The position numbers were made by a program, and so were the translations under genes. Positions 1 to 64,000 of a stretch of DNA of 64,000 nt are shown here, piece by piece (position 1 is the first letter of the stretch; every line of letters starts with the position of its first letter). The DNA comes from Candidatus Acidiferrales bacterium (GTDB lineage Bacteria; Verrucomicrobiota; Verrucomicrobiia; Limisphaerales; UBA11358), in contig DATHQS010000357.1 in assembly GCA_035482455.1 (NCBI GenBank), positions 28,654 to 92,653 on the forward strand, given 5' to 3'. The notes under the pieces are model-generated. The model searched no databases. It saw only the letters and a program-made list of their open reading frames with translations, and was not told the origin of the DNA.

Positions 1-364
1 GTTCGAGCAGCGCCTGTTCGTCCTCGGCGGTCAGCGAACGGTAGCCAGGCACCCGTTCGTAGTAATCATGGGCGACGAGGTTGAAAACGTCCTCCTCCAG
101 GTTCGCGCCGGTGCAGGTGATGAGTTGAACCTTGTCCTGGCGGATCATCTCGGCGAGCGAGAGGCCGAGTTCCGCCGTGCTCATGGCCCCGCCGAGCGTG
201 ATCATCATCTTGCCGCCCTTGTCCAGGTGGGCGACGTAGCCCTTCGCGGCGTCCACGAGCGACGCGGCGTTGAAGTGGCGATAATGATGCTGGATGAAGC
301 GGGAGACAGGACCACCGGAAATCGGTCCGCCAGTGGTTTTCTTGGTGTGCTTTTTCTTGGCCAT
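1..364 (-). CDS. deoxyhypusine synthase family protein (homospermidine-synthase-like); N-terminal ~121 codons, gene continues beyond the left window edge
   Basis: My own reverse-strand translation from ATG 364..362 gives MAKKKHTKKTTGGPISGGPVSRFIQHHYRHFNAASLVDAAKGYVAHLDKGGKMMITLGGAMSTAELGLSLAEMIRQDKVQLITCTGANLEEDVFNLVAHDYYERVP. The frame stays open to position 1. The ITCTGANLEED block is typical of DHS-like proteins. The gene is absent from the ORF track because it is truncated by the window edge. Confidence 0.7.
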   Translation of the reverse strand, partial: MAKKKHTKKTTGGPISGGPVSRFIQHHYRHFNAASLVDAAKGYVAHLDKGGKMMITLGGAMSTAELGLSLAEMIRQDKVQLITCTGANLEEDVFNLVAHDYYERVPGYRSLTAEDEQALLE

Positions 365-547
365 ATAAATGTAAAAATTTTCTCCGACACACGATACGCG
401 AGCGGTGCGGAAAACCAATCTCAAATTAAAAGGGCGCGCGGTGTGCTTGCGTGTTCATCGCCCTGCGTACCACTCGCGCTTGGTGGCATAAGCCACCCTT
501 GGCAAATGTTAAAGCCCAGTTAAGCCTCATCGGATACCGATGAACTA

Positions 548-1459
548 TCAAACCTCCATCTGTGCCCGAATCTGGCTTGCGGCGGCTCTCAAATCATCTA
601 AAAACGCGGCAACGATGGGGCTCTTGTCGGACTTCCGCCAGGCAACGCACAAAGGTATCCGTCCTGATTTTGGCGAGATCGGGCGGATGGCGACGTGAAC
701 CCGGTTCAGGGTGCGCACGCAACGGGGGATGAGCGATACCCCCAGTCCGCTTTCCACCAGGGTCATCACCGTCGCCATGAAATTGGGCTCGTTGATGATG
801 CGGGGCGAGAAGCCCGCCCGGCGGCAGGTGGCGATCACCTCATCAAACAGGCCGGGGGCGCCCCGGCGATGGAATTGCACAAACGGTTCCCCGGCCAGGC
901 TTTTCAAGCGGATGACCTTTTGCTTGGCGAGCGGATGTTTTTCCGAAAGTGCAATAACAAGCTGGTCGGTATAGACGACTTCTTCCTCGAATTCCGCACG
1001 CCGGTTTGCGGGCAGCAGGCGGGAAAAACCCAACTGGATGCGGCCGTCATCGAAGGCGGCCAGCTGCTGGTCGGGATTCAACTCGTACAGTTGCAGTTCC
1101 ACATCCGGAAACTTGCGCCGGTAGGCCTGCACGAGCGGGGGCAAAATCGGCGCGGATGCCGCCCCGAAAAAGCCGATTCCCAGGCTGCCAACCTCACCAC
1201 GTGCCGCCCGCAGGGCCAGCCGCTTGGCTTCACCGGCGCGCAATAAAATGTCCTCGGCTTCACGCAGGAAGGTGCTTCCCCCCGCGGTGAGCTGGACGCT
1301 GCGATTGTTGCGGAGCAACAGCTTGACGCCCAGTTCCTCTTCGAGGTCAAGAATGGTCTGGCTGATCGCCGGCTGCGCCACATGCAAACGGCGCGCGGCC
1401 TCGCTGTAGTTCAGATGCCGGGCAACCGCGACAAAATAACGCAGGTGACGCAGTTCCAT
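548..1459 (-). CDS. LysR family transcriptional regulator
   Basis: N-terminus MELRHLRYFVAVARHLNYSEAARRLHVAQPAISQTILDLEEELGVKLL is a classic LysR wHTH, followed by a substrate-binding domain. I prefer the ATG at 1459; the ORF is open to 1489. It is divergent from the SDR gene. Confidence 0.9.
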   Translation of the reverse strand: MELRHLRYFVAVARHLNYSEAARRLHVAQPAISQTILDLEEELGVKLLLRNNRSVQLTAGGSTFLREAEDILLRAGEAKRLALRAARGEVGSLGIGFFGAASAPILPPLVQAYRRKFPDVELQLYELNPDQQLAAFDDGRIQLGFSRLLPANRRAEFEEEVVYTDQLVIALSEKHPLAKQKVIRLKSLAGEPFVQFHRRGAPGLFDEVIATCRRAGFSPRIINEPNFMATVMTLVESGLGVSLIPRCVRTLNRVHVAIRPISPKSGRIPLCVAWRKSDKSPIVAAFLDDLRAAASQIRAQMEV

Positions 1460-1603
1460 GCGCGGCATGCTATCGTAAAATACTATCACTGCAAGAAATT
1501 CATACGATTTTCACGATTTATGGAAGCGTGCGATAAAAGAGATGTCAACGGCACGAAGCCGGTGGCACAAACAAAAAATAAAAAATTAAATGAAAGGCTG
1601 AAT

Positions 1604-2371
1604 ATGAATACCTCACTCGAAAACAAGGTTGCCCTGGTTACCGGCGGAACTTCAGGCATCGGCAAGGCGGCGGCGCTGGCGCTCGCCCGGGCAGGCGCAA
1701 AAGTGGTCGTTTCCGGCCGGCGTGAAGAAGAAGGCCGCGCCGTGGAATTGGCCATCAAAAAGGCCGGCGGCAACGCCATTTTTGTGCGGGCGGACGTCAG
1801 CCGGGAGGCCGATGTGCAGGCGCTCGTGGACAAGACCGTGGCTGCTTTCGGACACCTGGACATCGCGTTTAACAATGCCGGGATCGAAGGCCAGATGGGG
1901 CTTACCACCGATGTGCAGACGGCCGAAAACTTCGATTCGATTTTCAACATCAACGTCAAAGGCATCCTGCTCTCCATGAAGCACGAAGCGGCGGCCATGT
2001 TGCGTAACGGCGGCGGGTCCATCATCAATACCTCGTCCATCGCGGGCCAGGTTGGTTTTGCGGGAGGCGGAGTCTATGTCGCCAGCAAGCATGCGGTGAA
2101 CGGATTGAGCAAGACCGCCGCCCTCGAATTTGCCCGGAAGGGCATCCGCGTAAACACCGTTTCGCCGGGAACGATCCAGACGGACATGATCACGCGCATG
2201 GTGGGTGAAGGCGAGAGTGAGACCCGGAAATGGTGGGAAAACCAGCATCCCGTGGGACGTTTTGGGACGGCCGATGAAGTGGCCGCCGCCGTGGTATGGC
2301 TCGCCTCGCCGGCGTCATCCTTTGTCACCGGAACCGACATCGCCGTGGACGGCGGTTATACGGCCCAATAA
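1604..2371 (+). CDS. SDR family oxidoreductase (short-chain dehydrogenase/reductase)
   Basis: Contains TGGTSGIGKA (TGxxxGxG), NNAG and YVASKHAV (YxxxK). I chose the ATG at 1604 (MNTSLENKVALVTGG); the track ORF begins earlier at 1382. Confidence 0.9.
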   Translation: MNTSLENKVALVTGGTSGIGKAAALALARAGAKVVVSGRREEEGRAVELAIKKAGGNAIFVRADVSREADVQALVDKTVAAFGHLDIAFNNAGIEGQMGLTTDVQTAENFDSIFNINVKGILLSMKHEAAAMLRNGGGSIINTSSIAGQVGFAGGGVYVASKHAVNGLSKTAALEFARKGIRVNTVSPGTIQTDMITRMVGEGESETRKWWENQHPVGRFGTADEVAAAVVWLASPASSFVTGTDIAVDGGYTAQ

Positions 2372-2402
2372 TAAAATCATCAATCGACCCATAAAGAAGA
2401 TT

Positions 2403-3083
2403 ATGATCGACTACCAAACCACCCGTGAACTCAAGGCAGCCCGCGCGAAATACCGCGGGCAAATCATCCCGAAACCGGCCTTGGCCGTCATGGATGCGGA
2501 AACCTCGCGGTTGGCCGCATCCGGTCTCGCCACGCACGCCCTCGAAGCCGGCGATGCCGCCCCTGATTTCATCCTGCCAGATGTGCACGGTGAGCCGGTG
2601 CGGTTGCAGGCGCTGCTTGATAAAGGTCCCGTGGTGGTTGTTTTCTATCGGGGCGGCTGGTGCCCTTACTGCAACCTCCACCTGCGGGGCTTCCAGCGTC
2701 GCTTGCCGGAGTTTCACGAACTTGGGGCAACGGTTGTCGCCATATCTCCGCAGTTACCCGACAATTCACTGTCCACCAGGGAAAAAGACGAACTTGCGTT
2801 TCCCGTACTCAGCGATGTCGGCAATAAGGTGGCCCGCCAATTCGGCATCGTGTTTGAATTGAGTGACGGGTTGGTTGAACTATACCGCAAGTCCGGCCAC
2901 GCGCTGGAAGATTTTAACGGTGCCGACGGCAGCAGAGAATTACCCGTCCCCGCCACCTTCCTGCTGGATGGTGAAGGCATCATTCATCTCGCCCATGTGG
3001 ATGTGGATTACACCCGCCGTATCGACCCCGACGATGTGATCGGGGTGCTGAGAGCATTCAAACCATCGAAGGTGGCTGTTTAA
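2403..3083 (+). CDS. peroxiredoxin-like / AhpC-TSA (redoxin) family thioredoxin-fold protein
   Basis: APDFILPDVHGEPVRLQALLDKGPVVVVFYRGGWCPYCNLHL carries the WCPYC redox motif. The ATG at 2403 lies 32 bp after the SDR stop. Confidence 0.8.
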   Translation: MIDYQTTRELKAARAKYRGQIIPKPALAVMDAETSRLAASGLATHALEAGDAAPDFILPDVHGEPVRLQALLDKGPVVVVFYRGGWCPYCNLHLRGFQRRLPEFHELGATVVAISPQLPDNSLSTREKDELAFPVLSDVGNKVARQFGIVFELSDGLVELYRKSGHALEDFNGADGSRELPVPATFLLDGEGIIHLAHVDVDYTRRIDPDDVIGVLRAFKPSKVAV

Positions 3084-3165
3084 AAGCGCCCCATACGCGT
3101 CAACTTGCGATTTCCATTGGAACAGTGTTAACGTCAGTTTTGTTTTCAAAACCAAATCATTATTT

Positions 3166-4605
3166 ATGACCACAAAAACCAACCAACCAAAAAAGTCACA
3201 AAATACCGCATCGCAACCGGAAGAATACGATTTGCTGGTATTGGGCAGTGGAGCAGCCGGGAAGCTTCTTTCCTGGACCCTGGCTCCCCAAGGAATGAAG
3301 ACGGCCGTCATTGAGCGAAAATATGTCGGCGGTGCCTGCCCTAATATCGCCTGCCTGCCCAGCAAAAATATCATCCACAGCGCCAAGGTCGCCTCCCTGT
3401 TCTTCCGCAGCCGGGAATTCGGCATCAGCAAAGATAATTGCCATATCAATATGGAGGCGGTACGCCAACGTAAACGCGACATGGTTCAGGGCCTCATCGA
3501 AGCGCATCTGGCCAATTACAAGGCCAGTGGGGCGGAACTGATCATGGGCTCCGGCCGTTTCGTCGGACCCAAGACCATTGAGGTTACCGGAGCCGGTGGG
3601 ACGAAGCGCCTCCTGCGCGGAAAGCACATCGTCATCAATACTGGAACTCATGCCACGATTGAACCCCTGCCGGGTCTGGCTGAGGCCAAACCCATGAGCC
3701 ATATCGAGGCGCTCGAATTGGATCACATTCCGGAACATCTGCTCGTCATCGGCGGCGGCTACGTCGGTCTTGAACTGGCGCAGGCCATGCGCCGGTTTGG
3801 CAGCCGCGTGACCGTGATCGAACGTAACTCCCGCCTCATTCACCGCGAGGATCAGGATGTCTCAGAAGCCGTGCAGCAACTGTTCAAGGATGAGGGTATT
3901 GATGTATTGACCAATGCCCGAATCGCTCGGGTCGAAGGCCAGTCCGGCCAACGGGTGAAACTGCATGTGAACCGGGATGGGGCGGATATCGTCCTTGAAG
4001 GTTCACACATCCTGGTTGCCACGGGTCGCACCCCGAATACGAAAGATATCGGCCTGGAGTTGGCGGGCGTGGAATTGACCGGTCGCGGCCATGTGAAAGT
4101 GAACGGGCGATTGGAAACCACCGCCCCGGGTGTCTGGGCGGCGGGAGACTGTGCCGGCAGCCCCCATTTCACCCACATCTCTGAAAATGACTTTCACATT
4201 GTCTGCGACAATATCCTTGGTGGCCAGCGCGTGACGACCGGGCGGCAGGTGCCATTTTGCATGTTCACGGATCCCGAGTTTGCCCGGATTGGTTTGAGCG
4301 AAACGGAGGCCAAGGAACGCGGCATTGCCTATCGCCTGGCAAAAGTCCCCATGGCCGCCGTGTTTCGGGCCAAAACATTGTCCGAGACCCGCGGCTTCTT
4401 GAAGGTTCTCGTTGATGCCAAGAGCGACCATGTATTGGGTTTGACCGCGTTCGGCTGGGATGCCGGAGAAATCATGGCGGTCGTGCAGGTCGCGATGATT
4501 GCCGGCCTGCCTTATACCGCCCTTCGTGACGCCATTTTTGCGCATCCCACCATGGCCGAAGGGCTGATACCATTGCTGTCAAATGTTCCCCCCACAGCCA
4601 AATAG
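3166..4605 (+). CDS. FAD-dependent pyridine nucleotide-disulfide oxidoreductase (Lpd/MerA-like class I flavoprotein reductase)
   Basis: YDLLVLGSGAAGK (FAD GxGxxG), redox-active GGACPNIACLPSK, a second dinucleotide fold at VIGGGYVGLE, and a C-terminal dimerisation HP motif (AHPTMAEG). There is no C-terminal Cys pair, so I do not call it MerA. Confidence 0.85.
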   Translation: MTTKTNQPKKSQNTASQPEEYDLLVLGSGAAGKLLSWTLAPQGMKTAVIERKYVGGACPNIACLPSKNIIHSAKVASLFFRSREFGISKDNCHINMEAVRQRKRDMVQGLIEAHLANYKASGAELIMGSGRFVGPKTIEVTGAGGTKRLLRGKHIVINTGTHATIEPLPGLAEAKPMSHIEALELDHIPEHLLVIGGGYVGLELAQAMRRFGSRVTVIERNSRLIHREDQDVSEAVQQLFKDEGIDVLTNARIARVEGQSGQRVKLHVNRDGADIVLEGSHILVATGRTPNTKDIGLELAGVELTGRGHVKVNGRLETTAPGVWAAGDCAGSPHFTHISENDFHIVCDNILGGQRVTTGRQVPFCMFTDPEFARIGLSETEAKERGIAYRLAKVPMAAVFRAKTLSETRGFLKVLVDAKSDHVLGLTAFGWDAGEIMAVVQVAMIAGLPYTALRDAIFAHPTMAEGLIPLLSNVPPTAK

Positions 4606-4756
4606 AATGATCAATAAACATAAACAGGTTCCTATTTGGCAGGCGTCTTCGTGAAAGGGTCAGGCCTGGAAAACTGACACCTGCCCCGGGTAATGCGGAA
4701 ATCCAATCTCAAATTAACTTTCCGTTGCACCCGGCGTGACGCCTCGCAATACTCCG

Positions 4757-6268
4757 ATGATGCACGGCCCCATAAAATTTCTCGCGCTGCCCGTCCTCAT
4801 GTTTGGGCTCATCTCCCAAGCTCCGGCCGCAACTTCGGCACTCTGGGGCACCAACGGCGAATTGTGGAGCGCCAGCAGCCGGCTGCCGGATTTTTCCTTT
4901 GCCGGCTATCATTGCGGCGAGGCGCTCCTGCCGGATGTCCCGCGCGGGGTGAGCGTGAAGGAATTCGGTGCGAAGGGCGACGGCGTGACCGATGACACCC
5001 AGGCTTTCCTCGCGGTGCTGGCCAAAGCCAAAGGGGCGGTTGAGGTTCCGCCCGGACGCTATATCATCAACAACATCTTGGAGATCAACCGCGGCGGCGT
5101 GGTGTTGCGCGGGGCGGGCGCCGACCGGACCGTTCTGTTCTTCCCCAAGCCGCTGCAGGAAATCAAGCCCCTCTGGAGCGCCACCACGGAAGGCCGAAAG
5201 ACCTCGGAATATTCTTGGGCGGGAGGTCTGGTCTGGTTCAAGGGCGGCTTCGGTGAACGCGTATTGGCCGAGGTCACGGACGAAGCGAAGCGCGGGGCAA
5301 AAACCTTGCAGCTTTCCACGACAAAAAATCTGCACCCCGGCCAGCGCGTTGAGATTTTTGAGCACGACAACGCCGATAATTCCCTCGCCACCAACCTGTA
5401 TTCCGGCGACCCCGGCAACCCGTCCAAGCTGCTCGGCAGCACCCACGCCTCGCTGGTATGCCGCATCACCAAGATTGAAGGCAACGGGATTTCCGTGGAC
5501 CGACCGTTGCGTTTTGACGTGGGCCTCCGGTGGCACCCGCAGATCCGTGCCTTTGAGCCGACCGTTTCGGAATCCGGCGTGGAAAATCTCCGGTTTGAAT
5601 TTCCCAACCAGCCTTACGGCGGGCATTTCACGGAGCCCGGCTACAACGCCGTGGCCTTTTCCGGCGTGGCCGATTGCTGGGCGCGCAACCTGGTCATCTC
5701 CAACGCGGACAGCGGCATCTTTCCCGGCGGCGTCTTTTGCACGATGCAAAACATCACGTATGAATCCGCCCGCCAGCCGGATGCCGCGCTGCATTGCACC
5801 GGGCATCACGGCCTGAACATCGAGGGCAATGACAACCTGTTCACGGGTTTTGACTACCGCACCCGCTTCGTGCATGACCTCTCCGTGGATCACAACGCCT
5901 CCGGCAATGTCATCGCCCACGGCAAGGGCGTGGACCTTTGCTTCGATCATCACGAACGCGCGCCCTGCGAGAACCTGTTCACGGACATCGATGCCGGCGC
6001 GGGCACCCGGCTGTGGACCTGCGGGGGCGGGGCGGACCTGGGCAAACATTGCGCGGCGCGCGGGACGTTTTGGAACATCCGCGCCGCGAAGCCGCAAAAA
6101 TATCCGCCCGCGGCCTTCGGCCCGCCTTCGATGAACCTGGTCGCCGTGCAAACGGACCAGCCGTCCGTTAAAAAAATGGATGGCAAATGGTTTGAAGCGA
6201 TTGCGCCGGGGGAGATTTTTCCGCAAGACCTGCACGCCGCCCAGCTGGCCAGACGGCTGGGGAAATGA
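4757..6268 (+). CDS. secreted right-handed beta-helix protein, pectate-lyase-superfamily / glycoside-hydrolase-like
   Basis: Signal-peptide-like MMHGPIKFLALPVLMFGLISQAPAA. The block VKEFGAKGDGVTDDTQAFLAVL is typical of the Pectate_lyase_3-type N-terminus. Confidence 0.75.
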   Translation: MMHGPIKFLALPVLMFGLISQAPAATSALWGTNGELWSASSRLPDFSFAGYHCGEALLPDVPRGVSVKEFGAKGDGVTDDTQAFLAVLAKAKGAVEVPPGRYIINNILEINRGGVVLRGAGADRTVLFFPKPLQEIKPLWSATTEGRKTSEYSWAGGLVWFKGGFGERVLAEVTDEAKRGAKTLQLSTTKNLHPGQRVEIFEHDNADNSLATNLYSGDPGNPSKLLGSTHASLVCRITKIEGNGISVDRPLRFDVGLRWHPQIRAFEPTVSESGVENLRFEFPNQPYGGHFTEPGYNAVAFSGVADCWARNLVISNADSGIFPGGVFCTMQNITYESARQPDAALHCTGHHGLNIEGNDNLFTGFDYRTRFVHDLSVDHNASGNVIAHGKGVDLCFDHHERAPCENLFTDIDAGAGTRLWTCGGGADLGKHCAARGTFWNIRAAKPQKYPPAAFGPPSMNLVAVQTDQPSVKKMDGKWFEAIAPGEIFPQDLHAAQLARRLGK

Positions 6269-7327
6269 TCACCGCATCATCACCAAATCCGGCTGCGCCT
6301 CGGAAACACCGGTGCGGGTGCCGTCAAACTTGGCGCGGATGAGGGTGTTGTTGGTGCAGGTGGTGTCATTCACCCGGAAGGCCGCGCCACCGCAGTTGAC
6401 GGCGATGAGGTTGGTGAAAGCGTTGTAGGTGCATTCCGTCTTCGGCGCCGGTTGCGGGCCATGGTCGGTGTCCATCACGGCATGGGCCATGAAGACGCCG
6501 TTGTTACGGCTGTTCTGGATGGAGACAAAGAAAAACTGGTTGTCGCTGCTCGAACGCATGAACACACCCAGGTCATTCGCGTTCAGGACGGCATTGCTGA
6601 TGACATTATGGTTGAAGCCAAGATCGACGGAGATGCCCGCGCCGGGGTTGTCATGCAGGTTCAAATTAACAAAAAGGCAGTCCTCGGTCTGGTAGCAGGC
6701 CAGGCCGTCAAATTGATTATCGTAGGATTCCAGCCCGCTGACCGTCAGGTGCCGGTCGTTGCGCGTGGTGACCAGCCCGCCGGAGCGGCATTGGGTGGTG
6801 GTGACATTTTTGACCACCGAATCGCTCACGTCCTGGATGGTGATGCCGTTGTTGCGGATCTCATTGCCTTCGCCGGCCAGGTGCCACAGTTCACGCTGCT
6901 GATGGGTGCGGTTGCCATCAATGAACAGGTCGCGCACGCAGAGCCCGTGGACGGCCTGTTTGGGGTTGTTGACCGGTTCGCCCAGGATGAGCACCGGGCA
7001 GTTAGCGTCATCCGCCAGCCGCAGGACAGTGGCCGCGCCGGAACCGCGCAAGGTCTGAAAATCGCGGCGCAACACGATGGGCTGGCGGACTGAAATGGGT
7101 CCCGGCGGCAATACCACCTCACCGCCGCTTTCGGGCAAGGAGTTGAGTGCGTCTTGGATCTCGCCGCCGGTCACGCCCGGTTGCAACATCACCACGACCG
7201 GTTCCACAGTGGATTTGACCGGGGCGGCGGCGCCGAGCATGGGAAAGTATAGTAAACAGATGCAACTGGCGGTAACTCTGACCGCCCTTTCAACACCTAA
7301 TCCTCTCTGATTGAAGTTCGTTTTCAT
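6269..7327 (-). CDS. secreted right-handed parallel beta-helix repeat protein
   Basis: N-terminal hydrophobic leader (CICLLYFPMLGAAAP) followed by repetitive NxG/DN-rich beta-helix-like repeats. The gene is convergent with the previous gene and their stop codons abut. Confidence 0.65.
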   Translation of the reverse strand: MKTNFNQRGLGVERAVRVTASCICLLYFPMLGAAAPVKSTVEPVVVMLQPGVTGGEIQDALNSLPESGGEVVLPPGPISVRQPIVLRRDFQTLRGSGAATVLRLADDANCPVLILGEPVNNPKQAVHGLCVRDLFIDGNRTHQQRELWHLAGEGNEIRNNGITIQDVSDSVVKNVTTTQCRSGGLVTTRNDRHLTVSGLESYDNQFDGLACYQTEDCLFVNLNLHDNPGAGISVDLGFNHNVISNAVLNANDLGVFMRSSSDNQFFFVSIQNSRNNGVFMAHAVMDTDHGPQPAPKTECTYNAFTNLIAVNCGGAAFRVNDTTCTNNTLIRAKFDGTRTGVSEAQPDLVMMR

Positions 7328-7515
7328 GACGACCAAGTCCTGATAAACTTTTGCTTCTTCTATATCTACTATCGTCCATTCGACGATTTATTCCACTGGA
7401 ATCTTCAGTTTTTTCAAAATATTTTTACTTTCACCCCGTCAGACGGACGGGCCCGGACGGAGGTTCCACTTTTTTACACGCGGAAATTTGATCGGCACTT
7501 TTTTAAAAACCGTTT

Positions 7516-8619
7516 ATGCTGCGCCTGACTTTTATGCCGACAGAGAAAACATCCACGCCCACGCCCGCCGGACTCGGTTACACCATGCCAGCCGAATGGG
7601 AACCGCACGCGGCCACCTGGCTGGGCTGGCCGCACAACGCGTCGGACTGGCCGGGAAAATTCGAGGTCATCCCGTGGGTCTATGGCGAGATGGCGCGAAA
7701 GATTTCCGCCGGGGAAAGGATCAACCTCATCATCCGGCACCAGCAGGACGCGGCGTTTGCACGGCGTGTGTTCCGGCACGCCGGCGTGGACCTGCGGAAG
7801 ATCCGGTTCGTCACGCACCCGACCAACCGCGGCTGGACCCGCGACACCGGGCCCATTTTTGTAAAGCGGAAAGCGAAAAGCGGGAAAGCGGAAACAGCGA
7901 TTGTTCATTTCCATTTCAACGGCTGGGCCAAGTACGGCAACTGGCGCAAGGACACCCAGGTGCCCCAGACCGCCGCCAAGCTGCTCGGCAAGAAACTTTT
8001 CCACGCGGAGCACAACGGCAAGCCGTTCGTCATCGAGGGCGGCGGCATGGAATTGAACGGCCGCGGCACGCTCCTCTCCACCGAACAATGCTACCTCGAC
8101 CCCAAAATCCAGGTCCGCAATCCCGGCCTGCGCAAAAAAGACATCGAGGGCGCGCTGAAAAATTATCTCGGCGTTACCAACATCTTCTGGCTCCGGGAAG
8201 GACCGGTCGGTGATGACACCCATGGTCATATCGATGACATCTGCCGTTTTGTGAACCGCAAGACGCTGGTGCTCGTCCGCGAGCGGAACGGCAAGGACAT
8301 CAACCATCGTCCGCTGGAAAAAAACTGGGACCGCATCAAGGATTTGCGGCTGGAAGACGGCAGCAAGCCGATCGTCGTGGAACTGCCCATGCCTTCGCCG
8401 CTCTATTGCGACGGCGTGCGCCTGCCGGCCAGCTACGCCAATTTCTACATCTGCAACGCCGGGGTCATCGTCCCCACCTTCAACGACCCGAACGACCGCG
8501 TGGCGCTGGGCATTCTTGGCGAACTGTTCAAGGACCGTCCAGTCATGGGCATCCATGCGGTGGACCTGGTCTGGGGTTTCGGCTCGCTGCACTGCCTGAC
8601 ACAGCAGCAGCCGGCTTGA
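7516..8619 (+). CDS. aguA: agmatine deiminase
   Basis: GYTMPAEWEPHAATWLGWPH, GGGMELNGRGTLLSTEQC, THGHIDDICRFV and the C-terminal GFGSLHCLTQQQP (catalytic Cys) match the agmatine deiminase / PAD_porph family. Confidence 0.9.
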   Translation: MLRLTFMPTEKTSTPTPAGLGYTMPAEWEPHAATWLGWPHNASDWPGKFEVIPWVYGEMARKISAGERINLIIRHQQDAAFARRVFRHAGVDLRKIRFVTHPTNRGWTRDTGPIFVKRKAKSGKAETAIVHFHFNGWAKYGNWRKDTQVPQTAAKLLGKKLFHAEHNGKPFVIEGGGMELNGRGTLLSTEQCYLDPKIQVRNPGLRKKDIEGALKNYLGVTNIFWLREGPVGDDTHGHIDDICRFVNRKTLVLVRERNGKDINHRPLEKNWDRIKDLRLEDGSKPIVVELPMPSPLYCDGVRLPASYANFYICNAGVIVPTFNDPNDRVALGILGELFKDRPVMGIHAVDLVWGFGSLHCLTQQQPA

Positions 8620-8669
8620 GCCCTCATCCGGGTGCCCGGCAATTGTGACAAATAATTAATTTTAAAGGC

Positions 8670-10106
8670 TTGGCGGCCTCCGATGAATGTCCTCTATGCT
8701 TGCCGCACCCTGAAGTTGTGCCGCGGGAAAGCCCCTTGAATCAGAAGCAGAAATTCTTGCCGACCGGCGGCCTGTCCCGTTTGGAACAGGCCGCCATTTC
8801 CCTGTTGCTGTTGGGAGCCCTGATCTTTGGGGTGGTCACCGAATGCCGGGCCACGTTGACCAAAAAGCACAACACGGACCTGGGCGTTTATCTGGCCGCC
8901 GCCCAAGCGGTGCGGGAAGGCGGCGATCTTTATTCCGCGAGCTACAATTTCGACCACTACATGTACCCGCCCTTTCTGGCGATGCTGTTGGCGCATGTTG
9001 TGCCCGCACCGGTCAAATATGGCGTGCCGGCCACGGTCGCTTTCGCGGCCGCCGTCAGCGTCTGGTATATTCTGAGCCTGCTCGCGCTGGCCTGGGCGAT
9101 TTCAGTGCTGGCGCGAACGTGGTTACGGCCGGCACCGGACGCGGCCACGCCAGCCGGCTCTGGTTGGCGGCCAATCTGGACAATTCGCCTCCTGCCGGTT
9201 GTGATCTGCCTTCATTGCCTCGGCCGGGAATTGCAATTGGGGCAGGTGGATCTCTTTTTGCTCGCCTTGCTGGCGCTGGTGATCGCCTGTGCGGCGGGGG
9301 GCCGCAGCGGTTGGGCCGGCTTCTGGCTCGCCATCGCGATCTGCCTCAAGGTCATGCCGGTGGTGCTCCTGGTCTACCCGCTATGGCGACGCGACTGGCG
9401 CTGGCTGCTGACTTGTGCGGGCGGCATGGTGGCCGGCCTGGTAATCCTGCCCATGCTCATGTTTGGCCCGGCCAAGACCTTCAAATATACCCAGGAGTAC
9501 AGCCAGACGCTGGTTCTGCCGGCACTCACGGGCAAAGTCACCGACCACTCGCGGGACGGCGAGTTGCTGGATCAAAACGCCGTCTACAACTACTCCATCC
9601 TGGGCGTCATTCATAATTTGGAGCATCTCTCCCTGGACCGGGATGACCGGCCCAAAGTCGCCTCGCTGCAAAACCGCCATCTGGCGGCGCTCATCGGTTT
9701 GACGTTGTTGCTGGTAACCCTGCTGGCGTCAGGTTTCCGGCGACAGGTTTCCCGCACATCCACGGTGCTTTGCCTGTCGATGCTGACGGTGGTCATGCTG
9801 GTCATCAGCCCGGTCTGCCAATCGTATTATTTTGTCCTGTTGATTCCCGTGATCATGGCGGTGATCGCCGTGGATTTGCGCCGAACCGGAACCGCCTTTC
9901 CGGGCGCAGGGATTTTGGCTGTCTGTGCGGCTTATCCGATTGCCCAGGCCATCTCGAGCTTTTCACCCCTGCTGCGGGACAGCGGCCTGGTGCTGGCGAC
10001 GGTGCTGGCGCTTTGGCTGTTGGCGTTGAAAGCGCTCAACCAAAGCCGGCAGACGGAAACGACTGTTGAAGCCTTGCCTGCGGCTCCCAATCCGCTGACA
10101 GTTTAA
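8670..10106 (+). CDS. polytopic membrane glycosyltransferase, GT87/DUF2029-like
   Basis: Many predicted TM helices. The GDLYSASYNFDHYMYPPFLAMLL block is typical of DUF2029 mannosyltransferase-like proteins. The start is uncertain (TTG at 8670). Confidence 0.6.
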   Translation: MAASDECPLCLPHPEVVPRESPLNQKQKFLPTGGLSRLEQAAISLLLLGALIFGVVTECRATLTKKHNTDLGVYLAAAQAVREGGDLYSASYNFDHYMYPPFLAMLLAHVVPAPVKYGVPATVAFAAAVSVWYILSLLALAWAISVLARTWLRPAPDAATPAGSGWRPIWTIRLLPVVICLHCLGRELQLGQVDLFLLALLALVIACAAGGRSGWAGFWLAIAICLKVMPVVLLVYPLWRRDWRWLLTCAGGMVAGLVILPMLMFGPAKTFKYTQEYSQTLVLPALTGKVTDHSRDGELLDQNAVYNYSILGVIHNLEHLSLDRDDRPKVASLQNRHLAALIGLTLLLVTLLASGFRRQVSRTSTVLCLSMLTVVMLVISPVCQSYYFVLLIPVIMAVIAVDLRRTGTAFPGAGILAVCAAYPIAQAISSFSPLLRDSGLVLATVLALWLLALKALNQSRQTETTVEALPAAPNPLTV

Positions 10107-10271
10107 TCGCCTGCCCGTCATATTTTTGGGCCGGGTAGTACAAACAGACTACGGTGCAGGGTCTTTACAGCTTCCGCATTCTACTCTAGTGTCGGTCTGA
10201 AACCCGATATTAACCACTGGCAAGCAGGCTTCCTCATTCTGCCTGCTTCTCCCGGTGGGCCCTGACAACCC

Positions 10272-11141
10272 ATGAAAACCAACTCCGGTCACCCGCCCGG
10301 CTTCACCCTGATCGAATTGCTGGTGGTCATCGCCATCATCGCCATTCTGGCCGCCATGCTCCTCCCGGCGCTGGCCAAAGCCAAGGCCAAGGCGCAAAGC
10401 ACGCGTTGCGTCAACAATCTGAAGCAGTTGGGCGTGGCCAACCGCATGTATGTGGATGATTTCAACGATCGCCTGGCCTATCCCAACTGGGACGGCAACA
10501 CCCTCGGCACCGCACCGGCGGGCTGGCTCTACTGGGCAGGCAACCCGATATTGAACGGAACGATTCCGGATCCCTACGACACCGGCACCACCTGGTATCA
10601 AAAAACTGCCGCCGCCTATGGAACCGGGTTGTGGTATAGATACGTCAATAACCCAAACACCTACCTTTGCCCGGTGGACATCGCCAGCCTGACTTTCCTC
10701 GCGGCTCCGGGAACATCAGTGACTTTGGGCGGCAAGACATACCCGGCCCGGCTTAACAAACTTTCCACCTACGTCATGGACGGTGCGGTGACAGGCTTCC
10801 CGAATGGCAACAATCCCCCGTTTAATCCGCCCAATATCGGCCAAACCATCAAGATGACCGCCGTCTGGAGTCCGATGTGTTATCTGATTTGGGAGCCAAA
10901 TGAATTTTCAGTCACGGGCAATACCGGTGAATACAATGACGGAGCCAACAACCCGACCACTACCGGTGAAGGCATCGGTTTGCTGCATAGCAAACATGGC
11001 GGCAATGCGCTGGCCTTGGATGGCCATGTCGACTTCGTGACGACCCTGCTGTACACACAGTATAGCACTGTCGGCAGCGGGCCGGGACCGGGTGGAAAAA
11101 CCTTTCTGTTATGGGATACCATAAATTCCAACGGGCATTGA
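10272..11141 (+). CDS. prepilin-type N-terminal cleavage/methylation domain protein (type II secretion pseudopilin-like, H-X9-DG type)
   Basis: [33 protein letters not shown] at the N-terminus and [15 protein letters not shown] near the C-terminus. Confidence 0.9.
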
Positions 11142-11177
11142 AATCCCATCATCGGATCCGGGCATATCCGTGTTCAG

Positions 11178-11777
11178 CTAGTCCCATTCACCCGTCTGCA
11201 GATACGGCTTCAGCTTTTCCTTGAGCGTCTCGCGCCCGCGATGGATGAGCGATTTCGTGGCAGACAGCGAACACTCCAGGATTTCCGCGATCTCCTCGTA
11301 GCTCAGTTCGTCCTGGCGGCAGAGCAGGATGGCCGTGCGCTGGTTCTCGGGCAGTTCCGCCAGCGCCTCCTCGATCTTTTTGGCCAGCTCGCCCTGCAAC
11401 ACGTTGTCCGTGGGCAGGGTGACCTTCTTGTCCTCGTATTGCCGCGACGGCTGGTCGTCGTGTTCCGCGTGCGTCTCTTCCAACGACTCGGCGGGATGGC
11501 GTGAGCGGCGGCGGATTTCGTTCAGGCAGAGGTTCCGGGCGATGGTGAACAGCCAGGTGGAGAATTTGGCGGTGCGCTCGTAGCGGGCGCGGGATTTATA
11601 GACCTGCAGGAAGACATTCTGCGCCAGATCCTCGGCCTCGGTCTCGTCCCGCAGGGTGCGGAAGACGAAATTCATCACCGGCTGCTTGTATTTCTCGACC
11701 AGTTCGGCAAACGCCGCGCGGTCGCCGCGCTTTACGCGCAGCATCAGCGTGGCATCCGGGTCGGGGACTTCTGGCAT
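11178..11777 (-). CDS. RNA polymerase ECF-type sigma-70 factor
   Basis: Region 2 (FAELVEKYKQPVMNFVFRTLRDETEAEDLAQNVFLQVY) and region 4 (ENQRTAILLCRQDELSYEEIAEILECSLSATKSLIHRGRETL). Confidence 0.9.
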   Translation of the reverse strand: MPEVPDPDATLMLRVKRGDRAAFAELVEKYKQPVMNFVFRTLRDETEAEDLAQNVFLQVYKSRARYERTAKFSTWLFTIARNLCLNEIRRRSRHPAESLEETHAEHDDQPSRQYEDKKVTLPTDNVLQGELAKKIEEALAELPENQRTAILLCRQDELSYEEIAEILECSLSATKSLIHRGRETLKEKLKPYLQTGEWD

Positions 11778-11859
11778 TGTCTGACAAGTCTAACTAACAC
11801 CGCTCCGGCGACAAGGTTTCGCTGGCGGCAACCCCGCTAAAGCTCTAACTTTTGCGCCC

Positions 11860-14652
11860 GTGCAGGATCTCCTGAAAAAAATCGAGGCCGCCGCCGCCGC
11901 GCGGCTGTCCTTTTCGCCCAACGCCACCCCGGCGGAAAAGCTCGCGCGCTACAAGAATTTCCTCAAGGTCGAGACCCACCGCCTGAAGCTGCTGCACCGC
12001 GCCGGCGCGGACGGAATCGTGGTCTGCCGGGGCCGGGCGGCCATCCTGGACGTGCTGCTCCAGCATTTTTGGGAGGCGGCCGTCAGCACGTTGTCGCTCC
12101 AGGCGCAGAAGGAATTTCCGCCGATCGCGCTGGTGGCCATCGGCGGCTATGGCCGGGCGGAACTCAACCCGCACAGCGACATCGATTTCATGTTCCTGCA
12201 CGAGAACCAGGTCGTGGCCGGCAAGCCGCTGCCGCACCTGGCCCGGCTGATCGACGGCGTGTTGTATCCGTTGTGGGACATCGGGCTGAAGGTCGGCTAC
12301 TCCGTCCGCAACATCGACGATTGCATCAAGGTGGCCAACACAGACATGCAGTCCAAAACCTCGCTCATCGAGTCGCGGTTCGTCATCGGCAACGAACCGC
12401 TGTTCAAAAAATATCAAAAAGCGGTCGTGGCGAGCTGCGTGGTGGGCTATGAACAGAAATATATCGCGGCGCGCATCGAGGACCAGACCTCGCGCCGGAC
12501 CAAGCACGGGAATTCCGCGTGCATGCAGGAGCCGAACATCAAGAACGGCTGCGGCGGCCTGCGCGACTTCCAGAACCTGCTGTGGATGTCCTTCTTCAAA
12601 TACCGTACCCGCTCGGTGCGCGACCTGCAGGAGCGCGAATTCGTGACCCCGGCCGAGCGCAAGCAGCTGGAGGCCGCGTATGATTTTCTCCTGCGCGTGC
12701 GAACAGAGCTGCACTACCACGCCAACCGCCCGCTCGATGTGCTGGGCAAGAACGTGCAACCCGCCGTGGCGACCAACCTCGGTTACAGCGACCGTTCCCC
12801 GAGCAAGCGCATCGAGAAATTCATGCGCGACCTGTACACGCACATGCGGAACGTTTTCCTCACCACCCGCACGCTGGAACAGCGCATGGCGCTGCTCTCG
12901 CCCCAGCAAACAGGCCGGATCGCCAAGCTGCGCCGGCTGGTGACCGGGTCCAGGCCGCGGAAGATGCCGGAGCCGGTGGACGGCTTCATCTTCGTGGCCG
13001 GCGAGATCCGGGCCGCGCACAACCGCATTTTCCGGGATTCGCCGCGCCGGCTCATGCGCGTCTTCCTGCATGCGCAGCAACGGCAGTTGCTGCTGCATCC
13101 CGACCTCGCACAGCTCATCCGCAGCCAGCTCTCGCTGGTAGACCGGGATTTTTTGAACGACGAGCACGTGCGCGAAACGTTCCTGACCATCGTCGAGCGG
13201 CGCGGCGAGGTGGCCTCCACGCTGCGTTCCATGCATGAGGTGAACCTGCTCGGCAAATACATCCCTGAATTCGGCAAGCTGACCTGCCTGGTGCAGCATG
13301 AGTTTTATCACCAGTATGCCGCCGACGAGCACACGCTGGTCTGCCTCGAACAGCTCGACAAGATCTGGGAGGCCAAGGACCAGCCCTACCAGCATTATGC
13401 GCCGCTGCTGCAAGGCCTGGAACGGCCCGGCGTGCTGTACCTCGCGCTCCTGCTGCATGATGTCGGCAAGGCGGCCGAGCACGCCCAGGGCAAACATGCG
13501 GATGCCAGCGCCGTCATGGCGATGCGCGCCGCGAAACGGCTGCAACTTGACGGCCCGGCGGCAAACACCCTGCGGCTGCTGGTCGAACAGCATTTGCTGA
13601 TGGCCAGCCTCTCGCAGCGCCGCGACCTCGATGACCCGATGGTCATCAAGAATTTTGCGCGGCAGATCGGCTCTCCAGAAAACCTGAACTTGCTGACATT
13701 GCTCACCTTTGCGGATTCGCAGGGCACCAGCGACAAGCTCTGGAACGGTTTCAAGGATTCGCTGCTCTGGCAGCTGCATTCCCGCGCGATGACCATCCTG
13801 ACCGGCGGCACCGAGTTTGTCCGCGTCGAACAGGAACAGCGCGAGACGTTGCTGAAGGAGGTCCGCAAGCTGGCACCCGAAACCATCAGCGACGAGGAAC
13901 TGGCCGTGCATTTCGGGTCGTTGCCCCCGCGCTATTTCCAGATCCACCTGGCCGGGGAAATCGATGCGGACGTGGAGGTGGTGCATCGCTTCATCCAGCG
14001 GCAGGTGCTGGAGGAGGAGGGCACGCTCACCCCCATCACCCACTGGCGCGATGAACGCGACCGCGGCTACAACCTCGTCAAGATCTGCACCTGGGACCGC
14101 GCCGGGCTGTTCGGCAAGATCGCGGGCACCTTCAGCGCCGCCGGGTTGAACATCTTGAGCGCCCAGATCTTCACGCGCACCGACGGCATCGTGCTGGACG
14201 AATTTTTTGTGAACGACGCGCGCACCGGCGGCCTGGCCACGCGCGAACAGCATGAAAAGTTTGACCATCTGCTCGCCAAGGTGCTGACCGGCGATGACGT
14301 GAACCTGCACACGCTTATCGACCGCCAGCGGGAGCGCAGCACGGCTTACCAGGCCTATGCCGGCGAACGTATGGAGACCCAGATCCGGTTCGACAACGAG
14401 GCGTCCGAACTGCGCACGCTGATTGAAATCGAGACCGAGGACCGGCTGGGCCTGCTTTATGCCATCTCTGAAACCTTCGCGGAACTGGCGCTGGACATCT
14501 CCGCGGCACGCATCGTCACCGAACGCGGCGCGGCGATCGACAGCTTCTACGTGTGCGAACTGGATGGCCTGAAACTGCTCACGCCCGAGCGGCAGGCGGA
14601 GATCCGGAAAAAACTGTGCGCCGCCATCGGCACCTTGGAAGCCGTGCCATGA
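11860..14652 (+). CDS. glnD: [protein-PII] uridylyltransferase / uridylyl-removing enzyme
   Basis: 930 aa. Nucleotidyltransferase block (LVAIGGYGRAELNPHSDIDFMFL), HD domain (HQYAADEHTL ... LLLHDVGK) and two C-terminal ACT-like repeats. GTG start at 11860. Confidence 0.9.
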   Translation: MQDLLKKIEAAAAARLSFSPNATPAEKLARYKNFLKVETHRLKLLHRAGADGIVVCRGRAAILDVLLQHFWEAAVSTLSLQAQKEFPPIALVAIGGYGRAELNPHSDIDFMFLHENQVVAGKPLPHLARLIDGVLYPLWDIGLKVGYSVRNIDDCIKVANTDMQSKTSLIESRFVIGNEPLFKKYQKAVVASCVVGYEQKYIAARIEDQTSRRTKHGNSACMQEPNIKNGCGGLRDFQNLLWMSFFKYRTRSVRDLQEREFVTPAERKQLEAAYDFLLRVRTELHYHANRPLDVLGKNVQPAVATNLGYSDRSPSKRIEKFMRDLYTHMRNVFLTTRTLEQRMALLSPQQTGRIAKLRRLVTGSRPRKMPEPVDGFIFVAGEIRAAHNRIFRDSPRRLMRVFLHAQQRQLLLHPDLAQLIRSQLSLVDRDFLNDEHVRETFLTIVERRGEVASTLRSMHEVNLLGKYIPEFGKLTCLVQHEFYHQYAADEHTLVCLEQLDKIWEAKDQPYQHYAPLLQGLERPGVLYLALLLHDVGKAAEHAQGKHADASAVMAMRAAKRLQLDGPAANTLRLLVEQHLLMASLSQRRDLDDPMVIKNFARQIGSPENLNLLTLLTFADSQGTSDKLWNGFKDSLLWQLHSRAMTILTGGTEFVRVEQEQRETLLKEVRKLAPETISDEELAVHFGSLPPRYFQIHLAGEIDADVEVVHRFIQRQVLEEEGTLTPITHWRDERDRGYNLVKICTWDRAGLFGKIAGTFSAAGLNILSAQIFTRTDGIVLDEFFVNDARTGGLATREQHEKFDHLLAKVLTGDDVNLHTLIDRQRERSTAYQAYAGERMETQIRFDNEASELRTLIEIETEDRLGLLYAISETFAELALDISAARIVTERGAAIDSFYVCELDGLKLLTPERQAEIRKKLCAAIGTLEAVP

Positions 14653-14711
14653 AACTTAAAGCGGTTGCCAGTGCCCCGGCAGTCTGGTAGAAACTGTTCT
14701 CAACAGAGCAG

Positions 14712-14785
14712 GCGGGTGTGGTTCAATGGTAGAATGTGGCCTTCCCAAGGCTGAGACGAGGGTTCGATTCCCTTCACCCGCTCCA
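14712..14785 (+). tRNA. tRNA-Gly (anticodon CCC)
   Basis: Cloverleaf read by eye: acceptor GCGGGTG/CACCCGC, D arm GTTC..GAAT, anticodon stem TGGCC/GGCTG with loop TTCCCAA, T arm GAGGG TTCGATT CCCTT, and an encoded CCA. Confidence 0.9.
14755..14785 (+). repeat. attL: 31-bp core (3' end of tRNA-Gly), identical to 45328..45358
   Basis: gacgagggttcgattcccttcacccgctcca occurs exactly twice in the window, in direct orientation. Confidence 0.9.
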
Positions 14786-14810
14786 TTCATAATCAACGAC
14801 TTATGAATGT

Positions 14811-14830
14811 GTGCAGTAAAAGTGCAGTAA
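14811..14830 (+). promoter_or_regulatory. tandem GTGCAGTAA repeats (putative integrase/excisionase arm-type sites, left arm)
   Basis: gtgcagtaaaagtgcagtaa lies 26 bp inside attL. The same 9-mer recurs near attR at 45239-45267. Confidence 0.5.
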
Positions 14831-14932
14831 ATTAACCCTCCAATACAAAGTTTTTTCTCATGCAATTCCCCTGTAAAACGAGGTGCGTTATTGAGGCGGT
14901 GTGGGGAACAGAACCGTTAAACCCAAAAAAAT

Positions 14933-15241
14933 TCAGGCTTGTTGAAGAATTTGCGCAGCGCGCGGAGGCAGGCTTGATGGGGTAGTAGCAGTATCGCCGT
15001 TGCGATGCGGGAACTTTTCGGAATGAAATCCATTTTGGTCAGTCCGCCACCTGACGAAATCCTGCCAGAAGATCACGCCGCGAAATACGGGAAAACTAGG
15101 TAGCCGAAACCACTCCCGTGCCGTCGAATATGAGATGCCGGCGGCAACGGCAAATTCCTTGGCATTCAGCGCCTGGTCCAAGCGGCGTTTCTCCATGACA
15201 TCCTTTAGCTTGATGCTGCGAAGCTGTTTATCCTGCGGCAT
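14933..15241 (-). CDS. small HTH DNA-binding protein (excisionase/AlpA-like candidate)
   Basis: 102 aa. LNAKEFAVAAGISYSTAREWFRLPSFP is an HTH-like segment. The gene is the first one inside attL. Confidence 0.5.
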   Translation of the reverse strand: MPQDKQLRSIKLKDVMEKRRLDQALNAKEFAVAAGISYSTAREWFRLPSFPVFRGVIFWQDFVRWRTDQNGFHSEKFPHRNGDTATTPSSLPPRAAQILQQA

Positions 15242-15262
15242 ATTTACCTCCGGCGTTCATAT

Positions 15263-15640
15263 CTACTGCTTGGTAAAATTGACTGCAACGGCGGTAACGT
15301 GAGTTTTTAGCGAGGCCGCGAACCGCCGGTCAACCGCCTTCACAAAATTTAAGTCACATTTCTGAATCTTCCGCGCGACGGCTTGGAGGCCACTGCCCAA
15401 CAACGTGACTTCTGCCGCGGCAAAACAGATCACCAGCTTTTCGGGTGGTGCATCGGCATTCTTTTCCAGTGCCGGATTGGGAATTGTCTCCGCATACAGC
15501 AATTGCGCGTAGGGCAGAAGATAGCTGTGTGCGTCGTCGGCATACACGTTGAGCGATGCCACGTTCGGATCAATGCCGTAACAGGGATTGTCACGCGTGC
15601 TAGACACCGATGCTTCGTCCGGGTTGGGGTTTGTGTTCAT
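15263..15640 (-). CDS. hypothetical protein (downstream of the relaxase, overlaps its 3' end by 41 nt)
   Basis: 125-aa ORF with no recognisable motif. It is co-oriented with the relaxase. Confidence 0.4.
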   Translation of the reverse strand: MNTNPNPDEASVSSTRDNPCYGIDPNVASLNVYADDAHSYLLPYAQLLYAETIPNPALEKNADAPPEKLVICFAAAEVTLLGSGLQAVARKIQKCDLNFVKAVDRRFAASLKTHVTAVAVNFTKQ

Positions 15641-18323
15641 AGGATATTTTACGTGTTTGTTCGATGCGTTTGCGGGGCGAATGGGATTGCGTTATGCGCT
15701 GGCGGAATTGTTTCAGGAAACGATGGCCGAGTTCCATGACCCGCAAGATGAATTTCTGTCGGCTGACATGCGGGACCACTTCCACGGCTGCCAGTCGCTC
15801 GCTGGAATGGGTGATATGCGAACGCAGCCGCTCGGTATCATCGGTAAAAACCTGGCAGCGTTCGCGACCGCGCGAGATGCTGACGTAAAATTGCTGCTGA
15901 TGGACGGCGGCCAGCGAACGGGACGACGCCACAACCAAAACCTCATCCACCGTCTTGCCCTGGGCGGCGTGCGACGTGACGGCGTAGCCATGCGTGAATG
16001 TGCGGTAATTTTGAGGAATCACGCGGCCATCGGCCAACACCACGGAATCGCCCTGAATCGCCCGCACCTCGACAAGTTCGCCATTGATAAACCGCTTGCC
16101 GACCGTGTTGGCTTGCAGCAACAGCTTGTCACCAGCGGCGACTTTCAATTTCCGTTTCTCCCCCACATCAAACGAGGCGAAGCCTCGACCCAATGGAAGA
16201 AAACTTTCAGAGCCATCGTCACGCTGAACTTTGATCGAATCATTTTCGACTGCGACCACCGCGACCGTTTCATCTTTGGCGAAACCAGCCTTCCGCTGGT
16301 GAAACCGTATCGCCATGCCGGGATGAAATTGCCGCGCATCTTGTTTTTGGGCTTCCGTCCACGATAACGAATCGAAAACCTCAAATTCTTTTTCTTCACC
16401 GGCCAGACGGCCGGACGTTTTCATTGCTGCCCGCACTTTCTCCGTTACCGCCTCGATTTCATTCCAAGTCGGTGCGACCAGCAATGCAGATCGGTTTTGT
16501 TCCAACGCCTTTAGGTATGACTGCGCGACCTTGTCATGCAGATTATCGTTGGAAGATTCAGTGATCGCTCCGATGCGTTCCAGTTGGACGAACGCCTCCA
16601 GCGTCCGTTTTTGTGCCGCCAGTTCGACCGCCTTGCGATACTCAGCTTTGCGCTGGCGACGGATGCGGGTCAATTGGCCGGATTGAAAATTGGAATGTTG
16701 CTCCAGAATCCGCAACGCATCACCACGCACCACCGATGCGTGCTGGCCGGTGTCGCCCGAAAGCACCACACGGGCGTCACGAGCCAGGTCAAACAGCCGC
16801 TTCATATCGTCAATGCCGACCGCCCCGGCTTCGTCCAGCACCACCAACCACCGTTCGTCCAGTTTGGGTTTCGTCAGCAGCAAACTTTGCAGTGTCTTCG
16901 CCTCGAATCCTTCCTTGCGAAGCACATCCGTCGCCGCTGCCGTCGGCGCGCAAAATAGCGGTTCGATTTTCACTTCGGCGCAGGCGGCAACCAACTCGCG
17001 TAACGCCGTGGTCTTGCCCGTGCCTGCCAGACCTCGCAGGCCGGTGATCCGGTCATGCGTGCGGAGGACATGATAAATGGCCCGTTGTTGATCCTCGCCC
17101 AGCCAGTCGGCGGGCCGGTAGCTGGGGTGAATCGGCGCAACGGTATCGCAGGCCGCATTGACCGTCTGAATCAAATCCAGTTCCGTTGCCAAAATCTGTG
17201 GCGTGGATAATCCACGCTCGGTTTTGACCAGTTGATCCGAATACTTTGCCGCTTCTTTCAACGCCGGCAAATCCAATTCACCCGGATGCTGCGCCAGCGC
17301 CACGCCCAACAGTTCATGCTCCGGCACGACCGACTTGCGCTCGAAGACATGGGCGACGGCATAATTCAGGGCTTGGTTTTCCGGTTCAAACCGGCGGACT
17401 TGCCGGACAGGTTGAACCGCCGTGGAGAGTTTTTGCAACGCCAGCAATTCATCGGGCTGTAGTTGTGCCAACTGCAGCTCGCGAACCTGAGCAGTCGAAA
17501 TGCCTTTGATCTTTTTCGCCCGGCTCTGATGCACCGCCAGGGCGATGGCATTATTCGACAATTTGCGCCCCAGTTTTTGTTCCAGTTCCCGAACCACCGC
17601 GTCACGTTGCTGGGAGCGTTTGGAAAACCGTTTTAATATCGCATCACTCACGCCCTCGATTTCAAAGCCGTGTTTCGCGGGACGAATGCGATAGCCGATC
17701 TGTTGGACGCGCTTCGCCAATTCATTGCGATAAACTGCCGTGCCGTAACGAATCGCGTCATACATTCCGCCCGCCTGTAAAGCCTTCCAGCGCTTTTCCG
17801 TTTCATCGAAGGTGGCGTTGAACACGGTGAGATGCGTGTGCAACAGCGGGTCGAGCGCCCGGCTGCTCGTGTGCGTGAACGCGGCGGCGACCAGATTGCT
17901 GGTGTTGCGGTCACGTTGATTGCCCTGCTTGCGAACTCTGGTCGCGGCGAAGGTTTCAAGTTCGCGGAACGCTATGCGCGTCGCTTCCTCATGTGCTGAC
18001 ACGAGCCGGTCGTCATCCATCGTCACCGCCAGCACCGAAACCGATTTTGGCGCGGAACAGGTGAAATCGTAAAACACGCGCCGTTGATTGGTTTTTTCCT
18101 GACGCAGTGTCAGGCGGTTATCGTCATTCGGATTTTTGTTTTCACACAGCGCGTGAAATTGATCGCGGGTTACTGCCTTGTTTAGGCCAAGGCGTTCCGC
18201 GCCCGCGCCGATCCACTGGCCGGGCCGGATTTCACCGGCGGCGTAGTAGTCGTTCTGCGCCAGATGCTCGTCGAAGTAGCTCTCGGCTCTGGCCAGCTTT
18301 TTTTGCGCGACGGCTGTGAACAT
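15600..18323 (-). CDS. MobF-family conjugative relaxase (TrwC/TraI-like) fused to a RecD-like SF1 helicase
   Basis: N-terminal AESYFDEHLAQNDYYAAG, CSAPKSVSVLA and a histidine triad (LLHTHLTVFNATF). P-loop LRGLAGTGKTTAL in the middle, and a C-terminal helicase block (YAVTSHAAQGKTVDEVLVV). Confidence 0.9.
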   Translation of the reverse strand: MFTAVAQKKLARAESYFDEHLAQNDYYAAGEIRPGQWIGAGAERLGLNKAVTRDQFHALCENKNPNDDNRLTLRQEKTNQRRVFYDFTCSAPKSVSVLAVTMDDDRLVSAHEEATRIAFRELETFAATRVRKQGNQRDRNTSNLVAAAFTHTSSRALDPLLHTHLTVFNATFDETEKRWKALQAGGMYDAIRYGTAVYRNELAKRVQQIGYRIRPAKHGFEIEGVSDAILKRFSKRSQQRDAVVRELEQKLGRKLSNNAIALAVHQSRAKKIKGISTAQVRELQLAQLQPDELLALQKLSTAVQPVRQVRRFEPENQALNYAVAHVFERKSVVPEHELLGVALAQHPGELDLPALKEAAKYSDQLVKTERGLSTPQILATELDLIQTVNAACDTVAPIHPSYRPADWLGEDQQRAIYHVLRTHDRITGLRGLAGTGKTTALRELVAACAEVKIEPLFCAPTAAATDVLRKEGFEAKTLQSLLLTKPKLDERWLVVLDEAGAVGIDDMKRLFDLARDARVVLSGDTGQHASVVRGDALRILEQHSNFQSGQLTRIRRQRKAEYRKAVELAAQKRTLEAFVQLERIGAITESSNDNLHDKVAQSYLKALEQNRSALLVAPTWNEIEAVTEKVRAAMKTSGRLAGEEKEFEVFDSLSWTEAQKQDARQFHPGMAIRFHQRKAGFAKDETVAVVAVENDSIKVQRDDGSESFLPLGRGFASFDVGEKRKLKVAAGDKLLLQANTVGKRFINGELVEVRAIQGDSVVLADGRVIPQNYRTFTHGYAVTSHAAQGKTVDEVLVVASSRSLAAVHQQQFYVSISRGRERCQVFTDDTERLRSHITHSSERLAAVEVVPHVSRQKFILRVMELGHRFLKQFRQRITQSHSPRKRIEQTRKISYEHKPQPGRSIGV

Positions 18324-18659
18324 AAAACGCGATGTTAGCGGTTTTTAAAATGGCTTCATGCCTCGTTGGCACAATCGTTAATTTTTCTACCGGTTTTCAT
18401 TTCCTATTGGCCATTTTGCCTGAACTTTCTCCCGTTGAGTTGTATGTGATACACTATATGCACTTGGCCGATGTTTTTTTCATTCGGCAACCAGTTTGGC
18501 TCAGAAAAAGCCCGCTTTTGTGTAATCTTTACATAAAATGAAAAATCTCTTTTTGGCTGAAAAAACGCGTATGTCCGTTGGTTTTATTGAGGATTATCAC
18601 TTTCCATCCGGCTGAACCTGAAATTTTTTGCAGTTTTCGCATCGAAATTATGCTTGCCT

Positions 18660-18821
18660 GGCGCTTTGACTGGCCGGGTTTCCTCCGGGCACTCGGAAAC
18701 CGGCCAGACAAATCGCCGGCAATGCGAACCTAGACGGTCGAGCACTCGACGGGCGTTTTGAAAATCCCGCGACTCCACACCGTTCCGTTCGCTCCGATTT
18801 TCAAAACGCCCGTCCAGTGCT
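18660..18821. other. structured element copy A (three stem-loops); paralogue of 19228..19415
   Basis: P1 is ctggccgggtttcc/ggaaaccggccag (18670-18707). P3 is a perfect 16-bp stem cgggcgttttgaaaat/attttcaaaacgcccg (18750-18812) with a 31-nt loop. The conserved single-stranded blocks ggcgctttga, acaaatcgccg, gaaacctag and cagtgct are shared with copy B. Confidence 0.6.
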
Positions 18822-18876
18822 GTCCCAAACTTGATTCCGCACCCGGATTATCATATCTATTTCTTGAGTGAAAAAG

Positions 18877-19062
18877 ATGTCCTTCAATCAAATAAAACGG
18901 CAGGAGGCGCAAAGCCGCATGGCCGCAATTCGCAGGGCACGCCGCAGTCCGGCGGCAGCCGCAGCAGAACAAAGACGGGCATCACTCGTCGGCAATGGAG
19001 CCAAATGGCGCATCACCAATCTCAATGAAGCCGTCCGCGCGATGGCCAAACATTGGGGATGA
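18877..19062 (+). CDS. small basic Arg/Ala-rich protein (possible relaxosome/DNA-binding accessory)
   Basis: 61 aa: MSFNQIKRQEAQSRMAAIRRARRSPAAAAAEQRRASLVGNGAKWRITNLNEAVRAMAKHWG. It lies between the two structured copies and is preceded by gagtgaaaaag. Coding status is uncertain. Confidence 0.3.
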   Translation: MSFNQIKRQEAQSRMAAIRRARRSPAAAAAEQRRASLVGNGAKWRITNLNEAVRAMAKHWG

Positions 19063-19227
19063 CTTGGAAAGGCCGCAGATCATCACCTGATTTTGACGGT
19101 CAAATAGCCTGTTCGCTTGGCAGGAGAAAACCATTCGATGGCGTAGCGTAGCATGGGGCGCGGCCTGGCATCATGATGCTGCTGGAGAAAACCCTCCAGC
19201 ACAGACTGATTCCGTTTGGAATGAATC

Positions 19228-19415
19228 GGCGCTTTGACTGGCCGGCTTGCTTCCAGGTATTCAGCAACCGACCAGACAAATCGCCGTGATGGAAACCTAG
19301 GCGGTCACGCACTCACCGGTCGTTCTAAAACCGCGCTCAACTCCGCCGTCGTCCGTTCATGCCACTTCCGACCTGCTCCGTTTCGCTGCCGGTTTCAGAA
19401 CGCCCGGTCAGTGCT
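19228..19415. other. structured element copy B (diverged paralogue of 18660..18821)
   Basis: Same block order as copy A, with P1 ctggccggcttgc/gcaaccgaccag and P3 accggtcgttctaaaaccg/cggtttcagaacgcccggt. The stems differ in sequence from copy A but remain complementary. Confidence 0.6.
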
Positions 19416-19554
19416 TGGCTATTTGCTCATGGACGCATCAATTTGAGGTGTTCAGTCGAACGGAATCTTTGGCGGCTTTCTGGAATTGGAAAGCCGGTCA
19501 TTTTGGTTAGACACCATCCCCTTATCAAAAAATAAGGGCGGAAGACGAGCAACG

Positions 19555-20400
19555 GCCGCGCAATTTCCGGGCAATTTCCGCGCAACGTCCGACGCAACAT
19601 CCGGTGAATCATCCGCGCAATTACCGAGCAACTGCCGAGACGTGTCCGGGCAGTTGGCGGGAAACGTCTCACCAAACTCCGGTGAATGTTCGCGCCAAAG
19701 TTCGCACCAAAGTTGGCACGATGGTTCGCAAATGACTTGGTAATTACCGCCGCAGTCCACGCCGCAGTCCGCGCTGCATCCAGCGTGGTATCCGGCGCAG
19801 TATCCGCTGAATCATCCGGGCAATTGCCGGGTAACTTCCGAGCAGTGTCCGAGCAGTTGGCGGGAAACGTCTCACACAACGCCGGTGAATGTCCGCACCA
19901 TGGTTGCCGCAACGGCTCGCAGGCGACTTGGCAATTGCCATAGCAGTCCGCGCCGTAGATCACGCAGCAGACAGGTTGGCATCCACTGAGCAGTCCGCGC
20001 AGTGTCCGGCTTGGCGTCCGGGCAACATCCGATGAATCATCCAGAGAATTTCCGGGCAATTTCCGGGCAGCGTCTGGGCGATTTTTGCATGAAACGCGCA
20101 CCGGCCTGGAACTTTCCAGAGATTTTTCCAGTTTTTCCAATGGCAACGGCTTTTCCGTGGCAAGACACATTCCACGTTCGCGACGAGTCCACAAACATGT
20201 CTGCGTCCAGTCCGTGACCGAGACCCCATTTTGTCCGTGTCCGCACATAATCCGCGTTAACGATTTCTCCGCGACCTGACGGTGTCCAGTCCTCAAATTG
20301 ACCGCGAACACGGTTTACCCATGTCCAGCCTGGACCGCGCACAGTCCGAATTTTTGGTCAGTCCATGGCCTCATCCAGTCCGCGACCGCGACCGCAGTTT
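19555..20400. repeat. ~850 bp array of degenerate 11-bp phased repeats (consensus about gCAnTnTCCGn / cAGTCCG), organised in ~2.5 higher-order ~200-bp units
   Basis: One run reads caatttccggg caatttccgcg caacgtccgac gcaacatccgg tgaatcatccg cgcaattaccg agcaactgccg agacgtgtccg ggcagttggcg. A second run reads cgcagtccacg ccgcagtccgc gctgcatccag cgtggtatccg gcgcagtatcc gctgaatcatc cgggcaattgc. Long-range repeat 19601-19790 vs 19795-19960 vs 20025-20100. ORFs are open in several frames on both strands. Confidence 0.7.
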
Positions 20401-20499
20401 AGGACAAATACGGTCCAACCCCCCTCGCCATGTTAAAAAACTTATTCACAGGCTTGGCGTTGGCAGCCAGGGACGGGACCAACTTCGGGCAAGGATGGG

Positions 20500-20520
20500 A
20501 TGAATTTTCGGAAAATTCAT
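20500..20520. promoter_or_regulatory. perfect 9-bp inverted repeat atgaatttt-cgg-aaaattcat (operator/hairpin candidate)
   Basis: Read directly from the sequence. It sits in the intergenic AT-rich stretch between the repeat array and the protease operon. Confidence 0.25.
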
Positions 20521-20720
20521 TTTGTGAATCTTCCGATAGAAATTTAACGTTGAATTTTTCCGGCTTGAAGTAGTAGAAATCTGTTTGCTTTTAACAAACA
20601 TCCCGGTCACCGCCAAGCGCGTCTGGTGAACGCAGTTTTAAAATGAAATTGCCACTGCGCGACAAATGCTGAATTTTGCCCTCCTTCGCAGGTTTGTGAC
20701 CGACTCTGGCGATGGGGGGA

Positions 20721-20936
20721 TTAATTGGCGTCGGGACCTTGGACGAAATCATTAGTCTTTTTGGCCTGAAATAATTTTGCTGGGACGAAAGGTTCAGACG
20801 TCGGTGAGAACGAGGTGTTTTCGATCTGCTTAATCAAGCTGTCAGAGCAGGAAGAATCGCTGCTCCAACCAGCTGATTTTGATGAATCGGAATAGTCCAC
20901 ATAGGACACATTGTCGGCTGAATTTTTTTTATGCAT
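20721..20936 (-). CDS. small acidic Ser/Asp-rich protein (71 aa), 8-nt overlap with the upstream protease gene
   Basis: MHKKNSADNVSYVDYSDSSKSAGWSSDSSCSDSLIKQIENTSFSPTSEPFVPAKLFQAKKTNDFVQGPDAN. No known domain. The alternative start at 20957 would also overlap the protease gene. Confidence 0.45.
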   Translation of the reverse strand: MHKKNSADNVSYVDYSDSSKSAGWSSDSSCSDSLIKQIENTSFSPTSEPFVPAKLFQAKKTNDFVQGPDAN

Positions 20937-21963
20937 TTTCGTGCCTCCATCCATCAAATGAACGCTGGTCTTGAATTTGATTTAACGGTGCTCCAGGCAT
21001 GTTGATTCGGTTCAACGTCCCTTCGGTGGCAAAATAGTCGCTGCCGCCAGTTGTGCTCTCAATCAAGCCGCGTTTCAGGTTGTAGTTCACTGTAGGTTTG
21101 ACTCCCAAATAGGTGTTCGGATCAAATTTTGTCTTAAAATCTAACTCGACGGCTATGTCGTCGTAAATCGTTTTTATCAGTTTGTACAACTCATCGCTCG
21201 GCTTTTCGGCCGGTAATCCCATGGCTACGGATTCACGGCGATGCAGTGTGTAGTCATGGCTGCCAGACTCACTGCATAAAAACTTAACGATGGCCTCGAT
21301 TTTAGGCTTATCCTGCATCTGGTTGGAAAGCAACTTCCGGGCCAGCATTTGGATTTGGCTCTTGGTGCGATGGACTTGCCCCAGGACCAAGGGATGAACG
21401 TGGTCTGCCAATTTCATGATCACCGAAGTCAACCCTTCGGCTGATTTTATGCCGGCCCCTTCTTTGCAAAGCTCAATGAATCCATTCACTGATTCAACAC
21501 TGACCGGAAATTTTGCGTTGTTGGAGGCGGCGGGAATTATGGGGTTGAGAGCCGTGGTAATGCTGGGGTCGATGGGGCCAATGGTGGCCTGCTTGGTCAT
21601 CACAATCCTGTTCGCGCCCAAGCAGATCAGCGTCCCCGCACTGTGCGCCTTAGAGGGGACAACGACTTCAAACTCGTCGCAAAATTGCCGGATTAGATTG
21701 ACCAAGCTCCACGCCGTCAGCGTAGAGCCCCCACGCGTATATAAATAAAGGGAAATCTTCTTCTGGACACCAATCAAATCCAAATGATTCGTGAACAAAT
21801 CATAGACTTCAGGATGAATCTCGGTTTCTAATCCCGGCCGGTCACTTGTGATGTATGCAATGACGCGGGAACTTCTGTCTTTTTCCAACTCGGCATATTT
21901 TGCCTTCCGATGTGTATACATTTTTACCCTTAAATGCTTTTGTGGTTTGGAACGCCCGGACAT
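20929..21963 (-). CDS. SDH-family Clp-fold (ClpP/SppA-like) serine protease
   Basis: RVIAYITSDRPGL ... ISLYLYTRGGSTLTAWSLVNLIR ... VVVPSKAHSAGTLICLGANRIVMTKQATIGPIDPS is the pattern of the serine dehydrogenase proteinase (Clp fold) family. I chose the ATG at 21963. Confidence 0.7.
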   Translation of the reverse strand: MSGRSKPQKHLRVKMYTHRKAKYAELEKDRSSRVIAYITSDRPGLETEIHPEVYDLFTNHLDLIGVQKKISLYLYTRGGSTLTAWSLVNLIRQFCDEFEVVVPSKAHSAGTLICLGANRIVMTKQATIGPIDPSITTALNPIIPAASNNAKFPVSVESVNGFIELCKEGAGIKSAEGLTSVIMKLADHVHPLVLGQVHRTKSQIQMLARKLLSNQMQDKPKIEAIVKFLCSESGSHDYTLHRRESVAMGLPAEKPSDELYKLIKTIYDDIAVELDFKTKFDPNTYLGVKPTVNYNLKRGLIESTTGGSDYFATEGTLNRINMPGAPLNQIQDQRSFDGWRHENA

Positions 21964-22068
21964 AACTATCAATTTTATTAATCATGCGCAAGGTTTTTCA
22001 AACTCTGCCGCGCCACTCCACCACATAGATTGACGCGCCGCAAATTCCCAAGCAAACTGCCACGCACA

Positions 22069-25000
22069 ATGTCCAAACGGTTTTTCACCAATGAAGGCGA
22101 GAACACGCTGCTGAAAAAATTTGCCGGCGTGTTCACCCATAACCCTGACATTGAAAGGTTTGACGCGCTTGTTGGTTATCTGCGCGCGTCCGGTTATTTT
22201 GCTCTCCGGCCCCATCTGGAAAAAGTCCCGCTCATCCGCATCATCGTCGGGATTGACGTGGACACCGAACTGGCCCGCCACCATCGCAAGGGGCTGCTCA
22301 TGCTGGGTGACGCCGATAAGACCTTGTCATTCGTTCGCGCCAAACTCGCGGAGGACGTGCAAGGAGCGCCCTACCGGCGCGAGATTGAGGAGGGCATCCG
22401 CCAGTTTGTTGCTGATGTAGCGTCGAAGCGCGTCGAAATCCGGGCGCACTCCACCAAAAAGCTCCACGCCAAGCTCTACATATTTCTGCCGACCGGCTTT
22501 TGCGAACACAAGCCGGGCGCGGTCATCACAGGCTCGTCTAACCTTACTGCCGCCGGTTTGGGTGTCGAGGATGCCGCCAGCAACTACGAGTTCAACGTCG
22601 TGCTGCATGACTACGACGAGGTTGTGTTTGCCAAAAATGAATTCGAAAAGCTCTGGGGCGAAGGTGTCTCTGTTCTGCCGGAGGCGGTCAAGGGTGTTGT
22701 GCGCGAAAGCTACTTGCGCGAAGACCTCACGCCGTTTGAACTTTACATCAAATTTCTCATCGAATACTTCGGCCCGGCCATTGATTACGACCCTAATTCC
22801 GAACGTGATATGCCCAAGGGCCGCAAGGCGTTGAGCTATCAGGGGGACGCCGTCAATGACGGCTGGCTCAAATTGCAAAAACACGGCGGTTTTTTTCTCG
22901 CCGACGTTGTCGGCTTGGGCAAAACCGTTGTGGCGACGCGCATCGCCAAGAAATTTTATTATCATAACGGGTTTCCCAATCATCGCTCCCGTATTTTGAT
23001 CATCACGCCGCCGGCCTTGCGCGAAAATTGGGAAACAGAAATGGAGATGTTCGGTCTGGATGATGCCGTCAAGATCATCAACAACGGCAGCCTGCATAAA
23101 ATCCGCGACCCGGAGAAATACGACCTCATCATCATCGACGAGGCGCACAAGTTTCGCAATGACACCGCCGACGGTTACGACCTGCTCCAGAAATTGTGCA
23201 AGACCCGCACCAAACATCGTTTGCCTGATGACGAGTTTGCCCGGAAAAAAGTTATCCTGATCTCCGCCACGCCATTGAATAATCGCCCCGCTGACATCCG
23301 CAACCAGGTCTTGCTGTTTCAGGACGGCAAGGATTCCACCGTCATCGGCAACCTCCAGCATTTTTTCGCGCAGCGCATCAAGGAATATCAGGTCGCAACC
23401 AATCCGTTGAAGACGCCCGACCGGCAGGTGGCTCATGCCGCTGTCGCACGCATCTACGAACTCATCCGCGAGCAGGTCGTGCAACCGCTCACCGTCCGCC
23501 GCACGCGGACCGACCTCGTCGAGGATAAACGCTGGAAGGCCGATCTGGACGCGCAGGGCATCATTTTTCCCAAGGTGGAAAAACCCACGCCGATTCTTTA
23601 CCAGCTTGATGATGGCCTCGGTGTGCTATACGACCGCACCATTCAACTGTTGGCCTTCCCTGACTCCGGCGGTCTAACCTACAACCGCTACCGCGCAATC
23701 GCGTTTCTCTCCACCCTAGAGCTGAAGCAGAAATACGAACGTGCCGACCTTGTTGCTACGCAGTTGGCGCGCATCATGAAGACGATGCTGGTTAAGCGTC
23801 TGGACAGCAGTTTTATCGCGTTCAAAAAAAGTCTTGGCCGGTTCCGCGATGCCACGCAGGCGATGCTCACCATGTTCGAGCGCGGTAATATTTACATCGC
23901 GCCCAGCCTGCATGTCTCGGATTATATTTTAGAAGACCGCGAAGACGAACTTATCGCGGCCATCGCCGAAGCCAGCGAAACCGACCCAACGATCACCGCT
24001 TGCACGCCCAAAGATTTCAAACCCGAATTTCTCGACGGTTTGAAACACGACGGTAAAATTCTCGACGAGTTGGTTGCAGCCTGGGAACAAGTCCAAGCCG
24101 ATCCAAAATTGGATGAATTTCTTTCCTGCTTACGCGGCGAGGGCAGCCGTCCCAATCTGCTCACCAAGCCGTTCAATGAAACCGGCAAGCTGGTCATTTT
24201 TTCTGAGGCACGTGACACCACGCGCTATTTGACGGAAAAACTCAACGCTGCCGGTTTCGGCCCGGTGCTGACCGTGGATTCCCACAACCGCAAAGACGAA
24301 ATGCCCAAGGTCCGCGCGAATTTTGACGCGAACGTCGCCATTGGCGATGCCTCCAACCGTAGGGATGATTTCCACATCCTCATTTCCACAGAAGTCCTTG
24401 CCGAAGGAGTGAACCTCCATCGCGCCCATGTTATTGTGAATTATGATACGCCGTGGAACTCCACGCGCCTCATGCAGCGCATTGGCCGCGTCAACCGCAT
24501 TGGCAGCACTGCCAAGGCCGTCCACATTTTCAATTTCTACCCCACCACCCAGGTCGATGATGACATTGATCTCCAGCGCAAGGCGTTTCTGAAATTGCAG
24601 GCGTTCCACACCGCGCTCGGTGAGGACAGCCAGATTTATTCGCCCGACGAGGAAGTCGACAACTTCGGCCTGTTTGACCGCGCCATTGAGGAGGAGCGTG
24701 ACGAACGCCTCCGGTTCCTGTCCGAGTTGCGGGATTTCAAGGACGCGAACGAGGATGATTTCCGCAGGATTCGCAATCTCCCGCTTCGTGCCCGTTGCGG
24801 TCGGTGTGACGCAACCCAGACCGGCCACACGCTTGCTTTCATCCGCGATGACCGTCGTGATGCTTTTTATCGCATTGCTGCTGAACTTCAGGAGATTGGT
24901 TTCGTCGAAATGGCCCGGGCTTTCCGTGCCGAAGTTTCCGAATCGGCGGCCCCGTTGCCCGCCACGCACCATGAACAGGTGCTAGACGCGTTGGAGGATT

Positions 25001-25386
25001 TCCGCACCAAGCTCGCCGCCGATGCCGTGCGTGAACGGGCCGTGGACCACACCGCCGGTCCCAATGAGCAAAAGGCCATGCGTCTGCTGGCTGCCGCGCA
25101 GGGGATGCCCAACGTCTCCGCTGCCGAAAAAGCCCTGCTCGTCGCCGCCCAGCACGCCATCCGCGTTGCCAAATTTCAAGATCTGTCGCGCAAGCTCAAC
25201 GCGCTCCAAAAAGCTGTCGTCAAAAAACCGGTCACCACCGCCGCGCTCCTGGACAAGCTTTTGGAGATCATTCGCTCATACCCGCTTGATGTGGCCGAAC
25301 CGGATGCCGATGCGTCCGAAACACCTGTCGTTGACCATCGGTTTATACCGCATATCATACTGTCGGAATCTTTCACCACGAAATGA
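22069..25386 (+). CDS. PLD (single HKD) nuclease domain fused to an SNF2-family helicase/ATPase
   Basis: LHAKLYIFLP...VITGSSNLTAAGLG (HKD/GSxN, about 22456-22560). SNF2 motifs LADVVGLGKTVVA, LIIIDEAHKFRN (about 23127-23160), LISATPLNNRPADIRNQ, STEVLAEGVNLHRAHVIVNYDTPWNSTRLMQRIGRVNRIGS. The stop overlaps the next start (ATGA at 25383-25386). Confidence 0.9.
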   Translation: MSKRFFTNEGENTLLKKFAGVFTHNPDIERFDALVGYLRASGYFALRPHLEKVPLIRIIVGIDVDTELARHHRKGLLMLGDADKTLSFVRAKLAEDVQGAPYRREIEEGIRQFVADVASKRVEIRAHSTKKLHAKLYIFLPTGFCEHKPGAVITGSSNLTAAGLGVEDAASNYEFNVVLHDYDEVVFAKNEFEKLWGEGVSVLPEAVKGVVRESYLREDLTPFELYIKFLIEYFGPAIDYDPNSERDMPKGRKALSYQGDAVNDGWLKLQKHGGFFLADVVGLGKTVVATRIAKKFYYHNGFPNHRSRILIITPPALRENWETEMEMFGLDDAVKIINNGSLHKIRDPEKYDLIIIDEAHKFRNDTADGYDLLQKLCKTRTKHRLPDDEFARKKVILISATPLNNRPADIRNQVLLFQDGKDSTVIGNLQHFFAQRIKEYQVATNPLKTPDRQVAHAAVARIYELIREQVVQPLTVRRTRTDLVEDKRWKADLDAQGIIFPKVEKPTPILYQLDDGLGVLYDRTIQLLAFPDSGGLTYNRYRAIAFLSTLELKQKYERADLVATQLARIMKTMLVKRLDSSFIAFKKSLGRFRDATQAMLTMFERGNIYIAPSLHVSDYILEDREDELIAAIAEASETDPTITACTPKDFKPEFLDGLKHDGKILDELVAAWEQVQADPKLDEFLSCLRGEGSRPNLLTKPFNETGKLVIFSEARDTTRYLTEKLNAAGFGPVLTVDSHNRKDEMPKVRANFDANVAIGDASNRRDDFHILISTEVLAEGVNLHRAHVIVNYDTPWNSTRLMQRIGRVNRIGSTAKAVHIFNFYPTTQVDDDIDLQRKAFLKLQAFHTALGEDSQIYSPDEEVDNFGLFDRAIEEERDERLRFLSELRDFKDANEDDFRRIRNLPLRARCGRCDATQTGHTLAFIRDDRRDAFYRIAAELQEIGFVEMARAFRAEVSESAAPLPATHHEQVLDALEDFRTKLAADAVRERAVDHTAGPNEQKAMRLLAAAQGMPNVSAAEKALLVAAQHAIRVAKFQDLSRKLNALQKAVVKKPVTTAALLDKLLEIIRSYPLDVAEPDADASETPVVDHRFIPHIILSESFTTK

Positions 25387-28300
25387 ATTTAGCCGACTGC
25401 CAGGCCCAGTTTCAAAAAAAGTATTCACTGGAAAACTGGCGCGTCCTGTTGCCGCAATTGTTGCCCGGCGTCGCGCTCTTTGCGCAACCCCAGGATTATC
25501 CGTTGACCAATGACCGTGAGCGTAGCATCGCCACTGCCCGCCGCCAGTTCGGCGCGGCCACGCTCGCCGATGGCAAGCGCATTGCTTTTTACGAGATTGA
25601 TGTCGCCGCCAAGGTGGACTTGCTCCGCAACCGCGTCGCCCTTCGCGAGATCGTCGCCCGCTGTATTGACGAAGTCAGCGCGCACACCGTGCTCGCGTTT
25701 TTTGTCCATCCCGACAAGCCCGTTTACCGCCTGACCTATGCCGCCAAGGAAAGTCGGGTCGGTGACGACCTCAAAATCCACACCGGACAGACCGCCACGC
25801 GCCGGTACACCTACGTGCTGGGGCCGGGTGAAAGGCGCCGCACCGCCGCGTTGCGGTTGACTGCGTTATCCGAAAAGCGCGACACGACCGGGCTGAAGGA
25901 GGTCACCGACGCCTTTTCCGTCGAGAAGATCAACCGCGAATTTTTCGACACTTACAAGTCGCACTACCAGAAATTTTGCGACCATCTGCTCGCTGGCGAC
26001 GCACCGGCCAAGGTTTTCAAACTGCCACTGCGGGGTCTGGCGGATGAAGCCCGCGACCACACGCTGAAGCCGGTGCGCGACTTCGTCAAAAAGCTGTTGG
26101 GCCGCCTTGTCTTTCTTCATTTCCTCCAGAAGAAAGGCTGGTTGGGTTGTCCCGCTAATGTGACCCCTTGGAAAAACGGTGATCCTGATTTTCTCCGCCA
26201 GCTTTACACCACCGCGCCCGTCACCGACCTGCAACGGTTCCATTCCCGCCGCCTCGTGCCATTGTTCTTTGACACGCTGAACCGGCGGCGAAAAGATGAT
26301 TTATTTTCCATCACCGGCACCCGCGTCCCGTATCTTAACGGCGGTTTGTTTGAGCGCGATTTTGACGGCGTGGAGCAGATTGATTTCCCCGCGGAATTGT
26401 TCCACGACGTGCTGGAATTTTTCGGCCAATACAATTTTACCATTGATGAGAACGATCCTGATGACCACGAGATCGGCATTGACCCCGAGATGCTCGGGCA
26501 CATCTTTGAAAACTTGCTGGAAGATAACAAGGACAAGGGCGCTTACTACACGCCCAAGGCCGTCGTCCAATACATGTGCCAGCAGAGCCTCATCCATGCG
26601 CTCATCGGCCATTTTCCAAGTGACCCCGTCGCCCGCACCGAAATCGAAAAGCTCATCCGCACCAAGGAACCCATTGATGCCCGTCAGGATTCCTGGCTCG
26701 CCCGGCATGCCACGCAGTTGACCAAGGTTCTTGAAGATCTTCGCATCTGCGACCCCGCCATTGGTTCCGGCGCGTTTCCCATCGGCCTGCTTCAGGAGAT
26801 TTATTGGACCAAGCTCGCCATAAATTCCGGCCTCGACCGCGCCAAGGCCAAGCGCGATATCATCCAAAATTCCATTTTTGGCGTGGATATTGACGCTGGC
26901 GCCGTGGAAATCGCCCGGTTGCGTTTCTGGTTGGCGCTCATCGTTGAGGAAAAGAGCCCCGTGCCGTTGCCCAACCTCGATTACAAGATCATGCAGGGTA
27001 ATTCCCTGCTGGAAAGTTTTGAGGGCATTGACCTGAGCAATCTTACTGGCAAACAGCGCAAAGCCATCCAGTTGATCGGCACGGAGCAGACGGAACTGGG
27101 CCTCAAGACCGTCTCCACCGAACTGACCATCGAGTTCGCCGAGGGCAAGCAAGCCGAGATCACCAGCCTCATCGGCGGCTACTTTGGTCAGGACGATCTG
27201 GAGCTGAAACAAAAGTTGCATGGCGAGATTGATGACCTCGTGCTTGGCCACATTGAATACAATCTGGATTTGCATGAGGAACGGATTGAGGCGGCGCTCG
27301 ATAATGCCCGCAAGGAACTCAAACGCAAGCAGGCACGCGCCCGTGGCTACGAACCTACCAAGCGGGAGGCCGGCCGCATTGCCGAACTGGAAGCACAACT
27401 GGCTGAGGTGGACCGCAAGCGGGCGGCACTGGCGGAATTGCAGGAAAAACCGGAACGACCATTCTTTCTCTGGCACCTGTATTTCCAAAATGTGTTTGCT
27501 CGCGGCGGGTTCGATATCGTCGTAGCCAATCCGCCTTACGTCCGGCACGAGGCAATCAAGGATCAAAAGGCCGCGTTGCAAGCCGCGCCTTACGAATGTT
27601 ACGACGGCTTCGCCGACCTGCTGGTTTATTTTTACGAGCGTTCGGTAAAACTACTGCGTCCCGGTGGCGTGCTGACTTTCATCACCTCAAATAAATTTTA
27701 CCGCGCCGGTTATGGCGAGAAACTGCGCGGTTTTCTTGCCCGTGAACTAACCCTGCACCGGCTGATTGATTTTGGCGACGCACCCGTGTTCGAGGCCATC
27801 GCCTATGCCTCCATTCTCGAAGGAACACGCGCCGCGCCGTCTACTGACGCCTCGGCACGGATTTACACTTGGGGAAAGGGAATGCCCCTCGACAGTATTG
27901 CCTCCGTAATTGGGTCGCACGGCCAGCCAATTCGCCAAGACGAGCTCAAGCCAGACGGCTGGCGGCTTGAATCACCAATAGTGCTTCGTCTTCTCGCCAA
28001 ACTCCGCGCAAACGGCACGCCGTTAGGTGAGTATGTGAAAGGGTGTTTGTATTATGGAATCAAGACCGGCCTCAACGCAGCATTTATTGTAGATCGCGCC
28101 ACGCGCGACCAGCTCATTGCCGAGCACTCCTCGTCGGCACAGCTTTTGAAGCCTTGGCTTAGGGGACAAGATATTGACCGCTGGCAGATTTCCCCCTCAG
28201 ACCTTTGGCTGATTTTTCCGCCCCGAGGAACGGACATCAACAAATACCCTGCTATCAAAGGCTATTTAAATAAATTTAAGGAACAACTTTCACCAGGAGT

Positions 28301-29570
28301 TGACGGTGGCCGAAAGCCTGGCGATTATGAATGGTTCGAGATACAAGACAATGTTGCATATTGGCGTGAGTTCAAAACGCCAAAAATTGTCTTCCCAGAT
28401 ATTGCCAAGAGTTCTGAATTTGCTTGGGACAGTGGTGGCCATTTTGTCGGCAACACCGGCTATATACTTCCAACGCAAGATAAGTGGCTGCTCGCTGTTC
28501 TCAACTCATCGGCAGTTTTCTGGTTTTACCTCAATGTTAGCAACTTCATCCGGGGCGGGTATGTGCGGTTTATTAGGCAATATGTTGAAACCATTCCCAT
28601 CCCCACCACGACCGCTGCGGACCATACGGAGTTAAGCGCCCTCGTTGACCATATCCTTACGGCGAAGCGCGCCGGAGACGAGGAGACGGTGCATCAGTTA
28701 GAACACGAAATTGACGCGCACGTTTTCCGGCTCTACGCCCTCACGCCGGAAGAGATAAAGCTGGTGCAGTCCGTCCATGTCGAATCGGTTTCCGACAACC
28801 CGAAGTCCAACCTGTTCAACCGCGAGCAGCCCGAACTCAAAGCGGTGTCACCTTACTTCACCAACGCTGATCGCACCGCAATTTACGACCGGGTACTGAC
28901 CGAACTCAAAGCGTCGTCCCCCTATTTCACCACCACCGCCATCACCCGCCGCGCACAGGAGTTGGATCCTGAAATCAACCTCGACTCTTTGGCTGTGTAT
29001 CTCTCTGGGGTTACGGCCAATGGTTTGGTTCATGATGCTGGTCGCGGCTGGTATTCCGGATTGAGCAATCCCGTGCCGCTGGATGCCAAGCCGGTCGTCA
29101 AACTCATCCGTGCCGTCGAAAAGGCGTTCCCGCTGCTGGAGTTCACCGTCTGGTCCACCGCGCAAATCAATCCCTGGATGCACCACCTGCTCGCTCAGCC
29201 TGTCACGTTCCTTTACGCCCCGGCGGACACCCTTGAATCCGTCGGCGACACCCTCCGTGAACAAGGCTGGGAAATCGCCCTCGACCCCGGCAAGAAGGAG
29301 GGATCGAAACTGGTTCGCCCCGGCGAGAAAATGCTGGTCTTGCGCCCCACCCATTCCAAACAGCCCGCCCCGGCTGGGCGGCAGGCCAAAATCGAGCAAA
29401 TCTTGGTGGATTTGCAGCTCGAAGCCGGGCGCTTGGCGCTCATGGATACCTCCGAAGCCCAAGGTGTCATTCGGGCAATTTTGGGCCAATATCTTGTGCA
29501 AGTGGCTGAAATGAAGACCTATGCAGACTTTAGAACACTTAAGTTAAATGATTTAGAAGCACTTAACTAA
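25383..29570 (+). CDS. 1395-aa N6-adenine DNA methyltransferase (Eco57I/type IIG-like, TaqI-type C-terminal specificity domain) with an extra C-terminal ~250-aa AbiEi-like module
   Basis: Motif I ICDPAIGSGAFPIG, motif IV VVANPPYVRHE (NPPY at 27528-27539), TRD-like GTPLGEYVKGCLYYGIKTGLNAAFIVD. The C-terminal tail (about 28800-29567) contains FTTTAITRRAQEL..SLAVYLSGVTANGLVHDAGRGWYS and IEQILVDLQLE. Confidence 0.85.
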   Translation: MNLADCQAQFQKKYSLENWRVLLPQLLPGVALFAQPQDYPLTNDRERSIATARRQFGAATLADGKRIAFYEIDVAAKVDLLRNRVALREIVARCIDEVSAHTVLAFFVHPDKPVYRLTYAAKESRVGDDLKIHTGQTATRRYTYVLGPGERRRTAALRLTALSEKRDTTGLKEVTDAFSVEKINREFFDTYKSHYQKFCDHLLAGDAPAKVFKLPLRGLADEARDHTLKPVRDFVKKLLGRLVFLHFLQKKGWLGCPANVTPWKNGDPDFLRQLYTTAPVTDLQRFHSRRLVPLFFDTLNRRRKDDLFSITGTRVPYLNGGLFERDFDGVEQIDFPAELFHDVLEFFGQYNFTIDENDPDDHEIGIDPEMLGHIFENLLEDNKDKGAYYTPKAVVQYMCQQSLIHALIGHFPSDPVARTEIEKLIRTKEPIDARQDSWLARHATQLTKVLEDLRICDPAIGSGAFPIGLLQEIYWTKLAINSGLDRAKAKRDIIQNSIFGVDIDAGAVEIARLRFWLALIVEEKSPVPLPNLDYKIMQGNSLLESFEGIDLSNLTGKQRKAIQLIGTEQTELGLKTVSTELTIEFAEGKQAEITSLIGGYFGQDDLELKQKLHGEIDDLVLGHIEYNLDLHEERIEAALDNARKELKRKQARARGYEPTKREAGRIAELEAQLAEVDRKRAALAELQEKPERPFFLWHLYFQNVFARGGFDIVVANPPYVRHEAIKDQKAALQAAPYECYDGFADLLVYFYERSVKLLRPGGVLTFITSNKFYRAGYGEKLRGFLARELTLHRLIDFGDAPVFEAIAYASILEGTRAAPSTDASARIYTWGKGMPLDSIASVIGSHGQPIRQDELKPDGWRLESPIVLRLLAKLRANGTPLGEYVKGCLYYGIKTGLNAAFIVDRATRDQLIAEHSSSAQLLKPWLRGQDIDRWQISPSDLWLIFPPRGTDINKYPAIKGYLNKFKEQLSPGVDGGRKPGDYEWFEIQDNVAYWREFKTPKIVFPDIAKSSEFAWDSGGHFVGNTGYILPTQDKWLLAVLNSSAVFWFYLNVSNFIRGGYVRFIRQYVETIPIPTTTAADHTELSALVDHILTAKRAGDEETVHQLEHEIDAHVFRLYALTPEEIKLVQSVHVESVSDNPKSNLFNREQPELKAVSPYFTNADRTAIYDRVLTELKASSPYFTTTAITRRAQELDPEINLDSLAVYLSGVTANGLVHDAGRGWYSGLSNPVPLDAKPVVKLIRAVEKAFPLLEFTVWSTAQINPWMHHLLAQPVTFLYAPADTLESVGDTLREQGWEIALDPGKKEGSKLVRPGEKMLVLRPTHSKQPAPAGRQAKIEQILVDLQLEAGRLALMDTSEAQGVIRAILGQYLVQVAEMKTYADFRTLKLNDLEALN

Positions 29571-29616
29571 ATCCAATTAGTTTAATAATTTGGAGATGAT
29601 TAATAGGTAAAAATCT

Positions 29617-30726
29617 ATGTTTTCACCGGGGCTATTGACGGCGGGGGCACTGCAAAAGCAGGCGAAAACTCTGGGCGGTTGCAACCAGGATATCTTGGAA
29701 CGCAGCCTTTACGCCCTCACCCTTCTGGGGCATCTGGCAGATACCAAAATCCCCTTCATTTTTAAGGGCGGCACCAGCCTGCTCCTGCACCTGCCCGAAG
29801 TGCGCCGTCTTTCGATTGATATTGATATCGTCTGCGGTGAAAAGCCGGCGGTGATCGATGCGGCAGTGGCGCAGATTGGCAAAAAAACACCGTTCATCCG
29901 GTCCGAGGAACACGTTCGAGATCATTTTATCAAGCTGCCGCAGCGCCGGCACTTCAAGTTTTTTTATCGTTCTGCGATCGGCGGCCAGGAAGTTCCCATC
30001 TTGTTGGATGTGGTGGAGGAGTCGCGGATCCACCACCAGCTGACAACCCGCCCGATTCAAACGTCATTCATCAAGCCGGACCGCGAGATCATGGTTCAGC
30101 TCCCCACCTTGGAGAGCTTGTTGGGGGACAAGTTGACGGCTTTCGCGCCCACGACCGTCGGTGTGCCGCTACGTAAATCTGATGGTCAGCCCGGCGATGT
30201 CATGCAGGTCACCAAACAGTTGTTCGACATCGGCGTGTTGTTCGGGGCGGCCACAAATTTCAATGAAGTCGCCTCCACCTATGACGCCGTACAGAGACTG
30301 GAATCGGAATATCGTCCGACCAAACCCAGCCGCGAGGCTTCGCTGGCGGATACCTTTCAGGCATGCCTGGCGACGACCGCATCAAAGACACGCGACGTGG
30401 CGGCTTACGCGGATGCGCCGCTGTTGCAGAGCGGATTCCAAAGTTTGCGCGGGCATTTGACGTGGCCCGGATTTGCGGCGACTCAAGAACCGAAGCGTAT
30501 CATTGCCGCTCGAACCGCTGTTTTGGTTGCTCATCTGCGTGCTGGTGTTCCATTTGATTTTGCCGCCCATCGCTTCACCGGCAGCACCGAACAAATCGAG
30601 ACCGTCCGTGGTCTCACACTAAACGGGACGTCATTGGCTTGGCTAGACGGAATGCGGGCCGTCAATCCGGAAGCTTATTATTATTGGCATCGTGCCATCC
30701 AGCTAACCCCGCCTCCGGCCGCTTGA
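29617..30726 (+). CDS. AbiEii/AbiGii-family nucleotidyltransferase (type IV TA toxin-like)
   Basis: IPFIFKGGTSLLLHLPEVRRLSIDIDIVC (about 29755-29840) matches the KGGTAL...R.S.DlD signature of DUF1814/AbiEii NTases. The gene starts 46 bp after the methyltransferase stop. Confidence 0.75.
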   Translation: MFSPGLLTAGALQKQAKTLGGCNQDILERSLYALTLLGHLADTKIPFIFKGGTSLLLHLPEVRRLSIDIDIVCGEKPAVIDAAVAQIGKKTPFIRSEEHVRDHFIKLPQRRHFKFFYRSAIGGQEVPILLDVVEESRIHHQLTTRPIQTSFIKPDREIMVQLPTLESLLGDKLTAFAPTTVGVPLRKSDGQPGDVMQVTKQLFDIGVLFGAATNFNEVASTYDAVQRLESEYRPTKPSREASLADTFQACLATTASKTRDVAAYADAPLLQSGFQSLRGHLTWPGFAATQEPKRIIAARTAVLVAHLRAGVPFDFAAHRFTGSTEQIETVRGLTLNGTSLAWLDGMRAVNPEAYYYWHRAIQLTPPPAA

Positions 30727-30854
30727 TGCTGAGCATGACAACGACAACAATGACGATGATGATGACCACCACCACCACCACCGCCGCCGCCGCCACCAAG
30801 ACGATAACGAACAGGAGTCAGTGTGCGGTAACAATTTCAAAAATAAGGGATTAA
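30726..30854 (+). CDS. 42-codon Thr/Met/Ala-rich mini-ORF bridging two genes (leader-peptide-like)
   Basis: MLSMTTTTMTMMMTTTTTTAAAATKTITNRSQCAVTISKIRD. Its ATG overlaps the AbiEii stop (tgATG) and its TAA lies 4 nt before the next ATG at 30859. It contains (ACC)6 and (GCC)4 runs. Whether it is translated is unproven. Confidence 0.35.
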   Translation: MLSMTTTTMTMMMTTTTTTAAAATKTITNRSQCAVTISKIRD

Positions 30855-30858
30855 AATC

Positions 30859-33180
30859 ATGTTCACCGTCAAGGCTACGAAAGAGTTCATCGGCGGATTA
30901 GAAAAACTTCGGGACGCCGAAGCGCGGAAAGTTAAGGCGGCAATGGTAGATGCAAGTGTGTCGGGCAAAATTTATTTGCCACCGTCGCGCCATGGGGAAG
31001 ATCGTATTCCCAATGTGGAAAAATATATGGTCAGCGACGGTGACCGGTTGGTGGTGCAGATGATTGATCCCAAAAACAAGGTTCGCATTTTTTTATTCGT
31101 TGGCACTCACGACGAAACCCAAAGATGGTTGGATAGTCATGGTGGCTATCAGTGGGTGGAAAAAAAGTCAGACTCAAAAATTGAGTTTGTCCAAGTGACC
31201 GATGCTATGCCTCAAATACCTCAATCGAACACGCCGGCACCGGTCGCCAAACCGGACCCAGCTTCATGCCCAGTGAATGCGATGGAAACGCCACCACATA
31301 AGCCCGGCCCGCTGCTGGGATTTTTGGAATCAGAAGATTGGGGTGGCTTGGCGCTCCGAAACGAGACCAAGGATTTCCTCACCACCGTGGATCAGCAATT
31401 CATGCTGACCCGCGAGCAGGAGGTCTTCGATAAATTGCCAACCTTGGAACCCGACAAGCGGGCCAATCTGATTTATGACATGCTCTGCCTGGCCGCGAAG
31501 GGTGATTATGAGGGTGCGAAACAACGGCTGGCGCTGCATAAAAACGAAGCTCGCGTGGTCGAGGGTGAGCAGTTGGCGGCCGCCATGGAGCAGCCAATTA
31601 ACAGCGAGGACATAATCACTTTCGACGACGCAAACACCCTTCAAGAATTTGTGAAAAAGGGTGGGACCATCTCGGAATGGATGTATTTTCTCCATCCCAG
31701 CCAGAGCGATTTGGTAAAACGTGATTTTAATGGCCCAGCCCGACTTCGTGGCATATCCGGCAGCGGAAAGACTTGTGTGCTACTGCATCGTGCTCGCCGC
31801 CTTACCAAGCTCTATCATGAGCCGGTTCTAGTGGTTACCCTCACTGAAAGTATGCGGAAACTTTTGGATTCTCTTCTCGACGATCTGTGTGGTGTGGAGC
31901 GGCATTTGATTGCCGTGGCCACAGTTAATTCTACGATCCGGGCCGTGCTTGAATCGTCGTATGGTGAGCGGATGGAAATCATTCGGCTCACGGATTCACA
32001 AGAAGACAAGCTGCTGGCGGACAGTGTGAAGTTTATTCGCAGCAATGCTGGTTTTGCCGAAACACCGTTCCGTCATTTTAATTCGATTGATCTGAATCGC
32101 TTTATCCGGGACGAATTTGCATTTGTTCGCAGTCGCCTGATTCCGGCCGATTACCAGAAGTATATCGAAACGGATACCTTCCCGAGACGAGGACGGGGTC
32201 TGGCGTTAATCCGAAAAGCCCGTGAAGTGGTTTTGCAAGGATTATACTATTTTGAAACCGAACTGGATAAGCTGAAGGCTGCGGACGGTGAGGCCATCAC
32301 GCAGGCTGCGCGCAGCCTTGTTGCCGACCCTAACAACAAAACGAAACGTTACCGTTCGGTCTTGGTTGACGAGGTTCAGGATTTGAGCCAGTTGGAACTG
32401 GAAATCATGGCCAACCTGCTGACCAATCAGGGTGAGCCTGTCCGGTCAGTCCCAAATGGATTTTTCCTGGTGGGTGACGGCACGCAGACAATCTACCGCC
32501 GCGGATTTCGGTTGGTGAATGCCGGGGTTGCGATTATCGGGCGAAGTTATTATCTGAAGAAGAATTATCGCAACACCATGGAAATCCTTCAGGCGGGCTA
32601 CGCTTTGGTTTCACACTATGAATTTGCCGACTCTGATGAAAGCGAACTGGTTCGGCCATTGGAACCTGACTATGCGTCACGACGCGGTGCCAAACCGACA
32701 TTGGTTAAATGCCGCGATACGGATGATGAAGCCGCCTATGTTGTGGCCACTATTTGTTTGCTCTGCGCCAATTCAGTCAAACCTGGACAGATTTGTGTCA
32801 TTGGTTGCAATAAAACAGTTCGGGATGCCGTAAAACAGCTCTTGAGTGATACCGAGCTGCCCTTTATTGAGCTGCGTGAGGACGTTAAAGTGGATAGTCA
32901 GAACATCAAGATTTCCACGATTGAATCCGCCAAGGGGCATGAGTTTCACACAGTTTTCATCGCCGGCCTGGTCGAGGGAGTGATGCCACCCAAGGGCACT
33001 GATGAGGCCGAAATTCCCCGTGAAGTTGCACGCCTTTATGTCGCCATGACCAGGGCACAGGATTTTCTGCATCTTTCTTATTCCTTTACACCGGCCTTCC
33101 CAGCCTCGCGTTTTTTGCTCCACTTTCAAGAACATTGCGAAGAAAAAGCATATTTTAACGGCCAACTTCGCGATCTATAG
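30859..33180 (+). CDS. UvrD/Rep-like SF1 helicase with an N-terminal ~280-aa extension (first ~95 aa RelE/ParE-fold-like)
   Basis: Walker A LRGISGSGKTCVLLHRA (about 31750), Walker B SVLVDEVQDLSQLE, NYRNT, and C-terminal STIESAKGHEFHTVFIAGL...LYVAMTRAQDFLHLSY. The N-terminus ends ...YMVSDGDRLVVQMIDPKNKVRIFLFVGTHDETQRWL. Confidence 0.8.
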   Translation: MFTVKATKEFIGGLEKLRDAEARKVKAAMVDASVSGKIYLPPSRHGEDRIPNVEKYMVSDGDRLVVQMIDPKNKVRIFLFVGTHDETQRWLDSHGGYQWVEKKSDSKIEFVQVTDAMPQIPQSNTPAPVAKPDPASCPVNAMETPPHKPGPLLGFLESEDWGGLALRNETKDFLTTVDQQFMLTREQEVFDKLPTLEPDKRANLIYDMLCLAAKGDYEGAKQRLALHKNEARVVEGEQLAAAMEQPINSEDIITFDDANTLQEFVKKGGTISEWMYFLHPSQSDLVKRDFNGPARLRGISGSGKTCVLLHRARRLTKLYHEPVLVVTLTESMRKLLDSLLDDLCGVERHLIAVATVNSTIRAVLESSYGERMEIIRLTDSQEDKLLADSVKFIRSNAGFAETPFRHFNSIDLNRFIRDEFAFVRSRLIPADYQKYIETDTFPRRGRGLALIRKAREVVLQGLYYFETELDKLKAADGEAITQAARSLVADPNNKTKRYRSVLVDEVQDLSQLELEIMANLLTNQGEPVRSVPNGFFLVGDGTQTIYRRGFRLVNAGVAIIGRSYYLKKNYRNTMEILQAGYALVSHYEFADSDESELVRPLEPDYASRRGAKPTLVKCRDTDDEAAYVVATICLLCANSVKPGQICVIGCNKTVRDAVKQLLSDTELPFIELREDVKVDSQNIKISTIESAKGHEFHTVFIAGLVEGVMPPKGTDEAEIPREVARLYVAMTRAQDFLHLSYSFTPAFPASRFLLHFQEHCEEKAYFNGQLRDL

Positions 33181-33205
33181 CCCACCACCAAAGCCAAACT
33201 AATCT

Positions 33206-34516
33206 ATGCAACGTAACGCTGCCATCACGCATAAGACCACCACCAAAAGTATTTTGGACCTCCAAAACCTTTTTGACCATGGTCACCTGAATCTGGAACC
33301 GGGGTTTCAGCGTCAATCCGTCTGGAACGAGAGGGATCGCGCCAAGTTGATAGACAGCATTTTGCGCAATTATCCGTTGCCCGCCATTTTTCTCTATAAG
33401 CGCGAAGAGGAAGGCAACCTGGTTTTTGACGTGATCGATGGCAAACAGCGGCTCGAATCCATTTTCATGTTCATGGGCGCGATGCGGGGGAAGTATTGGA
33501 CCCGTACGCAGTTGCCCGACATGGAATCTGTGGAATGGATTGATTGGGCGCATTTGCGCCGACGTGGCAAACAGCACCTCATCACCGGCTATGAAATTCC
33601 CGTCATCGAGGTGGATGGGGAGATGGGTGACATCGTTAGTGTGTTCGTCCGGATCAATTCCACTGGTAAGGCTCTGACGCAACAGGAGAAACGGCACGCC
33701 CGCTATTGCGACAGTCAGTTTTTGAAGGAGGCTTCCCGTTTGGCCAACCGGTTCGAGCATTATTTTACCACGAACGGTATTTTCAGCAGCGGCCAACTGA
33801 GCCGGATGAAGCACGTCGAGTTCATATGCGAACTCATGCTGTCACTGGTGCAGGGCGATGTGTTGAACAAAAAGACCGCGCTGGACCGGGTCATGGCCAC
33901 GTCCTCATTTGACGGCCGGCAGCTGAACAAAGCCTCGCGCATGGTCACCACCACGCTGAACCGTATCCGCCGCATGTTTCCGCACCTCAAGGCGACGCGG
34001 CTGCGCCAGGTAACAGATTTTTACAGCTTGGCGGTGTTGATTGGGAAATTTGAATCGGAGGGGATGATCCTCACCGACCGGCGCCGCAATCGCCTCGCAT
34101 GGGATCTGTTGCAAGCCTTCGTGACCCGGGTAGATGAGGTACGGGAGTTGCAACGCAAGGCCAAGGGGGCGCGGCCGGATCAGGAGCTTTACCGGGATTA
34201 TTTGCTGACGGTGTCACAGATGACCGACGACGTAAGCCAGCGCCGTAAGCGCGAGCTCATTCTGCGCGGGATATTGGAAAGCCTGTTCACCAAGCGGGAT
34301 GGCCAACGCGGGTTCACTGCCGAACAGCGCCGCATCATTTGGAATACGTCTGTCAACCGTACCTGCTCCCATCCGGGCTGCAATCGCAAGCTATCTTGGG
34401 ACGATTTTACAATCGACCATATCAATCCGCACAGCAAAGGTGGCCGGAGCCAGTTGGAAAATGCGGCGCTCATGTGCCGGGAGCACAATTCCGCCAAGGG
34501 CAACCGCCGCAGATAA
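33206..34516 (+). CDS. DUF262 (ParB/GmrSD-N-like) domain fused to a C-terminal HNH nuclease
   Basis: LEPGFQRQSVWNERDRAKLIDSILRNYPLPAIFLY...VIDGKQRLESI (DGQQR-type motif about 33436-33450). C-terminal CSHPGCNRKLSWDDFTIDHINPHSKGGRSQLENAALMCREHNSAKGNR (HNH). Confidence 0.85.
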   Translation: MQRNAAITHKTTTKSILDLQNLFDHGHLNLEPGFQRQSVWNERDRAKLIDSILRNYPLPAIFLYKREEEGNLVFDVIDGKQRLESIFMFMGAMRGKYWTRTQLPDMESVEWIDWAHLRRRGKQHLITGYEIPVIEVDGEMGDIVSVFVRINSTGKALTQQEKRHARYCDSQFLKEASRLANRFEHYFTTNGIFSSGQLSRMKHVEFICELMLSLVQGDVLNKKTALDRVMATSSFDGRQLNKASRMVTTTLNRIRRMFPHLKATRLRQVTDFYSLAVLIGKFESEGMILTDRRRNRLAWDLLQAFVTRVDEVRELQRKAKGARPDQELYRDYLLTVSQMTDDVSQRRKRELILRGILESLFTKRDGQRGFTAEQRRIIWNTSVNRTCSHPGCNRKLSWDDFTIDHINPHSKGGRSQLENAALMCREHNSAKGNRRR

Positions 34517-34743
34517 GAAGCCGGCGAGAAGGGCATTCTCATGCCGCCCACCTTACCGGTCGCGGGGTTGTTGGGGATTGCTTTTTTCATAAAACTGCAC
34601 GAGAAAAGTGGCGGCGTGACAGATTTAGGTCGTTTTTTTTGGAAAACTGCGGGAATCAAGTTTCTTAAACTGCTTAACATCAAACGCTTGTAGACATAGC
34701 GCTTTTTCCGGCGTTCCTTGATAAAGGATAGGTTTAATATACT

Positions 34744-36261
34744 ATGGGCAGCGTGACATTACCCTTGGATTTAAAGCAGTATATCGGCCCTGAAGAGATT
34801 CTGACTTCCAGCCAGCTGGTGGAACGGGTCACCGCCAATAAAATGGCACCGCCTAGTGCACGTCAGCTGATCCGCCGTAATTCCGAAGCTCAAGGTATCT
34901 GGCGGTCCCAACACCTTGTTTTGCCCGGAGGCGGTCGGTTGTTTTGTCATGCTGGATTTAGACGGAATGACAGGTTTTTTACTACCATTTTGCCGGTCCT
35001 CGATGAGTTCCGGCCCGGAATCGCCCGGCTGGTTCGTGCTGTGATGGCTGAAAGCGTTGTTCTATATCCCCGTGCCGAACAGCTGTTGGCCTCACCGGTG
35101 ATTCCAGACAATTCAAGTTACCCCTATTCCGGTCATGACATCGATGCTCTGACCGAACTGGGTTTGGGACGTCTGGAAGCCGATGACAGCGTCCTGAAAC
35201 GCTTCTCTGCTGACAGCCTTGATCTCGCCACCTCACACGCTCTGGCCATCCGGTCCAACGCAAGGTTTTTGGCTGAAGTCGCCTTAGCTAGAATCTTGTT
35301 TGAACAATTGCGGCATCAAAACGTGATCTCCTGGAATAAAAAGGCCATGCCGGATAAGGCCGCCAGCCTGGTCAGTTTTAATAATTTCCTTTTTTCCGCC
35401 ACGGGTTTTTCGTGGTTGCGGCCGATGTTGCGTTTTAACAAATCAGAAAAGCCCAAGGCGACTCCGGCCGTGCTGGATGTCATCGCCAAGCTTTGTGAGG
35501 TTTATGATGTCGATTCTTTCGCTGAGCGGATTCAGCGCGCCGGGCAGAATAAAAATTCCAAATTGGCCATTTTAGGGATTATTGCCGCATTTGATTTTAC
35601 CAAAGCAGCCTGGAAAAAGGCCAAGGCAGAGGGGTATGTCGCGATCAATCTCCGGCAACATTTTGGAGACGCGGCGTTTGAAGCATTGGTGGTGGTTCAA
35701 GAAATATTGAAGAATGTTGCCGGCGAGCCGGCAAAAGCAAAAGACGAGGATTATCAAAAATTGGCCGACACGTTGGAGCAGCTGAAATGCAATCCGTATG
35801 TGGTGGACTTGAGATCGCTGGGCTTTGAATCTGTTTCTGGACTGCTCCTGCGAACCAAGGGCTATGAAAATGTTCAGCTGAATCTTAAGGTTGCCCACGA
35901 CTCCGGCGAAGAACGGGAGGTCGATGTTTGCGGCGATCGGAACGGTCGGTCGGAACTGTTCGTGGTTGAATGTAAGGCCGAATCATCAAACAAAATGCTG
36001 GCCGGTGAGTTCGTCCAAAAATTTTATACGGAGACCGTTCCCGCCTATCTGAAATCTATGTCAGCTGGTGGCCCTAAAGAATGTCGGGCGGAAATCTGGA
36101 CCACTGGCCAGGTTGGCGATGAGGCTAAATCGGCATTGTCTCAAATCAAAATGAGCGCACTGATTAAGCCCGCGATGCTCGGTCACGAGGACGTGAAAAG
36201 TTTGGTTCCGAAGTCGCTGGGTTCCTGCAAGCGCCTTTTGGAGGCAATTTCAGCCCACTGA
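34744..36261 (+). CDS. 505-aa hypothetical protein with C-terminal PD-(D/E)xK-like nuclease motif
   Basis: No recognisable N-terminal domain. The C-terminus EEREVDVCGDRNGRSELFVVECKAESS (about 35917-35980) fits D-x(n)-E-x-K. Confidence 0.55.
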   Translation: MGSVTLPLDLKQYIGPEEILTSSQLVERVTANKMAPPSARQLIRRNSEAQGIWRSQHLVLPGGGRLFCHAGFRRNDRFFTTILPVLDEFRPGIARLVRAVMAESVVLYPRAEQLLASPVIPDNSSYPYSGHDIDALTELGLGRLEADDSVLKRFSADSLDLATSHALAIRSNARFLAEVALARILFEQLRHQNVISWNKKAMPDKAASLVSFNNFLFSATGFSWLRPMLRFNKSEKPKATPAVLDVIAKLCEVYDVDSFAERIQRAGQNKNSKLAILGIIAAFDFTKAAWKKAKAEGYVAINLRQHFGDAAFEALVVVQEILKNVAGEPAKAKDEDYQKLADTLEQLKCNPYVVDLRSLGFESVSGLLLRTKGYENVQLNLKVAHDSGEEREVDVCGDRNGRSELFVVECKAESSNKMLAGEFVQKFYTETVPAYLKSMSAGGPKECRAEIWTTGQVGDEAKSALSQIKMSALIKPAMLGHEDVKSLVPKSLGSCKRLLEAISAH

Positions 36262-36284
36262 GTCGCGGTCTGGTTTTGGGTCAA

Positions 36285-36316
36285 GCTGCCCCTGCCACCG
36301 GCAGCATTTCTTTTCC
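36285..36316 (+). terminator. weak rho-independent terminator candidate after the 505-aa gene
   Basis: gctgcc-cctgccacc-ggcagc followed by atttcttttcc. Confidence 0.35.
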
Positions 36317-36500
36317 AACGAGTTACCTGCTGGGTGGCGGCATCGTGGAAAAACTTGGGATTGAACGCTTTATGCCCTGATTCGATTTTTTGGCGCGGCT
36401 CAATTATCTTTGAATGGCTATGGTGGGTTGGACAGCCTTTGTCCAACCGGCTTTGAGATGATTGTCAAAAAGCTTTAAAAGCACGAAATGCGGCAATAGA

Positions 36501-37538
36501 ATGAAAACCATGACAAAATCGGACCCAGACACGGCGAACTTATTTTCCGAGCACGGAACTGGGACGACGATTCTGCTGAGTGACGATATTTTCACGATGG
36601 TGCAAAACCAGCGGCTGATTGTGGACGGCTTTGAAAAAGGCTGCCTGCAATCGACGTCATATGACTTTCGTATTGGGAAAAAGGCTGTTGTTGGCGGGCA
36701 GGGCTGCGAGGTGGATTTGGAGTCCAAGCCTTTGGTTATCGATCCAGGGTCATACGCGGGCGTCATCTCCTATGAAAAAGTCAAATTGCCAAACAACGTT
36801 TTCGCCCAGATCGGATCGAAACGGAAATTCTCTTACGATGGTCTGATTCTCCTCACGGGCTCTGTAATTGATCCGGGATATGAAGGCTATTTATTGTTCG
36901 GCCTTTATAACGCCTCAACTAAAAAGGTCGTTTTGCCCAAGGGAACCAAAATTTGCAACGTGATTTTTACACGGCTTCCGCGGGATGTGAGTCCGGTGTC
37001 TCCTGACCCGTATCTCCTGATGGGAAATTGTCCGCCTGATTTTTTAACCCGGATGGCCAATGTCGAAGTTCTCCCCTGGAATAAAATCAGCGAGGAAGTG
37101 CGGCGTATCCAGGAACTCGCGCAGGCCATCCTCGACTTGAAAGTTCAATACAACGACGTTCTGGAGCCGATCAAAGACTTGACCAAAAATGTCAACAAGG
37201 TGAATTCAGATGTTGCGCTACTGACTGAACAAATCAGGGCGGTTGGAACACAAGTGAGCAAGCTTGATCAGTTCAGTGAGAAAAACGCCCAGCTCGTCAA
37301 CGAAATCGCCGTCAATGTTAAGACGCTCAGCACCAAGGTTGGCGACCAGGACAAAGAATTGAGGGACGTCAGCACCAAGCTTGGAAGTTATGGCCTTCTT
37401 GTGAAAATTGCTTGGGCCATCGGATTGGTGATGGCGGGCATTTTGATAAAACAATATCTGGATAAACCAGCAGTCAGTCCAAAGGAAGCGCCAAAAGTTT
37501 CGGCTCCTGCCTCAGCTCCCGTCCCGTCGAAACCATGA
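36501..37538 (+). CDS. dCTP deaminase/dUTPase-fold domain fused to a coiled coil and a C-terminal transmembrane anchor
   Basis: STSYDFRIG, VIDPGSYAGVISYEKVKLP, GSVIDPGYEGYLLFGLYNASTKKVVLPKGTKICNVIF (about 36864-36960) align by eye with Dcd/Dut motif III. A heptad-like region follows (NVNKVNSDVALLTEQIRAVGTQVSKLDQFSEKNAQLVNEIAVNVKTL), then a TM helix LLVKIAWAIGLVMAGILIKQYL (about 37393-37460) and a Pro/Ala/Ser tail. Confidence 0.7.
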   Translation: MKTMTKSDPDTANLFSEHGTGTTILLSDDIFTMVQNQRLIVDGFEKGCLQSTSYDFRIGKKAVVGGQGCEVDLESKPLVIDPGSYAGVISYEKVKLPNNVFAQIGSKRKFSYDGLILLTGSVIDPGYEGYLLFGLYNASTKKVVLPKGTKICNVIFTRLPRDVSPVSPDPYLLMGNCPPDFLTRMANVEVLPWNKISEEVRRIQELAQAILDLKVQYNDVLEPIKDLTKNVNKVNSDVALLTEQIRAVGTQVSKLDQFSEKNAQLVNEIAVNVKTLSTKVGDQDKELRDVSTKLGSYGLLVKIAWAIGLVMAGILIKQYLDKPAVSPKEAPKVSAPASAPVPSKP

Positions 37539-37650
37539 ATCAATGCGTTTGGTGTCCCTGCTCGAATACTGGCCCAAGCAGCCTCCATCGTCGGGATGGC
37601 TTGGATGTCATTGACACTGGCCCACCAATTCCCTGACCCTGGCCTTGTCC

Positions 37651-38631
37651 ATGCGCTATTGGTGGGTCAATCATAAGCAGACCTTCAAACACGAATTCGA
37701 AGGTCATTATATTTGGTCGCCCAAACGCAAGCGCGACGGCACCCGCAACCGTTTTTACGATTTTCTCAGGGAGGTCACTCCAGGTGATGTTGTTTTTTCC
37801 TACGCTTCCGGCGAGATTCGTGGCGCTGGCTTCGCCAAATCCTGCTGTTACACCTGCCCGCGCCCGGCTGAATTTGGCCATATCGGCGAGGCTTGGGACG
37901 TCGTCGGGTGGCGGGTCGATGTCGAGTTTCATCCTTTTACCAACCGCCCCCGTCCGAAGCAGCATCTGTCCCTGCTTCGTCCGTTATTGGAACGCGAAAA
38001 ATATTCCCCGTTGCAACTGACTGGCGACGGACTGCAACACATCTACCTCACCTCAATTTCGGAAACCGTTGCCCAGGTCATCCTTGGTTTGGCCGGTCCC
38101 GAAGCTCGCGTGTTCGATGGCTCCATGTTGAATGATGCTGCCGCTCCCTTGACGGAGCGTGAACTCACCGGCCAGCAGGAGTGGGAGGATATCGAGCAGC
38201 GTCGTATCATCGACGCTGAAATTCCCAACACCACGCGCCAATCGCTGATTAAGGCTCGTATCGGGCAGGGGCTGTTCAAAGAACGCGTCACCCGCATTGA
38301 ACGTTCCTGCCGGATTACCTTCGTGGACAATCCCGCCCACTTAATCGGCAGTCACATCAAACCTTGGCGTGAATCCACGAATGAAGAACGCCTTGCAGGC
38401 AGTAACGGGTTGCTGCTCACGCCCACGGCTGACCATCTTTTTGACCGGGGCTTTATCAGCTTCGAAGATAGCGGCGAAGTATTAATTTCCCCGGTTGCGG
38501 ATGTCACCTCTCTGAAACGGATGGGGCTTGATCCTCAACGCCCGCCTCGGCCGCAGGCTTTTAATACCGATCAGAAATATTTCCTCAACCATCATCGTCG
38601 GGAAATATTTCTCGCCGCCGCCAACTCCTGA
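37651..38631 (+). CDS. PUA/EVE-like N-terminal domain fused to an HNH_2-type nuclease (type IV, modification-dependent restriction enzyme candidate)
   Basis: N-terminus MRYWWVNHKQTFKHEFEGHYIWSPKRKRDGTRNRFYDFLREVTPGDVVFSY. C-terminus CRITFVDNPAHLIGSHIKPWRESTNEERLAGSNGLLLTPTADHLFDRGFISF (HNH_2 pattern). Confidence 0.65.
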   Translation: MRYWWVNHKQTFKHEFEGHYIWSPKRKRDGTRNRFYDFLREVTPGDVVFSYASGEIRGAGFAKSCCYTCPRPAEFGHIGEAWDVVGWRVDVEFHPFTNRPRPKQHLSLLRPLLEREKYSPLQLTGDGLQHIYLTSISETVAQVILGLAGPEARVFDGSMLNDAAAPLTERELTGQQEWEDIEQRRIIDAEIPNTTRQSLIKARIGQGLFKERVTRIERSCRITFVDNPAHLIGSHIKPWRESTNEERLAGSNGLLLTPTADHLFDRGFISFEDSGEVLISPVADVTSLKRMGLDPQRPPRPQAFNTDQKYFLNHHRREIFLAAANS

Positions 38632-38648
38632 TTCTGGCCTTGGATTCT

Positions 38649-39524
38649 TCACAACGATTCCGCCATGGCGATGGTTTCAAACTCCGAACAGATTTCCGGA
38701 TGGTTGGCGTTCAGATACCGGACGACCTTCCCGTTCTTGAGCAGGTTTTTGACATAGGTTTGCGCCGTTTGCAGGGTGAACATGTTTTCCGTGTAGGTAT
38801 CCGTGACGGCTTTTAATTCCCGTTCCAGCGATTCCATTTCACTTTCCATCCGGGCGATGTCCTCCGCCGACATGCCGGCTTTTCGCTTCGGCTCATCCGG
38901 GTTCACTAACTGATGCTTGGGCGTGCCCAGGACCATGGCCTCGGCGTAGCCGACAACGTAGTTGTTCATCGCGACCATCATTTCCGCCATTTCAATCTGC
39001 CGGTTTCCATTCACGCTCTTGAACAGCCTCAGGGCTTTCGGACAGATGTTTTTGTCTTTCAATAATTCGGCCGCGTCCGGATGAATCCCTTTGAGCAGGT
39101 TGATGGAGGCTTGCACCACCCGCAGCGGCATGTTCAAAACCACGGCCAGCCGCTCCGGGCTGACGCCGTTGTTCACAGCTTTGACGATCATCTTGTGCTC
39201 CTGGATCGGCGGCAACCGGCTAATGCGGGCGTTGTAGGTGTAGCACTCGTCATCCGTGGCGATGATGCAGTCGGCTTCGGTTTTGCCCAAATCTTTCAGG
39301 GCAAAATAACGGAGGTGCCCGTTTTTCAGCATATACTTTCCCGGCGCATCTTTTTGCGGATAGACCACCAACGGTTCCACCAGACCCATGTCTGGAATGG
39401 AGCCAAGAATCGCCTTGAACCGATAGGTCTCCTTATCCACCTCTTTAACTAGGCGCATTGGTAGGATGTCATCCAGCGGCAACTGGATTTTCCGCAGTTC
39501 AAAGGCAATTTTCGGTTCACTCAT
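38649..39524 (-). CDS. ParB/Srx N-terminal-domain protein (ParB-like 1)
   Basis: GLVEPLVVYPQKDAPGKYMLKNGHLRYFALKDLG (ParB box with GxxR). The start overlaps the upstream gene's stop (ATGA at 39521-39524). Confidence 0.75.
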   Translation of the reverse strand: MSEPKIAFELRKIQLPLDDILPMRLVKEVDKETYRFKAILGSIPDMGLVEPLVVYPQKDAPGKYMLKNGHLRYFALKDLGKTEADCIIATDDECYTYNARISRLPPIQEHKMIVKAVNNGVSPERLAVVLNMPLRVVQASINLLKGIHPDAAELLKDKNICPKALRLFKSVNGNRQIEMAEMMVAMNNYVVGYAEAMVLGTPKHQLVNPDEPKRKAGMSAEDIARMESEMESLERELKAVTDTYTENMFTLQTAQTYVKNLLKNGKVVRYLNANHPEICSEFETIAMAESL

Positions 39525-40408
39525 GCTGTTTGTTTGATTTGGGGTGAAAGTTTGACCGACAAATATTTTGGCATCGTCGCCAGGCCTTCGGCTCGTAACA
39601 GCGTGCCGAAATTTTCATCCGCCAGCAGCTTGTTGAAGCCCGTCACAATAAAACCCAGCTTGGCATCACACACCTTCGCCTTTTTGATCATCAACTTCTG
39701 TCGCTGGCTCTCCTTGCGGTACGAATTGACCATGCTTTCCATGCTGGTCTTGGGTTTGGCGTCGGATGACTTGCCGCCACGCTGCTTGCCAATCAGTCGC
39801 CGGCTCTCGATTAGCCCTTTGACGTATTTCAGGGATTTGTAGTCGAGCTGCTTTTCCTCGTAGGCTTTCAGCAGTTCGCGCTGGGTCTCCAGCGTGTCGG
39901 TCTTGGCAATGTCCACCGCGATCCACAGGGGAATCTTTCCGGTGACGGCGGCCTCCAGCAACCGCTCCTCGCCCGCGTTGCTCAGGCTCGAATAGGCCCG
40001 GACCAGGCTGTCGCTCACGTCCAACTTTTCGCTGATTTCTTTGATTGTATTGCCCAAAGCCTGCAACCGTTCGATTTCCCGGATCAAATCCATTGGCTTT
40101 GGATAACGCCGGGCGATGTTTTCCACGAGGCTGCGGACCAGCAGTTCCTGCTTTGTAATTTCCGAAACAATGGCCGGTATTTCTTTATGCCCGAGCGCCC
40201 GGAAGGCTTCCATCCGTCCCTGTCCGCAAATTAAATCATATCCGGCCACTTCATGCTCGCTCGCGTGGCGGCGGCTGACTTGAATCGGCATTTTCAGGCC
40301 AACATTTCTGATGCTCTTGATGATGATCTCAAACTTTTTCGGGTCTCGATGACGTGGATTGACCACGCGGATTTTCTCAATGCGTATCAATTCGATTACC
40401 TCACTCAT
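39521..40408 (-). CDS. ParB/Srx N-terminal-domain protein (ParB-like 2) with HTH
   Basis: IRVVNPRHRDPKKFEIIIKSIRNVGLKMPIQV...YDLICGQGRMEAFRALGHKEIPAIV. The preferred ATG at 40408 overlaps the recombinase stop (ATGA at 40405-40408). Confidence 0.75.
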   Translation of the reverse strand: MSEVIELIRIEKIRVVNPRHRDPKKFEIIIKSIRNVGLKMPIQVSRRHASEHEVAGYDLICGQGRMEAFRALGHKEIPAIVSEITKQELLVRSLVENIARRYPKPMDLIREIERLQALGNTIKEISEKLDVSDSLVRAYSSLSNAGEERLLEAAVTGKIPLWIAVDIAKTDTLETQRELLKAYEEKQLDYKSLKYVKGLIESRRLIGKQRGGKSSDAKPKTSMESMVNSYRKESQRQKLMIKKAKVCDAKLGFIVTGFNKLLADENFGTLLRAEGLATMPKYLSVKLSPQIKQTA

Positions 40409-41952
40409 GCGAGTTCCTCCAGCTTCACGCGTTCCGCCATGCCGAAGAAACAATCCAATGTGTCAAACCGGTAGGTATCCAGACAAATGCCGTTGGCCTC
40501 CGCCACCCGGAGGTTTTCCCAGGTCATATCCAGCCCCGGCAGCACATAGTAATCGCGGATGCCCTCATTCGCGGCATCCATCCGCACGGCAATGGTGACG
40601 TCGGGTCGGGCGCTGGCATCCAGCCGGATAAGCCAGCGCGACGAACCAGTGCCCGTTTCCGTATGCCGGCACAGCACGATCGACACGCGCATTTCACCGT
40701 TTAGCTCCAGCAATTCAGTTGCGTCGTTCCAGACAGCTTGCGCTCCCAGGTCAGAAATCTTCTGGACCACTTCGGCCACCAACTCCGGGTGACGTTTCCG
40801 CAGCCGCCGGTTTTCTTCGATGAAGCTGAAATCAATCCCGGGGTCGTAGCCGATAAGTTTGTAAGCGCTGACGAGGGTTCCGAAGCGATGCCGAAACGCC
40901 GTGCTCGATGGCAGGCCTTCCGCTTCGTCTATCAGGATGCCCGAGATGCGTCCGTGTTTTAATAACACGGCACGCAGTTTTTCCAGCATCTCTTCATCGG
41001 TCAGCTTCTGGCTTCTTGCCAGGATGATTTCATGTGCCCGCCAGAACAGGTCCGGCTCCACGACGCCCTCAAAAGCGCCATCCGCCCGGATCCATTTGTC
41101 CGGCGGGTTGTTCACGTGCTTTTTCTTCAACTTGCACGAGGTCCGGTGATACACGTTGTTGCCGATGTATTTCTCATTGGTCAGGATTTGATGCACCGTT
41201 CCCCGGTTCCATTCCCGCCCAAAATCAGTCTTCACGCCCTGCCCATTGAGGATGGTTGCGATCTCGGATTCCATCTTCCCTTCATTGATAAATGACTCGA
41301 AAATCCACCGGACGATGATTGTTTCTTCTTCCGGCCCACGCACCAACACCACGCGGTCGGTCTGGATGCTTTTTTGTTCACCCATCTTGAGCGTCGCCTT
41401 CCGTTCTCCGCTCTGGTCGATCAGCATCCGGCGCAAGCCGAACCCCGCCGTCCCGCCTTGCTTGTAACCGAGTTGGATCAACCGGCACGCGCCTTGAAAC
41501 ACCTTTGAGGACAGCTCACGGCTGTATTCGCCCGCCATGGCCCGCTTCACGCCCTTGACGATGGTGGACACCGGACTGCCGTCATTCTCAAATTGCTCCG
41601 CACAGTAGTGGACCGAAACGCCCGCCCGGCGGCAGATGTATTCGTAATAAGCGCTTTCATCGGCATCCTGAAACCTACCCCACCGGCTCACGTCATAGAC
41701 GAGGATGTTGGCAAACTCCGCTCGTCCTTCCTGGACATCTCGCAGTATTTGCGCCAGCGAGTCGCGACCTTGTATGTTTAGCCCGCTTTTGCCCTCGTCC
41801 GAATATTCCTTCACAATATTCAACTCGCGCCGCTTGGCGTATTCGCGGATCACGTCCATCTGGTTGCTGGTTGAATACTGCTGATGCTCCGTGGACATGC
41901 GCACATACACGGCGGTGCAGTTCGTCCATCGCTCTTGATTGGCCCGGCTCAT
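40405..41952 (-). CDS. large serine recombinase (resolvase/invertase N-domain plus recombinase domain)
   Basis: AVYVRMSTEHQQYSTSNQ (catalytic Ser block), ILVYDVSRWGRF, GVKRAMAGEYSRELSSKV, then a large C-terminal extension. Confidence 0.9.
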   Translation of the reverse strand: MSRANQERWTNCTAVYVRMSTEHQQYSTSNQMDVIREYAKRRELNIVKEYSDEGKSGLNIQGRDSLAQILRDVQEGRAEFANILVYDVSRWGRFQDADESAYYEYICRRAGVSVHYCAEQFENDGSPVSTIVKGVKRAMAGEYSRELSSKVFQGACRLIQLGYKQGGTAGFGLRRMLIDQSGERKATLKMGEQKSIQTDRVVLVRGPEEETIIVRWIFESFINEGKMESEIATILNGQGVKTDFGREWNRGTVHQILTNEKYIGNNVYHRTSCKLKKKHVNNPPDKWIRADGAFEGVVEPDLFWRAHEIILARSQKLTDEEMLEKLRAVLLKHGRISGILIDEAEGLPSSTAFRHRFGTLVSAYKLIGYDPGIDFSFIEENRRLRKRHPELVAEVVQKISDLGAQAVWNDATELLELNGEMRVSIVLCRHTETGTGSSRWLIRLDASARPDVTIAVRMDAANEGIRDYYVLPGLDMTWENLRVAEANGICLDTYRFDTLDCFFGMAERVKLEELA

Positions 41953-42068
41953 GTCATTTGTTTCGGTATTGTTTCAAGTTTTTGTGAAGCCTCCGGCCCA
42001 AAGCCGGCAGGCATTTTCATGATGGCAGAAGTGCGCGAGCGGTAACGATGAAATCTTTGTAGCGCAAT

Positions 42069-42341
42069 TTAGCATCGGCGGAATAAGGGGAATGTGCGTT
42101 TCCAATAGTAGGGATTGGCCTTGCGCCATATCCGGACTCGCTCCACCTCACCTGGTCCGCCCCCCAGTTTCCGATTCCCAGGTTTTGCCAGCCATTGCTT
42201 CTGGCTCAAAATCTTGCTGGCCTTGCGACAACGTGCCCGCGTGCAGAACCGTTGGTGGTGATGATTACGCGGATCGGTGGTGAACAAATGTTTGCAAGAT
42301 AAACATCTGCGACTGCTGCCGTTGCGGTGTGTGTGTTTCAT
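42069..42341 (-). CDS. small Cys/His-rich zinc-ribbon-like basic protein
   Basis: MKHTHRNGSSRRCLSCKHLFTTDPRNHHHQRFCTRARCRKASKILSQKQWLAKPGNRK... has a CxxC...C..C pattern. I prefer the internal ATG at 42341 over the track start at 42497. Confidence 0.45.
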   Translation of the reverse strand: MKHTHRNGSSRRCLSCKHLFTTDPRNHHHQRFCTRARCRKASKILSQKQWLAKPGNRKLGGGPGEVERVRIWRKANPYYWKRTFPLFRRC

Positions 42342-42490
42342 ATTACACACCACCGCGCGTCTCAACGCGACGAACCGGCAGGGGAAATGGCTCTCAACCG
42401 CAGGAAGATTTTTGCAGCCGCGCCGGGCGCGGCTCAAATTACGCCCCATTGGGCCGTTCTGGTCAATGATGAATTGCGCCCTAATAGGGC

Positions 42491-42715
42491 GTGCCACGGG
42501 ACGCCAAAATTCACGCTCAACTGAAGAAATTCGGCGCGAGTATCCGTCGCGAACGGACCGCCAAGGGCATTACACAGGAGAAACTTGCCGAACTGGTTGA
42601 TTTGAACATCCGGTCGGTGCAGAAAATCGAAGCCGGACAAATTAACGTTCTAGTGACAACGACGATGCGGATTCAGAACGCGTTGGACTGTCCTTGGGGC
42701 AAGTTGATGTCATGA
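42491..42715 (+). CDS. XRE-family HTH transcriptional regulator
   Basis: LKKFGASIRRERTAKGITQEKLAELVDLNIRSVQKIEAGQ. GTG start. Confidence 0.8.
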   Translation: MPRDAKIHAQLKKFGASIRRERTAKGITQEKLAELVDLNIRSVQKIEAGQINVLVTTTMRIQNALDCPWGKLMS

Positions 42716-42948
42716 GCAAAGTTTGGCTGTTTGCATTTGCATACCGAGCGTGCCTCGTGCCTCCATTATATGGCTCGCTCACGCCGTCAATGTAGTGCGC
42801 CCTGTCGCCCGTCGCCTCCACATTGACTGCGTTCGCTTCGCCAAGGGATGGCACTTAGGATTCACGCTCGGAGTCTGCATGTCTGGTTTTGAGAAATGGA
42901 TGGCGTAATGCTGCACCAGCAATTGCGGAAGTGGAAAGTCGGTCAAAT

Positions 42949-44100
42949 TTATTCGGCTGGCTTCAAGCGTGCTGGTTCTTCAAGAATGTCGAGCAATGCC
43001 TTGGCACAATAAACCCGGTCGCGTTTCGCATCACCCGATTGCTTTACAATTCCAAGTCGTTCCAGCCGCTCAATGGCGCGTTGCGCTGTGGTAAAAGCCA
43101 CACCGAGTTTTTCAGCCGCGCCTTTGGCGGTGATGAAAGGATTCGCGGCCAGGAGTTCCACCACGCGCAGTGGTGCATTCGTCGAATCACCGGCAACTTT
43201 CTTTTGCCATTCAATCAGCTTGCTATTGATGCGCGCCGCCCGGCTCAGCGCATCTTCGGACATCCGGGCCACGCCTTGCAAAAAGTATTCAAGCCATTCA
43301 TTCCACTCGCCACGTTCGCTGACGCCACGCAGCCCGTCATAATAATCCCGGCGCGCGGCTTCAAAAAATGCGGACAGATATAGCAGCGGTGTCGGCAAAA
43401 TCTCTCGCTCAATCAAGAATAAGGTAATCAGCAAACGGCCGACGCGCCCGTTGCCGTCCAAAAAAGGGTGAATTGCCTCGAACTGGTAATGCGCCAGCGC
43501 AATCGTGACCAGCGGCGGCAGGTCTGATTCATGCAGAAACTTTTCCCAGGCCGCCAGGCACGTTTCAACATCATCAGGCGGTGGCGGGATGAACGACGCG
43601 GTTGCCAGCGTGCTACCGGGCTTGCCGATCCAGTTCTGAATTTTGCGAAAGCGTCCCGGCGAAGCTTGTTGCCCCCGCACATCGGTCATGAGTTTCTCGT
43701 GCAATTCGCGGATGATGCGGACACAAAGCGGAAGTTCCTTGAGACGGACAATGCCATGTTCAAGTGCCACGACATAATTGCCAACCTCCCGCAGGTCATC
43801 GGGGCTGCGATCCACGGCTACACCGGCCTCCGCCGCCAGCAATTCGCCCAATGTCGCTTGCGTGCCCTCAATCTTGCTGGACAGCACGGCCTCGCGTTGC
43901 AGAAACGGACGCATCAATATGTGCGGATTGGGCAGGCGCCCGCCTTCGCCGGCCAATTTGCCGATTAAACGGTCGGCGTCTGACAGCACGCGGATCAACC
44001 GGGGCGTCCAATCGAGCTTCGGCGGCAGAGGCGCAGGCATAAAGGCCGCGTAGGTGCCTTGCGGCACTTTCTTGCCCGGAATGTTTGATTTGCTGGCCAT
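42949..44100 (-). CDS. Fic/DOC family protein (AMPylase-type) with N-terminal Fic_N and C-terminal wHTH
   Basis: Fic motif HPFLDGNGRVGR (about 43440-43478) and an inhibitory-helix-like SSKIEGT ([ST]xxxE[GN]) in the N-terminal region. Confidence 0.9.
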   Translation of the reverse strand: MASKSNIPGKKVPQGTYAAFMPAPLPPKLDWTPRLIRVLSDADRLIGKLAGEGGRLPNPHILMRPFLQREAVLSSKIEGTQATLGELLAAEAGVAVDRSPDDLREVGNYVVALEHGIVRLKELPLCVRIIRELHEKLMTDVRGQQASPGRFRKIQNWIGKPGSTLATASFIPPPPDDVETCLAAWEKFLHESDLPPLVTIALAHYQFEAIHPFLDGNGRVGRLLITLFLIEREILPTPLLYLSAFFEAARRDYYDGLRGVSERGEWNEWLEYFLQGVARMSEDALSRAARINSKLIEWQKKVAGDSTNAPLRVVELLAANPFITAKGAAEKLGVAFTTAQRAIERLERLGIVKQSGDAKRDRVYCAKALLDILEEPARLKPAE

Positions 44101-44198
44101 CGGTTACTTTCGATAATGAAAATACCACACGCCGTTATTTTCACAAAAGCTAAAAAACGATAATAGCGCACTTTGCTATTTTCGCAGTTGAAACCGTG

Positions 44199-45233
44199 TT
44201 AAGCCGCAAATTGAACCGCGTCCCGCCATTGCGCCACGTCCTCGACCTTCTCACGCTGGTAGATTTGATGAATCAATTCCGAGGCGTGATTGACCAGACG
44301 CATGGCCGCTTCACGCGGCACGCCCGCGCGACGCAACCGATTGACGTAGGTAACGCGCAGGCAATGGAATGTCAGATGCGTTTTCTTGATCTTGATGAAA
44401 AATTGCTGCCACCGCCGCGACGGTTGAAATGGGAATTCGACGGTAAATTTTTGTTTCGATTTGCGGATGCGTTCCAACAGCGGACGCAAAGCCGTCGGCA
44501 TCGGCACGGAGAACGCCCGATCTTCGCCGCCCTTGGGCGATGGGAACGTGATTTTATTTTCCACAAAATCAATGCAGTTGACCGGAATCCGCGTTTCACG
44601 CAACCGGCAACCGGTGTGCAGGGAAATATCAAAAGCCGTCTGCATCCATTCCGGTTCATCTTTCAACGCGGCCCGAATCTCGCTGATCTCGGCATCGGTC
44701 AATTCCGGCTTTTTAGCCGCCTTGTCCCGTTTCAATTTCATGCTCATCAGTGGATTGGCGTCGGCATGGCCAAGTCGCACCGCTTCACCCATGATCAGGG
44801 CAAATGTTTTTATTTCAAAAATCGCCGTGTTGCGACCAACAGTTTTGCCGGTTTTTTTCTTGTAGCTCGTGCGCCAGTCCAGATATTCAAGGGTGTTGCG
44901 GTAGGTGATGGCACGAGGCGAATGGTAGTGCTTTTCTTGCAGCCAGAACGCCAGCCATTTCCACGCATCAAGGTAACGCTCCAATGTGAGCGGGCTTTCG
45001 CAGTGCCGTTCCAAGTATTGCGGCACCCAGGAATCCCAATTGCCGCCCGTGATTTCGCCGGCAGTGCGATTGAGTTCTTTGGCTTCAAGCTGCGCCCGCA
45101 GGGCGCGCGCCTTGACGGTTTCGCCGGGATTGTCCGCCCGGAAGCCGGTGGATTTGTTGCGTCGTGTGCCGTCGGCGTCAATGAATTGAACAAACCAAAA
45201 CGGCGAGTTTTGCTTTTTATAAATGGATGCCAT
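44199..45233 (-). CDS. tyrosine-type site-specific integrase
   Basis: MASIYKKQNSPFWFVQFIDADGTRRNKSTG (phage-integrase SAM-like N-terminus), C-terminal FHCLRVTYVNRLRRAGV...LVNHASELIHQIYQR (H-x-x-R ... Y). The gene lies 95 bp from attR. Confidence 0.9.
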   Translation of the reverse strand: MASIYKKQNSPFWFVQFIDADGTRRNKSTGFRADNPGETVKARALRAQLEAKELNRTAGEITGGNWDSWVPQYLERHCESPLTLERYLDAWKWLAFWLQEKHYHSPRAITYRNTLEYLDWRTSYKKKTGKTVGRNTAIFEIKTFALIMGEAVRLGHADANPLMSMKLKRDKAAKKPELTDAEISEIRAALKDEPEWMQTAFDISLHTGCRLRETRIPVNCIDFVENKITFPSPKGGEDRAFSVPMPTALRPLLERIRKSKQKFTVEFPFQPSRRWQQFFIKIKKTHLTFHCLRVTYVNRLRRAGVPREAAMRLVNHASELIHQIYQREKVEDVAQWRDAVQFAA

Positions 45234-45238
45234 AGCCA

Positions 45239-45267
45239 GTGCAGTTTGTGCAGTAAGCTTACTGCAC
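45239..45267. promoter_or_regulatory. GTGCAGT(AA) repeats, two direct plus one inverted (arm-type site candidates, right arm / int promoter region)
   Basis: gtgcagtttgtgcagtaagcttactgcac sits immediately upstream of the integrase ATG. The same 9-mer occurs at 14811-14830. Confidence 0.5.
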
Positions 45268-45327
45268 AACATCGCGAAATGCCAGCAAATAAGGCTATTC
45301 CACACCACTTTACACCACTATGCCCGT

Positions 45328-45358
45328 GACGAGGGTTCGATTCCCTTCACCCGCTCCA
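45328..45358 (+). repeat. attR: 31-bp copy of the tRNA-Gly 3' end
   Basis: Exact match to 14755..14785. No upstream tRNA body is present, so it is a remnant or duplication created by integration. Confidence 0.9.
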
Positions 45359-45680
45359 ATTTCAGAATCCCCTGAATCTGCGCGGCGAAATCGTGCAGCC
45401 ACGCAAGAACAAGCGAAACTGCGCATAACCGCGCAAAATAAACCACTTACGAGGTTTTAAACGGCCCTTGCACCCCCATTTGCACATGGCTTAAAAACAT
45501 GCGAAAAGGCCAATAAAACCGCATTGCAGTTTCGGCATAGGGGGTGCAAGGTGCAAAGGATGCGTGGTGATTTCGTGCAAACCAGTGGTGGGGGGTGCAA
45601 AGACTTTTTAGGCACGTTCAAGCGGATCAGGCCGTCCTCTTTAAGAAAGCTTTAAAGGCGTCTATAAGCCGCTAGGGGAA

Positions 45681-45709
45681 ACAAAAAACCGGCCAGGGTT
45701 GCTGGCCGG
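45681..45709 (-). terminator. rho-independent terminator for the leftward operon
   Basis: ccggccag-ggttg-ctggccgg is an 8-bp GC stem followed on the minus strand by TTTTTT. It lies 27 nt downstream of the stop at 45736. Confidence 0.65.
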
Positions 45710-45735
45710 CTGATCTGTCCGCCTGGCTGTGCGTG

Positions 45736-46098
45736 TCAGCCTTCGGGCGCTGGCGTTGCAGACAGTGGCGGCGGTGGCGGAAACACTTTCTTCAGTGCGG
45801 CTGTAACCGCAGCTAAACGGTCAGAATAGGATTCAATGGATGCCACCTTATCTAAAATCCCCTGGCGATCCGCTTCAGCAATGAATGCGGGTTTGTCGCA
45901 CAAATACCGAACCAAGGCCACTTGTGTATCGCCTTGCGATTGCATAACTGTAATCACTTCGGCAACCAGTGCACCGAAGCCTTTTAACTGGTCAAAACCA
46001 AGCCGCTGGCACTCGCCAACAGTTCTAACTTGTGTGTTCAAAAGTTCGACCATTGTTTCTAGCCGCTGGATTTTTTCGCCGTCACTTTCGTAGCTCAC
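45736..46098 (-). CDS. hypothetical protein (120 aa)
   Basis: ORF with a plausible start, co-oriented with the repressor-side operon. No recognisable motif. Confidence 0.5.
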   Translation of the reverse strand: MSYESDGEKIQRLETMVELLNTQVRTVGECQRLGFDQLKGFGALVAEVITVMQSQGDTQVALVRYLCDKPAFIAEADRQGILDKVASIESYSDRLAAVTAALKKVFPPPPPLSATPAPEG

Positions 46099-46109
46099 AA
46101 CATTCCCTT

Positions 46110-46814
46110 TCAGTTATGTGCCGTGGCCGGCGCGGGTTTGGGCATCAGTCCAAGTGAAGGAGCCACGCACAAAAATGCGGTGTGCATTTTGTTCTGGGCT
46201 GCATGGAACGATTTAAACGCCGCGTCAAGCTTGTCACAAAACCGCGCCGGGGCCGTGTGTTCAACCTGAAGCCCAATATGGGTGCATAACATCACACTTT
46301 GCAGATCAACAATGTTCCGCAAACCGCAAACGGCATCTTCCAAATCCCAAGATTTGTTGCGGGAGCTGTAGTAAGCCAGGACCGGCGAAAAATTGAGGCG
46401 GCGCGGATCAACGCTCACCGGCTCGTTAATGCCTTTGATTTTGGCGGCGATGCTCGCCAGGCCAGCGGCCTCATTTGAAATCGCCCGTTTAAAATCACTG
46501 AAGAGGGAGCGCCCCAATTCCACCGCGCCTTCGCAAAAGCCCGGCACATCCAACGATTCCCAACCCGCATGATGATTCACATCGGTGTTGATCCTGTGGG
46601 CGTTCATCATCACCAGTGCCCCGGCCGCGTTCCCCGCGCTTTCCAATAGGGCCAGGGCATCTTCTGCCTCCAGCACGACTTCGGCGGGGATCATTGTTGG
46701 TATTTCAGGCGCAGGCGTATTTTCAGCCGGCGTGGGCTGCCGGCGGGTGGTTTTACGTTGAGAAGTAGCGGGCTTTATGGCACCGTTACGGCGGACTCGA
46801 ATTGTGTTTTTCAT
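46110..46814 (-). CDS. hypothetical protein (234 aa)
   Basis: ORF 11 bp upstream of the next gene. Basic N-terminus, no recognisable motif. Confidence 0.5.
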   Translation of the reverse strand: MKNTIRVRRNGAIKPATSQRKTTRRQPTPAENTPAPEIPTMIPAEVVLEAEDALALLESAGNAAGALVMMNAHRINTDVNHHAGWESLDVPGFCEGAVELGRSLFSDFKRAISNEAAGLASIAAKIKGINEPVSVDPRRLNFSPVLAYYSSRNKSWDLEDAVCGLRNIVDLQSVMLCTHIGLQVEHTAPARFCDKLDAAFKSFHAAQNKMHTAFLCVAPSLGLMPKPAPATAHN

Positions 46815-46875
46815 AACTGATTTGCATGGTTTGGGTCTTTCGGCTCTGGCGATGCGTCAACATCGCCAGGGCCAT

Positions 46876-47772
46876 TTATTTTTGACGCTTCGGATCTGTG
46901 ACCCATGCTTGCATCTGAAGCGTGTATTCGGCTCCAGGCTCCCGCGCAGAATCAGAATCAGTTAGCCACTTTGATAACTGGGTTAAGTCCACGCCTAGAA
47001 ATTTTGCCAGCATGGATTTTGAACCCGAATCAGACGTTGCCTGCTGAATCCGCTTCTTGAGTTTGGGCCATTCGCCTTTCACGCCCTGGACATTGGCTGA
47101 ACTTGTCGCATTAGTCAAGTCCATTAATTCAGGATTAACCGACGTTGCGAACCAAAGCCCCGCTTTCCAGTTTATGAATTCTATTGCCAATGCTGTGCTT
47201 CGTGCCTGTTCCGTTTCTGCACCATCTCCCGGATATTGCTTTAAAAAAGATTCTGCTGCGCCGTCGATGGCAAGCGCAAACTCTGATATTTTATTATCTG
47301 GCACTCGGGCCATCCATTTTTCAATCCACAGTTTTATTTTGGCTGCGACGCCAGCTCTCAGCCTAATTTTGCTCGCATCAAGTTTGATTTTTTCACCGAG
47401 ATTGGCATCTAAACCGAAATGGGATGCCTTTTTATAGCGATCCGCATTCCTGCGACAAACATCAGATAAAAGGGCGTTTTTTGGGAGTCCAGTGTTTTCA
47501 GGAAACGGGAAATATGGGAATTTGCTAAACAATGCTCCAATCTTTCCAGAGGCCAGATATTCCAGGGGAAGTTCGAACTGTGTGTATATACGATAGGCGA
47601 CCTCGTAGCGCAATGGTGTACGGCCGTATTCGATGCTCGCGAGCTGGTCCAGCTTTACCCCAATGTGATCGGCAAAATCGGGCTGCGACCATTTGATACT
47701 CTCTCGAAACCGCTTCACGCGGCCGCAGATCGCGAGTTCTATGGGGTTAATTTTTCCGCTCGGATTTGGCAC
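46876..47772 (-). CDS. XRE/cI-like HTH repressor candidate with a large C-terminal domain
   Basis: ICGRVKRFRESIKWSQPDFADHIGVKLDQLASIEYGRTPL. It is divergent from the rightward ner-like gene. Confidence 0.7.
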   Translation of the reverse strand: MPNPSGKINPIELAICGRVKRFRESIKWSQPDFADHIGVKLDQLASIEYGRTPLRYEVAYRIYTQFELPLEYLASGKIGALFSKFPYFPFPENTGLPKNALLSDVCRRNADRYKKASHFGLDANLGEKIKLDASKIRLRAGVAAKIKLWIEKWMARVPDNKISEFALAIDGAAESFLKQYPGDGAETEQARSTALAIEFINWKAGLWFATSVNPELMDLTNATSSANVQGVKGEWPKLKKRIQQATSDSGSKSMLAKFLGVDLTQLSKWLTDSDSAREPGAEYTLQMQAWVTDPKRQK

Positions 47773-47839
47773 TGCGACATTTTAGCGTAAAAAAAACACA
47801 GCACAAATTTATTGACTCCCAGCGTTTCATGGGATTATT

Positions 47840-48061
47840 TTGCAACAAATGGCTGTTGCCCGCAAGTCAGAGAATCGAGCTAGGCCGCTGGATTTAGACC
47901 GGCGGGCGGCGTTGCTTGGCTGTACGCCCGGACACCTTTCGCGGGTCCTGGCCGGCAAGCGCGAGAGCGCCAGCCTGTTGGCCCGTTTCGCCAAGCTGAT
48001 TGAATCTGAATCCGGTCCCCAAAACAAATCCACCACCACCAAACCCCCGAAAAAATTATGA
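47840..48061 (+). CDS. small Ner-like HTH DNA-binding protein
   Basis: RRAALLGCTPGHLSRVLAGKRESASLLARF. It is the first gene of the rightward operon and its stop overlaps the next start (ATGA). Confidence 0.55.
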   Translation: MQQMAVARKSENRARPLDLDRRAALLGCTPGHLSRVLAGKRESASLLARFAKLIESESGPQNKSTTTKPPKKL

Positions 48062-48537
48062 CCAATCCCCTGCTAGGTTGTGATCCCAAAGAAGTATCGC
48101 CCGCCCGTGCGGGAGCGGTCTTCAGCGAGTTCGCAAAAAATTTATGTACCAAAGACGGTATTGATTTCACCGCCGCCTGGAACAAGGCCAAGGAATTGCA
48201 CCCTGATTTGCACGCCCGCATGTGCGAAGGTTCAGCCAAGCCTTCGACTTTGGACAACGATGAAACCCCGCCGGCCCGGCCTGCGCCGCTCGCCCAAAAG
48301 GCGTTTTTGCTGCCGGCGTTTTATCTGCCGCCAGTCACCAGCGATGAGATTTTTTCCGTTGCGTGGGCTGCCAATGGCAATCAGTCCGTAGCTGTTGATC
48401 CCAAAAAGGTTTTTTTAAAGCTCGTAGCCTACACGATGCAAACGAACGGCCTGAATGCCGCCGATGCCCGCCGCCAGCTTCAAGATAATTTCCCCCAACT
48501 CGCCCGAGCCGCTGGCCAGATGCCGGACCAACAGTGA
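48058..48537 (+). CDS. hypothetical protein (159 aa)
   Basis: Translationally coupled ORF with no motif. Confidence 0.5.
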   Translation: MTNPLLGCDPKEVSPARAGAVFSEFAKNLCTKDGIDFTAAWNKAKELHPDLHARMCEGSAKPSTLDNDETPPARPAPLAQKAFLLPAFYLPPVTSDEIFSVAWAANGNQSVAVDPKKVFLKLVAYTMQTNGLNAADARRQLQDNFPQLARAAGQMPDQQ

Positions 48538-48584
48538 ACCGGCGCTAATCGTCAACGTAATCACCATAACCCACACACACGAAT

Positions 48585-49277
48585 ATGAAACAAAACAAAT
48601 CCATCACCCCGTCGCATCCCTCCGCCCCGACCCGCGCCGAGTTTCTGGCCGGCATGAAGTTGCCGGCAGACACCACCGAAGCGGAATTGACAGCCATTCT
48701 CCAGGCCAACCTTGGCACGCATTTGCCGCTTAAATCCGCCGTTTACACCGCGCTGTTACAGCAGGCTATAACCTACAAGCAGCTTCCCGAAAATGAGGCG
48801 CGGGAATACCTCGCGAAAAAGTTTCCCGATATCAAGCCGCCGGCCCATGGCCGCTCCTTGGATGACGCAGCGGACGCACTGCGCGGGCAGCTCATCAAGA
48901 TTTACGATTTGGCAGCCGATGCGACTGAAGCGGACATCGCCGCCGCCGCCGCCGCCGCGAAGGATCACATCACAAAAACGGAGGCCGAGCGGGCGCAGCA
49001 GGAAGCCGACGAAGCGGTGATCGCCAAAAAAATGAGCGTCGGCCTTACCCGTGAGCAGGCCGTCAATGTCATCCGGCGCCAGCGCGAGCATGATGCGGAA
49101 TTGAAGAGGGGCCAGGATGAACGCCGCCCGCGCCTGCTGGAAATCATCGGAGGATGCCGGGCATTTTCGCTGGAAGAGCTGAAGCAGGCTCGCAAGCAGG
49201 CCCGCGACCTGTACCCCTTCCTGGATAGCAGTGAATTCACCCAGGCTCTCGACGAAGTAAAGGCCGCCCGCGCCTGA
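48585..49277 (+). CDS. hypothetical protein (230 aa, Ala/Glu-rich helical)
   Basis: ORF in the rightward operon with no motif. Confidence 0.5.
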   Translation: MKQNKSITPSHPSAPTRAEFLAGMKLPADTTEAELTAILQANLGTHLPLKSAVYTALLQQAITYKQLPENEAREYLAKKFPDIKPPAHGRSLDDAADALRGQLIKIYDLAADATEADIAAAAAAAKDHITKTEAERAQQEADEAVIAKKMSVGLTREQAVNVIRRQREHDAELKRGQDERRPRLLEIIGGCRAFSLEELKQARKQARDLYPFLDSSEFTQALDEVKAARA

Positions 49278-49537
49278 AATTTTATGGATGTGACGAACGC
49301 TCTGTTTCACGGCCGGTTGGGTCTATCGAATTCGGGACCCAAGGGCTGCTTCTTTGTGTTCGCCGGCCGCCCGGCACCTGCTAGGGGTGGCTGCTGGCCG
49401 TGGCCGGTGAGCGCGGCCAGCGCAATTTATTTAGTCGCATTAACAATTTTGGATGCCTGGAGGAGGTCGTCCAAAACACGGCGGGGAGGTCCGGGTATTT
49501 ATCCGGCTTCCCCGCCACTTTGAATCTTAACGAAGCT

Positions 49538-50137
49538 ATGAAAACCCTCCCCGCTTCCAATTCAATTCCCGCCTGGCAAATCGAGCGCGCCGCCAAGTTG
49601 CAACGCGCCTGCCTCTGCATCAAGGGCGCGATCCAGCGCGGCGAGAAAATCCGGAAAGCCATCCGCCGCACTTCGCGCCGCTATCATGGCCGGCCCTTTA
49701 AGGCCGGTTTAAAGCATCGCATGGCGCTCACGCCGGCAACGCTTCGCCGTTTATATGACGCCTGGCAACAGGCCGGGGAAAAGCCCTCAGCGTTCAGACT
49801 GGGTTATAGCGCCCGTCCGCCGTATCTGCCGCGCAAGCTGATGCTGCGCTTTGCTGCTTACTGCGCGGCCAACCGGCTGCCGTCCGTTCGCGTGGCCTGG
49901 CTGAAATTTTCCAGCCGTCCACAAAACGGCCGGGCGCAGGAATTCACCTATGGCCAGGTGACATATAGTTTCACCGCCGCCAATTTTTACCGGATGCAAG
50001 AGCAACTGCGGTTGATCGAGCAGGCGCAGGCCGAGCTGGACCGGATCAGGCTGCTGGCCGGCGCGGAGATCACGGATCGTCTGCCACTGAACCCACCGCG
50101 CCGGCGCATCGAGCCGGGGAACGGTTTTCAAATATGA
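49538..50137 (+). CDS. hypothetical basic protein (about 199 aa)
   Basis: I prefer the ATG at 49538 (MKTLPASNSIPAWQIER...); the track ORF opens at 49400. The stop overlaps the next start. Confidence 0.45.
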   Translation: MKTLPASNSIPAWQIERAAKLQRACLCIKGAIQRGEKIRKAIRRTSRRYHGRPFKAGLKHRMALTPATLRRLYDAWQQAGEKPSAFRLGYSARPPYLPRKLMLRFAAYCAANRLPSVRVAWLKFSSRPQNGRAQEFTYGQVTYSFTAANFYRMQEQLRLIEQAQAELDRIRLLAGAEITDRLPLNPPRRRIEPGNGFQI

Positions 50138-50592
50138 TGCGCGCCAGCCCCCAACCATCATTCGATGCGATCCTGACAGCCATCGCAGTAAAATCCGCGA
50201 TGGTGCGCACGGATAGCGTGCAGACGTTTTGCGGATTGAACGTGGAAAAAATCAGCCACGGGATTCAAGAGGGCCGTTTCCAATGGGTCTGGGATTTAAA
50301 CCTTGGGGACAATCGCCGGCGCGAGCTGCGTTTTTTGGCCCTGGAGGTTTTCCGGCCGGAAATCACCAAGTCCTTTACGCTGGAAGATGCCATCCGGGTG
50401 GTATTGGGGGAAACCCGCCAAAGCTTCGTTAGCGGGGATATTGTTCGGCGCTTCCGTATATCCCGCGTCTCTTTAAGCCGCCTGCATCGCGGTGGCTACC
50501 TGGTTGGCACCATTTCGGGCGGCGGATTCACTACAACCCGCCCGGCCCTGGAAACCTTCCTGCGCCAGCGGTGGATCGGAGGGGGACAATGA
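50134..50592 (+). CDS. hypothetical protein with C-terminal excisionase/MerR-like HTH candidate
   Basis: GDIVRRFRISRVSLSRLHRGGYLVG. Confidence 0.45.
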   Translation: MMRASPQPSFDAILTAIAVKSAMVRTDSVQTFCGLNVEKISHGIQEGRFQWVWDLNLGDNRRRELRFLALEVFRPEITKSFTLEDAIRVVLGETRQSFVSGDIVRRFRISRVSLSRLHRGGYLVGTISGGGFTTTRPALETFLRQRWIGGGQ

Positions 50593-50766
50593 ACTTTCCC
50601 GGTTTTACCAGTTTGCCCGCCAGCCTGCGCAAAACCGGCCGGGGGGCGTCGAGACACCTCCAAAGCCCCAAGGGCGGCTTAAATGGCTTAAATGAGGGCA
50701 AGGCGTCGATTCTGGCACCGAGCCTGACTGTCCCAAAACCGCAAACTTTAACCACCCCCTGAATTT

Positions 50767-52383
50767 ATGGGAGATCACCTTTTTAAAATTAAACTCGAGG
50801 CCACCGGGAACGCCGCCGATGAGGTTAAGGCTTTAAACAAGGAAATGGGGGTAGTGATCGTGACTGCCGAGGATGTCAGCAAAGCCACGGGAAAAACGGG
50901 CGAGGCCGCCGAAATGTCCCACCGGTCATTCCGACACCTGGCCCATACTCTTGGCCATGAAATCCCCGGGGCGGCCGCGCTGATGGAGGCGGGCTTTGAA
51001 GGCAGCACCGAGCCGATGATGGGCGCAACCTTTCTCCTGATCGCCGGCATCGAAATGCTGCGCACGGCCATTGAGAAAGTTAATAAAGAACAGGCGGAAT
51101 CCAAAAAAATCGGCGAGGCGTTGAATGATTTGGATGGGGAACGATCCAAGGCCGTGGAGAAAACCCGCGACGCTTTGGACGAGGCGGAAACGGCGGAAGC
51201 GGTTTTTTATCATAACTTCATCCGCAACACCGAAGATGCCATCGGCAAGGCGTCCGCCCTGGCTCAAGCCATCCTTAAAACCAGGACCGGAACCGGGGAG
51301 GCAAATGACAGCGCCAGCAAGGGCATCGCGGAAAAGAACATTGAGGACATGGAGCAGCACGGCGTGATAAGCCACGCATCCGCGCTCAAGATGAAAGAGC
51401 AGCTTGATATTGAATATGAGCAGCGAAAGCTGGTGCGGATGATTGCCCAAGATGCGGTGGAGCGCGAAATTTTGATCAATCAGTTCCAGAACAAAAGCCT
51501 GGATGTGGACAAGGATGGAAGGGCTGAAAAATCCGCCGAAGAGCGGTTCAAGGCCGCCACGGCCGCGAAGGTGCAGAGCGACACCAAGCTAGAAGAGGCA
51601 CAGCATAAAATCGCCGGGGGTGAAGGCATCATCAAAGATTTGCGCGCCACAGGGGTCACGGATGAGAACATTGACAAGCTCCGCACATCTTATGAAAGAG
51701 TTTCCGGCAAGCCGGCCATGGGAAAAGGTGCGGCATCATTAGAAGATCAATTTCACTATCTCTCGACGCACTGGATCGGAACCGAAACCGCTCCGCAGGA
51801 TTATTTGGGCACCCAGGGCGATGCCAACCTTGCGATGTACGAAGGCGCTCAAATTGACGTTGCTTCTGGAAAATTTGACCTGGCCAGGCTTCAGAAAAAT
51901 AAGCCTGACTTGGATACCGGGGCGGCCCTGGCAAAATCCGATCTTGAAGCCGCCCGGCAGAGGATGGAAGCGGACCGAAAAGAGGCGCAGGCACTCAAGG
52001 ATAAGATTGCCGAGTCAGATGCAACGAACGCACTCAAGGAGGGTGGTGCTAAATCAGATTTGGGCATGCGCCGGGCGAGCGGTGAATTGATGGCAGACCG
52101 TGGCATTGCCGACCGGGTACAGGCCGGCGGGGCGGTATCGGGTGCCGAGCAGCAAAAGATAATTGCCGATGCCAGCCGCATTGCCGGGCATACCGTTGAT
52201 CTTAAAACTGCCGCGCAAATCATTGAGCATGGCGCAAAAAATATCGGTGCTTTCATGGAACAGGTTTCCCGCCTTTCGGCTGTTTTAGGCCAATTCGGCC
52301 CGGCGCAGACAGAGAATTTGCAACGCCAGATCGATGAGCTGCGCGGAAAAATCAAAACCTCCCGAAATGATTTTACGGGATAG
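50767..52383 (+). CDS. 538-aa coiled-coil protein, function unknown
   Basis: Long Ala/Glu/Lys/Gln-rich helical sequence lying immediately upstream (3-nt gap) of the transposase gene. Confidence 0.55.
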   Translation: MGDHLFKIKLEATGNAADEVKALNKEMGVVIVTAEDVSKATGKTGEAAEMSHRSFRHLAHTLGHEIPGAAALMEAGFEGSTEPMMGATFLLIAGIEMLRTAIEKVNKEQAESKKIGEALNDLDGERSKAVEKTRDALDEAETAEAVFYHNFIRNTEDAIGKASALAQAILKTRTGTGEANDSASKGIAEKNIEDMEQHGVISHASALKMKEQLDIEYEQRKLVRMIAQDAVEREILINQFQNKSLDVDKDGRAEKSAEERFKAATAAKVQSDTKLEEAQHKIAGGEGIIKDLRATGVTDENIDKLRTSYERVSGKPAMGKGAASLEDQFHYLSTHWIGTETAPQDYLGTQGDANLAMYEGAQIDVASGKFDLARLQKNKPDLDTGAALAKSDLEAARQRMEADRKEAQALKDKIAESDATNALKEGGAKSDLGMRRASGELMADRGIADRVQAGGAVSGAEQQKIIADASRIAGHTVDLKTAAQIIEHGAKNIGAFMEQVSRLSAVLGQFGPAQTENLQRQIDELRGKIKTSRNDFTG

Positions 52384-52386
52384 CCA

Positions 52387-54867
52387 ATGTCTAAAGCACT
52401 AAACACATTCACCGCCGCGCAGATCGCCGCCGCCCTGGGCGTCAAGCGCCAGGCCGTGCAATGGCATCTGCGCGATGTGTTGCCGGCCGGCGTGCAGATC
52501 GTCGCCGGCAATGAGGCCGCCGCGTGGACGGTGGATCAGTTGCCGGCATCACTGGACGCTGTTGCCCGCGAGAAGGGATTTCGAGATGCCGGCGCTGCCG
52601 TCATGGCAAGCCAGGCACTTAAAGAAGGAGGGGGAAAAGCTGGCGCTCTCTGCCGCTGCCAGTTGCCGTCGCCCTTGCCCTTGGAAAAAATCTGCGACGA
52701 AGATATTCAGGCGGCTTGCAAGTTGCGCGAGGCTCTGCGCCCCTGGCTGATTGATTATGCGCGGCACGATTTGACACGCGGCGCGGCCGAGCAACGCGGC
52801 GTTCAAGATTATCGAAGGATTTTCGGGCATGAAATTTCTCCACGCTATTGGCGGGAGCTGCTTGAGCGTGGCCGCCAGCGTGACAATGGATTGGAACAAT
52901 GGGACACACTATCTCTCTACTTGCCGGGCCGTGTGCGCCCCAAGGTGACTGCTGCCGATGTGGTGTCTGAAGCGCTGGCGTCTGATTTTAACGATCTGCA
53001 AAAGTTCATTGATGGATGCAGCAACCCGGCAAACTTGTCTGAACAGGAGCGCGAAGGATTATGGGTGCTGGCCATGCGAAAACATTTTGAATTGATCCGT
53101 GCCGGCGCTTGCGAATCATCCTCCAGCCGGCGCGTCCGTGAATTTCTTTTTGCCCGCGTGAAGTGCCTGGCTCCAACATCAAACGCATTGCGCATGGCCT
53201 TTGAACGCCGGCGGGCGGCGTGGAATCCGGAACAGCCTGACTCAATCCAGGATGGCCGGAAGCAGAATGGAATCCGTTTTAACTATTCTCCAAAAGACGT
53301 GCGCCGGGTGAGGCATTCGGCCGCGACAAAAAACGGGGGTCGCATCGATGCCGCCTGGCGTGAGGAATATAACCGGCTGTCAGCGGAAACCCGCCAGCGG
53401 CATCCGTATTCAAGGCGCTGTCCCCATGCGTTTTTAAAGCAGGTCAACCGCGAGAAGGTGGATGCGCTGTATCTGCTGTCAGAAAAAGGCAAACGCGCAT
53501 TGCGCGGCTCCATCGGCGGCGTTGAGCGCTCTGCCGAGTCTGTCAAATCGATGGATCGCTGGGCGGTGGATGATTGGACATCTAACGTGGTGGTGCGATT
53601 CAAAAACGCAGACGGAACCGAATCGTTGATCCAACCCCAAATTATAACAGTGATGGATTTTGCCAGCCGCAAATGGGTTGCCTGCATTATGTCAAATGAC
53701 AAAGGCCCAAACACGCGCCTGGTGAATACTGCAATCCTGAACGGTTTCAAGCGCCACGGAGTGCCGAGGCAGCTTTGGCTGGAAAATGGATTCGTGTTCG
53801 GAAAGTCACTTGAGATCAATGGCAAGGTGGATGAACAAGGCCGCACCGTTACCGCCGGCCTGGCACAATACGGCTGCACGGTCCATCATTTCGACAAGAT
53901 GAGTCCAACCAGCAAGGGGGAGTTGGAAAAATCTTTTGACCTGGTGCAACGCCAGATGGAGCGGCATCCCGGTTATGGTGGCCGCCTGCAAATGACGGAC
54001 GCATCCGAGACATTTAAACGCGAACAGCGCCTGATTCAGTCAGGCAAAATGGATGCGCAAAAATGCCGCTATACGTTTGATGAGTTTGTCCTCGCCATGC
54101 GTGACCTGGTGAAACAATACAACTCCACGCCCCAATATGGCCTGCTTGATGGGATGACTCCGGACGAAGCTTTTCAGGCCAAGGCCAGAGCCGATGATCC
54201 GCCGATCCGGTTTGATGGGCAACTTGAATGGATGCTGGTGAACAAGCGGGAACTGGTCACGGTTGAAGCCGGGGGCGTCAAAATTCCCCGCCTAAAAATT
54301 ACCGTGCGTGGCGGCGAGCTGCTGAATCATATTGGCGAGGAACTTTGGGCGCTGATAGATCGCGAGGATGATTCAATGGTAACATTCATGTCGCAGGATT
54401 ATTTATCAGCATTCACGGTCGAGACCTGCCAACGGCCCGCTGCGAACGCTTCCACCATGGCCGATTGTGCCGTCATGGCAGCAGAGCTAAAAAAGAGAAG
54501 CGCGCACGAACGCGCAGTTGGCGATGAATTAAAAAACCTCCGCACGGAGTTTGGAAATCCGCGGGTGGATTTGCTCAACCATTACCGGCTGAAATCCGGA
54601 GGAATGACGCAAGCCGTTCGTGAGCCGGAAAGTGGCAAAGAACCTTCCCGGCTGGTTCTCATCGACCCTGTTGTGCAATCCAGCGCGAATATGATGGAAG
54701 CGCAAAGAGAAGCCATCCGCGCCGGACGGAAAGTTAAGGAGCACAAGCAGCGCCGGGCATCGAAGGTCACCCAAGAGACCGGGCTTAGTTATTCGCCCGA
54801 TGGATTGTCCAATCTCTCCCCGGAGCATATTCGCAAACTGATTGCCGCAACCAAAAAAAGCATATGA
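52387..54867 (+). CDS. Mu A-like DDE (rve-type) transposase
   Basis: N-terminal HTH (FTAAQIAAALGVKRQAVQWHL). Integrase core WAVDDWTSNV...ITVMDFASRKWV...SPTSKGELEKSF (D, D, E). 826 aa. Confidence 0.75.
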   Translation: MSKALNTFTAAQIAAALGVKRQAVQWHLRDVLPAGVQIVAGNEAAAWTVDQLPASLDAVAREKGFRDAGAAVMASQALKEGGGKAGALCRCQLPSPLPLEKICDEDIQAACKLREALRPWLIDYARHDLTRGAAEQRGVQDYRRIFGHEISPRYWRELLERGRQRDNGLEQWDTLSLYLPGRVRPKVTAADVVSEALASDFNDLQKFIDGCSNPANLSEQEREGLWVLAMRKHFELIRAGACESSSSRRVREFLFARVKCLAPTSNALRMAFERRRAAWNPEQPDSIQDGRKQNGIRFNYSPKDVRRVRHSAATKNGGRIDAAWREEYNRLSAETRQRHPYSRRCPHAFLKQVNREKVDALYLLSEKGKRALRGSIGGVERSAESVKSMDRWAVDDWTSNVVVRFKNADGTESLIQPQIITVMDFASRKWVACIMSNDKGPNTRLVNTAILNGFKRHGVPRQLWLENGFVFGKSLEINGKVDEQGRTVTAGLAQYGCTVHHFDKMSPTSKGELEKSFDLVQRQMERHPGYGGRLQMTDASETFKREQRLIQSGKMDAQKCRYTFDEFVLAMRDLVKQYNSTPQYGLLDGMTPDEAFQAKARADDPPIRFDGQLEWMLVNKRELVTVEAGGVKIPRLKITVRGGELLNHIGEELWALIDREDDSMVTFMSQDYLSAFTVETCQRPAANASTMADCAVMAAELKKRSAHERAVGDELKNLRTEFGNPRVDLLNHYRLKSGGMTQAVREPESGKEPSRLVLIDPVVQSSANMMEAQREAIRAGRKVKEHKQRRASKVTQETGLSYSPDGLSNLSPEHIRKLIAATKKSI

Positions 54868-56366
54868 ACACACGACGCGCCACTGACGGATCGTTTCACC
54901 AGAGCCGCTTCGCCAGCTCGCCGGAATTCAATCACGGCCTGGCTGTGAACCTTGTAGAAATGCGGGTTGCCGTCCTGGATGACCCGGCCATGCGCGAACT
55001 GATCTGGTGGGTTCAATACCAGTCACACCAGCCTGGCGGCCTCGCTGCGTTTGCAAGAGAGTTGATCGCTAAATATCCCGCCAGGATTCAAACGCAGGGA
55101 ATGTTGGATCTCGGATTAAAGCCGGGAGAACTTCACACCTCAACAACAGTAAAAAAACTCCGGCACCATATGCCGCTGGAGGCAAGGTGCCAATTTTATC
55201 TAGCGGGTGAACGTGATTTGGATTATTGGGGAGCCCCTTCTGAGCCGCCCGATGATTATCCTTCAGAAAAATTCATAGAGGTTTGCCATGCGGCCGCCCG
55301 GCAAAATTTGGAAAAGGATTTGAAGGAATTGTGTTTGAACCCGGATGGAGCAGGCTTGTCGCCATGGTATTTCCCGCGCTTGGTAGAGACTTTGATGGAG
55401 GTCAAGCGCTTGTCCGAGTCAGAATCTTCCGGCCTGGTGAAAACATCCGCCACCAGCATGGTGCACGATTTTCTTGATTACACGCAGAACACTGGCGGCC
55501 TTACCCTGCTCACCGGCCCGTCAAATGTTGGTGCGAAATTCGCCGCCCGTGAGTGGTGTCAGCGCCGGCCCGGCCGTGCGCGGTTTGTTGAAGTGCCGCC
55601 ATCGAATGACGAAGCCAGTTTTTTCCGCACTATCGGCAAGGCTTTGGGTGGGAACTTTACCAATTACAAAAATGTGCAGATACGCGAACGGGTTGAATCC
55701 GTTTTGCAATCCGCGGACATCATGCTCGTTTTGTTCGCCGCGCAGAATCTCTGGCCGCAAAAAAATCTCCGCGAGGCTTTCCCGACAAGGCTTGCCTGGC
55801 TCATTGATCAAACTGAAAAAGGCGCGGCGGTTGGCATGATTTCCGGCCCGCAATTTTTCATGCAGAAGCGTTCGTGCGACAAATCCGCATGGGATACAGA
55901 GGAACTGCAAGGTGTGTTCGCCCATGTTGCCGCCCTGCCAGTGGCTCTGACGGTGGAAGAAATGACCAGCATAGCCCGCGCCGTGCTGCCCGCTGCCACT
56001 GATGATGATTGCGAATTGATAGCGATCAGCGCCGTGGGTTCAGAGCGCTATTTGGCCAACCTGGATGCCACCGCCAAACGCGCCCAATTCTTGGCTGACA
56101 GGACCGGCCGTGGAGAAATGACCACGGGTCACATCGGCCAGGCCATCGCGATTGTGAACCAGTCCGAAACACTGCTTAAAGCGGCCTTGGCTGATAATCC
56201 GAAGGCTCGCAAACGTCAGCCGGCCGCATCGGCCGCCCGTCCAGGATCGGAAGAGATCACGCCCGCGCCCGGCCGGAATTTTGCAGCCGCGCAAGATTCA
56301 GCCCCGGCCATCGCGCCCAGATCGGCGCGGGGAGGTGTTTTAATACACCAGGCCAATGCCGTTTAA
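54864..56366 (+). CDS. MuB/TniB-like AAA+ target-selection protein, NTP-binding motifs apparently degenerate
   Basis: LTLLTGPSNVGAKFAAREW sits where the P-loop is expected (G-x4-G-A-K-F, not GK[ST]). ADIMLVLFAAQNLW sits where Walker B is expected. The start overlaps the transposase stop (ATGA). Confidence 0.55.
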   Translation: MNTRRATDGSFHQSRFASSPEFNHGLAVNLVEMRVAVLDDPAMRELIWWVQYQSHQPGGLAAFARELIAKYPARIQTQGMLDLGLKPGELHTSTTVKKLRHHMPLEARCQFYLAGERDLDYWGAPSEPPDDYPSEKFIEVCHAAARQNLEKDLKELCLNPDGAGLSPWYFPRLVETLMEVKRLSESESSGLVKTSATSMVHDFLDYTQNTGGLTLLTGPSNVGAKFAAREWCQRRPGRARFVEVPPSNDEASFFRTIGKALGGNFTNYKNVQIRERVESVLQSADIMLVLFAAQNLWPQKNLREAFPTRLAWLIDQTEKGAAVGMISGPQFFMQKRSCDKSAWDTEELQGVFAHVAALPVALTVEEMTSIARAVLPAATDDDCELIAISAVGSERYLANLDATAKRAQFLADRTGRGEMTTGHIGQAIAIVNQSETLLKAALADNPKARKRQPAASAARPGSEEITPAPGRNFAAAQDSAPAIAPRSARGGVLIHQANAV

Positions 56367-56724
56367 CGGCCCTTAAAAGACCCTTTTACCGGGTTTAACC
56401 CGGAGACATTTAGAACCTGCTTTTACACCCGCTGAATGGGTGCGTGATTCGTCTTGCCAAAAGTTTCGGAACAGATTCAAAGGTTTTTGCACGAAATTAA
56501 CGGCCTTTTACACCGGATGCGCCCCGAAACTTGGGATGGTTTGCATCCGCATCAAATCATTTATTATTAAATCATTGCAAAAACAATTTCTTAAGTAACT
56601 ATTTGGTTATTTATGAAACCGCCCGCCGGCTTGGACAGTCTGTTGCTATTGTCCGGAAGTTGATTGATAGTGTGCGGCAGGACATTTTTACGAACGGAAA
56701 AATTGAGATTGAAAGGAACTAAAA

Positions 56725-58008
56725 ATGCCAGATTCCACATCCCATCCCCAGTCCCCCGGGCAACCTTCAGGTCCGCTGCCGCCGCCCGCATCCGCCGGGA
56801 AGAAAAAACATCGGGTTTGGATTGTGGTTTTGCTCCTGCTCATGGCCGGTGGTCTCCTGTTTTGGCGCAGCCGGGCCCATTCGCCGGCAGAAGCGCAGCC
56901 GGACCGGGGTGGCCGGGGTGGTGCCGGTCTGGGCCCCACCATGGTCAGCACGGCGACGGCGCAAACGGGCGACATCGGAATTTACGTCAACGCGCTGGGC
57001 GTGGTGACGCCGCTCAATACGGTGTCGATAAAGAGCCGCGTGGACGGACAACTCGTGAAGGTGAATTATCAGGAAGGCCAGCTGGTTCACGCCGGTGACC
57101 CGCTGGTGGAAATCGACCCGGCACCTTTCCAGGCGGCGCTGGACCAGGCCGCCGCCAAAGAAAACCAGGATCAGGCGTCCTTAAACCTCCAGCAGGTGGA
57201 ATTGAAACGCGAAGCCGCCTTGCTCGCCTCCAAAATCGATTCGCAGGACGCCTACGACCAGGTCGCCGCCCAGGTCAAGGAACTCGAGGCCGTTGTGAAG
57301 TCGGATCAGGCCGCCGTCGCCAGCGCCAGGGTCCAACTGGCTTATTGCCATATCACCTCGCCGATTTCCGGGCGCGCCGGGCTGCGCCTGGTGGACGCCG
57401 GCAACATCATCCAGTCCAGTGACACCACTCCGCTGGTGGTCATCACGGAGCTGCAGCCGGTCGCCGTGGTTTTTAACGTCGCGGAAGATGACCTGCCGAA
57501 GATCCAGGCGCAGTTGAAGGCGGGCCATACGCTGACCGTGGACGCCTTCGACCGGGACCAGACCAAAAAAATTGCGACCGGAACCCTGGAAACCCTGGAT
57601 AACCAGATCGATCCGACCACCGGCACGGTCAAGCTCAAGGCTGTCTTCACCAACGACGACGAATCGCTTTTTCCGAACCAGTTTGTCAACGCGCGGCTGC
57701 TGGTGGACACGTTGGAGGACGCGACGCTGCTGCCAAACACCGTCATCCAGCGCAACGCCGACGGTGCCTTCATTTATCTGATCAAGCCGGACAAGACCGG
57801 CACGAATCAAACCGTTGCGATGCAGGCCGTCACCATCGGCGCGACGGACGGAACGGTTTCGGCGGCGGACGGGATTGATCCGGGCACGGTCGTCGCCGCT
57901 GACAATTTCAACAAGCTGACAGACGGGGCGAAAGTGGTGCTCCGTCCCGCCGGCGGCGGCGGTGGTGGTGCGGGCAAGGGCGGCCGGCGCAAGCAAGGTT
58001 CCCAGTGA
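56725..58008 (+). CDS. mdtA: RND efflux periplasmic adaptor (membrane fusion protein)
   Basis: N-terminal TM segment, then a lipoyl/beta-barrel MFP pattern ([47 protein letters not shown]). It lies upstream of mdtB/mdtC with an ATGA-type overlap. Confidence 0.8.
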
Positions 58009-61000
58009 GCCCGTCACGCCCATTTATCTTACGCCCGGTGGCGACATCGCTGCTGATGCTCGCCGTTTTGCTGGTCGGCTTTATCGCTTACCGGCTGCTC
58101 GCCGTTTCCGCGCTGCCGGAGGTGGATTATCCGACGATCCAAATCGTCACTTTTTATCCGGGCGCGAGCCCGGATGTGGCCGCATCCGCCATCACTGCGC
58201 CGCTGGAACGGCAGTTTGGCGAACTGCCGGGCCTTAACCAGATGACTTCGATCAGCTCCGGCGGCAGTTCCATCATCACGCTGCAGTTTGAACTGAACCT
58301 GAACATTGACGTGGCGGAACAGGAAGTGCAGGCGGCCATCAATGCGGCACAAAGCTACCTGCCCGCGGGCCTGCCCTCGCCGCCGATCTACAGCAAATCC
58401 AATCCCGCTGACGCGCCGATCATGACGCTGGCGGTCACCTCCAAAAGCTATCCGCTCTCGCAGGTCGAGGATTACACGGACACGCGGCTCGCGCAAAAAA
58501 TCTCGCAGGTCACGGGCGTCGGCCTGGTGACCATCAGCGGCGGGCAAAAGCCGGCGGTCCGCATCCAGGCCAACCCGTCCGCCCTGTCGTCGTACGGCAT
58601 CAGCCTGGAAAGCCTGCGCGCCACCCTGCAAACCGCGAGCGTGAACCTGGCGAAGGGAAATTTTGACGGTGCGCACCAGGCCTACGAAATCAACGCCAAC
58701 GACCAGCTTTTGACCAGCAAGGATTACCGGCCGCTCGTCGTGGCGTATCGCAACGGCGCGCCGGTCGTCCTGTCCGACGTGGCCGAGGTGATCGACGATG
58801 TGGAAAACGCCAAGCTCGCCGCGTGGGCCAACAGCACGCCGGCGGTCATCGTGAACATCCAGCGGCAGCCCGGCGCGAACATCATCCAGGTCGTGGACCG
58901 CGTGAAACAATTATTGCCGCAGTTGAAAGCGAACCTTCCGGCGGGCATGGATGTTTCGATCCTGACCGACCGCACGACGACCATCCGCGCGTCGGTGCGC
59001 GACGTGCAATTTTCGCTGATGCTCACCATCGCGCTCGTGGTGCTGGCGATCTTTTTGTTCCTGCGAAATGTCTATGCGACGATCATCCCCAGCGTCGCCG
59101 TGCCGCTGTCGCTGGTCGGCACCCTGGGCATCATGTATCTGCTCGGCTACAGCCTGAACAACCTCACCTTGATGGCGCTGACGATCTCCACCGGCTTCGT
59201 CGTGGACGACGCCATCGTGATGATCGAAAACGTCTTCCGCTTCATCGAACAGGGCGAAAAACCGTTGCAGGCCGCGCTGAAAGGCGCGGAGCAGATCGGC
59301 TTCACGATCATTTCGCTGACGATCTCGCTGATCGCCGGGCTGATTCCGCTCCTGTTCATGGGCGACATCGTCGGCCGGCTTTTCCGCGAATTCGCCGTGA
59401 CCCTGAGCGTGACGATCCTCGTATCCGCCTGCGTTTCGCTGACGCTCACGCCGATGATGTGCTCGCGCCTGCTCAAGGCGAAGGCGGACGAGAAAAAGCC
59501 GGGCCGGCTTTTTGAGGCATCCGAACGCGTCTATGACCGCGTCATCAAATTCTACGGGCGCACGCTGCAAACCATTTTGCGACACCAGACCGCGACGTTA
59601 TTTGTGGCCCTCGGGACATTGGCGCTGACCATCCTGCTCTACGTCATCGTGCCGAAGGGATTTTTCCCGGTGCAGGACACCGGCGTAATCCAGGGCATTT
59701 CCGACGCCGCACAGAACATTTCCTTCACGGCCATGGCGGAACGGCAGCAGGCGCTCGCGGAGGTGATCTTGAAAGACCCGGCGGTCGAAAGCCTGTCGTC
59801 ATTCATCGGCGTGGACGGCATCAACGCGACGCTGAACAGCGGCCGGATTCTCATCAACCTCAAGCCGCTCGAAGACCGGAAGATCAGCGCCAGCGATGTG
59901 ATCCGGCGCCTGCAGCCGCAACTGGCGAACGTGGACGGCATCACGCTCAACATGCAGCCGGTGCAGGATCTGACCGTGGAAGACCGCGTGAGCCGCACGC
60001 AATATCAATACACGCTCGAGGACGCGAATGCGGATGAACTGAACCAGTGGACGACGAAGCTGGTGGATAAATTGCAGACGCTTCCGGAGCTGCGCGATGT
60101 GGCCACGGACCAGCAAACACAAGGCGCGCAGGCGACGCTGGTGGTCGACCGCGTGACGGCCTCGCGGCTCGGCATCACACCGCAGGCGATCGATAACGCC
60201 CTCTACGACGCGTTCGGCCAGCGGCAGATTTCCACGCTTTTCACGCAGTTGAACCAGTATCACGTCATCCTGGAGGCGCTGCCGGAATTCCAGCGCAACC
60301 CGTCAAAGCTGAATGACATCTATGTGCTTTCCGCCTCCGGCACAGCGGTGCCGCTGGGCACGTTCTCGCATTTCGAATCCGGCGTTGCGCCGCTCGCCAT
60401 CAATCATCAGGGCCAGTTTCCCGCGGTGACCATTTCCTTCAACCTCGCACCCGGCGCGGCGCTGGGCCAGGCGACCAAGGCCATCGAGGCCGCGCAAAAG
60501 GAATTGAACATGCCGTTGAGCGTGCAGGCGTCGTTCCAAGGGACGGCGCAGGCGTTCATCGCGTCGCTCGCCAATGAACCGTGGCTCATTCTCGCGGCGA
60601 TCATCACGGTATACATCATCCTCGGCGTCCTGTACGAAAGCTACATCCATCCGATCACGATCCTCTCAACGCTGCCCTCGGCGGGCGCGGGCGCCATTCT
60701 CGCGCTGCTGGTTTCCGGAACGGAACTCGGCGTGGTCGCGCTCATCGGCATCATCCTGCTCATCGGCATCGTGCAAAAGAACGCGATTATGATGATCGAT
60801 TTCGCGCTCGACCTGGAGCGGAAGGAAAACAAGCCGCCGCAAGAGGCCATTTATCAGGCGTGCCTGCTGCGCTTCCGGCCGATCTTGATGACGACCTTTG
60901 CGGCGCTGTTCGGCGGTTTGCCGCTGGCGTTCGGCACCGGCACCGGCTCGGAACTGCGCCAGCCGCTGGGCATCGCCATCGTCGGCGGTTTGATCGTGAG

Positions 61001-61124
61001 CCAGGTGCTCACGCTGTACACGACACCGGTGATCTATCTGTGGTTTGGCCGGCTGGCCGCAAAATTTCCGCGGGCGGATGTGGCGGAGGAGGACAAGGCC
61101 GTTGTTCCGGCCCCGGCTGCATGA
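58005..61124 (+). CDS. mdtB: RND multidrug efflux permease MdtB-like
   Basis: [66 protein letters not shown] closely parallels the E. coli MdtB N-terminus as I recall it. 1039 aa. Confidence 0.85.
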
Positions 61125-64000
61125 ACATTTCCGCGCCATTCATCCGCCGTTCGGTCGGCACCACGCTGCTGACGGCGGCGATCGCGCTGGCGGGGATTGT
61201 GTCGTATCTGCAACTGCCCGTCGCCCCGCTGCCGCAGGTGGATTTCCCGACCATCTCCGTAGGCGCGTCGTTGCCGGGTGCGAGCCCGGAAATCATGGCT
61301 TCGTCCGTCGCGGCGCCGCTGGAACGGCAGCTCGGCCACATCGCGGGCGTGAACGAAATGACGTCATCCAGCACGCTCGGTGCAAGCGGGATCACGTTGC
61401 AGTTTGATTTGAACCGCGACATCAACGGCGCAGCGCGTGATGTGCAGGCCGCGATCAACGCCGCGCGCGCCAATCTGCCGGCGAACCTTCCGAGCAACCC
61501 GACCTATCGCAAGGTCAACCCCGCCGACGCGCCGGTGCTCATCCTCGCACTCACCTCGGACATCTACGACCGCGGACAGCTTTACGATGCGGCCTCGACG
61601 ATCATCGAACAAAAGCTGCTGCAAATCGAAGGCGTCGGCCAGGTCAACATCGGCGGCGGCGCGCTGCCCGCGGTGCGCGTGGATGTCAACCCGGCCTTGT
61701 TGAACAGTTTTGGCCTGACCCTCGGTGATGTCAGCACGATGCTCGGCCAGCAAAATGCGAACCTGGCCAAAGGCCAGCTTTCCGATGACCACATGACGAT
61801 GGACATCCTCGCAAACGACCAGTTGCTCAAGGCCGTCGATTACAAAAAACTTGTCGTCGCCTACCGCAACGGCGCGGCCGTCCGGCTGGCCGATGTGGCC
61901 AATGTGCAGGACAGCGTGGAAAATGTCCGCGCGGCCGGTTTCCTCAACGGCAAACCCTCAATCCCGCTGATCATCCTGCGGCAACCGGGCGCGAACATCA
62001 TTGAGACCGTGGACCGGGTGAAAGCCTCGCTGCCATCCCTCAAGGCTTCAATGCCGGCGGGCATCAACATGAACGTGGTGCTGGACCGCACGACGACCAT
62101 CCGCGCCTCCATCCGCGAAATCGAGCGCACGTTGCTCATCGCCGTCGCGCTCGTCATCCTGGTCGTGTTCGTTTTTCTGCGCAGCCCGCGCGCGACGCTG
62201 ATTCCGGCCGTGGTGGTTCCGGTTTCCCTGATCGCCACCTTTGGCGTGATGTACCTCTTCGGTTACAGCGTGGATAATCTGTCGCTGATGGCACTGACCA
62301 TCTCGACCGGCTTCGTGGTGGACGACGCGATCGTCGTCATCGAGAACGTCACGCGGCATTTGGAAATGGGGTTGCGGCCGGTGGAAGCGGCGCTGAAAGG
62401 AGCCCGCGAGGTCGGGTTCACCGTGCTGTCCATCAGCATTTCGCTTGTGGTGGTGTTCATCCCGATTTTGCTGATGGGCGGGATCGTGGGCCGGCTGTTC
62501 CGCGAATTTGCCGTGGTACTGTCCACGGCCATCCTCGTCTCGCTGGTCGTTTCGCTCACGACCACGCCGATGATGTGCGCGCGCCTGCTGCGGCATCGCA
62601 AACCGGAAGAGCATGGAAAAATTTACCATGTGAGTGAAAAGGTTTTCACCTGGCTGCTCGGCGCCTATGAACGCAGCCTGACTGTCGTGCTGCGGCATCC
62701 GGCGATCACGCTGGTGACCCTTCTGCTGACGATCGCCCTGAACATTTATCTGTTCGTCATCGTTCCGAAGGGATTTTTTCCACAGCAGGACAACGGAACC
62801 ATGCAGGGCGGCGTGCAGGGTTCGCAGGATATTTCCTTTCCGGCGATGCACGCGGCGACCCTGAAGTTTGTGCGGGCCATCACCAACGACCCGGCGGTGC
62901 AAAACGTCGTCGCCTTCACCGGCGGCCAGGGCGCGGCCAACAGCGGGTTCATCTTTCTGGCGCTCAAGCCGCTGGATGAACGCAAGGTCCGGGCGGACCA
63001 GGTCATCGCGCGCCTGCGGCCGAAGCTTGGCGCCGTGCCGGGCGCGTCGCTGTTTTTGCAGGCCGGGCAGGATCTGCGCATCGGCGGACGCCAGAGCAGC
63101 GCACAGTATCAATACACGATCCAAAGTGAAAACCTGGACGACCTCCTGAAATGGGGGCCCATTTTGCTCGCGCAAATGAAAACCCTGCATGGTTTCGGTG
63201 AAGTCAACAGCGACCAGCAGAACAACGGCCTGCAGGCGTCGCTCGTCTATGACCGCGTCACGGCCGCGCGGCTGGGCGTTTCGCCGCAGACCATCGACCA
63301 GACGTTGTACCAGGCGTTCGGCCAGGCGCAGGTTTCGACGATGTATTCGTCATTGAACCAATATCACGTCATCATGGAGGCCGCCCCGCAATTTTTGCAG
63401 GGCCCGCAGGGGCTGGCCGGGATCTATCTGCGCGCGACCAACGGCACCGCGATGGTTCCGCTCAACGCCGTGGCGCATTACGAGCCAACGACCGCACCCA
63501 TCTCCGTGAATCATCAGGGCCAGTTTCCGGCCGTCACGCTCTCGTTCAATCTCACGCCGGGGTTTGCGCTGAGCGACGCGGTGAAGTCGATCCAGCAGAT
63601 GGAACAAAAAATCAAGATGCCCGGGACGATCCACGGCAATTTTGCCGGAACCCTGCAGGCCTTCCAGCAATCGCTGGCGACCGAGCCGTTTCTGATCCTG
63701 GCGGCGCTGGTGGCGGTCTACATCGTGCTGGGGATGCTGTATGAAAGTTACATCCACCCGATCACGATCCTTTCCACGCTGCCATCGGCCGGTGTCGGTG
63801 CGGTGCTGGCGCTGTTGATCTTCAAAACGGACCTGAGCATCATCGCGGTCATCGGCATTTTGCTGCTGATCGGCATCGTGAAAAAGAACGCGATCATGAT
63901 GGTGGACTTCGCGCTCGCGGCCGAACGCGAGGAGGGGAAAAGTTCGCGCGATGCGATTTATCAGGCGTGCCAGTTGCGTTTCCGGCCGATCTTGATGACC
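61121..64000 (+). CDS. mdtC: RND multidrug efflux permease MdtC-like; runs off the right window edge
   Basis: My translation from ATG 61121 gives [84 protein letters not shown]. The frame is open to 64000 (960 codons). The ATGA overlaps the mdtB stop. Confidence 0.85.

Follow-up and report, generated by a model that had tools for sequence, protein, structure and literature searches.

A ClpP-fold serine protease and its small overlapping partner: a candidate mobile module of the toxin-antitoxin kind

Several prokaryotic systems place a protease beside the protein that it controls. For example, the NfeD/STOPP protease 1510-N has the ClpP fold and cleaves its operon partner stomatin, which a neighbouring gene encodes. 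This enzyme is anchored in the membrane, works through a Ser-Lys dyad and has an SPFH-domain protein as its substrate. CalpL-CalpT-CalpS, Craspase-Csx30 and Rosmer (RmrTA, in which the antitoxin is an ImmA-type protease) follow the same logic and couple the protease to a toxic or regulatory output. Toxin-antitoxin (TA) systems offer a second line of comparison. Most type II antitoxins carry a DNA-binding domain, and to our knowledge antitoxins become conditional by two routes: through host proteases, or through the SecB-like chaperones of TAC systems. As reported for TACs (bioRxiv 10.1101/2024.02.24.581848), a portable short element, ChAD, occurs on several unrelated antitoxin families and confers dependence on a dedicated, operon-encoded third protein; the same work assigns TACs a role in phage defence. 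The only proteases listed in NetFlax (PMC10440598) are of the ImmA type, and the ImmA protease domain is an antitoxin hub there.

Here we describe a gene pair within a 64,000-nucleotide stretch of contig DATHQS010000357.1 (the window), in which an SDH-type protease gene overlaps a small partner gene. A sequence-only reading of the window had singled out this pair and had not recognised it as a named defence system. That judgement stands: neither protein matches PADLOC-DB v2.0.0 (E <= 0.01), and no description of the pair was found in the literature searched, although work outside that literature may exist. Mentions of a 'Clp-like protease' in PMC9729726 and PMC7159879 refer to other proteins.

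The gene pair in the window

Both open reading frames lie on the minus strand, as first read, and the protease contains the two peptides quoted at that stage, VVVPSKAHSAGTLICLGAN and IGPIDPS (Table 1). From its first TTG onward the protease frame spans 20929..21972 (-), and the ATG at 21963 is the end coordinate that the sequence-only reading had given. Homologues of ~330 aa begin at MY.., which matches the ATG at 21921. Because of this shared start, and of a sigma-70-like site at 22001-21972, we take the gene as 20929-21921. The promoter-like site sits in the divergent intergenic region common to the protease and the PLD-SNF2 gene; as a consensus match, with one found against 1.7 in shuffles, it is weak evidence by itself. 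With the PLD-SNF2 frame starting at 22030, the divergent start codons are 108 nt apart, close to the earlier estimate of about 105 bp. The 8-nt overlap between the two genes of the pair was exact as claimed, the partner start running across the protease stop at 20929-20931 (ATGCATAA). Past the partner stop, a terminator-like hairpin probably closes the two-gene unit; no convincing same-strand ORF follows the partner in the window, and Rfam gave no match for an RNA element in 18000-22300.

Table 1. Coordinates of the gene pair and its features in the window
Feature	Position	Strand	Remarks
SDH-type ClpP-fold serine protease, 330 aa	20929..21921	-	alternative upstream starts 21963 ATG, 21972 TTG
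Small partner gene, 71 aa	20721..20936	-	ATG 20936, stop codon 20721-20723
Codon of Ser94 (second Ser of PSKAHSAGT), predicted nucleophile	21640..21642	-	aligns with the last Ser of ASAASAGT in 1510-N
GGAGG Shine-Dalgarno of small ORF	20944..20948	-	within protease Trp-Arg codons, 7 nt 5' of ATG
Promoter-like site, TTGAAA, 18-nt spacer, TAAAAT	21972..22001	-	10/12 consensus matches, upstream of protease
Terminator-like hairpin and T-rich tail	20640..20665 (hairpin 20665-20649)	-	pattern match, ~55 nt past partner stop
Conserved N-terminal motif of partner, residues 9-43, NVSYVDYSDSSKSAGWSSDSSCSDSLIKQIENTSF	20808..20912	-	family consensus NINYVDYSTSSAESPWYETSADPDSLSNIIKNNTIIIDN
Variable C-terminal tail of partner, residues 44-71	20724..20807	-	pN 0.26-0.61 among close relatives

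The assignment of the larger gene to the SDH family was borne out by an HMM search, which matched Pfam SDH_protease (PF01972) at E 6.4e-16 and 58.6 bits, above the gathering cut-off of 31.3. Against the NCBIfam equivalog NF047768, 'SDH family Clp fold serine proteinase', the protease scores 74.2 bits, below the cut-off of 250, and so represents a related but distinct subfamily. The E. coli homologue bears the same name in RefSeq. The best-matching PHROG is phrog_11747 (E 6.5e-57), a family of unknown function, and the protease has more than 3,000 homologues of its own length. In its AF2 model (pLDDT 86.5, pTM 0.82), a ClpP-like core (residues 1-~140) is followed by a helical region (142-272) and a C-terminal three-stranded beta-sheet (277-328). 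Foldseek returned 1510-N, ClpP and SppA as top matches (probability 1.00), and the best viral structural matches were giant-virus proteins named 'serine dehydrogenase proteinase'. Both the modelled alpha/beta fold and the alignment of Ser94 with the 1510-N serine are those expected of a ClpP/crotonase-fold enzyme.

Ser94 is invariant in 80/80 intact homologues and in the homologue alignment, as are D118, E143, H222 and D223, but the loci were retrieved by the protease peptide patterns MTKQATxG and SGSHDY, so that invariance of those residues among the loci is partly by construction. Conserved candidates for a Ser-Asp-His catalytic triad are S94, D118, H222 and D223; the loop at 219-221 is modelled at pLDDT <50. 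The protease is under strong purifying selection (pN 0.08-0.18 at saturated pS). These invariant residues and the confident ClpP fold together predict an active enzyme, and its model contains neither a signal peptide nor a membrane segment.

The partner is less extreme in composition than first described. Its Ser share, put at about 25%, is 21% (15/71) overall and 31% in the first 45 residues; its acidic character held up, only mildly so, at 10% Asp, a net charge of -2 and a pI of 5.0. No match was found in Pfam, NCBIfam, PHROGs or PADLOC. Modelled alone by AF2 (pLDDT 59, pTM 0.19) it forms a single helix at residues 31-39, and in isolation it is predicted to be disordered. Selection divides the protein into two parts. 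Residues 4-40 have pN 0.06-0.22 with synonymous sites saturated, a mark of purifying selection, and across the family the conserved motif is ~40 aa long. The tail differs in length and sequence from locus to locus, with dN/dS up to ~1 where computable, indicating near-neutral change. We propose that the motif is a tag recognised by the protease. A single-sequence search with the 71-aa partner retrieved only 5 close relatives, and an identical protein as well as 64-89% identical ones have been called in metagenomes. The conservation of the partner becomes visible only through the DNA downstream of protease homologues and through profile building.

The pair and its neighbours across genomes

For comparison, we assembled 81 protease loci from about 20 phyla. 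Among the expectations of the sequence-only reading were that a small ORF follows the protease homologues and that this ORF is conserved, and both of these hold. A profile of the partner matched 67 of 7,681 six-frame ORFs in these loci, every one directly after the protease and on the same strand, and linked 66/81 loci to a small downstream ORF; most of the remaining loci carry divergent S/T-rich variants of the partner. The purifying selection in the motif speaks to the second expectation. In 68 viral contigs that formed an independent set, the partner profile matched 17 times, always adjacent to the protease, and in nearly all of the remaining contigs an S/T-rich ORF overlaps the protease stop. 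Look-ups begun from the partner found the protease immediately upstream every time. At most loci outside the Bacteroidota the small ORF starts 3-28 nt inside the end of the protease gene, and the two genes are, judging by their arrangement, translationally coupled. Across about 20 phyla, and in two archaeal lineages as well, identity is still 52-63%. By these comparisons the two genes almost always travel together, and no other conserved gene is needed. Two loci of the 81 (L047, L076) have an intact protease and no recognisable partner, which is a poor fit with a strongly toxic protease.

When the neighbours at the 81 loci were clustered by all-against-all BLASTP, no third conserved gene emerged, and even copies 85-96% identical to one another have different neighbours. 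Copies 74-96% identical to the one in the window adjoin PIN and HicA modules, an IS element, a Schlafen-like ATPase or housekeeping genes, and neighbours at various loci include restriction-modification (R-M), MADS, PARIS (AriA), Vsr and TA genes. The defence-island context proposed earlier applies to the window and to many loci but not to every one; several lie among housekeeping genes. In E. coli the module occupies a moron position in a lambdoid prophage, between Q and holin on the opposite strand; this version occurs in 47/5,426 complete genomes (0.9%), and its partner gene is missing from the RefSeq annotation. At the E. coli locus L087 the pair occupies 2229-3224 and 3217-3396, the second of these being the unannotated ORF. 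In Treponema succinifaciens a type I R-M shufflon harbours the module. Contexts as a whole include prophages, R-M loci and ICE-like settings, and the module is present in bacteria and archaea alike. Adjacent co-directional genes, an 8-nt overlap and a patchy, mobile distribution are the layout of a type II TA system, and the pair is best read, from its genomic distribution, as an autonomous, horizontally mobile two-gene unit.

A minority of loci are more elaborate. At 13 of the 76 loci that bear a partner, this protein is extended to 83-195 aa and a third gene comes next in tight coupling; the motif then sits at the N-terminus of an antitoxin-like fusion. The third genes encode PemK/MazF (L007, L063), PIN (L015, L055), Fic/Doc (L060, L061) and YafQ (L042, and L067 by eye) proteins, and a MAG6450-family protein (L072) that follows a partner with a SocA/Panacea antitoxin domain (E 1.7e-18). 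Those of L025, L046, L068 and L070 matched no family. When the long partners were scanned against Pfam and NCBIfam, only this Panacea domain and a weak VapB match, at the expected place in the tail of the L015 partner (E 0.033), were found. For most long partners the C-terminal part matches no family, and it is taken for an antitoxin from the gene order and from the toxin that follows. At least 80% of loci, the window included, have no classical toxin, which makes any effector proposed for the minimal form a guess.

Readings of the module

Fusions of the motif to antitoxin parts ahead of MazF, PIN, Doc and YafQ lend strong comparative support to two of the possibilities raised in the sequence-only reading, a TA-like pair and a protease/substrate pair, and they suggest that the pair is a switch of the TA or phage-defence type. 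We give about an even chance that the two genes constitute an autonomous mobile module of the toxin-antitoxin or abortive-infection kind. The motif would be a portable tag bound by the protease, serving it as a sacrificial substrate or inhibiting it as a pseudosubstrate, and would impose protease-dependent behaviour on its carrier protein whatever the host. In the minimal form, as in the window, steady synthesis of the partner would keep the protease occupied or inhibited. Were synthesis to stop, for instance because a phage shuts it off or because the element is lost, the remaining partner would be consumed, and the freed protease could then attack other proteins. In the three-gene forms, the tag would be joined to the toxin-binding part of an antitoxin, and the protease would govern the release of MazF, VapC/PIN, Doc or YafQ.

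A bolder version can be offered only tentatively: the module may represent an unrecognised, self-contained TA/abortive-infection class that combines a portable N-terminal tag of ~40 aa with a dedicated ClpP-fold protease; this protease would make tag-bearing proteins labile and, in the minimal form, would itself be the effector. If such a module were independent of host Lon/ClpXP, this would explain its spread over some 20 bacterial phyla, archaea and prophages, as well as the repeated capture of TA pairs of the MazF, VapC, Doc, YafQ and Panacea types. It speaks against the TA readings that the DNA-binding domain expected of a type II antitoxin was not found in the partner, which lacks any Pfam or NCBIfam domain.

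The same fusions would also suit a harmless protease that only supplies antitoxin lability or delivers a toxin, or that uses the partner as an adaptor in the manner of the type VI SocAB system, the two-gene forms then being regulatory cassettes or what is left of three-gene modules. This explanation is favoured by the presence of the tag on antitoxin parts from five or more toxin families, by the Panacea domain in one partner and by the tolerance of a partnerless protease at two loci. Nonetheless, we consider it unlikely: two-gene forms are the large majority, with both genes intact and under strong purifying selection, and so should have a function without a classical toxin. The contrast between a conserved N-terminus and a fast-evolving C-terminus recalls leader/core precursors, and a dedicated protease gene is adjacent to and coupled with the would-be precursor. 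The pair could then join a leader peptidase to a precursor peptide, with the motif as leader and the hypervariable tail as a released signal, a bacteriocin-like peptide or a RiPP-like core. This is decidedly unlikely. Conserved genes for a modification enzyme, a transporter or immunity are absent from the surroundings of the pair, the tails have no recurring Cys or Gly motifs, and the protease model has neither a signal peptide nor a membrane segment. A secreted-peptide model also leaves unexplained the 13 loci where antitoxin parts, followed by toxins, stand at the 'core' position.

The immediate neighbours in the window raise the question of whether the pair is an accessory regulator of the PLD-SNF2/type IIG methyltransferase system, for example by degrading or activating one of its components. 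Besides the closely spaced divergent starts in the window, two Chloroflexota loci (L060, L065), whose proteases are 53% identical to the window's, have a divergent HKD-SNF2 gene at -95/-108 nt that is 26-27% identical to the window's and a related methyltransferase on the other side; the PADLOC model C3a139 (HKD+Snf2) matches 2/141 immediate neighbours. However, 78 of the 81 loci have no SNF2/methylase neighbour, the trio recurs in only that one other lineage and in a different gene order, and unrelated genes flank copies that are 74-96% identical to the window's. TA-type modules commonly lodge in R-M loci, as the T. succinifaciens copy does. The neighbourhoods of the closest relatives thus downgrade membership in the SNF2/methylase system, and the suggestion that the pair regulates the adjacent system is left mostly unsupported and very unlikely. 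We regard as extremely unlikely a relic of a phage head-maturation module (a prohead protease with a small scaffold-like protein) or an SppA-like housekeeping peptidase whose downstream ORF is incidental. Weak head-maturation protease matches exist (NF045542 at E 3e-8, PHROG families at E 1e-4 to 1e-2), and the module is present on the 68 viral contigs. Yet the NF045542 score is 33.7 bits against a cut-off of 120, the best PHROG is the family of unknown function, the E. coli copy lies between Q and the lysis genes and outside the head gene cluster, and capsid or portal genes are not conserved nearby; the head-maturation reading was dropped on gene context. Patchy presence, down to 0.9% of E. 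coli genomes, and a variable neighbourhood speak against a housekeeping role.

If the TA/abortive-infection reading is correct, an operon-encoded protease with a transferable tag would be a third route to a conditional antitoxin. It would also give a role to a protease family, several thousand strong, whose only annotation is 'SDH family Clp fold serine proteinase', and expose a small gene that annotation pipelines overlook, as in E. coli. A portable tag and its protease could serve as an orthogonal degradation system, and the E. coli prophage copy makes each step directly testable.

Comparison with known systems

With the SDH-type proteinases (PF01972, formerly DUF114; NF047768) the window protease shares a common Pfam family and the ClpP/crotonase fold; it differs in its extra helical region, its C-terminal beta-sheet and its small partner gene. 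The closest solved structure is NfeD/STOPP 1510-N (PDB 3BPP, 3VIV), at E 1e-3 by sequence and E 7e-6 by Foldseek. Unlike that enzyme, the window protease is seemingly soluble, has conserved Asp/His candidates in place of a Ser-Lys dyad and is paired with a partner of 57-90 aa that is predicted to be disordered. CalpL-CalpT-CalpS, Craspase-Csx30 and Rosmer resemble the proposed module in logic, whereas their protease folds (Lon/SAVED, CHAT and ImmA metallopeptidase) are unrelated to the ClpP fold found here; no sensor domain was identified, and the PADLOC models of Calp-, Craspase- and Rosmer-type systems gave no match.

The resemblance to TAC is likewise one of logic only, a portable element on unrelated antitoxins combined with a dedicated operon protein. 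Here a serine protease takes the place of the SecB-like chaperone, the element lies at the N-terminus where ChAD is C-terminal, no chaperone gene is conserved among the neighbours and most loci are toxin-free. Compared with type II TA systems, the usual DNA-binding N-terminal domain of the antitoxin is replaced by the motif, and the window locus lacks a toxin of this kind. The three-gene variants stand nearest to known TA families: their third genes belong to the toxin families of MazEF, VapBC, Phd-Doc and DinJ-YafQ, and one partner (L072) has the Panacea domain of SocAB/Panacea (type VI) systems.

Gene pair and protease

Both reading frames reported by the sequence-only reading are present with the peptides that it quoted, although the start codon and composition required slight correction. 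The protease gene was set at 20929-21921, shorter than the full open frame, because homologues of ~330 aa start at the matching MY.. and because a sigma-70-like site lies upstream. As the small-ORF ATG sits within the last protease codons (AAT GCA TAA), the two genes are coupled by an 8-nt overlap. Ser makes up 21% of the 71-aa product (31% of its first 45 residues) and Asp 10%; the pI is 5.0. No third same-strand gene was found 3′ of the pair in the window, and Rfam gave no match there. The divergent PLD-SNF2 ORF begins at 22030, which is 108 nt away from the start of the protease gene.

Pfam score and fold assign the protease to the SDH/ClpP-like superfamily of proteases, outside the NCBIfam equivalog NF047768. 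It scored 58.6 bits against SDH_protease (PF01972), above the gathering score, and 74 bits against NF047768, far under the 250 cut-off. It also matched phrog_11747 (E 6.5e-57), annotated as of unknown function, and none of the PADLOC models. The AlphaFold2 model (pLDDT 86.5, pTM 0.82; alignment of 29 sequences) combines a ClpP-like core with a helical region and, at the C-terminus, a three-stranded sheet. Foldseek placed it closest to the stomatin-specific protease 1510-N, ClpP and SppA in the PDB and to giant-virus ‘serine dehydrogenase proteinases’ in a viral library; 1510-N entries were its only relatives in a sequence search of the PDB (E ~1e-3). Ser94 aligned with the 1510-N nucleophile. 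The putative catalytic residues are conserved, and Ser94, D118, E143, H222 and D223 are invariant across homologues, partly by construction, as the fetch patterns included SGSHDY.

Features of the window and of related loci (L-numbers)
Feature	Location	Strand	Remarks
Protease ORF	20929..21972	-	347 aa from first TTG; contains the quoted peptides
Protease gene as adopted	20929-21921	-	ATG at 21921
Sigma-70-like site	22001-21972	-	Upstream of protease gene
Small ORF, open frame	20721..20957	-	Internal ATG at 20936 gives 71-aa protein
GGAGG	7 nt upstream of small-ORF ATG	-	Inside protease Trp-Arg codons
Terminator-like hairpin	20665-20649	-	3′ of small ORF
DUF1559/N_methyl protein	10272-11141		Suggestive of a Planctomycetota host
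TrwC-type relaxase	15600-18323	-	AAA_30 helicase domain
Non-coding-looking stretch	19400-20320		Between relaxase gene and pair; spurious ORFs in several frames repeat ‘PGNCPDDS’-like peptides
Degenerate tandem duplication	19556-19974		~203 bp, 1.9 copies, 74% matches; also 11-12-bp repeats
Type IIG-like methyltransferase	25383-29570	+	1,395 aa; Eco57I, TaqI_C; DUF6577/AbiEi-like domain at residues ~1172-1387
AbiEii nucleotidyltransferase toxin gene	29617-30726	+	Directly 3′ of methyltransferase
E. coli partner ORF	L087 3217-3396		E. coli AH02, NZ_CP081704.1; moron position Q-to-holin
Second small gene, 74%-identical relative	L083 11226-11441	Same as partner	71 aa; after 69-aa partner, before secA
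Phase-variable-looking hsdR-hsdM-hsdS-[pair]-tyrosine recombinase-partial hsdS genes	L091-L093 5001-6219		T. succinifaciens and related metagenome contigs; 72-aa partner indexed in ~1,200 blocks of the contig collection
SNF2/pair/methyltransferase trio	L060 1467-9890; L065 5242-11920		SNF2 and methyltransferase homologous to the window's; Doc and SNF2 genes of L065 look decayed or split
Third gene, PemK/MazF	L007, L063		Pfam
Third gene, PIN	L015, L055		Pfam
Third gene, Fic/Doc	L060, L061		Pfam
Third gene, YafQ	L042, L067		L042 by Pfam; L067 alike by eye
Third gene, unmatched	L046 9260-9808; L070 1332-1880		183 aa
Third gene, unmatched	L025 5151-5447; L090 1496-1783		96-99 aa
Third gene, unmatched	L068 9488-9778		97 aa

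Conservation of the small partner

The small ORF is genuine and conserved as a partner of the protease. As a single query the 71-aa protein found five close relatives only. Reading the DNA 3′ of protease homologues revealed a 57-130-aa ORF at the same position in nearly all of 80 genome loci. A profile built iteratively from small ORFs (family consensus NINYVDYSTSSAESPWYETSADPDSLSNIIKNNTIIIDN) was run on 7,681 six-frame ORFs of ≥35 aa from 81 loci; it matched 67, every one directly 3′ of a protease and co-oriented with it; 66 of the 81 loci were positive. Most negative loci hold shortened or divergent S/T-rich variants, e.g. ‘..YANYxxSSTT..ALIxxL..’. Co-occurrence was equally exclusive in a separate, independent collection of 68 IMG/VR contigs, where all 17 matching ORFs adjoin a protease; almost all contigs without a match carry an S/T-rich ORF that overlaps the stop of the protease gene. 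Larger profile searches returned 51 proteins (among 5.8 billion) and 78 clusters (among 1.84 billion representatives), none with a Pfam domain. The named matches are all ‘hypothetical’; nearly all matches, named or not, are 50-90 aa with the conserved motif N-terminal, and the protease lies immediately upstream in every readable context looked up from them.

Among close relatives, pN is 0.06-0.22 in residues 4-40 as against 0.26-0.61 in the tail, with synonymous sites saturated; selection thus acts on the motif and leaves the tail nearly free. AlphaFold2 predicts the partner alone (pLDDT 59) to be disordered save for a helix at residues 31-39.

Neighbourhoods and mobility

The pair is a mobile, self-contained unit. 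Its neighbours in the loci do not include a conserved third gene. Four relatives with proteases 96%, 86%, 85% and 74% identical to that of the window all retain the 8-nt overlap amid unrelated neighbours: PIN and UPF0150 genes; a Schlafen/AlbA_2-like ATPase; HicA, an IS element and an ImmA-like peptidase; or SecA and other housekeeping genes. Identity of 52-63% is kept in Verrucomicrobiota, Planctomycetota, Pseudomonadota, Bacteroidota, Bacillota, Chloroflexota, Spirochaetota, Patescibacteria and others, and in the archaea Methanothrix and Methanofastidiosum. The E. coli copy (54% identical; 47 of 5,426 complete genomes) resides in a lambdoid prophage, between the Q antiterminator and holin on the opposite strand; its 59-aa partner, overlapping the ‘serine protease’ gene by 8 nt, is absent from the RefSeq annotation. 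In Treponema succinifaciens the pair lies within a type I R-M shufflon, hsdM-hsdS-[pair]-integrase-hsdS'. The 141 immediate neighbours at the 80 genome loci are heterogeneous, with defence/TA-type genes (including Vsr, type IIG and type I R-M parts, MADS genes, AriA, HKD-SNF2, PemK, PIN and Fic) alongside housekeeping genes.

In the window, the pair adjoins the TrwC relaxase gene and a defence island encoding PLD-SNF2, a type IIG methyltransferase-DUF6577 (AbiEi-like) fusion, AbiEii, a UvrD-like helicase, GmrSD-HNH and an Mrr-like protein. The relaxase part probably belongs to an integrative-conjugative or plasmid-derived element, and the non-coding-looking stretch could serve it as an oriT- or iteron-like region. 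Since the methyltransferase has an AbiEi-like C-terminus and AbiEii comes next, this restriction-modification enzyme seems to carry an AbiE antitoxin fused to its C-terminus. A functional tie of the pair to the SNF2/methylase genes is very improbable. The association recurs only in two Chloroflexota loci (L060 and L065), where a protease/tagged-antitoxin/Doc module is flanked on one side by an HKD-SNF2 gene (26-27% identity to that of the window; divergent, at -95/-108 nt) and on the other by a related type IIG-like methyltransferase. Because gene order there differs from the window and 78 of the 81 loci are without SNF2/methylase genes, we take the link as defence-island co-residence.

Three-gene variants and proposed mode of action

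Three-gene variants are the decisive clue for a TA-like reading. Of the 76 genome loci with a partner, 13 encode an elongated one (83-195 aa) that continues beyond the N-terminal motif with an extra C-terminal part and precedes a tightly coupled third gene. For example, the L072 partner has a SocA/Panacea antitoxin domain (E 1.7e-18) and precedes a MAG6450-family gene, and the L015 tail has a weak VapB match at the expected position (E 0.033). In metagenome locus L164, a 93-aa partner stands between the C-terminal part of a protease and a third gene whose N-terminus looks MazF-like by eye. Modularly fused to antitoxin-like parts, the motif therefore stands in for the usual antitoxin DNA-binding N-terminal domain in at least five TA families. 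The third genes without a Pfam or NCBIfam match would, if this reading is true, be candidate new toxin families.

Given its repeated recombination onto antitoxins and constant co-travel, the motif may most simply be taken as the recognition element of the protease. The protease would bind this tag, which would act either as a pseudosubstrate inhibitor or as a sacrificial substrate. Where the module is minimal, with two genes as in the window, ongoing partner synthesis would occupy or block the protease, and loss of that synthesis would leave the enzyme free to cleave other targets; where there are three genes, such a loss would release a classical toxin. Judged from sequence comparisons, we give an even chance to the general reading of the pair as a TA-like or abortive-infection module, and consider it possible but rather unlikely that the protease itself is the effector. 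Counting against the TA-like reading, the partner lacks a DNA-binding domain, an intact protease with the partner absent is seen in two loci (L047 and L076), and part of the loci lie in housekeeping contexts.

As to kind of system, we would rate the pair as a novel variant among TA/abortive-infection modules. PADLOC models do not match it, Pfam has no family for the partner, and ImmA-type proteases are the only ones listed by NetFlax (PMC10440598). We found no description of such a protease and small-partner pair in the literature; an earlier one may exist elsewhere. Although the pair is a member of none of them, by analogy it would work most like toxin-antitoxin-chaperone (TAC) systems and the protease/substrate/effector triads CalpL-T-S, Craspase and Rosmer. 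In TAC systems (bioRxiv 10.1101/2024.02.24.581848), antitoxins bearing a ChAD element are paired with a chaperone; the pair would follow the same logic, with a protease in the chaperone's place.

What the first reader, a model, noticed from the sequence alone, without database searches (positions are those of the whole stretch)
30726..30854. Homopolymeric-codon mini-ORF (MLSMTTTTMTMMMTTTTTTAAAATK...) wedged between the AbiEii and helicase genes
The 132-bp spacer is almost entirely filled by a 42-codon ORF. Its ATG overlaps the upstream TGA, and its TAA sits 4 nt before the helicase ATG. Codons 4-24 are only Thr, Met and Ala, including (ACC)6 and (GCC)4. The composition recalls amino-acid-operon leader peptides such as thrL. 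A ribosome pausing here, through Thr/Met/Ala-tRNA limitation or phage-induced tRNA or translation damage, could gate translation re-initiation of the downstream helicase/HNH pair. Alternatively it is a simple trinucleotide expansion tract.
Basis: partly seen in the sequence, partly recalled or inferred. Interest (0 to 1): 0.55.

Follow-up and report, generated by a model that had tools for sequence, protein, structure and literature searches.

The report
Slipping triplet-repeat mini-ORF after AbiEii
The odd Thr/Met/Ala mini-ORF is real, but it is best read as a fast-slipping codon-phased microsatellite that sits after the AbiEii toxin gene in several defence islands and probably only passes ribosomes on to the next gene, not as an amino-acid-sensing leader peptide.

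Summary
The ORF runs 30726-30854 (42 codons). Its ATG shares the A of the AbiEii TGA, its TAA lies 4 nt before the helicase ATG, and it contains (ACC)6(GCC)4.

The same kind of tract follows the AbiEii stop in at least five further lineages, whose AbiEii proteins are 34-78% identical to the window's. Nothing comparable occurs elsewhere in about 1 Mb of surveyed DNA, apart from one weak unrelated hit.

- **Phase:** the ATG-phase is always -1 relative to AbiEii, so the AbiEii frame fills with TGA codons.
- **Repeat units:** every unit is a multiple of 3 (3 to 24 nt).
- **Frame:** the -1 frame stays open to the start region of the next gene.
- **Mutation rate:** two near-identical loci differ only by in-frame indels of 15 and 36 nt.
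- **Codon identity:** it is not conserved. The runs are Thr/Met/Ala, Leu, Val/Thr or Met-Ala-Arg-Thr.
- **Attenuator features:** there is no terminator or antiterminator and no significant RNA fold. Two lineages have no co-directional downstream gene.

Best reading (confidence 0.45): a codon-phased microsatellite at a module junction, kept open as a translationally coupled bridge ORF. A thrL-like attenuator is not supported. Interest is moderate to low.

The parts
29617..30726 (+). AbiEii-family nucleotidyltransferase toxin gene; the tract is attached to its 3' end.
   Evidence: Pfam PF08843 at 5e-22. PADLOC AbiEii at 1e-81. The upstream type IIG methyltransferase (25383-29570) carries an AbiEi/DUF6577 domain at its C-terminus.
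30723..30728 (+). Stop-start overlap TTGATG. The AbiEii TGA is at 30724-30726. In the -1 frame, TTG lies at 30723 and ATG at 30726.
   Evidence: Sequence. The same NTGA overlap is found in L011 (ATGA), L099 (GTGA), L017 (ATGATGA) and L094 (ATGA).
30726..30854 (+). 42-codon mini-ORF in the -1 frame relative to AbiEii.
   Evidence: Gene callers did not call it in the identical contig L001. It has no Pfam or NCBIfam family.
30731..30817 (.). Triplet-periodic low-complexity tract. The ATG/ACR part is 30735-30764, (ACC)6 is 30765-30782, (GCC)4 is 30783-30794, and ACC is 30795-30797.
   Evidence: peak triplet self-identity 0.88 in a 45-nt window within this span. The 5' part aligns with L099, including an identical ATG(ACC)6GCC stretch.
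30825..30858 (+). Helicase 5' UTR block, with SD AAGGGA at 30845-30850 and the mini-ORF TAA at 30852-30854. It travels with the helicase gene.
   Evidence: The same block precedes the helicase in L011, and in L005 where the helicase follows GmrSD instead. The C-terminal 'ISKIRD*' of the mini-ORF is therefore helicase UTR sequence.
30859..33180 (+). UvrD-like SF1 helicase, the downstream gene that would receive the ribosomes.
   Evidence: Pfam UvrD/UvrD_C. 92% and 87% identical to the helicases of L005 and L011.
33206..34516 (+). GmrSD_N (DUF262) + HNH nuclease, the cassette partner of the helicase.
   Evidence: Pfam. 96-97% identical in L005 and L017, where it directly follows the tract.
30722..30738 (+). 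5' arm of a possible long-range RNA helix. It pairs with 30857-30873 and covers the helicase AUG. Unconfirmed lead.
   Evidence: Pair probability is about 1.0 in the 181-nt context, and an analogous helix forms in L011. Duplex energy is at about the 98th percentile of controls in both. The helix is lost once more than about 120 nt of helicase CDS is included.
30857..30873 (+). 3' arm of that possible helix, spanning the helicase start codon and codons 2-5.

Best explanation
The tract is a codon-phased microsatellite that has grown at the stop-start overlap behind this clade of AbiEii toxin genes. It lies at the junction between a variable methylase-AbiEi/AbiEii module and whatever follows. Here that is a highly conserved, shuffled helicase + GmrSD/HNH cassette.

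**Shown.** It evolves by replication slippage of units of 3n nucleotides, much faster than by point substitution.

**Inferred.**
- It is tolerated, and kept open in the -1 frame, because it is translated as a passive bridge ORF.
- Ribosomes finishing AbiEii at UGA would restart at the overlapping or nearby in-frame AUGs and read through the spacer.
- They would terminate at UAA between the helicase SD and its AUG, 4 nt upstream of the AUG, and so be delivered to the helicase start.
- Translation of the spacer would also keep it from being naked RNA.
- The peptide itself, uncharged and variable, is probably a by-product.
- It does not sense a particular amino acid or tRNA.
For: - **Geometry at both ends**.
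- **Recurrence.** The tract recurs directly after AbiEii in the window, L094, L099, L017, L011 and L005/L185. These AbiEii proteins are 34-87% identical to one another. The recurrence is specific to that site in about 1 Mb.
- **Constant phase.** The ATG-phase is -1 relative to AbiEii in all lineages. An ATG, GTG or TTG overlaps the stop, or lies 20 nt downstream in L005.
- **Unit sizes.** All 24 TRF periods across the five lineages are multiples of 3: 3, 6, 9, 12, 15, 18 and 24.
- **Slippage.** L005 and L185 share a 590-nt block with 0 substitutions, within flanks about 3% divergent. Inside the block they differ by two in-frame indels, 15 and 36 nt, so the ORF changes from 73 to 56 codons.
- **Open frame beyond the repeats.** In all four lineages with a co-directional downstream gene, the -1 frame stays open through the non-repetitive tail to the next start region. 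It ends 4 nt, 4 nt and 17 nt before the next start, or overlaps it by 29 nt. The joint shuffle probability is about 0.01.
- **Junction position.** GmrSD is 96-97% and the helicase 87-92% identical across loci whose AbiEii proteins are only 35-53% identical, and the gene order is swapped.
Against: - There are no expression data of any kind.
- No SD precedes the mini-ORF start in the window. In L005 the GGGGA is only 2-3 nt from the ATG.
- The helicase has its own SD, so coupling may be unnecessary.
- Synonymous codon usage of the mini-ORF frame is not gene-like in the window, L011 and L017. Mean log RSCU is -0.11, 0.02 and -0.01, against 0.10-0.17 for the flanking genes.
- The +1 frame and three antisense frames are also open inside the repeats. 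The 3n periodicity follows automatically once a triplet seed exists.
- L099 carries a recently expanded tract (a 15-nt unit, 4.4 copies, 94% matches) with no co-directional downstream gene. Expansion therefore does not need a coupling function.
- Most AbiEii loci of the clade lack the tract.
- In L185 the hydrophobic segment is shortened by 5 residues, which argues against constraint on the peptide.
Confidence: 0.45

Rival explanations
1. Neutral junk. The tract is a slippage-prone, non-functional stretch of DNA at a recombination junction. The ORF is incidental, because triplet repeats lacking stop triplets are open in most frames.
For: - Five of six frames are open in the repeats.
- Codon usage in the mini-ORF frame is poor in three of five lineages.
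- There is no SD.
- The tract is present and still expanding in L099 without a downstream gene.
- L094 has a short, degenerate version.
- Most clade members lack it.
- L005 versus L185 shows indels accumulating faster than substitutions.
Against: - The tract is exclusively associated with the AbiEii stop across AbiEii lineages that are only 35-55% identical.
- The phase relative to AbiEii is constant.
- The -1 frame stays open through the non-repeat tails (joint p about 0.01).
- No non-3n unit was seen in 24 TRF rows.
Confidence: 0.3
2. RNA-structure coupling. The helicase start codon is sequestered by a long-range helix with the AbiEii stop region (30722-30738 pairing with 30857-30873). A ribosome terminating on AbiEii melts the helix. 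The tract is merely the loop.
For: - The helix has pair probability about 1.0 in the window and 0.77-0.99 in L011.
- The two AbiEii 3' ends are unrelated, yet each has its own extra complementarity to the helicase 5' coding region.
- Duplex energies are -24.1 and -21.1 kcal/mol. Only 1.75% and 1.5% of control segments do as well.
Against: - Pair probability falls to about 0.01 once more than about 120 nt of helicase coding sequence is included.
- Overall fold z-scores are not significant.
- The core is the near-palindrome (U)CAUGA, which any AUG-rich tract would provide.
- There is no equivalent pairing in L005 or L017, where GmrSD follows the tract.
Confidence: 0.1
3. Functional small protein. 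The mini-ORF encodes a rapidly evolving, uncharged or hydrophobic peptide that acts with AbiEii, for example as a membrane-associated third component.
For: - The L005 and L017 versions contain a Leu-rich, transmembrane-like segment.
- All versions lack charged residues over their first 24-50 residues.
- JGI gene callers called the ORF in L005, L185 and L186.
Against: - The window peptide is poly-Thr/Met/Ala and not transmembrane-like.
- Sequences cannot be aligned beyond the first few codons, even between AbiEii proteins that are 87% identical (L017 versus L099).
- The L185 deletion removes 5 residues of the hydrophobic core.
- There is no family match.
- The exact peptides are absent from the 15-billion-protein collection.
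- The C-terminus in the window is helicase UTR sequence.
Confidence: 0.08
4. Leader-peptide or translation-stress sensor. Ribosome pausing on Thr/Met/Ala codon runs, for example after tRNA damage, gates helicase/HNH expression.
For: - Homo-codon runs lie directly upstream of the helicase start.
- AbiEii-family toxins modify tRNAs (PMC7450476, PMC10435456; bioRxiv 10.64898/2026.01.19.700257, read).
Against: - Codon identity is not conserved between lineages.
- There is no attenuator structure or terminator.
- The tract is present without a downstream gene in L099 and L094.
- S. agalactiae AbiEii appears to prefer class II tRNAs. By textbook knowledge these are Leu, Ser and Tyr, not Thr, Met or Ala.
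Confidence: 0.04
5. The coding frame is another one. Either an antisense Val/Ile/Ala-rich hydrophobic peptide resembling a type I toxin (30799-30662 in the window, an 89-aa ORF in L011), or an Asp/His/Arg-rich tail added to AbiEii by +1 frameshifting.
For: - The antisense frame has the most gene-like RSCU in all five lineages, 0.15-0.23.
- It was called by gene callers in L011 and L187.
- The +1 frame is open from the stop in all lineages. One T/C difference between L094 and L099 is synonymous in that frame.
Against: - Antisense: only a TTG start in the window, no SD and no promoter evidence. The frame turns Ser-rich in L005 and L017. The good RSCU is a symmetry artefact of (RYS)n repeats.
- +1 frame: it has no start codon upstream of or within the repeats, and the codons before the stop (GCU, GGA, CAG, CGA, CAA) cannot re-pair after a +1 slip.
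Confidence: 0.03

Closest known systems
Translational coupling by overlapping stop-start codons (termination-reinitiation, e.g. the UGAUG junction of trpB-trpA in E. coli; from general knowledge)
   Same: There is a TGATG overlap at the AbiEii/mini-ORF junction. A stop lies 4 nt before the next ATG. All genes are co-directional and tightly packed.
   Different: Here the hand-over would take two steps, through an intervening repetitive ORF of 42-89 codons. The downstream gene also has its own SD. Nothing has been shown experimentally.
Amino-acid operon leader peptides / attenuators (thrL, hisL, leuL; from general knowledge)
   Same: It is a short ORF with runs of identical codons placed just before a gene.
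   Different: There are no terminator/antiterminator hairpins. It lies inside an operon, after a gene. Codon identity differs between homologous tracts. The flanking genes are defence genes, not biosynthetic ones.
Simple-sequence-repeat contingency loci of restriction-modification and surface genes (phase variation in Haemophilus, Neisseria, Helicobacter; from general knowledge)
   Same: It is a tandem simple repeat in a restriction/defence context. Its length changes by slippage faster than point mutations accumulate (L005 versus L185).
   Different: All units are 3n and the tract lies between genes. Length changes therefore cannot switch a reading frame on or off. Tracts were identical across samples within each clone.
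Long-distance RNA pairing that makes a downstream start depend on upstream translation (the MS2 coat-replicase 'Min Jou' interaction; from general knowledge)
   Same: The predicted helix pairs the upstream gene's terminal region with the downstream start codon, in both the window and L011.
   Different: The prediction is not robust to sequence context, is not statistically strong, and is absent in the GmrSD-first arrangements.
AbiE (AbiEi/AbiEii) toxin-antitoxin abortive-infection systems
   Same: The flanking toxin gene is a clear AbiEii, and an AbiEi/DUF6577 domain is encoded upstream.
   Different: The antitoxin domain is fused to the C-terminus of a 1395-aa type IIG methyltransferase. No third small ORF or repeat tract came to light for AbiE in two full-text searches or in the one section of an AbiEii preprint that was read.

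Membership tests
Leader-peptide transcription attenuator (thrL type) | Short ORF with a run of the regulatory amino acid's codons | tested here: met
   Residues 4-24 are only Thr, Met and Ala.
Leader-peptide transcription attenuator (thrL type) | Mutually exclusive terminator/antiterminator hairpins followed by a U-run, between the leader ORF and the regulated gene | tested here: not met
   No plus-strand terminator-like site lies in 30726-30859. The minimum-free-energy fold has z = -0.75 and the tract is largely unpaired. No credible Rfam match: only far-sub-threshold miRNA-model hits on the low-complexity tract.
Leader-peptide transcription attenuator (thrL type) | Position in the 5' leader of the operon, behind the promoter | tested here: not met
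   The ORF overlaps the stop of an upstream gene, inside a co-directional array spanning 22030-38631.
Leader-peptide transcription attenuator (thrL type) | Conservation of the regulatory codon identity in homologues | tested here: not met
   The runs are Thr/Ala, Leu, Val/Thr or Met-Ala-Arg-Thr in different lineages.
Translationally coupled gene pair (termination-reinitiation) | Stop of the upstream ORF overlaps, or lies within a few nt of, the start of the downstream ORF on the same strand | tested here: met
   TGATG at 30724-30728. TAA at 30852-30854 and ATG at 30859. The same holds in L011.
Translationally coupled gene pair (termination-reinitiation) | Downstream translation depends on upstream translation | not testable with these tools
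   This needs reporter fusions or Ribo-seq.
Phase-variable simple-sequence contingency locus | Tandem simple repeat with length polymorphism between close relatives | tested here: met
   L005 and L185 differ by 15-nt and 36-nt indels within a 590-nt block that has no substitutions. No variant of the window's own tract was recovered: L001 is identical, and the Logan contigs break inside it.
Phase-variable simple-sequence contingency locus | Repeat-number change switches expression, through a frameshift within a gene or altered promoter spacing | tested here: not met
   All unit lengths are multiples of 3. The tract is intergenic and no supported promoter spans it.
Type I toxin-like small hydrophobic peptide (antisense frame) | Independent start codon with a ribosome-binding site, and its own promoter | tested here: not met
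   The window has only a TTG at 30799 and no purine-rich SD upstream on the minus strand. No minus-strand promoter-like site was found.
AbiE toxin-antitoxin system (context, not the tract itself) | AbiEii (DUF1814) nucleotidyltransferase preceded by an AbiEi-type antitoxin | tested here: met
   PF08843 and PADLOC AbiEii match on 29617-30726. AbiEi/DUF6577 matches residues 1172-1387 of the upstream methyltransferase.

The most novel reading that the evidence does not exclude
The codon-run mini-ORF is a built-in translation-status sensor. When the adjacent AbiEii-family toxin (a tRNA nucleotidyltransferase) or a phage disables particular tRNAs, ribosomes stall in the lineage-specific codon runs. 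Stalling changes delivery of ribosomes to the downstream helicase/GmrSD-HNH effectors, or Rho access to the spacer. Rapid slippage would retune which tRNAs are monitored.
Probability: 0.05. Interest if true: 0.8.

Novelty: new variant of a known kind. Interest (0 to 1): 0.35.

Why it matters
If the bridge-ORF reading is right, it shows how mosaic defence islands can join unrelated gene modules and still keep them translationally linked. A self-expanding triplet tract would act as a flexible, frame-safe adaptor.

It is also a caution for annotation. Gene callers alternately ignored the tract, called the sense ORF, or called an antisense ORF. Assemblers tended to break contigs in it.

The recurrent and exclusive association with the 3' end of one AbiEii clade is unexplained. 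It is cheap to test with reporter fusions. If the tract proves neutral, it is simply a rare bacterial intergenic trinucleotide microsatellite.

Tried and rejected
- **Known RNA.** The only Rfam hits were sub-threshold miRNA models on low-complexity sequence.
- **Attenuator.** No terminator was found and no fold was significant.
- **Helicase relatives in genomes.** A single-protein scan of genome contigs found nothing. Other helicase contexts (L012, L174, L175, L178) have no tract and no AbiEii.
- **GmrSD away from AbiEii.** L182-L184 and the fusion protein P0246 lack the tract. The tract therefore belongs to AbiEii, not to the cassette.
- **Plasmid and viral collections.** These returned only distant AbiEii homologues, not examined for the tract.
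- **Exact-peptide look-up and family searches.** Both came back empty.
- **C-rich Rho-loading site as a common property.** Rejected by inspection of the tract sequences (no composition count was run): the L011 and L017 tracts are G-rich or GT-rich, not C-rich.
- **G-quadruplex as a common property.** Rejected by eye for the same reason of inconsistency; no G4 scan was run.
- **Ancestral small protein overlapping the AbiEii stop.** About 11 -1-frame ORFs of at least 25 codons at the stop among roughly 43 clade loci. That is roughly the number expected by chance on a rough estimate.
- **+1 frameshift tail.** Rejected because no slippery re-pairing is possible.
- **Within-clone variation.** L017 and L186-L191 are identical throughout, as are L005, L006 and L007 over the aligned tract region. 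They gave no information on substitution patterns.
- **Literature.** Searches for DUF6577, and for AbiEii combined with small ORFs or with trinucleotide repeats and coupling, found nothing relevant.
Full report
**1. The observation**

- AbiEii (29617-30726; PF08843) ends in TGA at 30724-30726.
- An ATG at 30726-30728 shares that A, and a TTG at 30723 is in the same frame.
- The ORF runs to a TAA at 30852-30854, 4 nt before the helicase ATG at 30859.
- It encodes MLSMTTTTMTMMMTTTTTTAAAATKTITNRSQCAVTISKIRD.
- (ACC)6 lies at 30765-30782 and (GCC)4 at 30783-30794.
- TRF reports the tract with period 3.

**2. Context**

The window carries an ICE-like element.
- **Mobility genes:** tRNA-Gly, a TrwC relaxase, ParB/RepB and a serine recombinase.
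- **Defence cargo, in order:** PLD+SNF2 helicase; a 1395-aa type IIG methyltransferase whose C-terminus is an AbiEi/DUF6577 antitoxin domain; AbiEii; the tract; a UvrD-like helicase; GmrSD_N+HNH; an Mrr-like nuclease; a dCTP-deaminase-like protein; an HNH nuclease.
- **Host:** the identical AbiEii protein is named in NCBI as coming from a Candidatus Acidoferrales MAG.

**3. The tract recurs after AbiEii and nowhere else**

I retrieved about 160 AbiEii loci from metagenomes and genomes, plus relatives found through the helicase and GmrSD genes.

A triplet-periodic, Met/Thr-rich tract begins at or just after the AbiEii stop in these lineages:

| Locus | AbiEii identity to window | -1-frame ORF |
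|---|---|---|
| window (= L001/L003) | 100% | 42 codons |
| L094 | 78% | short version |
| L099 | 55% | 49 codons |
| L017 (= L186-L191) | 53% | 49 codons |
| L011 | 41% | 89 codons |
| L005/L006/L007 and L185 | 35% | 73 and 56 codons |

A scan of 987 kb for 45-nt windows with at least 0.69 triplet self-identity found such tracts only at this position. The one exception was a weak, unrelated hit in L015. The feature is therefore real and specifically linked to the 3' end of this AbiEii clade. Most clade members nevertheless lack it.

**4. Anatomy shared by all lineages**

- The ATG-phase is always -1 relative to AbiEii. As a result the AbiEii frame is littered with TGA codons, 7 within 14 codons in the window.
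- The -1 frame starts with ATG, GTG or TTG overlapping the stop (NTGA). In L005 it starts 20 nt downstream.
- The repeats follow an (R-Y-S)n pattern. This yields uncharged residues (M, T, A, V, L, P) in the sense frame.
- Because (RYS)n maps onto itself on the opposite strand, an antisense frame is equally hydrophobic.
- Every TRF period in five lineages is a multiple of 3: 3, 6, 9, 12, 15, 18 and 24, in 24 rows. Elsewhere in the window periods of 7, 10, 11, 14 and 23 are common.
- The window and L099 tracts are homologous at their 5' ends and share an identical ATG(ACC)6GCC stretch. L017 and L099 have AbiEii proteins 87% identical, yet their tracts cannot be aligned beyond about 30 nt.

**5. 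Mutation process**

L005 and L185 are about 3% divergent in AbiEii and GmrSD, mostly at third codon positions. They share a 590-nt block with no substitutions that spans the AbiEii 3' end, the tract and the GmrSD 5' end. Inside that block they differ by exactly two indels. One is a single copy of a 15-nt unit. The other is 36 nt from the stretch made of 12-nt units. Both are in frame.

Slippage is therefore much faster than substitution. The junction also lies inside a recent recombination block.

Within a clone the tract is stable across samples. L005, L006 and L007 are identical, L017 and L186-L191 are identical, and the window equals L001. Three assemblies break contigs inside a tract (L002/L004 and L007). 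That hints at read-level heterogeneity but does not prove it.

**6. Junction between modules**

GmrSD/HNH is 96-97% identical among the window, L005 and L017. The helicase is 92% and 87% identical in L005 and L011. The adjacent AbiEii proteins are only 35-53% identical. The helicase/GmrSD order is swapped between the window and L005.

The last 34 nt or so before the helicase ATG, including its SD and the mini-ORF's TAA, travel with the helicase. They are present in L005, where the helicase follows GmrSD. The mini-ORF's 'ISKIRD*' end is therefore helicase UTR.

Away from AbiEii, GmrSD and the helicase have no tract. L099 and L094 have the tract but only convergent genes downstream. L014 has a truncated helicase directly after AbiEii and no tract. 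The tract thus belongs to the AbiEii side of a junction that has repeatedly received or lost the cassette.

**7. Is it translated?**

*Evidence for translation:*
- The stop-start geometry at both ends.
- The constant phase.
- In-frame evolution.
- In all four lineages with a co-directional downstream gene, the -1 frame remains open through the non-repetitive tail up to the next start region. The joint shuffle probability is about 0.01, or somewhat higher because the window and L011 share about 10 codons.

*Evidence against translation:*
- No SD precedes the start.
- Synonymous codon usage is unremarkable or poor in three of five lineages.
- Other frames are open as well.
- The 3n periodicity perpetuates itself once a triplet seed exists.
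- The peptides match no family and are absent from the protein collection.
- Gene callers disagree. They made no call in L001, called the sense ORF in L005, L185 and L186, and called an antisense ORF in L011 and L187.

**8. RNA level**

There is no credible Rfam family (only far-sub-threshold miRNA-model hits), no plus-strand terminator and no significant folding (z = -0.75, -0.35 and +1.79).

One lead remains. In both the window and L011, the AbiEii stop region pairs with the helicase start codon region. In the window this is 30722-30738 with 30857-30873, 16 bp. Pair probabilities are about 0.8-1.0, and each lineage has its own extra complementarity. Duplex energies are near the 98th percentile of control segments. 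However, the helix disappears from the ensemble when more than about 120 nt of helicase coding sequence is included. It has no counterpart in L005 or L017. I treat it as unconfirmed.

**9. Interpretation**

The thrL-style leader or attenuator idea fails four defining tests: structure, position, codon conservation and the need for a downstream gene.

Tying the codon runs to tRNA damage by the toxin has no support either. Codon identity differs between lineages. The one AbiEii studied seems to prefer class II tRNAs (bioRxiv 10.64898/2026.01.19.700257), which by textbook knowledge are Leu, Ser and Tyr.

The best-supported account is a codon-phased microsatellite at a module junction. It is tolerated, and probably kept open, as a passively translated bridge ORF that relays ribosomes from AbiEii to the next gene (confidence 0.45). 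The main rival is that it is simply neutral slippage-prone DNA whose ORF is incidental (0.30). The slippage, the site specificity and the junction position are shown. Translation and coupling are inferred.

**10. Novelty and score**

My literature searches found no description of such a tract in AbiE systems or defence islands. It combines two known things, bacterial simple-sequence repeats and stop-start coupling, in an unusual arrangement: intergenic, 3n-only, recurrent at one gene's stop codon. I class it as a new variant of a known kind.

There is no evidence for a regulatory role. Interest is 0.35.

Noticed in passing
window 29529-29580: A 23-24-nt direct repeat (TTTAGAACACTTAAGCTAAATGA, about 2 copies) straddles the stop of the methyltransferase-AbiEi fusion (29568-29570) and the spacer before AbiEii. 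It might be an operator-like element or merely a duplicated C-terminal coding segment.
   Followed up: no
window 19556-19974: A 203-nt unit repeated 1.9 times, with nested 11-12-nt sub-repeats, lies inside a minus-strand ORF (19427-20311, 294 aa) that has no Pfam match. It sits between the relaxase and a ClpP-like protease gene.
   Followed up: no
window 25383-29570: A type IIG (MmeI/Eco57I-like) restriction-methyltransferase carries an AbiEi/DUF6577 antitoxin domain fused to its C-terminus (residues about 1172-1387). It is followed by AbiEii. About 34 of 138 scorable AbiEii loci have such a long (at least 450-codon) upstream ORF; its Pfam content was confirmed only for the L005, L011, L185 and L186-L189 relatives. 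All tract-bearing loci except L005/L006 fall in this set, because in those two the fetched flank cuts the upstream ORF short.
   Followed up: partly
window 30859-34516 versus L005 1643-5322: The UvrD-like helicase and the GmrSD_N/HNH gene form a highly conserved cassette (92-97% protein identity). Its internal order is swapped between elements, and it is attached to very different AbiEii modules. The GmrSD 5' UTR (window 33181-33205, CCCACCACCAAAGCCAAAC...) resembles the ends of the L005 and window tracts.
   Followed up: partly
L005 1157-1746 versus L185: A 590-nt block with zero substitutions is embedded in flanks about 3% divergent. This indicates a recent recombination or gene-conversion event across the AbiEii/tract/GmrSD junction.
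   Followed up: yes
L014 2470-3189: An AbiEii 77% identical to the window's is followed, after 30 nt, by an N-terminally truncated UvrD-like ORF with no tract. This looks like a deletion derivative of the window arrangement.
   Followed up: partly
L192 4111-4296: A locus with a stand-alone DUF6577 gene plus AbiEii (76% identical) has a non-repetitive 52-codon -1-frame ORF (MTMPRTLSLLVQPLLF...) overlapping the AbiEii stop by ATGA. It could be an unexpanded counterpart of the tract, or a chance ORF.
   Followed up: no
window 34541-34693: A 50-codon ORF lies between GmrSD/HNH and the Mrr-like gene. It was called by gene callers in the related contigs L003 and L004 and has no family match on record.
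   Followed up: no
window 36462-38631: A dCTP-deaminase-like gene (PF22769) is followed by an HNH_2 nuclease gene. These are further probable anti-phage cargo on the same element.
   Followed up: no
window 48938-48958: A perfect (CGC)7 repeat lies inside ORF 48585-49277. It is the only other trinucleotide array in the window.
   Followed up: no

Follow-up and report, generated by a model that had tools for sequence, protein, structure and literature searches.

The fusion of a RelE domain to a GajB-like UvrD helicase is not new: a preprint describes it under the name ArmD, a component of ARMADA type II (Bell et al. 2025, bioRxiv, PMC12458937; E. coli protein WP_000218177.1); 'GajB-like' is the name used by these authors. 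In ARMADA II, the genes for ArmA, ArmB, ArmC and ArmD follow one another strictly in that order; ArmD is indispensable, and its Walker A mutant abolishes defence (PMC12458937). No other system with such a helicase has been tested, and ARMADA II is reported to be non-abortive (PMC12458937). The RelE-like domain of ArmD has been noticed, and in a non-abortive system it raises the question of which role the fold of a translation toxin could have on a DNA helicase. Menshen (NsnABC / PtuXYZ) is an example of a DUF262 sensor working together with an ATPase and a BECR RNase (PMC12065111, PMC11980606). HEC-07 is an experimentally validated multidomain defence protein that bears a RelE domain.

The stretch of DNA analyzed here (64,000 nucleotides, hereafter the window) points to a larger sister family of ArmD. 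Its helicase ORF (30859-33180, 773 aa) is followed on the same strand, after a gap of 25 nt, by an ORF for a DUF262-HNH protein (33206-34516, 436 aa), hereafter gene 2; a GmrSD-like gene at this distance 3' of the helicase had been reported in the preliminary description, and the ORF coordinates agree. That description had not recognized the domain combination; the RelE and UvrD fusion is published as ArmD, and the DUF262-HNH family is abundant, with 2138 matches at E <= 1e-5. By blastn, the two genes form discrete cassettes, at 30825-33183 and 33184-34509. The features are as follows.

22030-25386, + strand: upstream HKD+SNF2 helicase (Pfam, PADLOC)
25383-29570, + strand: upstream PglX/type IIG-like methyltransferase with a C-terminal AbiEi-like domain (Pfam, PADLOC)
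29617-30726, + strand: upstream AbiEii (Pfam, PADLOC)
30825-30858, + strand: conserved 34-nt leader, 5' edge of the helicase cassette, travelling with the helicase gene (blastn)
30859-33180, + strand: ArmD-like helicase gene, 773 aa (ORF, Pfam UvrD-helicase/UvrD_C, homologues, ArmD-like match)
30859-31203, + strand: RelE/YoeB-fold domain, aa 1-115 (AF2, Foldseek against the PDB, profile alignment to E. coli RelE, conservation)
31204-31305, + strand: Pro/Thr/Gln-rich disordered linker, aa 116-149 (pLDDT < 50 in both models)
31306-31683, + strand: helical domain, aa 150-275 (AF2 helices 158-275)
31684-33180, + strand: SF1A (UvrD/PcrA/Rep-like) motor core (motifs, Foldseek of the full model, PADLOC GajB)
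31750-31773, + strand: Walker A, aa 298-305, within the motor core
32368-32382, + strand: Walker B DEVQD, within the motor core
33184-33205, + strand: short leader, 5' edge of the second cassette, travelling with the DUF262-HNH gene (blastn)
33206-34516, + strand: protein with DUF262, helical middle and HNH, 436 aa, a GmrSD-family variant (Pfam, PADLOC, motifs)
33263-33706, + strand: DUF262 (Pfam)
34376-34507, + strand: HNH, aa 391-434 (Pfam)

We consider it rather probable that these are two independently mobile defence cassettes lying side by side, an ArmD-like helicase and a solitary type IV-like nuclease of the GmrSD family, and that their adjacency results from shuffling. Both are best read as variable cargo of an integrative mobilizable element. 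A Mrr-like 505-aa protein flanks the DUF262-HNH gene on the side away from the SF1 helicase. The two cassettes are probably co-transcribed, because their leaders are only 22-34 nt long; a scan for promoters and terminators did no better than on shuffled sequence and was uninformative on operon structure.

In the AF2 model, the N-terminal ~115 residues of the helicase adopt a RelE/YoeB-type toxin fold. The top 50 Foldseek matches of this domain in the PDB were all toxins of the RelE, YoeB, YafQ, HigB or ParE kind; target TM-scores reached 0.79 across whole toxins of 85-90 aa, and the best E-value was 1.6e-4. A profile of 41 N-domains had E. coli RelE as its best PDB sequence match (E 0.002, with a sensible alignment). 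In Pfam, neither the isolated domain nor any of nine short relatives had a significant match; ParE_toxin came closest, at E 0.071 for one relative. The resemblance to RelE is beyond chance. A RelE/ParE-like N-terminal cap had been proposed in the preliminary description, which quoted aa 56-91 and suggested a structure prediction followed by Foldseek; these analyses, together with the profile match, bear the proposal out and place the domain in the RelE/ParE superfamily. It has the same BECR fold as the RelE, YoeB and YafQ type II toxins (target TM-scores 0.7-0.79), from which it differs by its fusion to a helicase, by an extra C-terminal beta-hairpin (aa 97-112), by the loss of one catalytic-type lysine discussed below and by the lack of an antitoxin gene. 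Inspection of the 132-nt upstream gap and of the downstream gene found no cognate antitoxin gene beside the helicase, the gap holding only a low-complexity 71-codon ORF across a triplet repeat.

Residues E47, R49, K55, R63, H84 and W90 are each kept in 185-193 of the 195 family domains aligned, 87 of which are remote members with, among other architectures, coiled-coil, UDG-like and kinase fusions. The RelE-like domain of this family is under strong purifying selection at catalytic-type positions. In the alignment to E. coli RelE, K55 corresponds to K52, R63 to R61, H84 to R81 and W90 to Y87; K52, K54, R61, R81 and Y87 are the residues that we take to be catalytic in E. coli RelE. The equivalent of K54 is lost, being replaced by Met in the window's helicase and by Asp in most relatives. 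The conserved Glu-x-Arg (E47, R49) recalls what is presumably the catalytic Glu of YoeB. Judged from its sequence, the RelE-type domain is probably an active RNase. The choice of search method mattered for this region: a word-indexed search with the N-terminal 290 aa returned 3 fragments only, and an exhaustive HMMER search 135 matches.

The first gene encodes a UvrD-type SF1A helicase. The UvrD-like core with its four motifs, which the preliminary description had started at ~290, begins near residue 276 (Pfam UvrD domains from aa 280), and the motifs are where they had been placed: GSGKT at aa 301-305, DEVQD at 504-508, NYRNT at 569-573 and VAMTRA at 728-733. All four are invariant or nearly so in an alignment of 64 homologues, in which the motor motif set (Q, I, II, III, IV, V and VI) is complete, with invariant GSGKT, DEVQD, GDxxQ, YRNT, TIESAKGHEF and VAMTRA. 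Foldseek of the full model finds UvrD/PcrA/Rep at E about 1e-22 (UvrD at 6e-23), and GajB models are the best PADLOC family match for the motor core (9.5e-29). The likeness to GajB of Gabija covers the core motifs only; unlike the window's helicase, GajB has no RelE domain, and GajA (OLD-type ATPase-TOPRIM) was absent from a PADLOC scan of nine genes from 25383 to 40453. The family has ~245 relatives at E <= 1e-10, and nearly all of the 120 listed are full-length. Their neighbourhoods are overwhelmingly made of defence genes and mobile elements. Only 2 relatives were found in viral contigs, so the helicase is not a typical phage gene.

For comparison with ArmD, we turned to E. coli and Klebsiella plasmids that carry four-gene loci of the ARMADA II type and took the gene in the ArmD position. 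BLASTP aligns aa 177-746 of the window's helicase with the ArmD-like protein of a Klebsiella plasmid (L174; 28% identity, E 8e-44), and the copy on E. coli pLAO8 (L175) gives 27.6% and E 1.8e-42. The N-domains are matched by hhalign with a probability of 91.5% and share a ...HD(E/D)xxxW motif. The two proteins are built alike in three parts, with a RelE-like domain at the N-terminus followed by a helical region and then an SF1 helicase resembling GajB and UvrD, and ArmD has part of the helical domain of aa 150-275, as the BLASTP alignment starts at aa 177. They differ in length (773 aa versus 704 aa for ArmD), and the HGExR and K55 motif of the window's family is not evident in the ArmD sequence. 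Close relatives of the window's helicase are solo or beside varied genes, unlike ArmD. From these sequence comparisons, the window helicase is an ArmD paralogue and not an orthologue, and lies outside any ARMADA locus.

We propose that the ATP-driven SF1 motor of the ArmD-like protein engages foreign DNA or replication intermediates and that the tethered RelE-type domain acts on RNA, the likeliest target being ribosome-bound mRNA, as for RelE and YoeB. Fold, motifs and conservation are observed here, and the mechanism is inferred. The protein may act by itself or, like ArmD in ARMADA, plug into methylation-based systems as an accessory. That ARMADA II is non-abortive argues against a simple RelE-mediated suicide mechanism. 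A more specific proposal, which we put forward tentatively, is that the ~770-aa RelE-UvrD proteins are a defence family of their own, separate from ArmD and not included in PADLOC 2.0, whose members need no other gene and in which an SF1 motor detecting phage DNA would release a catalytically competent RelE/YoeB-type ribosome-dependent mRNase. A gene that travels as a single cassette provides a simple test case for a helicase gating a RelE-type RNase. The RelE-UvrD gene could also be a portable booster cassette for type I/type III R-M, BREX, DUF499 and ARMADA. If so, the RelE-like domain would be a new, widely shuffled effector module, as its additional fusion to coiled-coil, UDG-like and kinase proteins suggests.

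It is also conceivable, but unlikely, that the helicase is the terminal part of the HKD-SNF2 and PglX-like methyltransferase (plus AbiE) cluster, which would then be a YprA-less system akin to ARMADA or DISARM with the DUF262-HNH gene as an unrelated neighbour. The essential role and fixed last position of ArmD favour such an arrangement, as do the recurrence of the order SNF2, methyltransferase, AbiEii, helicase in the window and in two related loci (L005 and L086) and the helicase cassette leader of only 34 nt. Distant relatives lie directly after the res gene of type III R-M systems in 4 loci, at 14-16 nt from the res-like gene, after BREX PglZ-BrxL in 4 loci or after DUF499/DUF1156 in 5 loci, and one close relative follows a type I R-M operon. 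However, no YprA-like ArmC was found when all six-frame window ORFs were searched by phmmer with that of pLAO8; AbiEii occupies its position, preceded by the methyltransferase, PglX/type IIG-like, and by the HKD-SNF2 protein, DrmD/BrxHII-like. The SNF2 protein and the methyltransferase resemble ArmA and ArmB at the level of generic domains only, over short stretches (E 1e-10 and 1e-12), and against E. coli ArmD a true ArmD scores 562 bits and the window's helicase family about 133. Moreover, the retrieved sequences of L094 and L172 contain the methyltransferase and AbiEii but not the helicase (L172 stops inside the DUF262-HNH gene), and neither a methyltransferase nor an SNF2 gene is close to most of the close orthologues, some being alone among housekeeping genes.

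Gene 2 matches Pfam GmrSD_N (9.6e-26) and HNH PF01844 (3.7e-8) and has no Pfam match to GmrSD_C/DUF1524, in agreement with the earlier view that an HNH replaces DUF1524 in a GmrSD-like protein. Its translation contains GFQRQSVW, IDGKQRL, FVRINSTG and DH...N...HN, and its best PADLOC model is NsnA (2.6e-31 across aa 6-259). With GmrSD, BrxU and SspE it shares the QRxxxW, DGxQR and FxxxN motifs, a helical middle, a C-terminal His-Me-finger nuclease and a location in defence islands or embedded in R-M operons; it differs by a PF01844 HNH with a Cys4-type zinc ribbon instead of DUF1524 and by its shorter length (436 aa versus roughly 600 aa). By homology, DUF262 (a ParB-like NTPase) and the helical DNA-binding middle would sense modified DNA, which the C-terminal zinc-ribbon HNH would cut, and the protein may work by itself as a type IV-like restriction enzyme. 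In 12 of the 80 metagenomic loci considered below, the gene adjoins a type I HsdM methylase. The family is about ten times commoner than the close helicase clade and far more conserved. Gene 2 is best read as a separate, common defence gene and not as a dedicated partner of the helicase.

The preliminary description had presented the helicase and the DUF262-HNH protein as a paired system and had suggested a co-occurrence analysis; this did not find the two genes together beyond a narrow lineage. The helicase is present in none of 80 metagenomic loci bearing a DUF262-HNH homologue of 41-96% identity; the sequence extends for 2.4 kb or more upstream in 36 of these loci and downstream in 32. In 86 helicase contexts, the 84 genes directly adjoining on the same strand include GmrSD_N 3 times, with 4 as the highest count of any Pfam family, and all-vs-all clustering of the neighbours of the close helicase family gave no recurrent neighbour. 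Each gene also occurs without the other in sister elements: a 96%-identical DUF262-HNH gene lies directly 3' of AbiEii without helicase, as seen in L094, and in L005 an 87%-identical helicase, borne on the same element backbone, has a NOV_C protein as its next gene. Other helicase orthologues neighbour NOV_C, SIR2, SduA_C, Mrr or nothing, or lie beside ExbD or GcvP or within other mobile elements with no nuclease close by. The blastn similarity of the window to L086 and L005 begins at 30825/30826 and stops at the helicase stop, and window 33184-34509 matches L086 6621-7946, which is upstream of the helicase there, so that the cassette order is swapped. The best reading of the adjacency is therefore cassette shuffling in a defence island rather than a dedicated partnership, and tight adjacency in such an island should not be taken by annotators as proof of a functional pair.

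Given this distribution, we regard as improbable a dedicated two-gene sensor-effector system, Gabija-, Hachiman- or Menshen-like, with DUF262 as sensor, the helicase as ATPase motor and HNH and RelE as effectors. The spacing, the common strand and the short leaders with probable co-transcription would suit it, as would the only other helicase lineage found with a DUF262-HNH gene, in which the adjacency persists in reversed order (P0004 element, 47 nt apart). A canonical GmrSD lies 38 nt downstream of an 83%-identical helicase and another 88 nt upstream of a distant relative (L031), so that DUF262 proteins adjoin the helicase superfamily in a raw count of 4 of 87 contexts. The best PADLOC match of gene 2 is the Menshen sensor, and Menshen couples the same three kinds of component. 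However, only this NsnA-like part is present in the window, without the NsnB ABC-ATPase and NsnC; the ATPase here is an SF1 helicase with the BECR domain fused to it, and gene 2 has its own HNH nuclease.

In the least likely account, the RelE-like domain has no catalytic activity and serves as an adaptor, for example in oligomerisation or in binding to ribosomes, RNA or proteins, and the protein is a helicase specialised in DNA repair or replication that takes no part in defence: the loss of the K54 equivalent, the absent antitoxin gene, the non-abortive nature of ARMADA and the NCBI names of relatives ('ATP-dependent helicase' or '3'-5' exonuclease') are in its favour, but the six residues are near-invariant across very different architectures, the neighbourhoods are overwhelmingly made of mobile elements and defence genes, the helicase gene is itself mobile as a cassette, and HEC-07 offers a precedent.

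Turning back to two independent cassettes, we also considered whether the close helicase clade always comes with a nuclease or SIR2 effector; this is true in 5 contexts (DUF262-HNH twice, GmrSD, NOV_C and SIR2) and false in 4 more. An apparent natural split between RelE and helicase in P0014 (a 105-aa ORF and a 649-aa ORF) proved to be a contig frameshift. The wider set of helicase relatives bears C-terminal extensions.

The two genes of interest lie in a defence island on an element that is integrated adjoining a tRNA-Gly and carries a TrwC relaxase and a serine recombinase. The features discussed here are as follows.

25383-29570, PglX/type IIG-like methyltransferase with Eco57I and TaqI_C domains, 1395 aa
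29617-30726, AbiEii toxin gene, following the methyltransferase (PADLOC 1.4e-81)
30859-33180, gene 1, RelE-UvrD helicase, 773-aa ORF, same strand as gene 2
33206-34516, gene 2, DUF262-HNH protein, 436-aa ORF, same strand as gene 1
34744-36261, nuclease-type protein of 505 aa with a weak Mrr_cat match
36462-37538, dCTP-deaminase/dUTPase-fold protein (Pfam DCD, 2.2e-16)
37645-38631, nuclease-type protein of 328 aa, HNH_2
50767-56366, three consecutive ORFs on the same strand, of 538, 826 and 500 aa

Pfam assigns residues 280–742 of gene 1 to UvrD-helicase, AAA_19 and UvrD_C, and finds no match in residues 1–279. The SF1A motor is complete: the motifs named in the preliminary description are present (GSGKT 301–305, DEVQD 504–508, YRNT 570–573, VAMTRA 728–733) and vary little or not at all across 64 aligned homologues. 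The RelE/ParE-like cap proposed at that stage was borne out as well. An AlphaFold2 model of residues 1–290, built with 31 homologues, has a mean pLDDT of 80, with values of 81–95 for residues 1–110 and below 50 for residues 116–143. The full-length model agrees (pLDDT 85, pTM 0.71, residues 116–149 disordered), and a flexible tether joins the RelE fold and the motor. In a Foldseek search against the PDB, the top 50 matches of the N-terminal domain are solely RelE, YoeB, YafQ, HigB and ParE toxins and RelE-fold-containing proteins such as Cami1, with target TM-scores of up to 0.79 that span entire toxins. The best PDB sequence match to a profile of 41 diverse N-terminal domains is E. coli RelE (E 0.002). 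In the profile alignment, K55, R63, H84 and W90 of gene 1 correspond to K52, R61, R81 and Y87 of RelE, the catalytic residues of that toxin. E47, R49, K55, R63, H84 and W90 are each retained in 185–193 of 195 domains, 87 remote members among them; the equivalent of RelE K54 is not. Gene 1 combines a RelE fold and conserved residues of catalytic type, and no antitoxin gene adjoins it.

An exhaustive HMMER search located the RelE-like domain N-terminally on helicases and, besides, in coiled-coil proteins, in one UDG-like protein and C-terminally in a protein kinase, which suggests a widely shuffled module. Given these varied architectures and the sequence conservation, the domain is a mobile module under strong selection, as would be expected of an enzyme more than of a scaffold in decay. 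Individual examples (P0164, P0207, P0167 and related) join the domain to a UDG-superfamily domain, to the C-terminal end of a Ser/Thr protein kinase, or to coiled-coil proteins of 425–515 aa.

Gene 2 starts 25 nt after gene 1. As described previously, it is a GmrSD-like protein with an HNH in place of DUF1524: Pfam detects GmrSD_N (DUF262, residues 20–167) and HNH (PF01844, residues 391–434) and no GmrSD_C/DUF1524, and the translation contains a Cys-rich HNH besides the three DUF262 motifs QRQSVW, DGKQR and FVRIN. The family is a large one, with 2138 matches, and is strongly conserved, the best 120 matches having >=73% identity across phyla. Homologues with 73–100% identity occur in Acidobacteriota, Nitrospira, Bradyrhizobium, Pirellulales and Elusimicrobia, and an identical protein (P0255) is recorded at NCBI from a 'Candidatus Acidoferrales bacterium' MAG; this distribution points to a recent and wide horizontal spread.

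The idea that the two genes form a helicase-nuclease pair was not supported when co-occurrence was analyzed in both directions. About 245 helicase homologues were found (38–92% identity; nearly all full-length among the 120 listed), and 80 genome loci with 10 context look-ups gave 86 distinct contexts. Among these, a DUF262-HNH gene is present only in the lineage of the 92%-identical helicase P0004, where it lies upstream of the helicase. An 87%-identical helicase, on an element that shares the backbone found in the window (HKD-SNF2, methyltransferase-AbiEi, AbiEii ... ParB, ParB, serine recombinase), is followed by a NOV_C protein. In other orthologues the next gene is a canonical GmrSD, SIR2 or SduA_C; one has Mrr ahead, and others again have as neighbours only small ORFs without annotation, housekeeping genes (ExbD, GcvP), or genes of toxin-antitoxin systems or mobile elements. 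In a Pfam census of 84 immediate same-strand neighbours, no family occurs more than four times (DUF499 4, ResIII 4, BrxL 3, GmrSD_N 3). Conversely, the helicase is absent from all 80 metagenomic loci that contain a DUF262-HNH homologue; 12 of these loci have the homologue directly beside a type I HsdM methylase, a placement typical of solitary GmrSD-like genes inside R-M operons. Finally, blastn against sister elements resolves two sharp-edged cassettes, 30825-33183 and 33184-34509, each with a leader of only 22–34 nt; downstream of AbiEii stands one cassette by itself or both, in one order or the other. Gene 1 is a mobile cassette in a defence island, and gene 2, by homology with GmrSD, BrxU and SspE, is most simply a putative self-contained type IV-like enzyme.

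The domain combination of the helicase, previously not recognised, had already been described. A 2025 preprint on YprA-family helicases reports the phage-defence system ARMADA type II, in which the helicase with this design is called ArmD. Each of the four genes is essential, and ArmD K266A abolishes protection (PMC12458937). Four-gene loci of this type are present on plasmids of E. coli and Klebsiella. The ArmD-position protein (704 aa) is 28% identical to gene 1 over residues 177–746 (E 8e-44), and its N-terminal domain matches our N-domain profile with an hhalign probability of 91.5%. Gene 1 and ArmD are paralogues rather than orthologues: against E. coli ArmD, a true ArmD from Burkholderia sp. 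H160 reaches 562 bits, versus about 133 bits for the family of gene 1. No ArmC homologue was found in the window, and the similarity of its SNF2 and methyltransferase proteins to ArmA and ArmB is no more than generic. More distant relatives (26–31% identity) have C-terminal extensions and measure 850–1150 aa; their genes often come immediately after type III R-M res genes, BREX PglZ-BrxL or DUF499/DUF1156 modules. RelE-UvrD helicases accordingly form a superfamily of at least three branches, whose members frequently, though not always, come last in a methylation-based defence operon. In the Burkholderia locus (L056, 6854-16049), two paralogous RelE-helicases neighbour each other, a bona fide ARMADA II ArmC-ArmD pair being convergent to an extended-branch RelE-UvrD helicase 83 nt away. 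Of interest beyond this is a sizeable ArmD-like family without association with ARMADA, in which a putative RelE-type site is strongly conserved.

Mechanistically, the motor of gene 1 would sense foreign DNA and the RelE-type domain would act on RNA, where it may be the effector or may link the helicase with ribosomes during translation. ARMADA type II defence is non-abortive (PMC12458937), which cautions against assuming cell suicide for gene 1.

The integrative mobilizable element holding the defence genes (14712-14785, 15600-18323, 38649-41952) encodes two ParB/RepB proteins besides the relaxase and the large serine recombinase; its tRNA-Gly(CCC) adjoins the chromosomal glnD, and the ParB-ParB-recombinase backbone is also found in an Opitutaceae MAG. 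The methyltransferase ends in an AbiEi-like antitoxin domain (DUF6577, residues 1203–1385, PADLOC AbiEi 2.7e-25), an unusual fusion of an antitoxin to a restriction-modification-type enzyme, and this arrangement with AbiEii recurs in three sister loci (L005, L086, L094). Just past AbiEii, an ACC triplet repeat (x 11, flanked by GAT, GAC and GCC triplets; 30765-30798) within a wider low-complexity stretch (about 30730-30800) marks the start of the variable cassettes; it is longer in L086 (about 6450-6640). The repeat may be a junction at which recombination readily exchanges cassettes. The 505-aa protein, without a PADLOC match, and the 328-aa protein, weakly matching phosphorothioate-DNA-dependent restriction enzymes and with no domain assigned to its N-terminal half, are encoded in the same cargo region as genes 1 and 2. 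The DCD protein, which has a hydrophobic tail and a long coiled coil at its C-terminal end, could be the product of a nucleotide-depleting defence gene with an unusual extension. The three ORFs at 50767-56366, which have no Pfam match at E <= 0.001, could make up a further uncharacterised system of this element.

Follow-up and report, generated by a model that had tools for sequence, protein, structure and literature searches.

A widespread gene module of an atypical large serine recombinase and two ParB-fold proteins within a tRNA-Gly island of a Verrucomicrobial genome

Gene organization of the locus

The window analysed here, a stretch of 64,000 nucleotides from a Candidatus Acidiferrales bacterium, contains three consecutive genes on the minus strand, whose open reading frames have the same coordinates as in the original prediction. 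These are an atypical large serine recombinase (REC; 40405-41952, 515 aa), recognized from Pfam matches, alignments and an AlphaFold model; ParB2 (39521-40408, 295 aa from its ATG), with a ParB N-terminal domain and a PF07506 'RepB' region; and ParB1 (38649-39524, 291 aa), which combines a ParB/Srx fold with a helix-turn-helix (HTH) and a helical C-terminus. Both junctions, viz. that of the REC stop codon with the ParB2 ATG and that of the ParB2 stop codon with the ParB1 ATG, read ...gcATGAgtg..., so that a 4-nt stop/start overlap is present at each of them, as had been predicted. In other loci, the overlap between REC and ParB2 is of 4 nt in 77/116 cases and of 1 nt in 31/116, that between ParB2 and ParB1 is of 4 nt in 77/127, and overlaps between the genes of the trio are retained in about 90% of the loci. 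These overlaps are not due to chance, and with their recurrence the earlier expectation of co-expression has gained ground, as the three genes are, judging from their sequences, translationally coupled.

REC is preceded by a co-directional gene (42072-42341, minus strand) for a small C4 zinc-ribbon protein of 90 aa (MKHTHRNGSSRRCLSCKH...), which showed no match in a Pfam search and is conserved upstream of REC in the Verrucomicrobial loci as well as in loci L003, L051 and L081. The leader between this gene and REC (41953-42071, minus strand), with a hairpin at 41989-42012, is about 80% identical in L008, L011, L017 and L100 and includes a recombination breakpoint at 41955-41992; its RNA fold is no better than those of shuffled sequences (z -0.8). 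Beyond the zinc-ribbon gene, a divergent gene (42491-42715, plus strand) encodes an HTH_3 (XRE-type) regulator. This gene is missing at the same place in L008, L009 and L100, and in the Proteobacterial and Acidobacterial units a divergent gene for an HTH-like protein of about 125 aa is found in its place. An Rfam search and a promoter/terminator scan yielded nothing informative. A fourth gene, the atypical C-terminal domain of REC and a conserved block ending at the ParB1 stop codon had been overlooked in the original prediction.

Outside of the module lie a SoFic gene (42949-44100, minus strand), a tyrosine integrase gene (44199-45308, minus strand) and a 37-bp direct repeat of the tRNA-Gly 3' end (45322-45358, plus strand), and the claim that the island already has a tyrosine integrase for tRNA-Gly is confirmed by the latter two. 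The module is bordered on one side by the integrase-Fic end of the tRNA-Gly island and on the other by defence cargo, which extends over about 24 kb, and by a TrwC relaxase.

The recombinase and its C-terminal domain

REC matches the Resolvase (PF00239, 9e-22) and Recombinase (PF07508, 8e-22; residues 209-310) families of Pfam, its best PHROG match is 'integrase' (1e-54), and the residues R18, S20, D87, R90 and R93 are invariant in alignments of 16 cross-phylum and 58 further sequences. On the basis of its sequence, REC is a large serine recombinase with intact catalytic and recombinase domains. It shares with PhiC31 Int, Bxb1 Int, SPbeta SprA, TP901-1 Int, TnpX and CcrA/B the catalytic Arg-x-Ser and D..R..R residues, and with large serine recombinases in general the long helix E, the 'recombinase' domain and the location of the gene at the edge of integrated elements. 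However, large serine recombinases have a zinc ribbon and a coiled coil, whereas REC carries instead, at residues ~311-515, a conserved C-terminal domain of about 200 aa and of unknown fold, which in the AlphaFold model (of moderate confidence, pLDDT 66) appears as a helical bundle followed by a beta domain. Neither a PF13408 match nor a cluster of cysteines within residues 311-515 was found that would indicate a zinc ribbon in REC, and Pfam and the AlphaFold model (pLDDT 66) likewise revealed no coiled-coil motif. As modelled, the conserved C-terminal domain stands where the zinc ribbon or coiled coil would be. The identity of REC between phyla is 52-62% over its full length, inclusive of this domain.

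In a Foldseek search, the best structural matches of the REC model were the integrases of PhiC31, SPbeta and Bxb1, with which its N-terminal and recombinase domains align in no more than about 315-365 columns, and the fold search gave no match for the ~200-aa C-terminal domain. For the latter the search is uninformative, because the N-terminal domains dominate the matches and the confidence of the model is moderate. A sequence search of the PDB with the proteins of the trio returned generic ParB and serine-recombinase matches alone. REC also differs from the described serine integrases in being obligatorily coupled to two ParB-fold genes, and to our knowledge no serine integrase with such a coupling has been described.

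The pair of ParB-fold proteins

The boxes that the original prediction had quoted for the two ParB-like proteins (ICGQGRMEAF and LKNGHLRYF) are both present in them, and the GxxR motif is indeed retained in each, as GQGR in ParB2 and as GHLR in ParB1. In Pfam, ParB2 matches ParB_N (1e-10) and PF07506 RepB (2e-10), and it retains a canonical box II (GQGR) and box III (ENIARR), of which the forms GQGR and ENxARR are kept across an alignment of 14 cross-phylum sequences. ParB1 matches PF07506 at 2e-34, while ParB_N is weakly visible in the copy from the window and PF02195 is recorded for many of its close homologues; its AlphaFold model can be aligned with Noc, ParB and KorB in about 200 columns (Foldseek E 3e-9). 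Box II of ParB1 is of the GHxR form and its box III is degenerate, with an invariant DDExxTYNxR in its place, and hence the catalytic Glu is missing. The two proteins are diverged tandem paralogues which BLASTP cannot align with each other.

The ParB/Srx N-domain, HTH and C-terminal helical domain of the pair are the same as in ParB/Spo0J, Noc, KorB, VirB and BisD. When compared with the ParB-CTPase family, ParB2 has both GxxR and ENxxR, whereas ParB1 is without the catalytic Glu of box III; further, the pair in the module is a tandem of diverged proteins whose partner is a recombinase rather than a ParA. That a ParA partner is lacking, as was claimed earlier, agrees with our scans for the deviant Walker-A motif, which occurred in none of the six frames over the entire window and was likewise lacking within 6 kb of the module in 77 other loci. 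PF07506 also relates both proteins to RepB of the repABC systems (TIGR03454), and NCBI labels them 'RepB C-terminal domain-containing'. However, they score 38 and 17 bits against TIGR03454, for which the cut-off is 201.5, and repABC RepB adjoins repA and repC, neither of which was found in the annotated neighbourhoods of the module.

Distribution of the trio

The order REC-ParB2-ParB1 is colinear in 57 of 60 genome loci and in 38 of 40 IMG/VR loci, i.e. in 95/100 together, where the count covers loci with enough flanking sequence. The survey of other genomes that was proposed to establish whether the trio is conserved has thereby given a positive answer. The trio loci are distributed over at least six phyla, and they are present in Verrucomicrobiota, Planctomycetota, the Alpha-, Beta-, Gamma- and Delta-proteobacteria, Acidobacteriota and Myxococcota. 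The DNA downstream of ParB1 is variable and consists of defence genes, of prophage tail genes or of nothing, and a Pfam census of the downstream neighbours revealed no conserved fifth gene. In IMG/VR, the module is often located at the very edge of predicted proviruses, with tail genes downstream of ParB1. No description of the REC-ParB2-ParB1 trio was found in a literature search. The trio constitutes the constant part of a widespread and, to judge from this search, undescribed gene module, which probably rearranges DNA and recurs as a unit in different places next to defence genes and prophages.

The module as a discrete unit and its end sites

The trio and a small upstream gene, for either a regulator or a zinc-ribbon protein, form a unit that is usually of 3.9-4.3 kb, and near-identical units are found within unrelated flanks in Agrobacterium, Rhodobacterales, Phycisphaerales and Verrucomicrobia. 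The region 38649-42297 of the window shows about 81% identity with L008 and L011-13, and past the ParB1 stop codon the DNA is unrelated. Positions 3056-6959 of pAtC58 are 96.9% identical to pAtEML4, with unrelated flanks, and L049 and L068, which are from two genera, show 90.7% identity over 4.0 kb. A shared unit with differing flanks is similarly seen for L076/L086 and L008/L017, and L042, L044 and L046, from three genera, have in common a 7.8-kb unit consisting of the module and one cargo gene. The proposal that the trio is a separate nested mobile module fits with this occurrence of a discrete unit in unrelated flanks; however, it receives no help from flanking repeats in the window, as the direct and inverted repeats at 36-46 kb are weak, at chance level and not above shuffled controls.

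On its left side, the unit in the window is proposed to be bounded by a 28-bp core (CAGACATGCAGACTCCGAGCGTGAATCC; 42858-42885, minus strand), which eight module-bearing loci share and which adjoins at least five unrelated left flanks among them; in L112 the same core occurs without the module and is followed by housekeeping genes. A second copy of this core was not found in the window, and the right end of the unit is therefore set only by the loss of homology. DNA homology with L008, L009, L011-L013 and L017-L019 ends at 38648/38649, where the right-end motif GGCGGAATCGTTGTGA (38649-38664, minus strand) overlaps the ParB1 stop codon. The Agrobacterium units and those of L049/L068 carry a related motif, GCGGAAT, at their right ends.

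The Agrobacterium unit is flanked on both sides by a 29-bp site in the same orientation, and in the module-less plasmids L098, L099, L250, L251 and L252 a single such site is present at the same breakpoints. These sites score 24-41 with a position weight matrix, compared with 8.5 for shuffled DNA. Two further copies are present on pAtC58, in unrelated intergenic places, and the reverse complement of the site resembles the T-loop and acceptor of a tRNA. A site that is both dispersed and T-loop-like could thus serve a tyrosine integrase as its target, or be a dispersed repeat that is prone to recombination. That it represents an actual tRNA was rejected, since ARAGORN detected none in L001 and most of the copies, when inspected by eye, do not have a proper T-stem. 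The direct repeat at the ends of the Agrobacterium unit (21/28) is not above shuffled controls, and this also holds for end repeats sought by best-window matching in 17 loci, with none being significant in the other lineages. The searches turned up no exact empty site in which both flanks are conserved. A synthetic empty-site query made for pAtEML4 matched each flank separately and no contiguous empty site, and an empty-site search with the P. aeruginosa megaplasmid locus found none, the entire 12.9 kb being specific to two plasmids. Two inverted copies of the module that flank 19 kb of DNA in L031/L038 were considered as a composite transposon and rejected, as the 41-kb region is a perfect palindrome and an assembly artefact.

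The original prediction had further suggested that the ParB-like proteins act on the 11-bp repeat array at 19.5-20.4 kb. This array was discarded as their target, for an array with a period of 9-13 was found within 10 kb in only 1 of 96 module-bearing loci and the minimal 3.9-kb units are without any such array.

Proposed function of the module

The explanation that we favour, and to which we give an even chance of being correct, is that the trio drives integration and excision in a widespread family of integrative elements, forming the unvarying core of a self-contained module for site-specific recombination. In its favour are the near-constant colinearity and overlaps of the three genes, the recurrence of the block within unrelated flanks, the end sites in Agrobacterium and Verrucomicrobia and the frequent location at provirus edges. 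In such an element, REC would carry out strand exchange at the ends of the unit, and ParB2 and ParB1, as suggested by their linkage, motifs and fold, may form a hetero-oligomeric, nucleotide-gated DNA-binding accessory. This accessory would supply site recognition, synapsis or directionality control, and could replace what the zinc-ribbon/coiled-coil domain and a directionality factor provide to the classical enzymes. The cargo, i.e. defence genes and prophage DNA, would lie downstream of ParB1, within or next to the element, and in the window the module would act alongside the tyrosine integrase rather than replacing it. Against an integrative-element engine, however, are the observations that the module is present in one copy per replicon, that the Verrucomicrobial islands carry their own tyrosine integrases adjoining tRNA genes, and that in L011-13 the module is internal, with a relaxase and HipA upstream. 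The lack of an exact empty site, the end repeats that do not rise above shuffled controls, the single left core in the window and the presence of the 29-bp site elsewhere on pAtC58 count against it as well.

A more specific version of this proposal, which is unlikely as a whole, is that these units are a new class of mobile elements, whose serine recombinase lacks the zinc ribbon and depends for its licensing or direction on a heteromeric ParB clamp, with one CTP-competent and one degenerate subunit. Loaded on the element or close to it, such a clamp would take the place of the coiled-coil/directionality-factor logic of classical serine integrases, and the elements would target short tRNA-T-loop-like sites and nucleate the accretion of defence genes and prophage DNA next to them.

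Serine integrases are major tools of genome engineering, whose directionality is commonly ascribed to the zinc-ribbon/coiled-coil domain together with a directionality factor that is a separate protein. A recombinase that is without the zinc ribbon and is tied to two ParB proteins in hundreds of species points to a different control of site choice or direction. If this is true, recombination would join segregation, nucleoid occlusion and transcription control among the tasks of the CTP-switch fold, for which ParB2/ParB1 offers a natural hetero-pair with one degenerate site. The module also marks a fixed edge of fast-changing defence and prophage cargo, and it may help to explain how islands are assembled and moved and can be used as a search handle for new cargo.

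Alternative explanations

The variability of the DNA beyond ParB1 could also be accounted for by a cargo-recruitment platform, in which the module, rather than mainly moving itself, captures, exchanges or inverts neighbouring cassettes. It would act both at a site by the ParB1 stop codon and wherever dispersed copies of the short site occur, thereby building the variable defence region much as SCC ccr complexes or integrons do. The cargo differs from the first base past the ParB1 stop codon in modules that are otherwise 80-93% identical. In Agrobacterium, the 29-bp site directly follows the AbiEii and Fic genes, with different DNA on its far side in each plasmid; two such sites bracket Fic3 in L099, and in other plasmids AbiE, Fic and the module each occur as a separate block. 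Related genomes also differ in how Fic and the module are oriented with respect to glnD-tRNA-Gly. However, the one or two sites per locus of 13-16 kb do not constitute a cassette array, repeat searches revealed no repeated site in the cargo of the window, and housekeeping genes are among the downstream neighbours. As a fast turnover of cargo is, in addition, common in defence islands that lack a dedicated recombinase, this explanation appears improbable.

A role in stability, with REC resolving multimers of a plasmid or of the excised circular island and the ParB pair condensing or positioning the DNA with a ParA from the host or a helper, or with none, is in our assessment decidedly improbable. 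It is favoured by the many copies carried by megaplasmids and chromids (110 PLSDB records, of which 70 are conjugative), by the RepB-like character of both ParB proteins in Pfam, and by the relaxase in the island of the window, which makes a circular stage probable. Opposed to this, no ParA is present within 6 kb in the 77 loci noted above, REC is of the integrase type, with its recombinase domain and PHROG assignment, rather than a small resolvase, and the scores with the RepB/partition models of NCBIfam are far under their cut-offs. Further, many of the copies are chromosomal and at the edges of proviruses, and the unit moves without a replicon backbone.

The similarity of the ParB1 model to KorB and Noc, which is as good as that to ParB, brings up the further alternative that the ParB pair are CTP-dependent regulators, like KorB, BisD or VirB, of the excision or transfer genes of the host element, with REC as a linked but separate function. 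A precedent is the ParB-like BisD, which is reported to activate the transfer genes of ICEclc (PMC12409273), and an upstream divergent HTH gene and a promoter-like region are present as well. A regulatory switch of this kind is nevertheless very improbable, as the minimal 3.9-kb units hold nothing else to regulate and the translational coupling with REC across phyla points to a single machine.

Finally, that the module is itself an anti-phage or anti-plasmid defence system, as its location amid defence genes in the window, in L004, L008 and L011, on pAtC58 (Qat, Gabija-like, AbiE and Fic) and in Methylibium might suggest, is extremely improbable, because PADLOC-DB 2.0 models match none of REC, ParB2, ParB1 and the small upstream ORF, an effector-like domain is absent from the trio, its neighbours are often housekeeping or prophage genes, and mobile elements accumulate in defence islands too.

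Comparison with other recombinase systems

Among the closest known systems are the ccr complexes of SCCmec, with their tandem accretion of cassettes, where a recombinase of the large serine type drives insertion at a short regenerated site. Defence cassettes are reported to gather beside this recombinase (PMC11470126). CcrB is the best match of REC in NCBIfam, yet its score is 64 bits against a cut-off of 900, with CcrC (50/900) and CcrA (16/700) also being far below theirs, and REC does not belong to the SCC ccr families by this measure. The module moreover has one recombinase and not two, no rlmH target, and ParB-fold proteins as accessories where ccr complexes have Cch, Pol or DUF proteins. 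The multimer-resolution operon parCBA of RK2/RP4 similarly contains a serine recombinase and a protein named 'ParB', as does the trio. The ParA of RK2, however, belongs to the small resolvases and its ParB is an enzyme that resembles staphylococcal nuclease and does not have the ParB/Srx fold, and the likeness of parCBA to the trio is one of name only.

Conservation of the trio

The minus strand of the window carries, where the original prediction had placed them, open reading frames for a large serine recombinase (REC, 40405-41952; Pfam Resolvase and Recombinase), ParB2 (39521-40408; ParB_N and PF07506 'RepB') and ParB1 (38649-39524; PF07506), and both junctions are indeed ATGA overlaps of 4 nt, with the downstream start lying on the upstream stop. 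The GxxR-type strings quoted for the two ParB-like proteins are likewise found in their sequences. ParB1 has 1190 matches in a 90%-clustered database and 207 clusters at 50% identity (E<=1e-30), and a scan of one genome per species gave at least 544 loci, from Verrucomicrobiota, Planctomycetota, four proteobacterial classes, Acidobacteriota and Myxococcota. The survey of other genomes that had been proposed bears out the co-occurrence of the three genes: where the upstream sequence sufficed, the three genes follow one another colinearly as REC-ParB2-ParB1 at 57 of 60 loci from genomes and 38 of 40 from IMG/VR. The REC/ParB2 junction is an overlap of 4 or 1 nt at 108 of 116 loci, and ParB2 overlaps ParB1 by 4 nt at 77 of 127, most of the others lying within 4 nt. 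Due to the conservation of these overlaps, the co-expression of the trio as one unit, earlier judged likely, can be read from the sequences as a conserved property and no local accident.

Upstream of REC and on its strand lies a 90-aa zinc-ribbon ORF (42072-42341; CxxC...CxxxxC), which is conserved at related loci as well as among some Beta- and Gammaproteobacteria. The ~120 nt after it form a conserved leader with a hairpin, whose predicted fold is no better than that of shuffles. Farther upstream is a divergent HTH_3 gene (42491-42715), the place of which is taken in Proteobacterial and Acidobacterial modules by a different divergent, HTH-like gene of ~125 aa. In eight loci (L018, L019, L021, L022, L026, L030, L032 and L036) a mini-ORF consisting of only the first ~55-65 resolvase-domain residues (e.g. 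...AAIYVRRSTKHQQ...) directly precedes the full REC; a remnant of it is present in L100 (2815-2985), where the trio is absent, and three longer recombinases (P0241-P0243) have an extra resolvase domain fused at the N-terminus, degenerate and lacking the catalytic Ser. These mini-ORFs and fused domains may represent a regulatory fragment or a recombination scar at the 5' end of the gene.

Features of the three proteins

REC is 52-62% identical across phyla over its whole length, and its serine-recombinase catalytic residues are invariant. Its AlphaFold model (pLDDT 66) can be matched to the PhiC31, SPbeta and Bxb1 integrases only through the catalytic and recombinase domains; in this model, residues ~300-515 fold as a helical bundle and a beta domain, and no Cys cluster, Pfam match or structural match was found for them. 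Classical serine integrases have a zinc ribbon and coiled coil as a defining feature, whereas REC lacks both. In the classical enzymes this domain serves in outer-site binding and directionality. Of the two ParB CTP motifs (canonically GxxR in box II and ENxxR in box III), ParB2 keeps both, as GQGR and ENxARR, in 14 sequences taken across phyla. In ParB1, GHxR is retained, and its box III position is an invariant DDExxTYNxR from which the Glu, the residue for hydrolysis in canonical ParB, is gone. Structural matches of the ParB1 model are to Noc, ParB and KorB, across about 200 columns, and to sulfiredoxin in the N-domain; ParB1 and ParB2 are too diverged to give a BLASTP alignment. In a 2025 survey of the ParB-CTPase fold, RepB-domain fusions are common and recombinases go unmentioned. 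As REC is without the classical outer-site and directionality domain, and the ParB genes are welded to it, we propose that the ParB pair would act as a nucleotide-gated DNA-binding complex providing these two functions.

The module as a discrete unit

Between 42297 and the ParB1 stop codon (38649), the DNA of the window is ~81% identical to that of related Verrucomicrobial contigs. The homology ends precisely at this codon, and the DNA beyond it is unrelated; the cargo following ParB1 is a Bil/ThiF system and type I R-M in the locus L008, Mrr/DUF488/DuOB/type I R-M/ApeA in L011, and HNH_2 with a Schlafen-type helicase in L004. A 28-bp sequence (42858-42885), the proposed left limit, recurs in eight loci that carry the module and whose left flanks are of at least five unrelated kinds, and the locus L112 carries this core without the module, in the order glnD-tRNA-Gly-Fic-core followed directly by housekeeping genes. 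Beyond the homology break, a right-end site was not identifiable for the window unit. Module-only homology is also seen between different genera, viz. L049/L068 (90.7% over 4.0 kb), L076/L086 and L008/L017, and three Rhodobacteraceae genera (L042, L044 and L046) share a 7.8-kb block, 90-92% identical in DNA, in which one cargo gene (1163 aa, no Pfam match; L042 11179-14670) travels with the module. By eye and without statistics, a GAACC-containing motif recurs at left ends and GCGGAAT at right ends in Verrucomicrobia, Rhizobiaceae and Rhodobacteraceae. One apparent case of two inverted module copies around cargo (L031/L038; JBAPQW010000022.1 53277-94212) is a 41-kb perfect reverse-complement palindrome and was rejected as an assembly fold-back artefact.

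In Agrobacterium, pAtC58 and pAtEML4 have in common a 3.9-kb block of an HTH-like gene and the trio, at 96.9% identity and in unrelated flanks. At both ends this block has an imperfect direct repeat of 29 bp (consensus CGCCTTGA-N6-TCGAACC-N-TCGGCCC), which by itself is not significant. Five module-less plasmids sharing one flank or the other have a single 29-bp copy, placed at the same breakpoint, past which their DNA differs. A PWM of this site scores 24-41 at the block ends and module-less breakpoints, versus 8.5 in shuffled DNA, and on 50 kb of pAtC58 it finds only two further copies, both intergenic. The motif is dispersed in Agrobacterium At plasmids (L001 3057, 6939; L180 40808, 49219; L098 9053; L099 4393, 5987; L250 2803; L251 2504; L252 2803), always at junctions of variable segments and often right after AbiEii/Fic genes. 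Read in reverse complement, the motif looks like a tRNA T-loop (GGTTCGAWTCC) together with an acceptor 3' strand, and this T-loop-like site could be that of a tyrosine integrase.

Function of the module

In IMG/VR, 69 predicted proviruses carry the module, often at their very edge: in two contigs REC begins at nt 55, and in four ParB1 is at nt 1. Just downstream there are genes for tail proteins (Phage-tail_3, GpJ, Lambda_tail_I), a capsid protein and a protease; among the sequenced phages of INPHARED it is essentially absent. The recombinase is of integrase type, catalytically intact and conserved in full length; the position is at element edges; the unit is compact and recurs in unrelated flanks; and short sites recur at its ends. 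This four-part pattern agrees better with an integration/excision module than with any of the rival readings. From a unit with sites we infer one moved by its own recombinase. Of the nested mobile module originally suggested, a compact unit recurring in unrelated flanks was recovered; a perfect empty site was not found.

The genes downstream are of mixed kinds: helicases of defence type, nucleases, Fic and ThiF, as well as housekeeping genes. A cargo-capture platform, though improbable as the full account, is partly compatible with integration/excision. A stability module for multimer resolution or partition-like functions is slightly less probable: as had been noted, a ParA partner is missing, since no ParA-type Walker-A motif was found in six frames of the window, nor in the 6 kb around the module at 77 other loci, and a ParABS system was rejected on this ground. 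A KorB/BisD-like regulator, in favour of which the KorB match of ParB1 speaks, is unlikely. The trio matches the NCBIfam partition, Noc, RepB and CcrB models only below threshold, due to which repABC RepB and a Ccr complex were rejected. Least likely is a defence system, and a listed one was rejected for the trio itself. On pAtC58 the module belongs to a defence island that also includes Qat, Gabija-like genes, a restriction enzyme, Fic and AbiE. In comparison with serine-integrase modules, the proposed integration/excision trio would work alike, yet without the zinc ribbon and coiled coil of that family; it is a variant on this theme, of which full-text literature searches found no earlier description.

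Genomic setting

The island context in the window consists of tRNA-Gly(ccc) (14712-14785), a TrwC relaxase, SDH-type protease, PLD-SNF2 helicase, Eco57I-like methyltransferase with DUF6577, AbiEii, UvrD/GajB-like helicase, GmrSD-HNH, Mrr-like nuclease, dCTP-deaminase-like protein, HNH_2 and the module, past which lie SoFic, a tyrosine integrase and a 37-bp tRNA 3'-end repeat (45322-45358). In Verrucomicrobial islands, a tRNA gene lies 2-4 kb upstream, as does a gene whose ~420-aa product has the size of a tyrosine integrase. Two exact copies of GTGCAGTAAAA (14811-14831) immediately follow the terminator-like hairpin of tRNA-Gly, at the point where homology between related genomes ends (14827-14855). 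In Verrucomicrobia as well as in Agrobacterium, Fic-family (SoFic-like) genes recur no more than 1-2 genes away from the module, and in many plasmids they form discrete ~1.3-kb blocks (window 42949-44100; L001 6977-8158; L097 4453-5991; L099 4514-7206). Comparison of the window (14712-14855 and 42858-45358) with L008, L100, L101, L102 and L112 shows Fic and module in opposite orientations relative to the tRNA from one genome to another; L101 keeps int-Fic and a 283-bp relaxase remnant, and in L102 the Fic insertion directly adjoins the tRNA. The glnD-tRNA-Gly locus is a mosaic hotspot, and one insertion by a tyrosine integrase does not account for its rearrangements.

At 19540-20080, ~1.2 kb upstream of the relaxase start and overlapping a 294-aa ORF without Pfam match, a ~11-bp unit (roughly TCCGNGCAANN) is directly repeated dozens of times, with a higher-order period of 203 bp. 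The helical-turn spacing of the repeats suggests a protein-binding array of iteron, centromere or oriT type; the idea that the ParB pair acts on it was not supported, as the array was not found near modules elsewhere. At 22030-29570, a 1118-aa PLD-nuclease/SNF2 helicase fusion runs into the start of an Eco57I/MmeI-like methyltransferase of 1395 aa, which has TaqI_C and a C-terminal DUF6577, and a lone AbiEii comes after it; these genes possibly form a composite restriction or defence system. The protein at 36462-37538 joins a dCTP-deaminase/dUTPase-like domain to a C-terminal extension of ~180 aa, coiled-coil-like with a hydrophobic tail, and its sole PADLOC match is a weak one to DruC.
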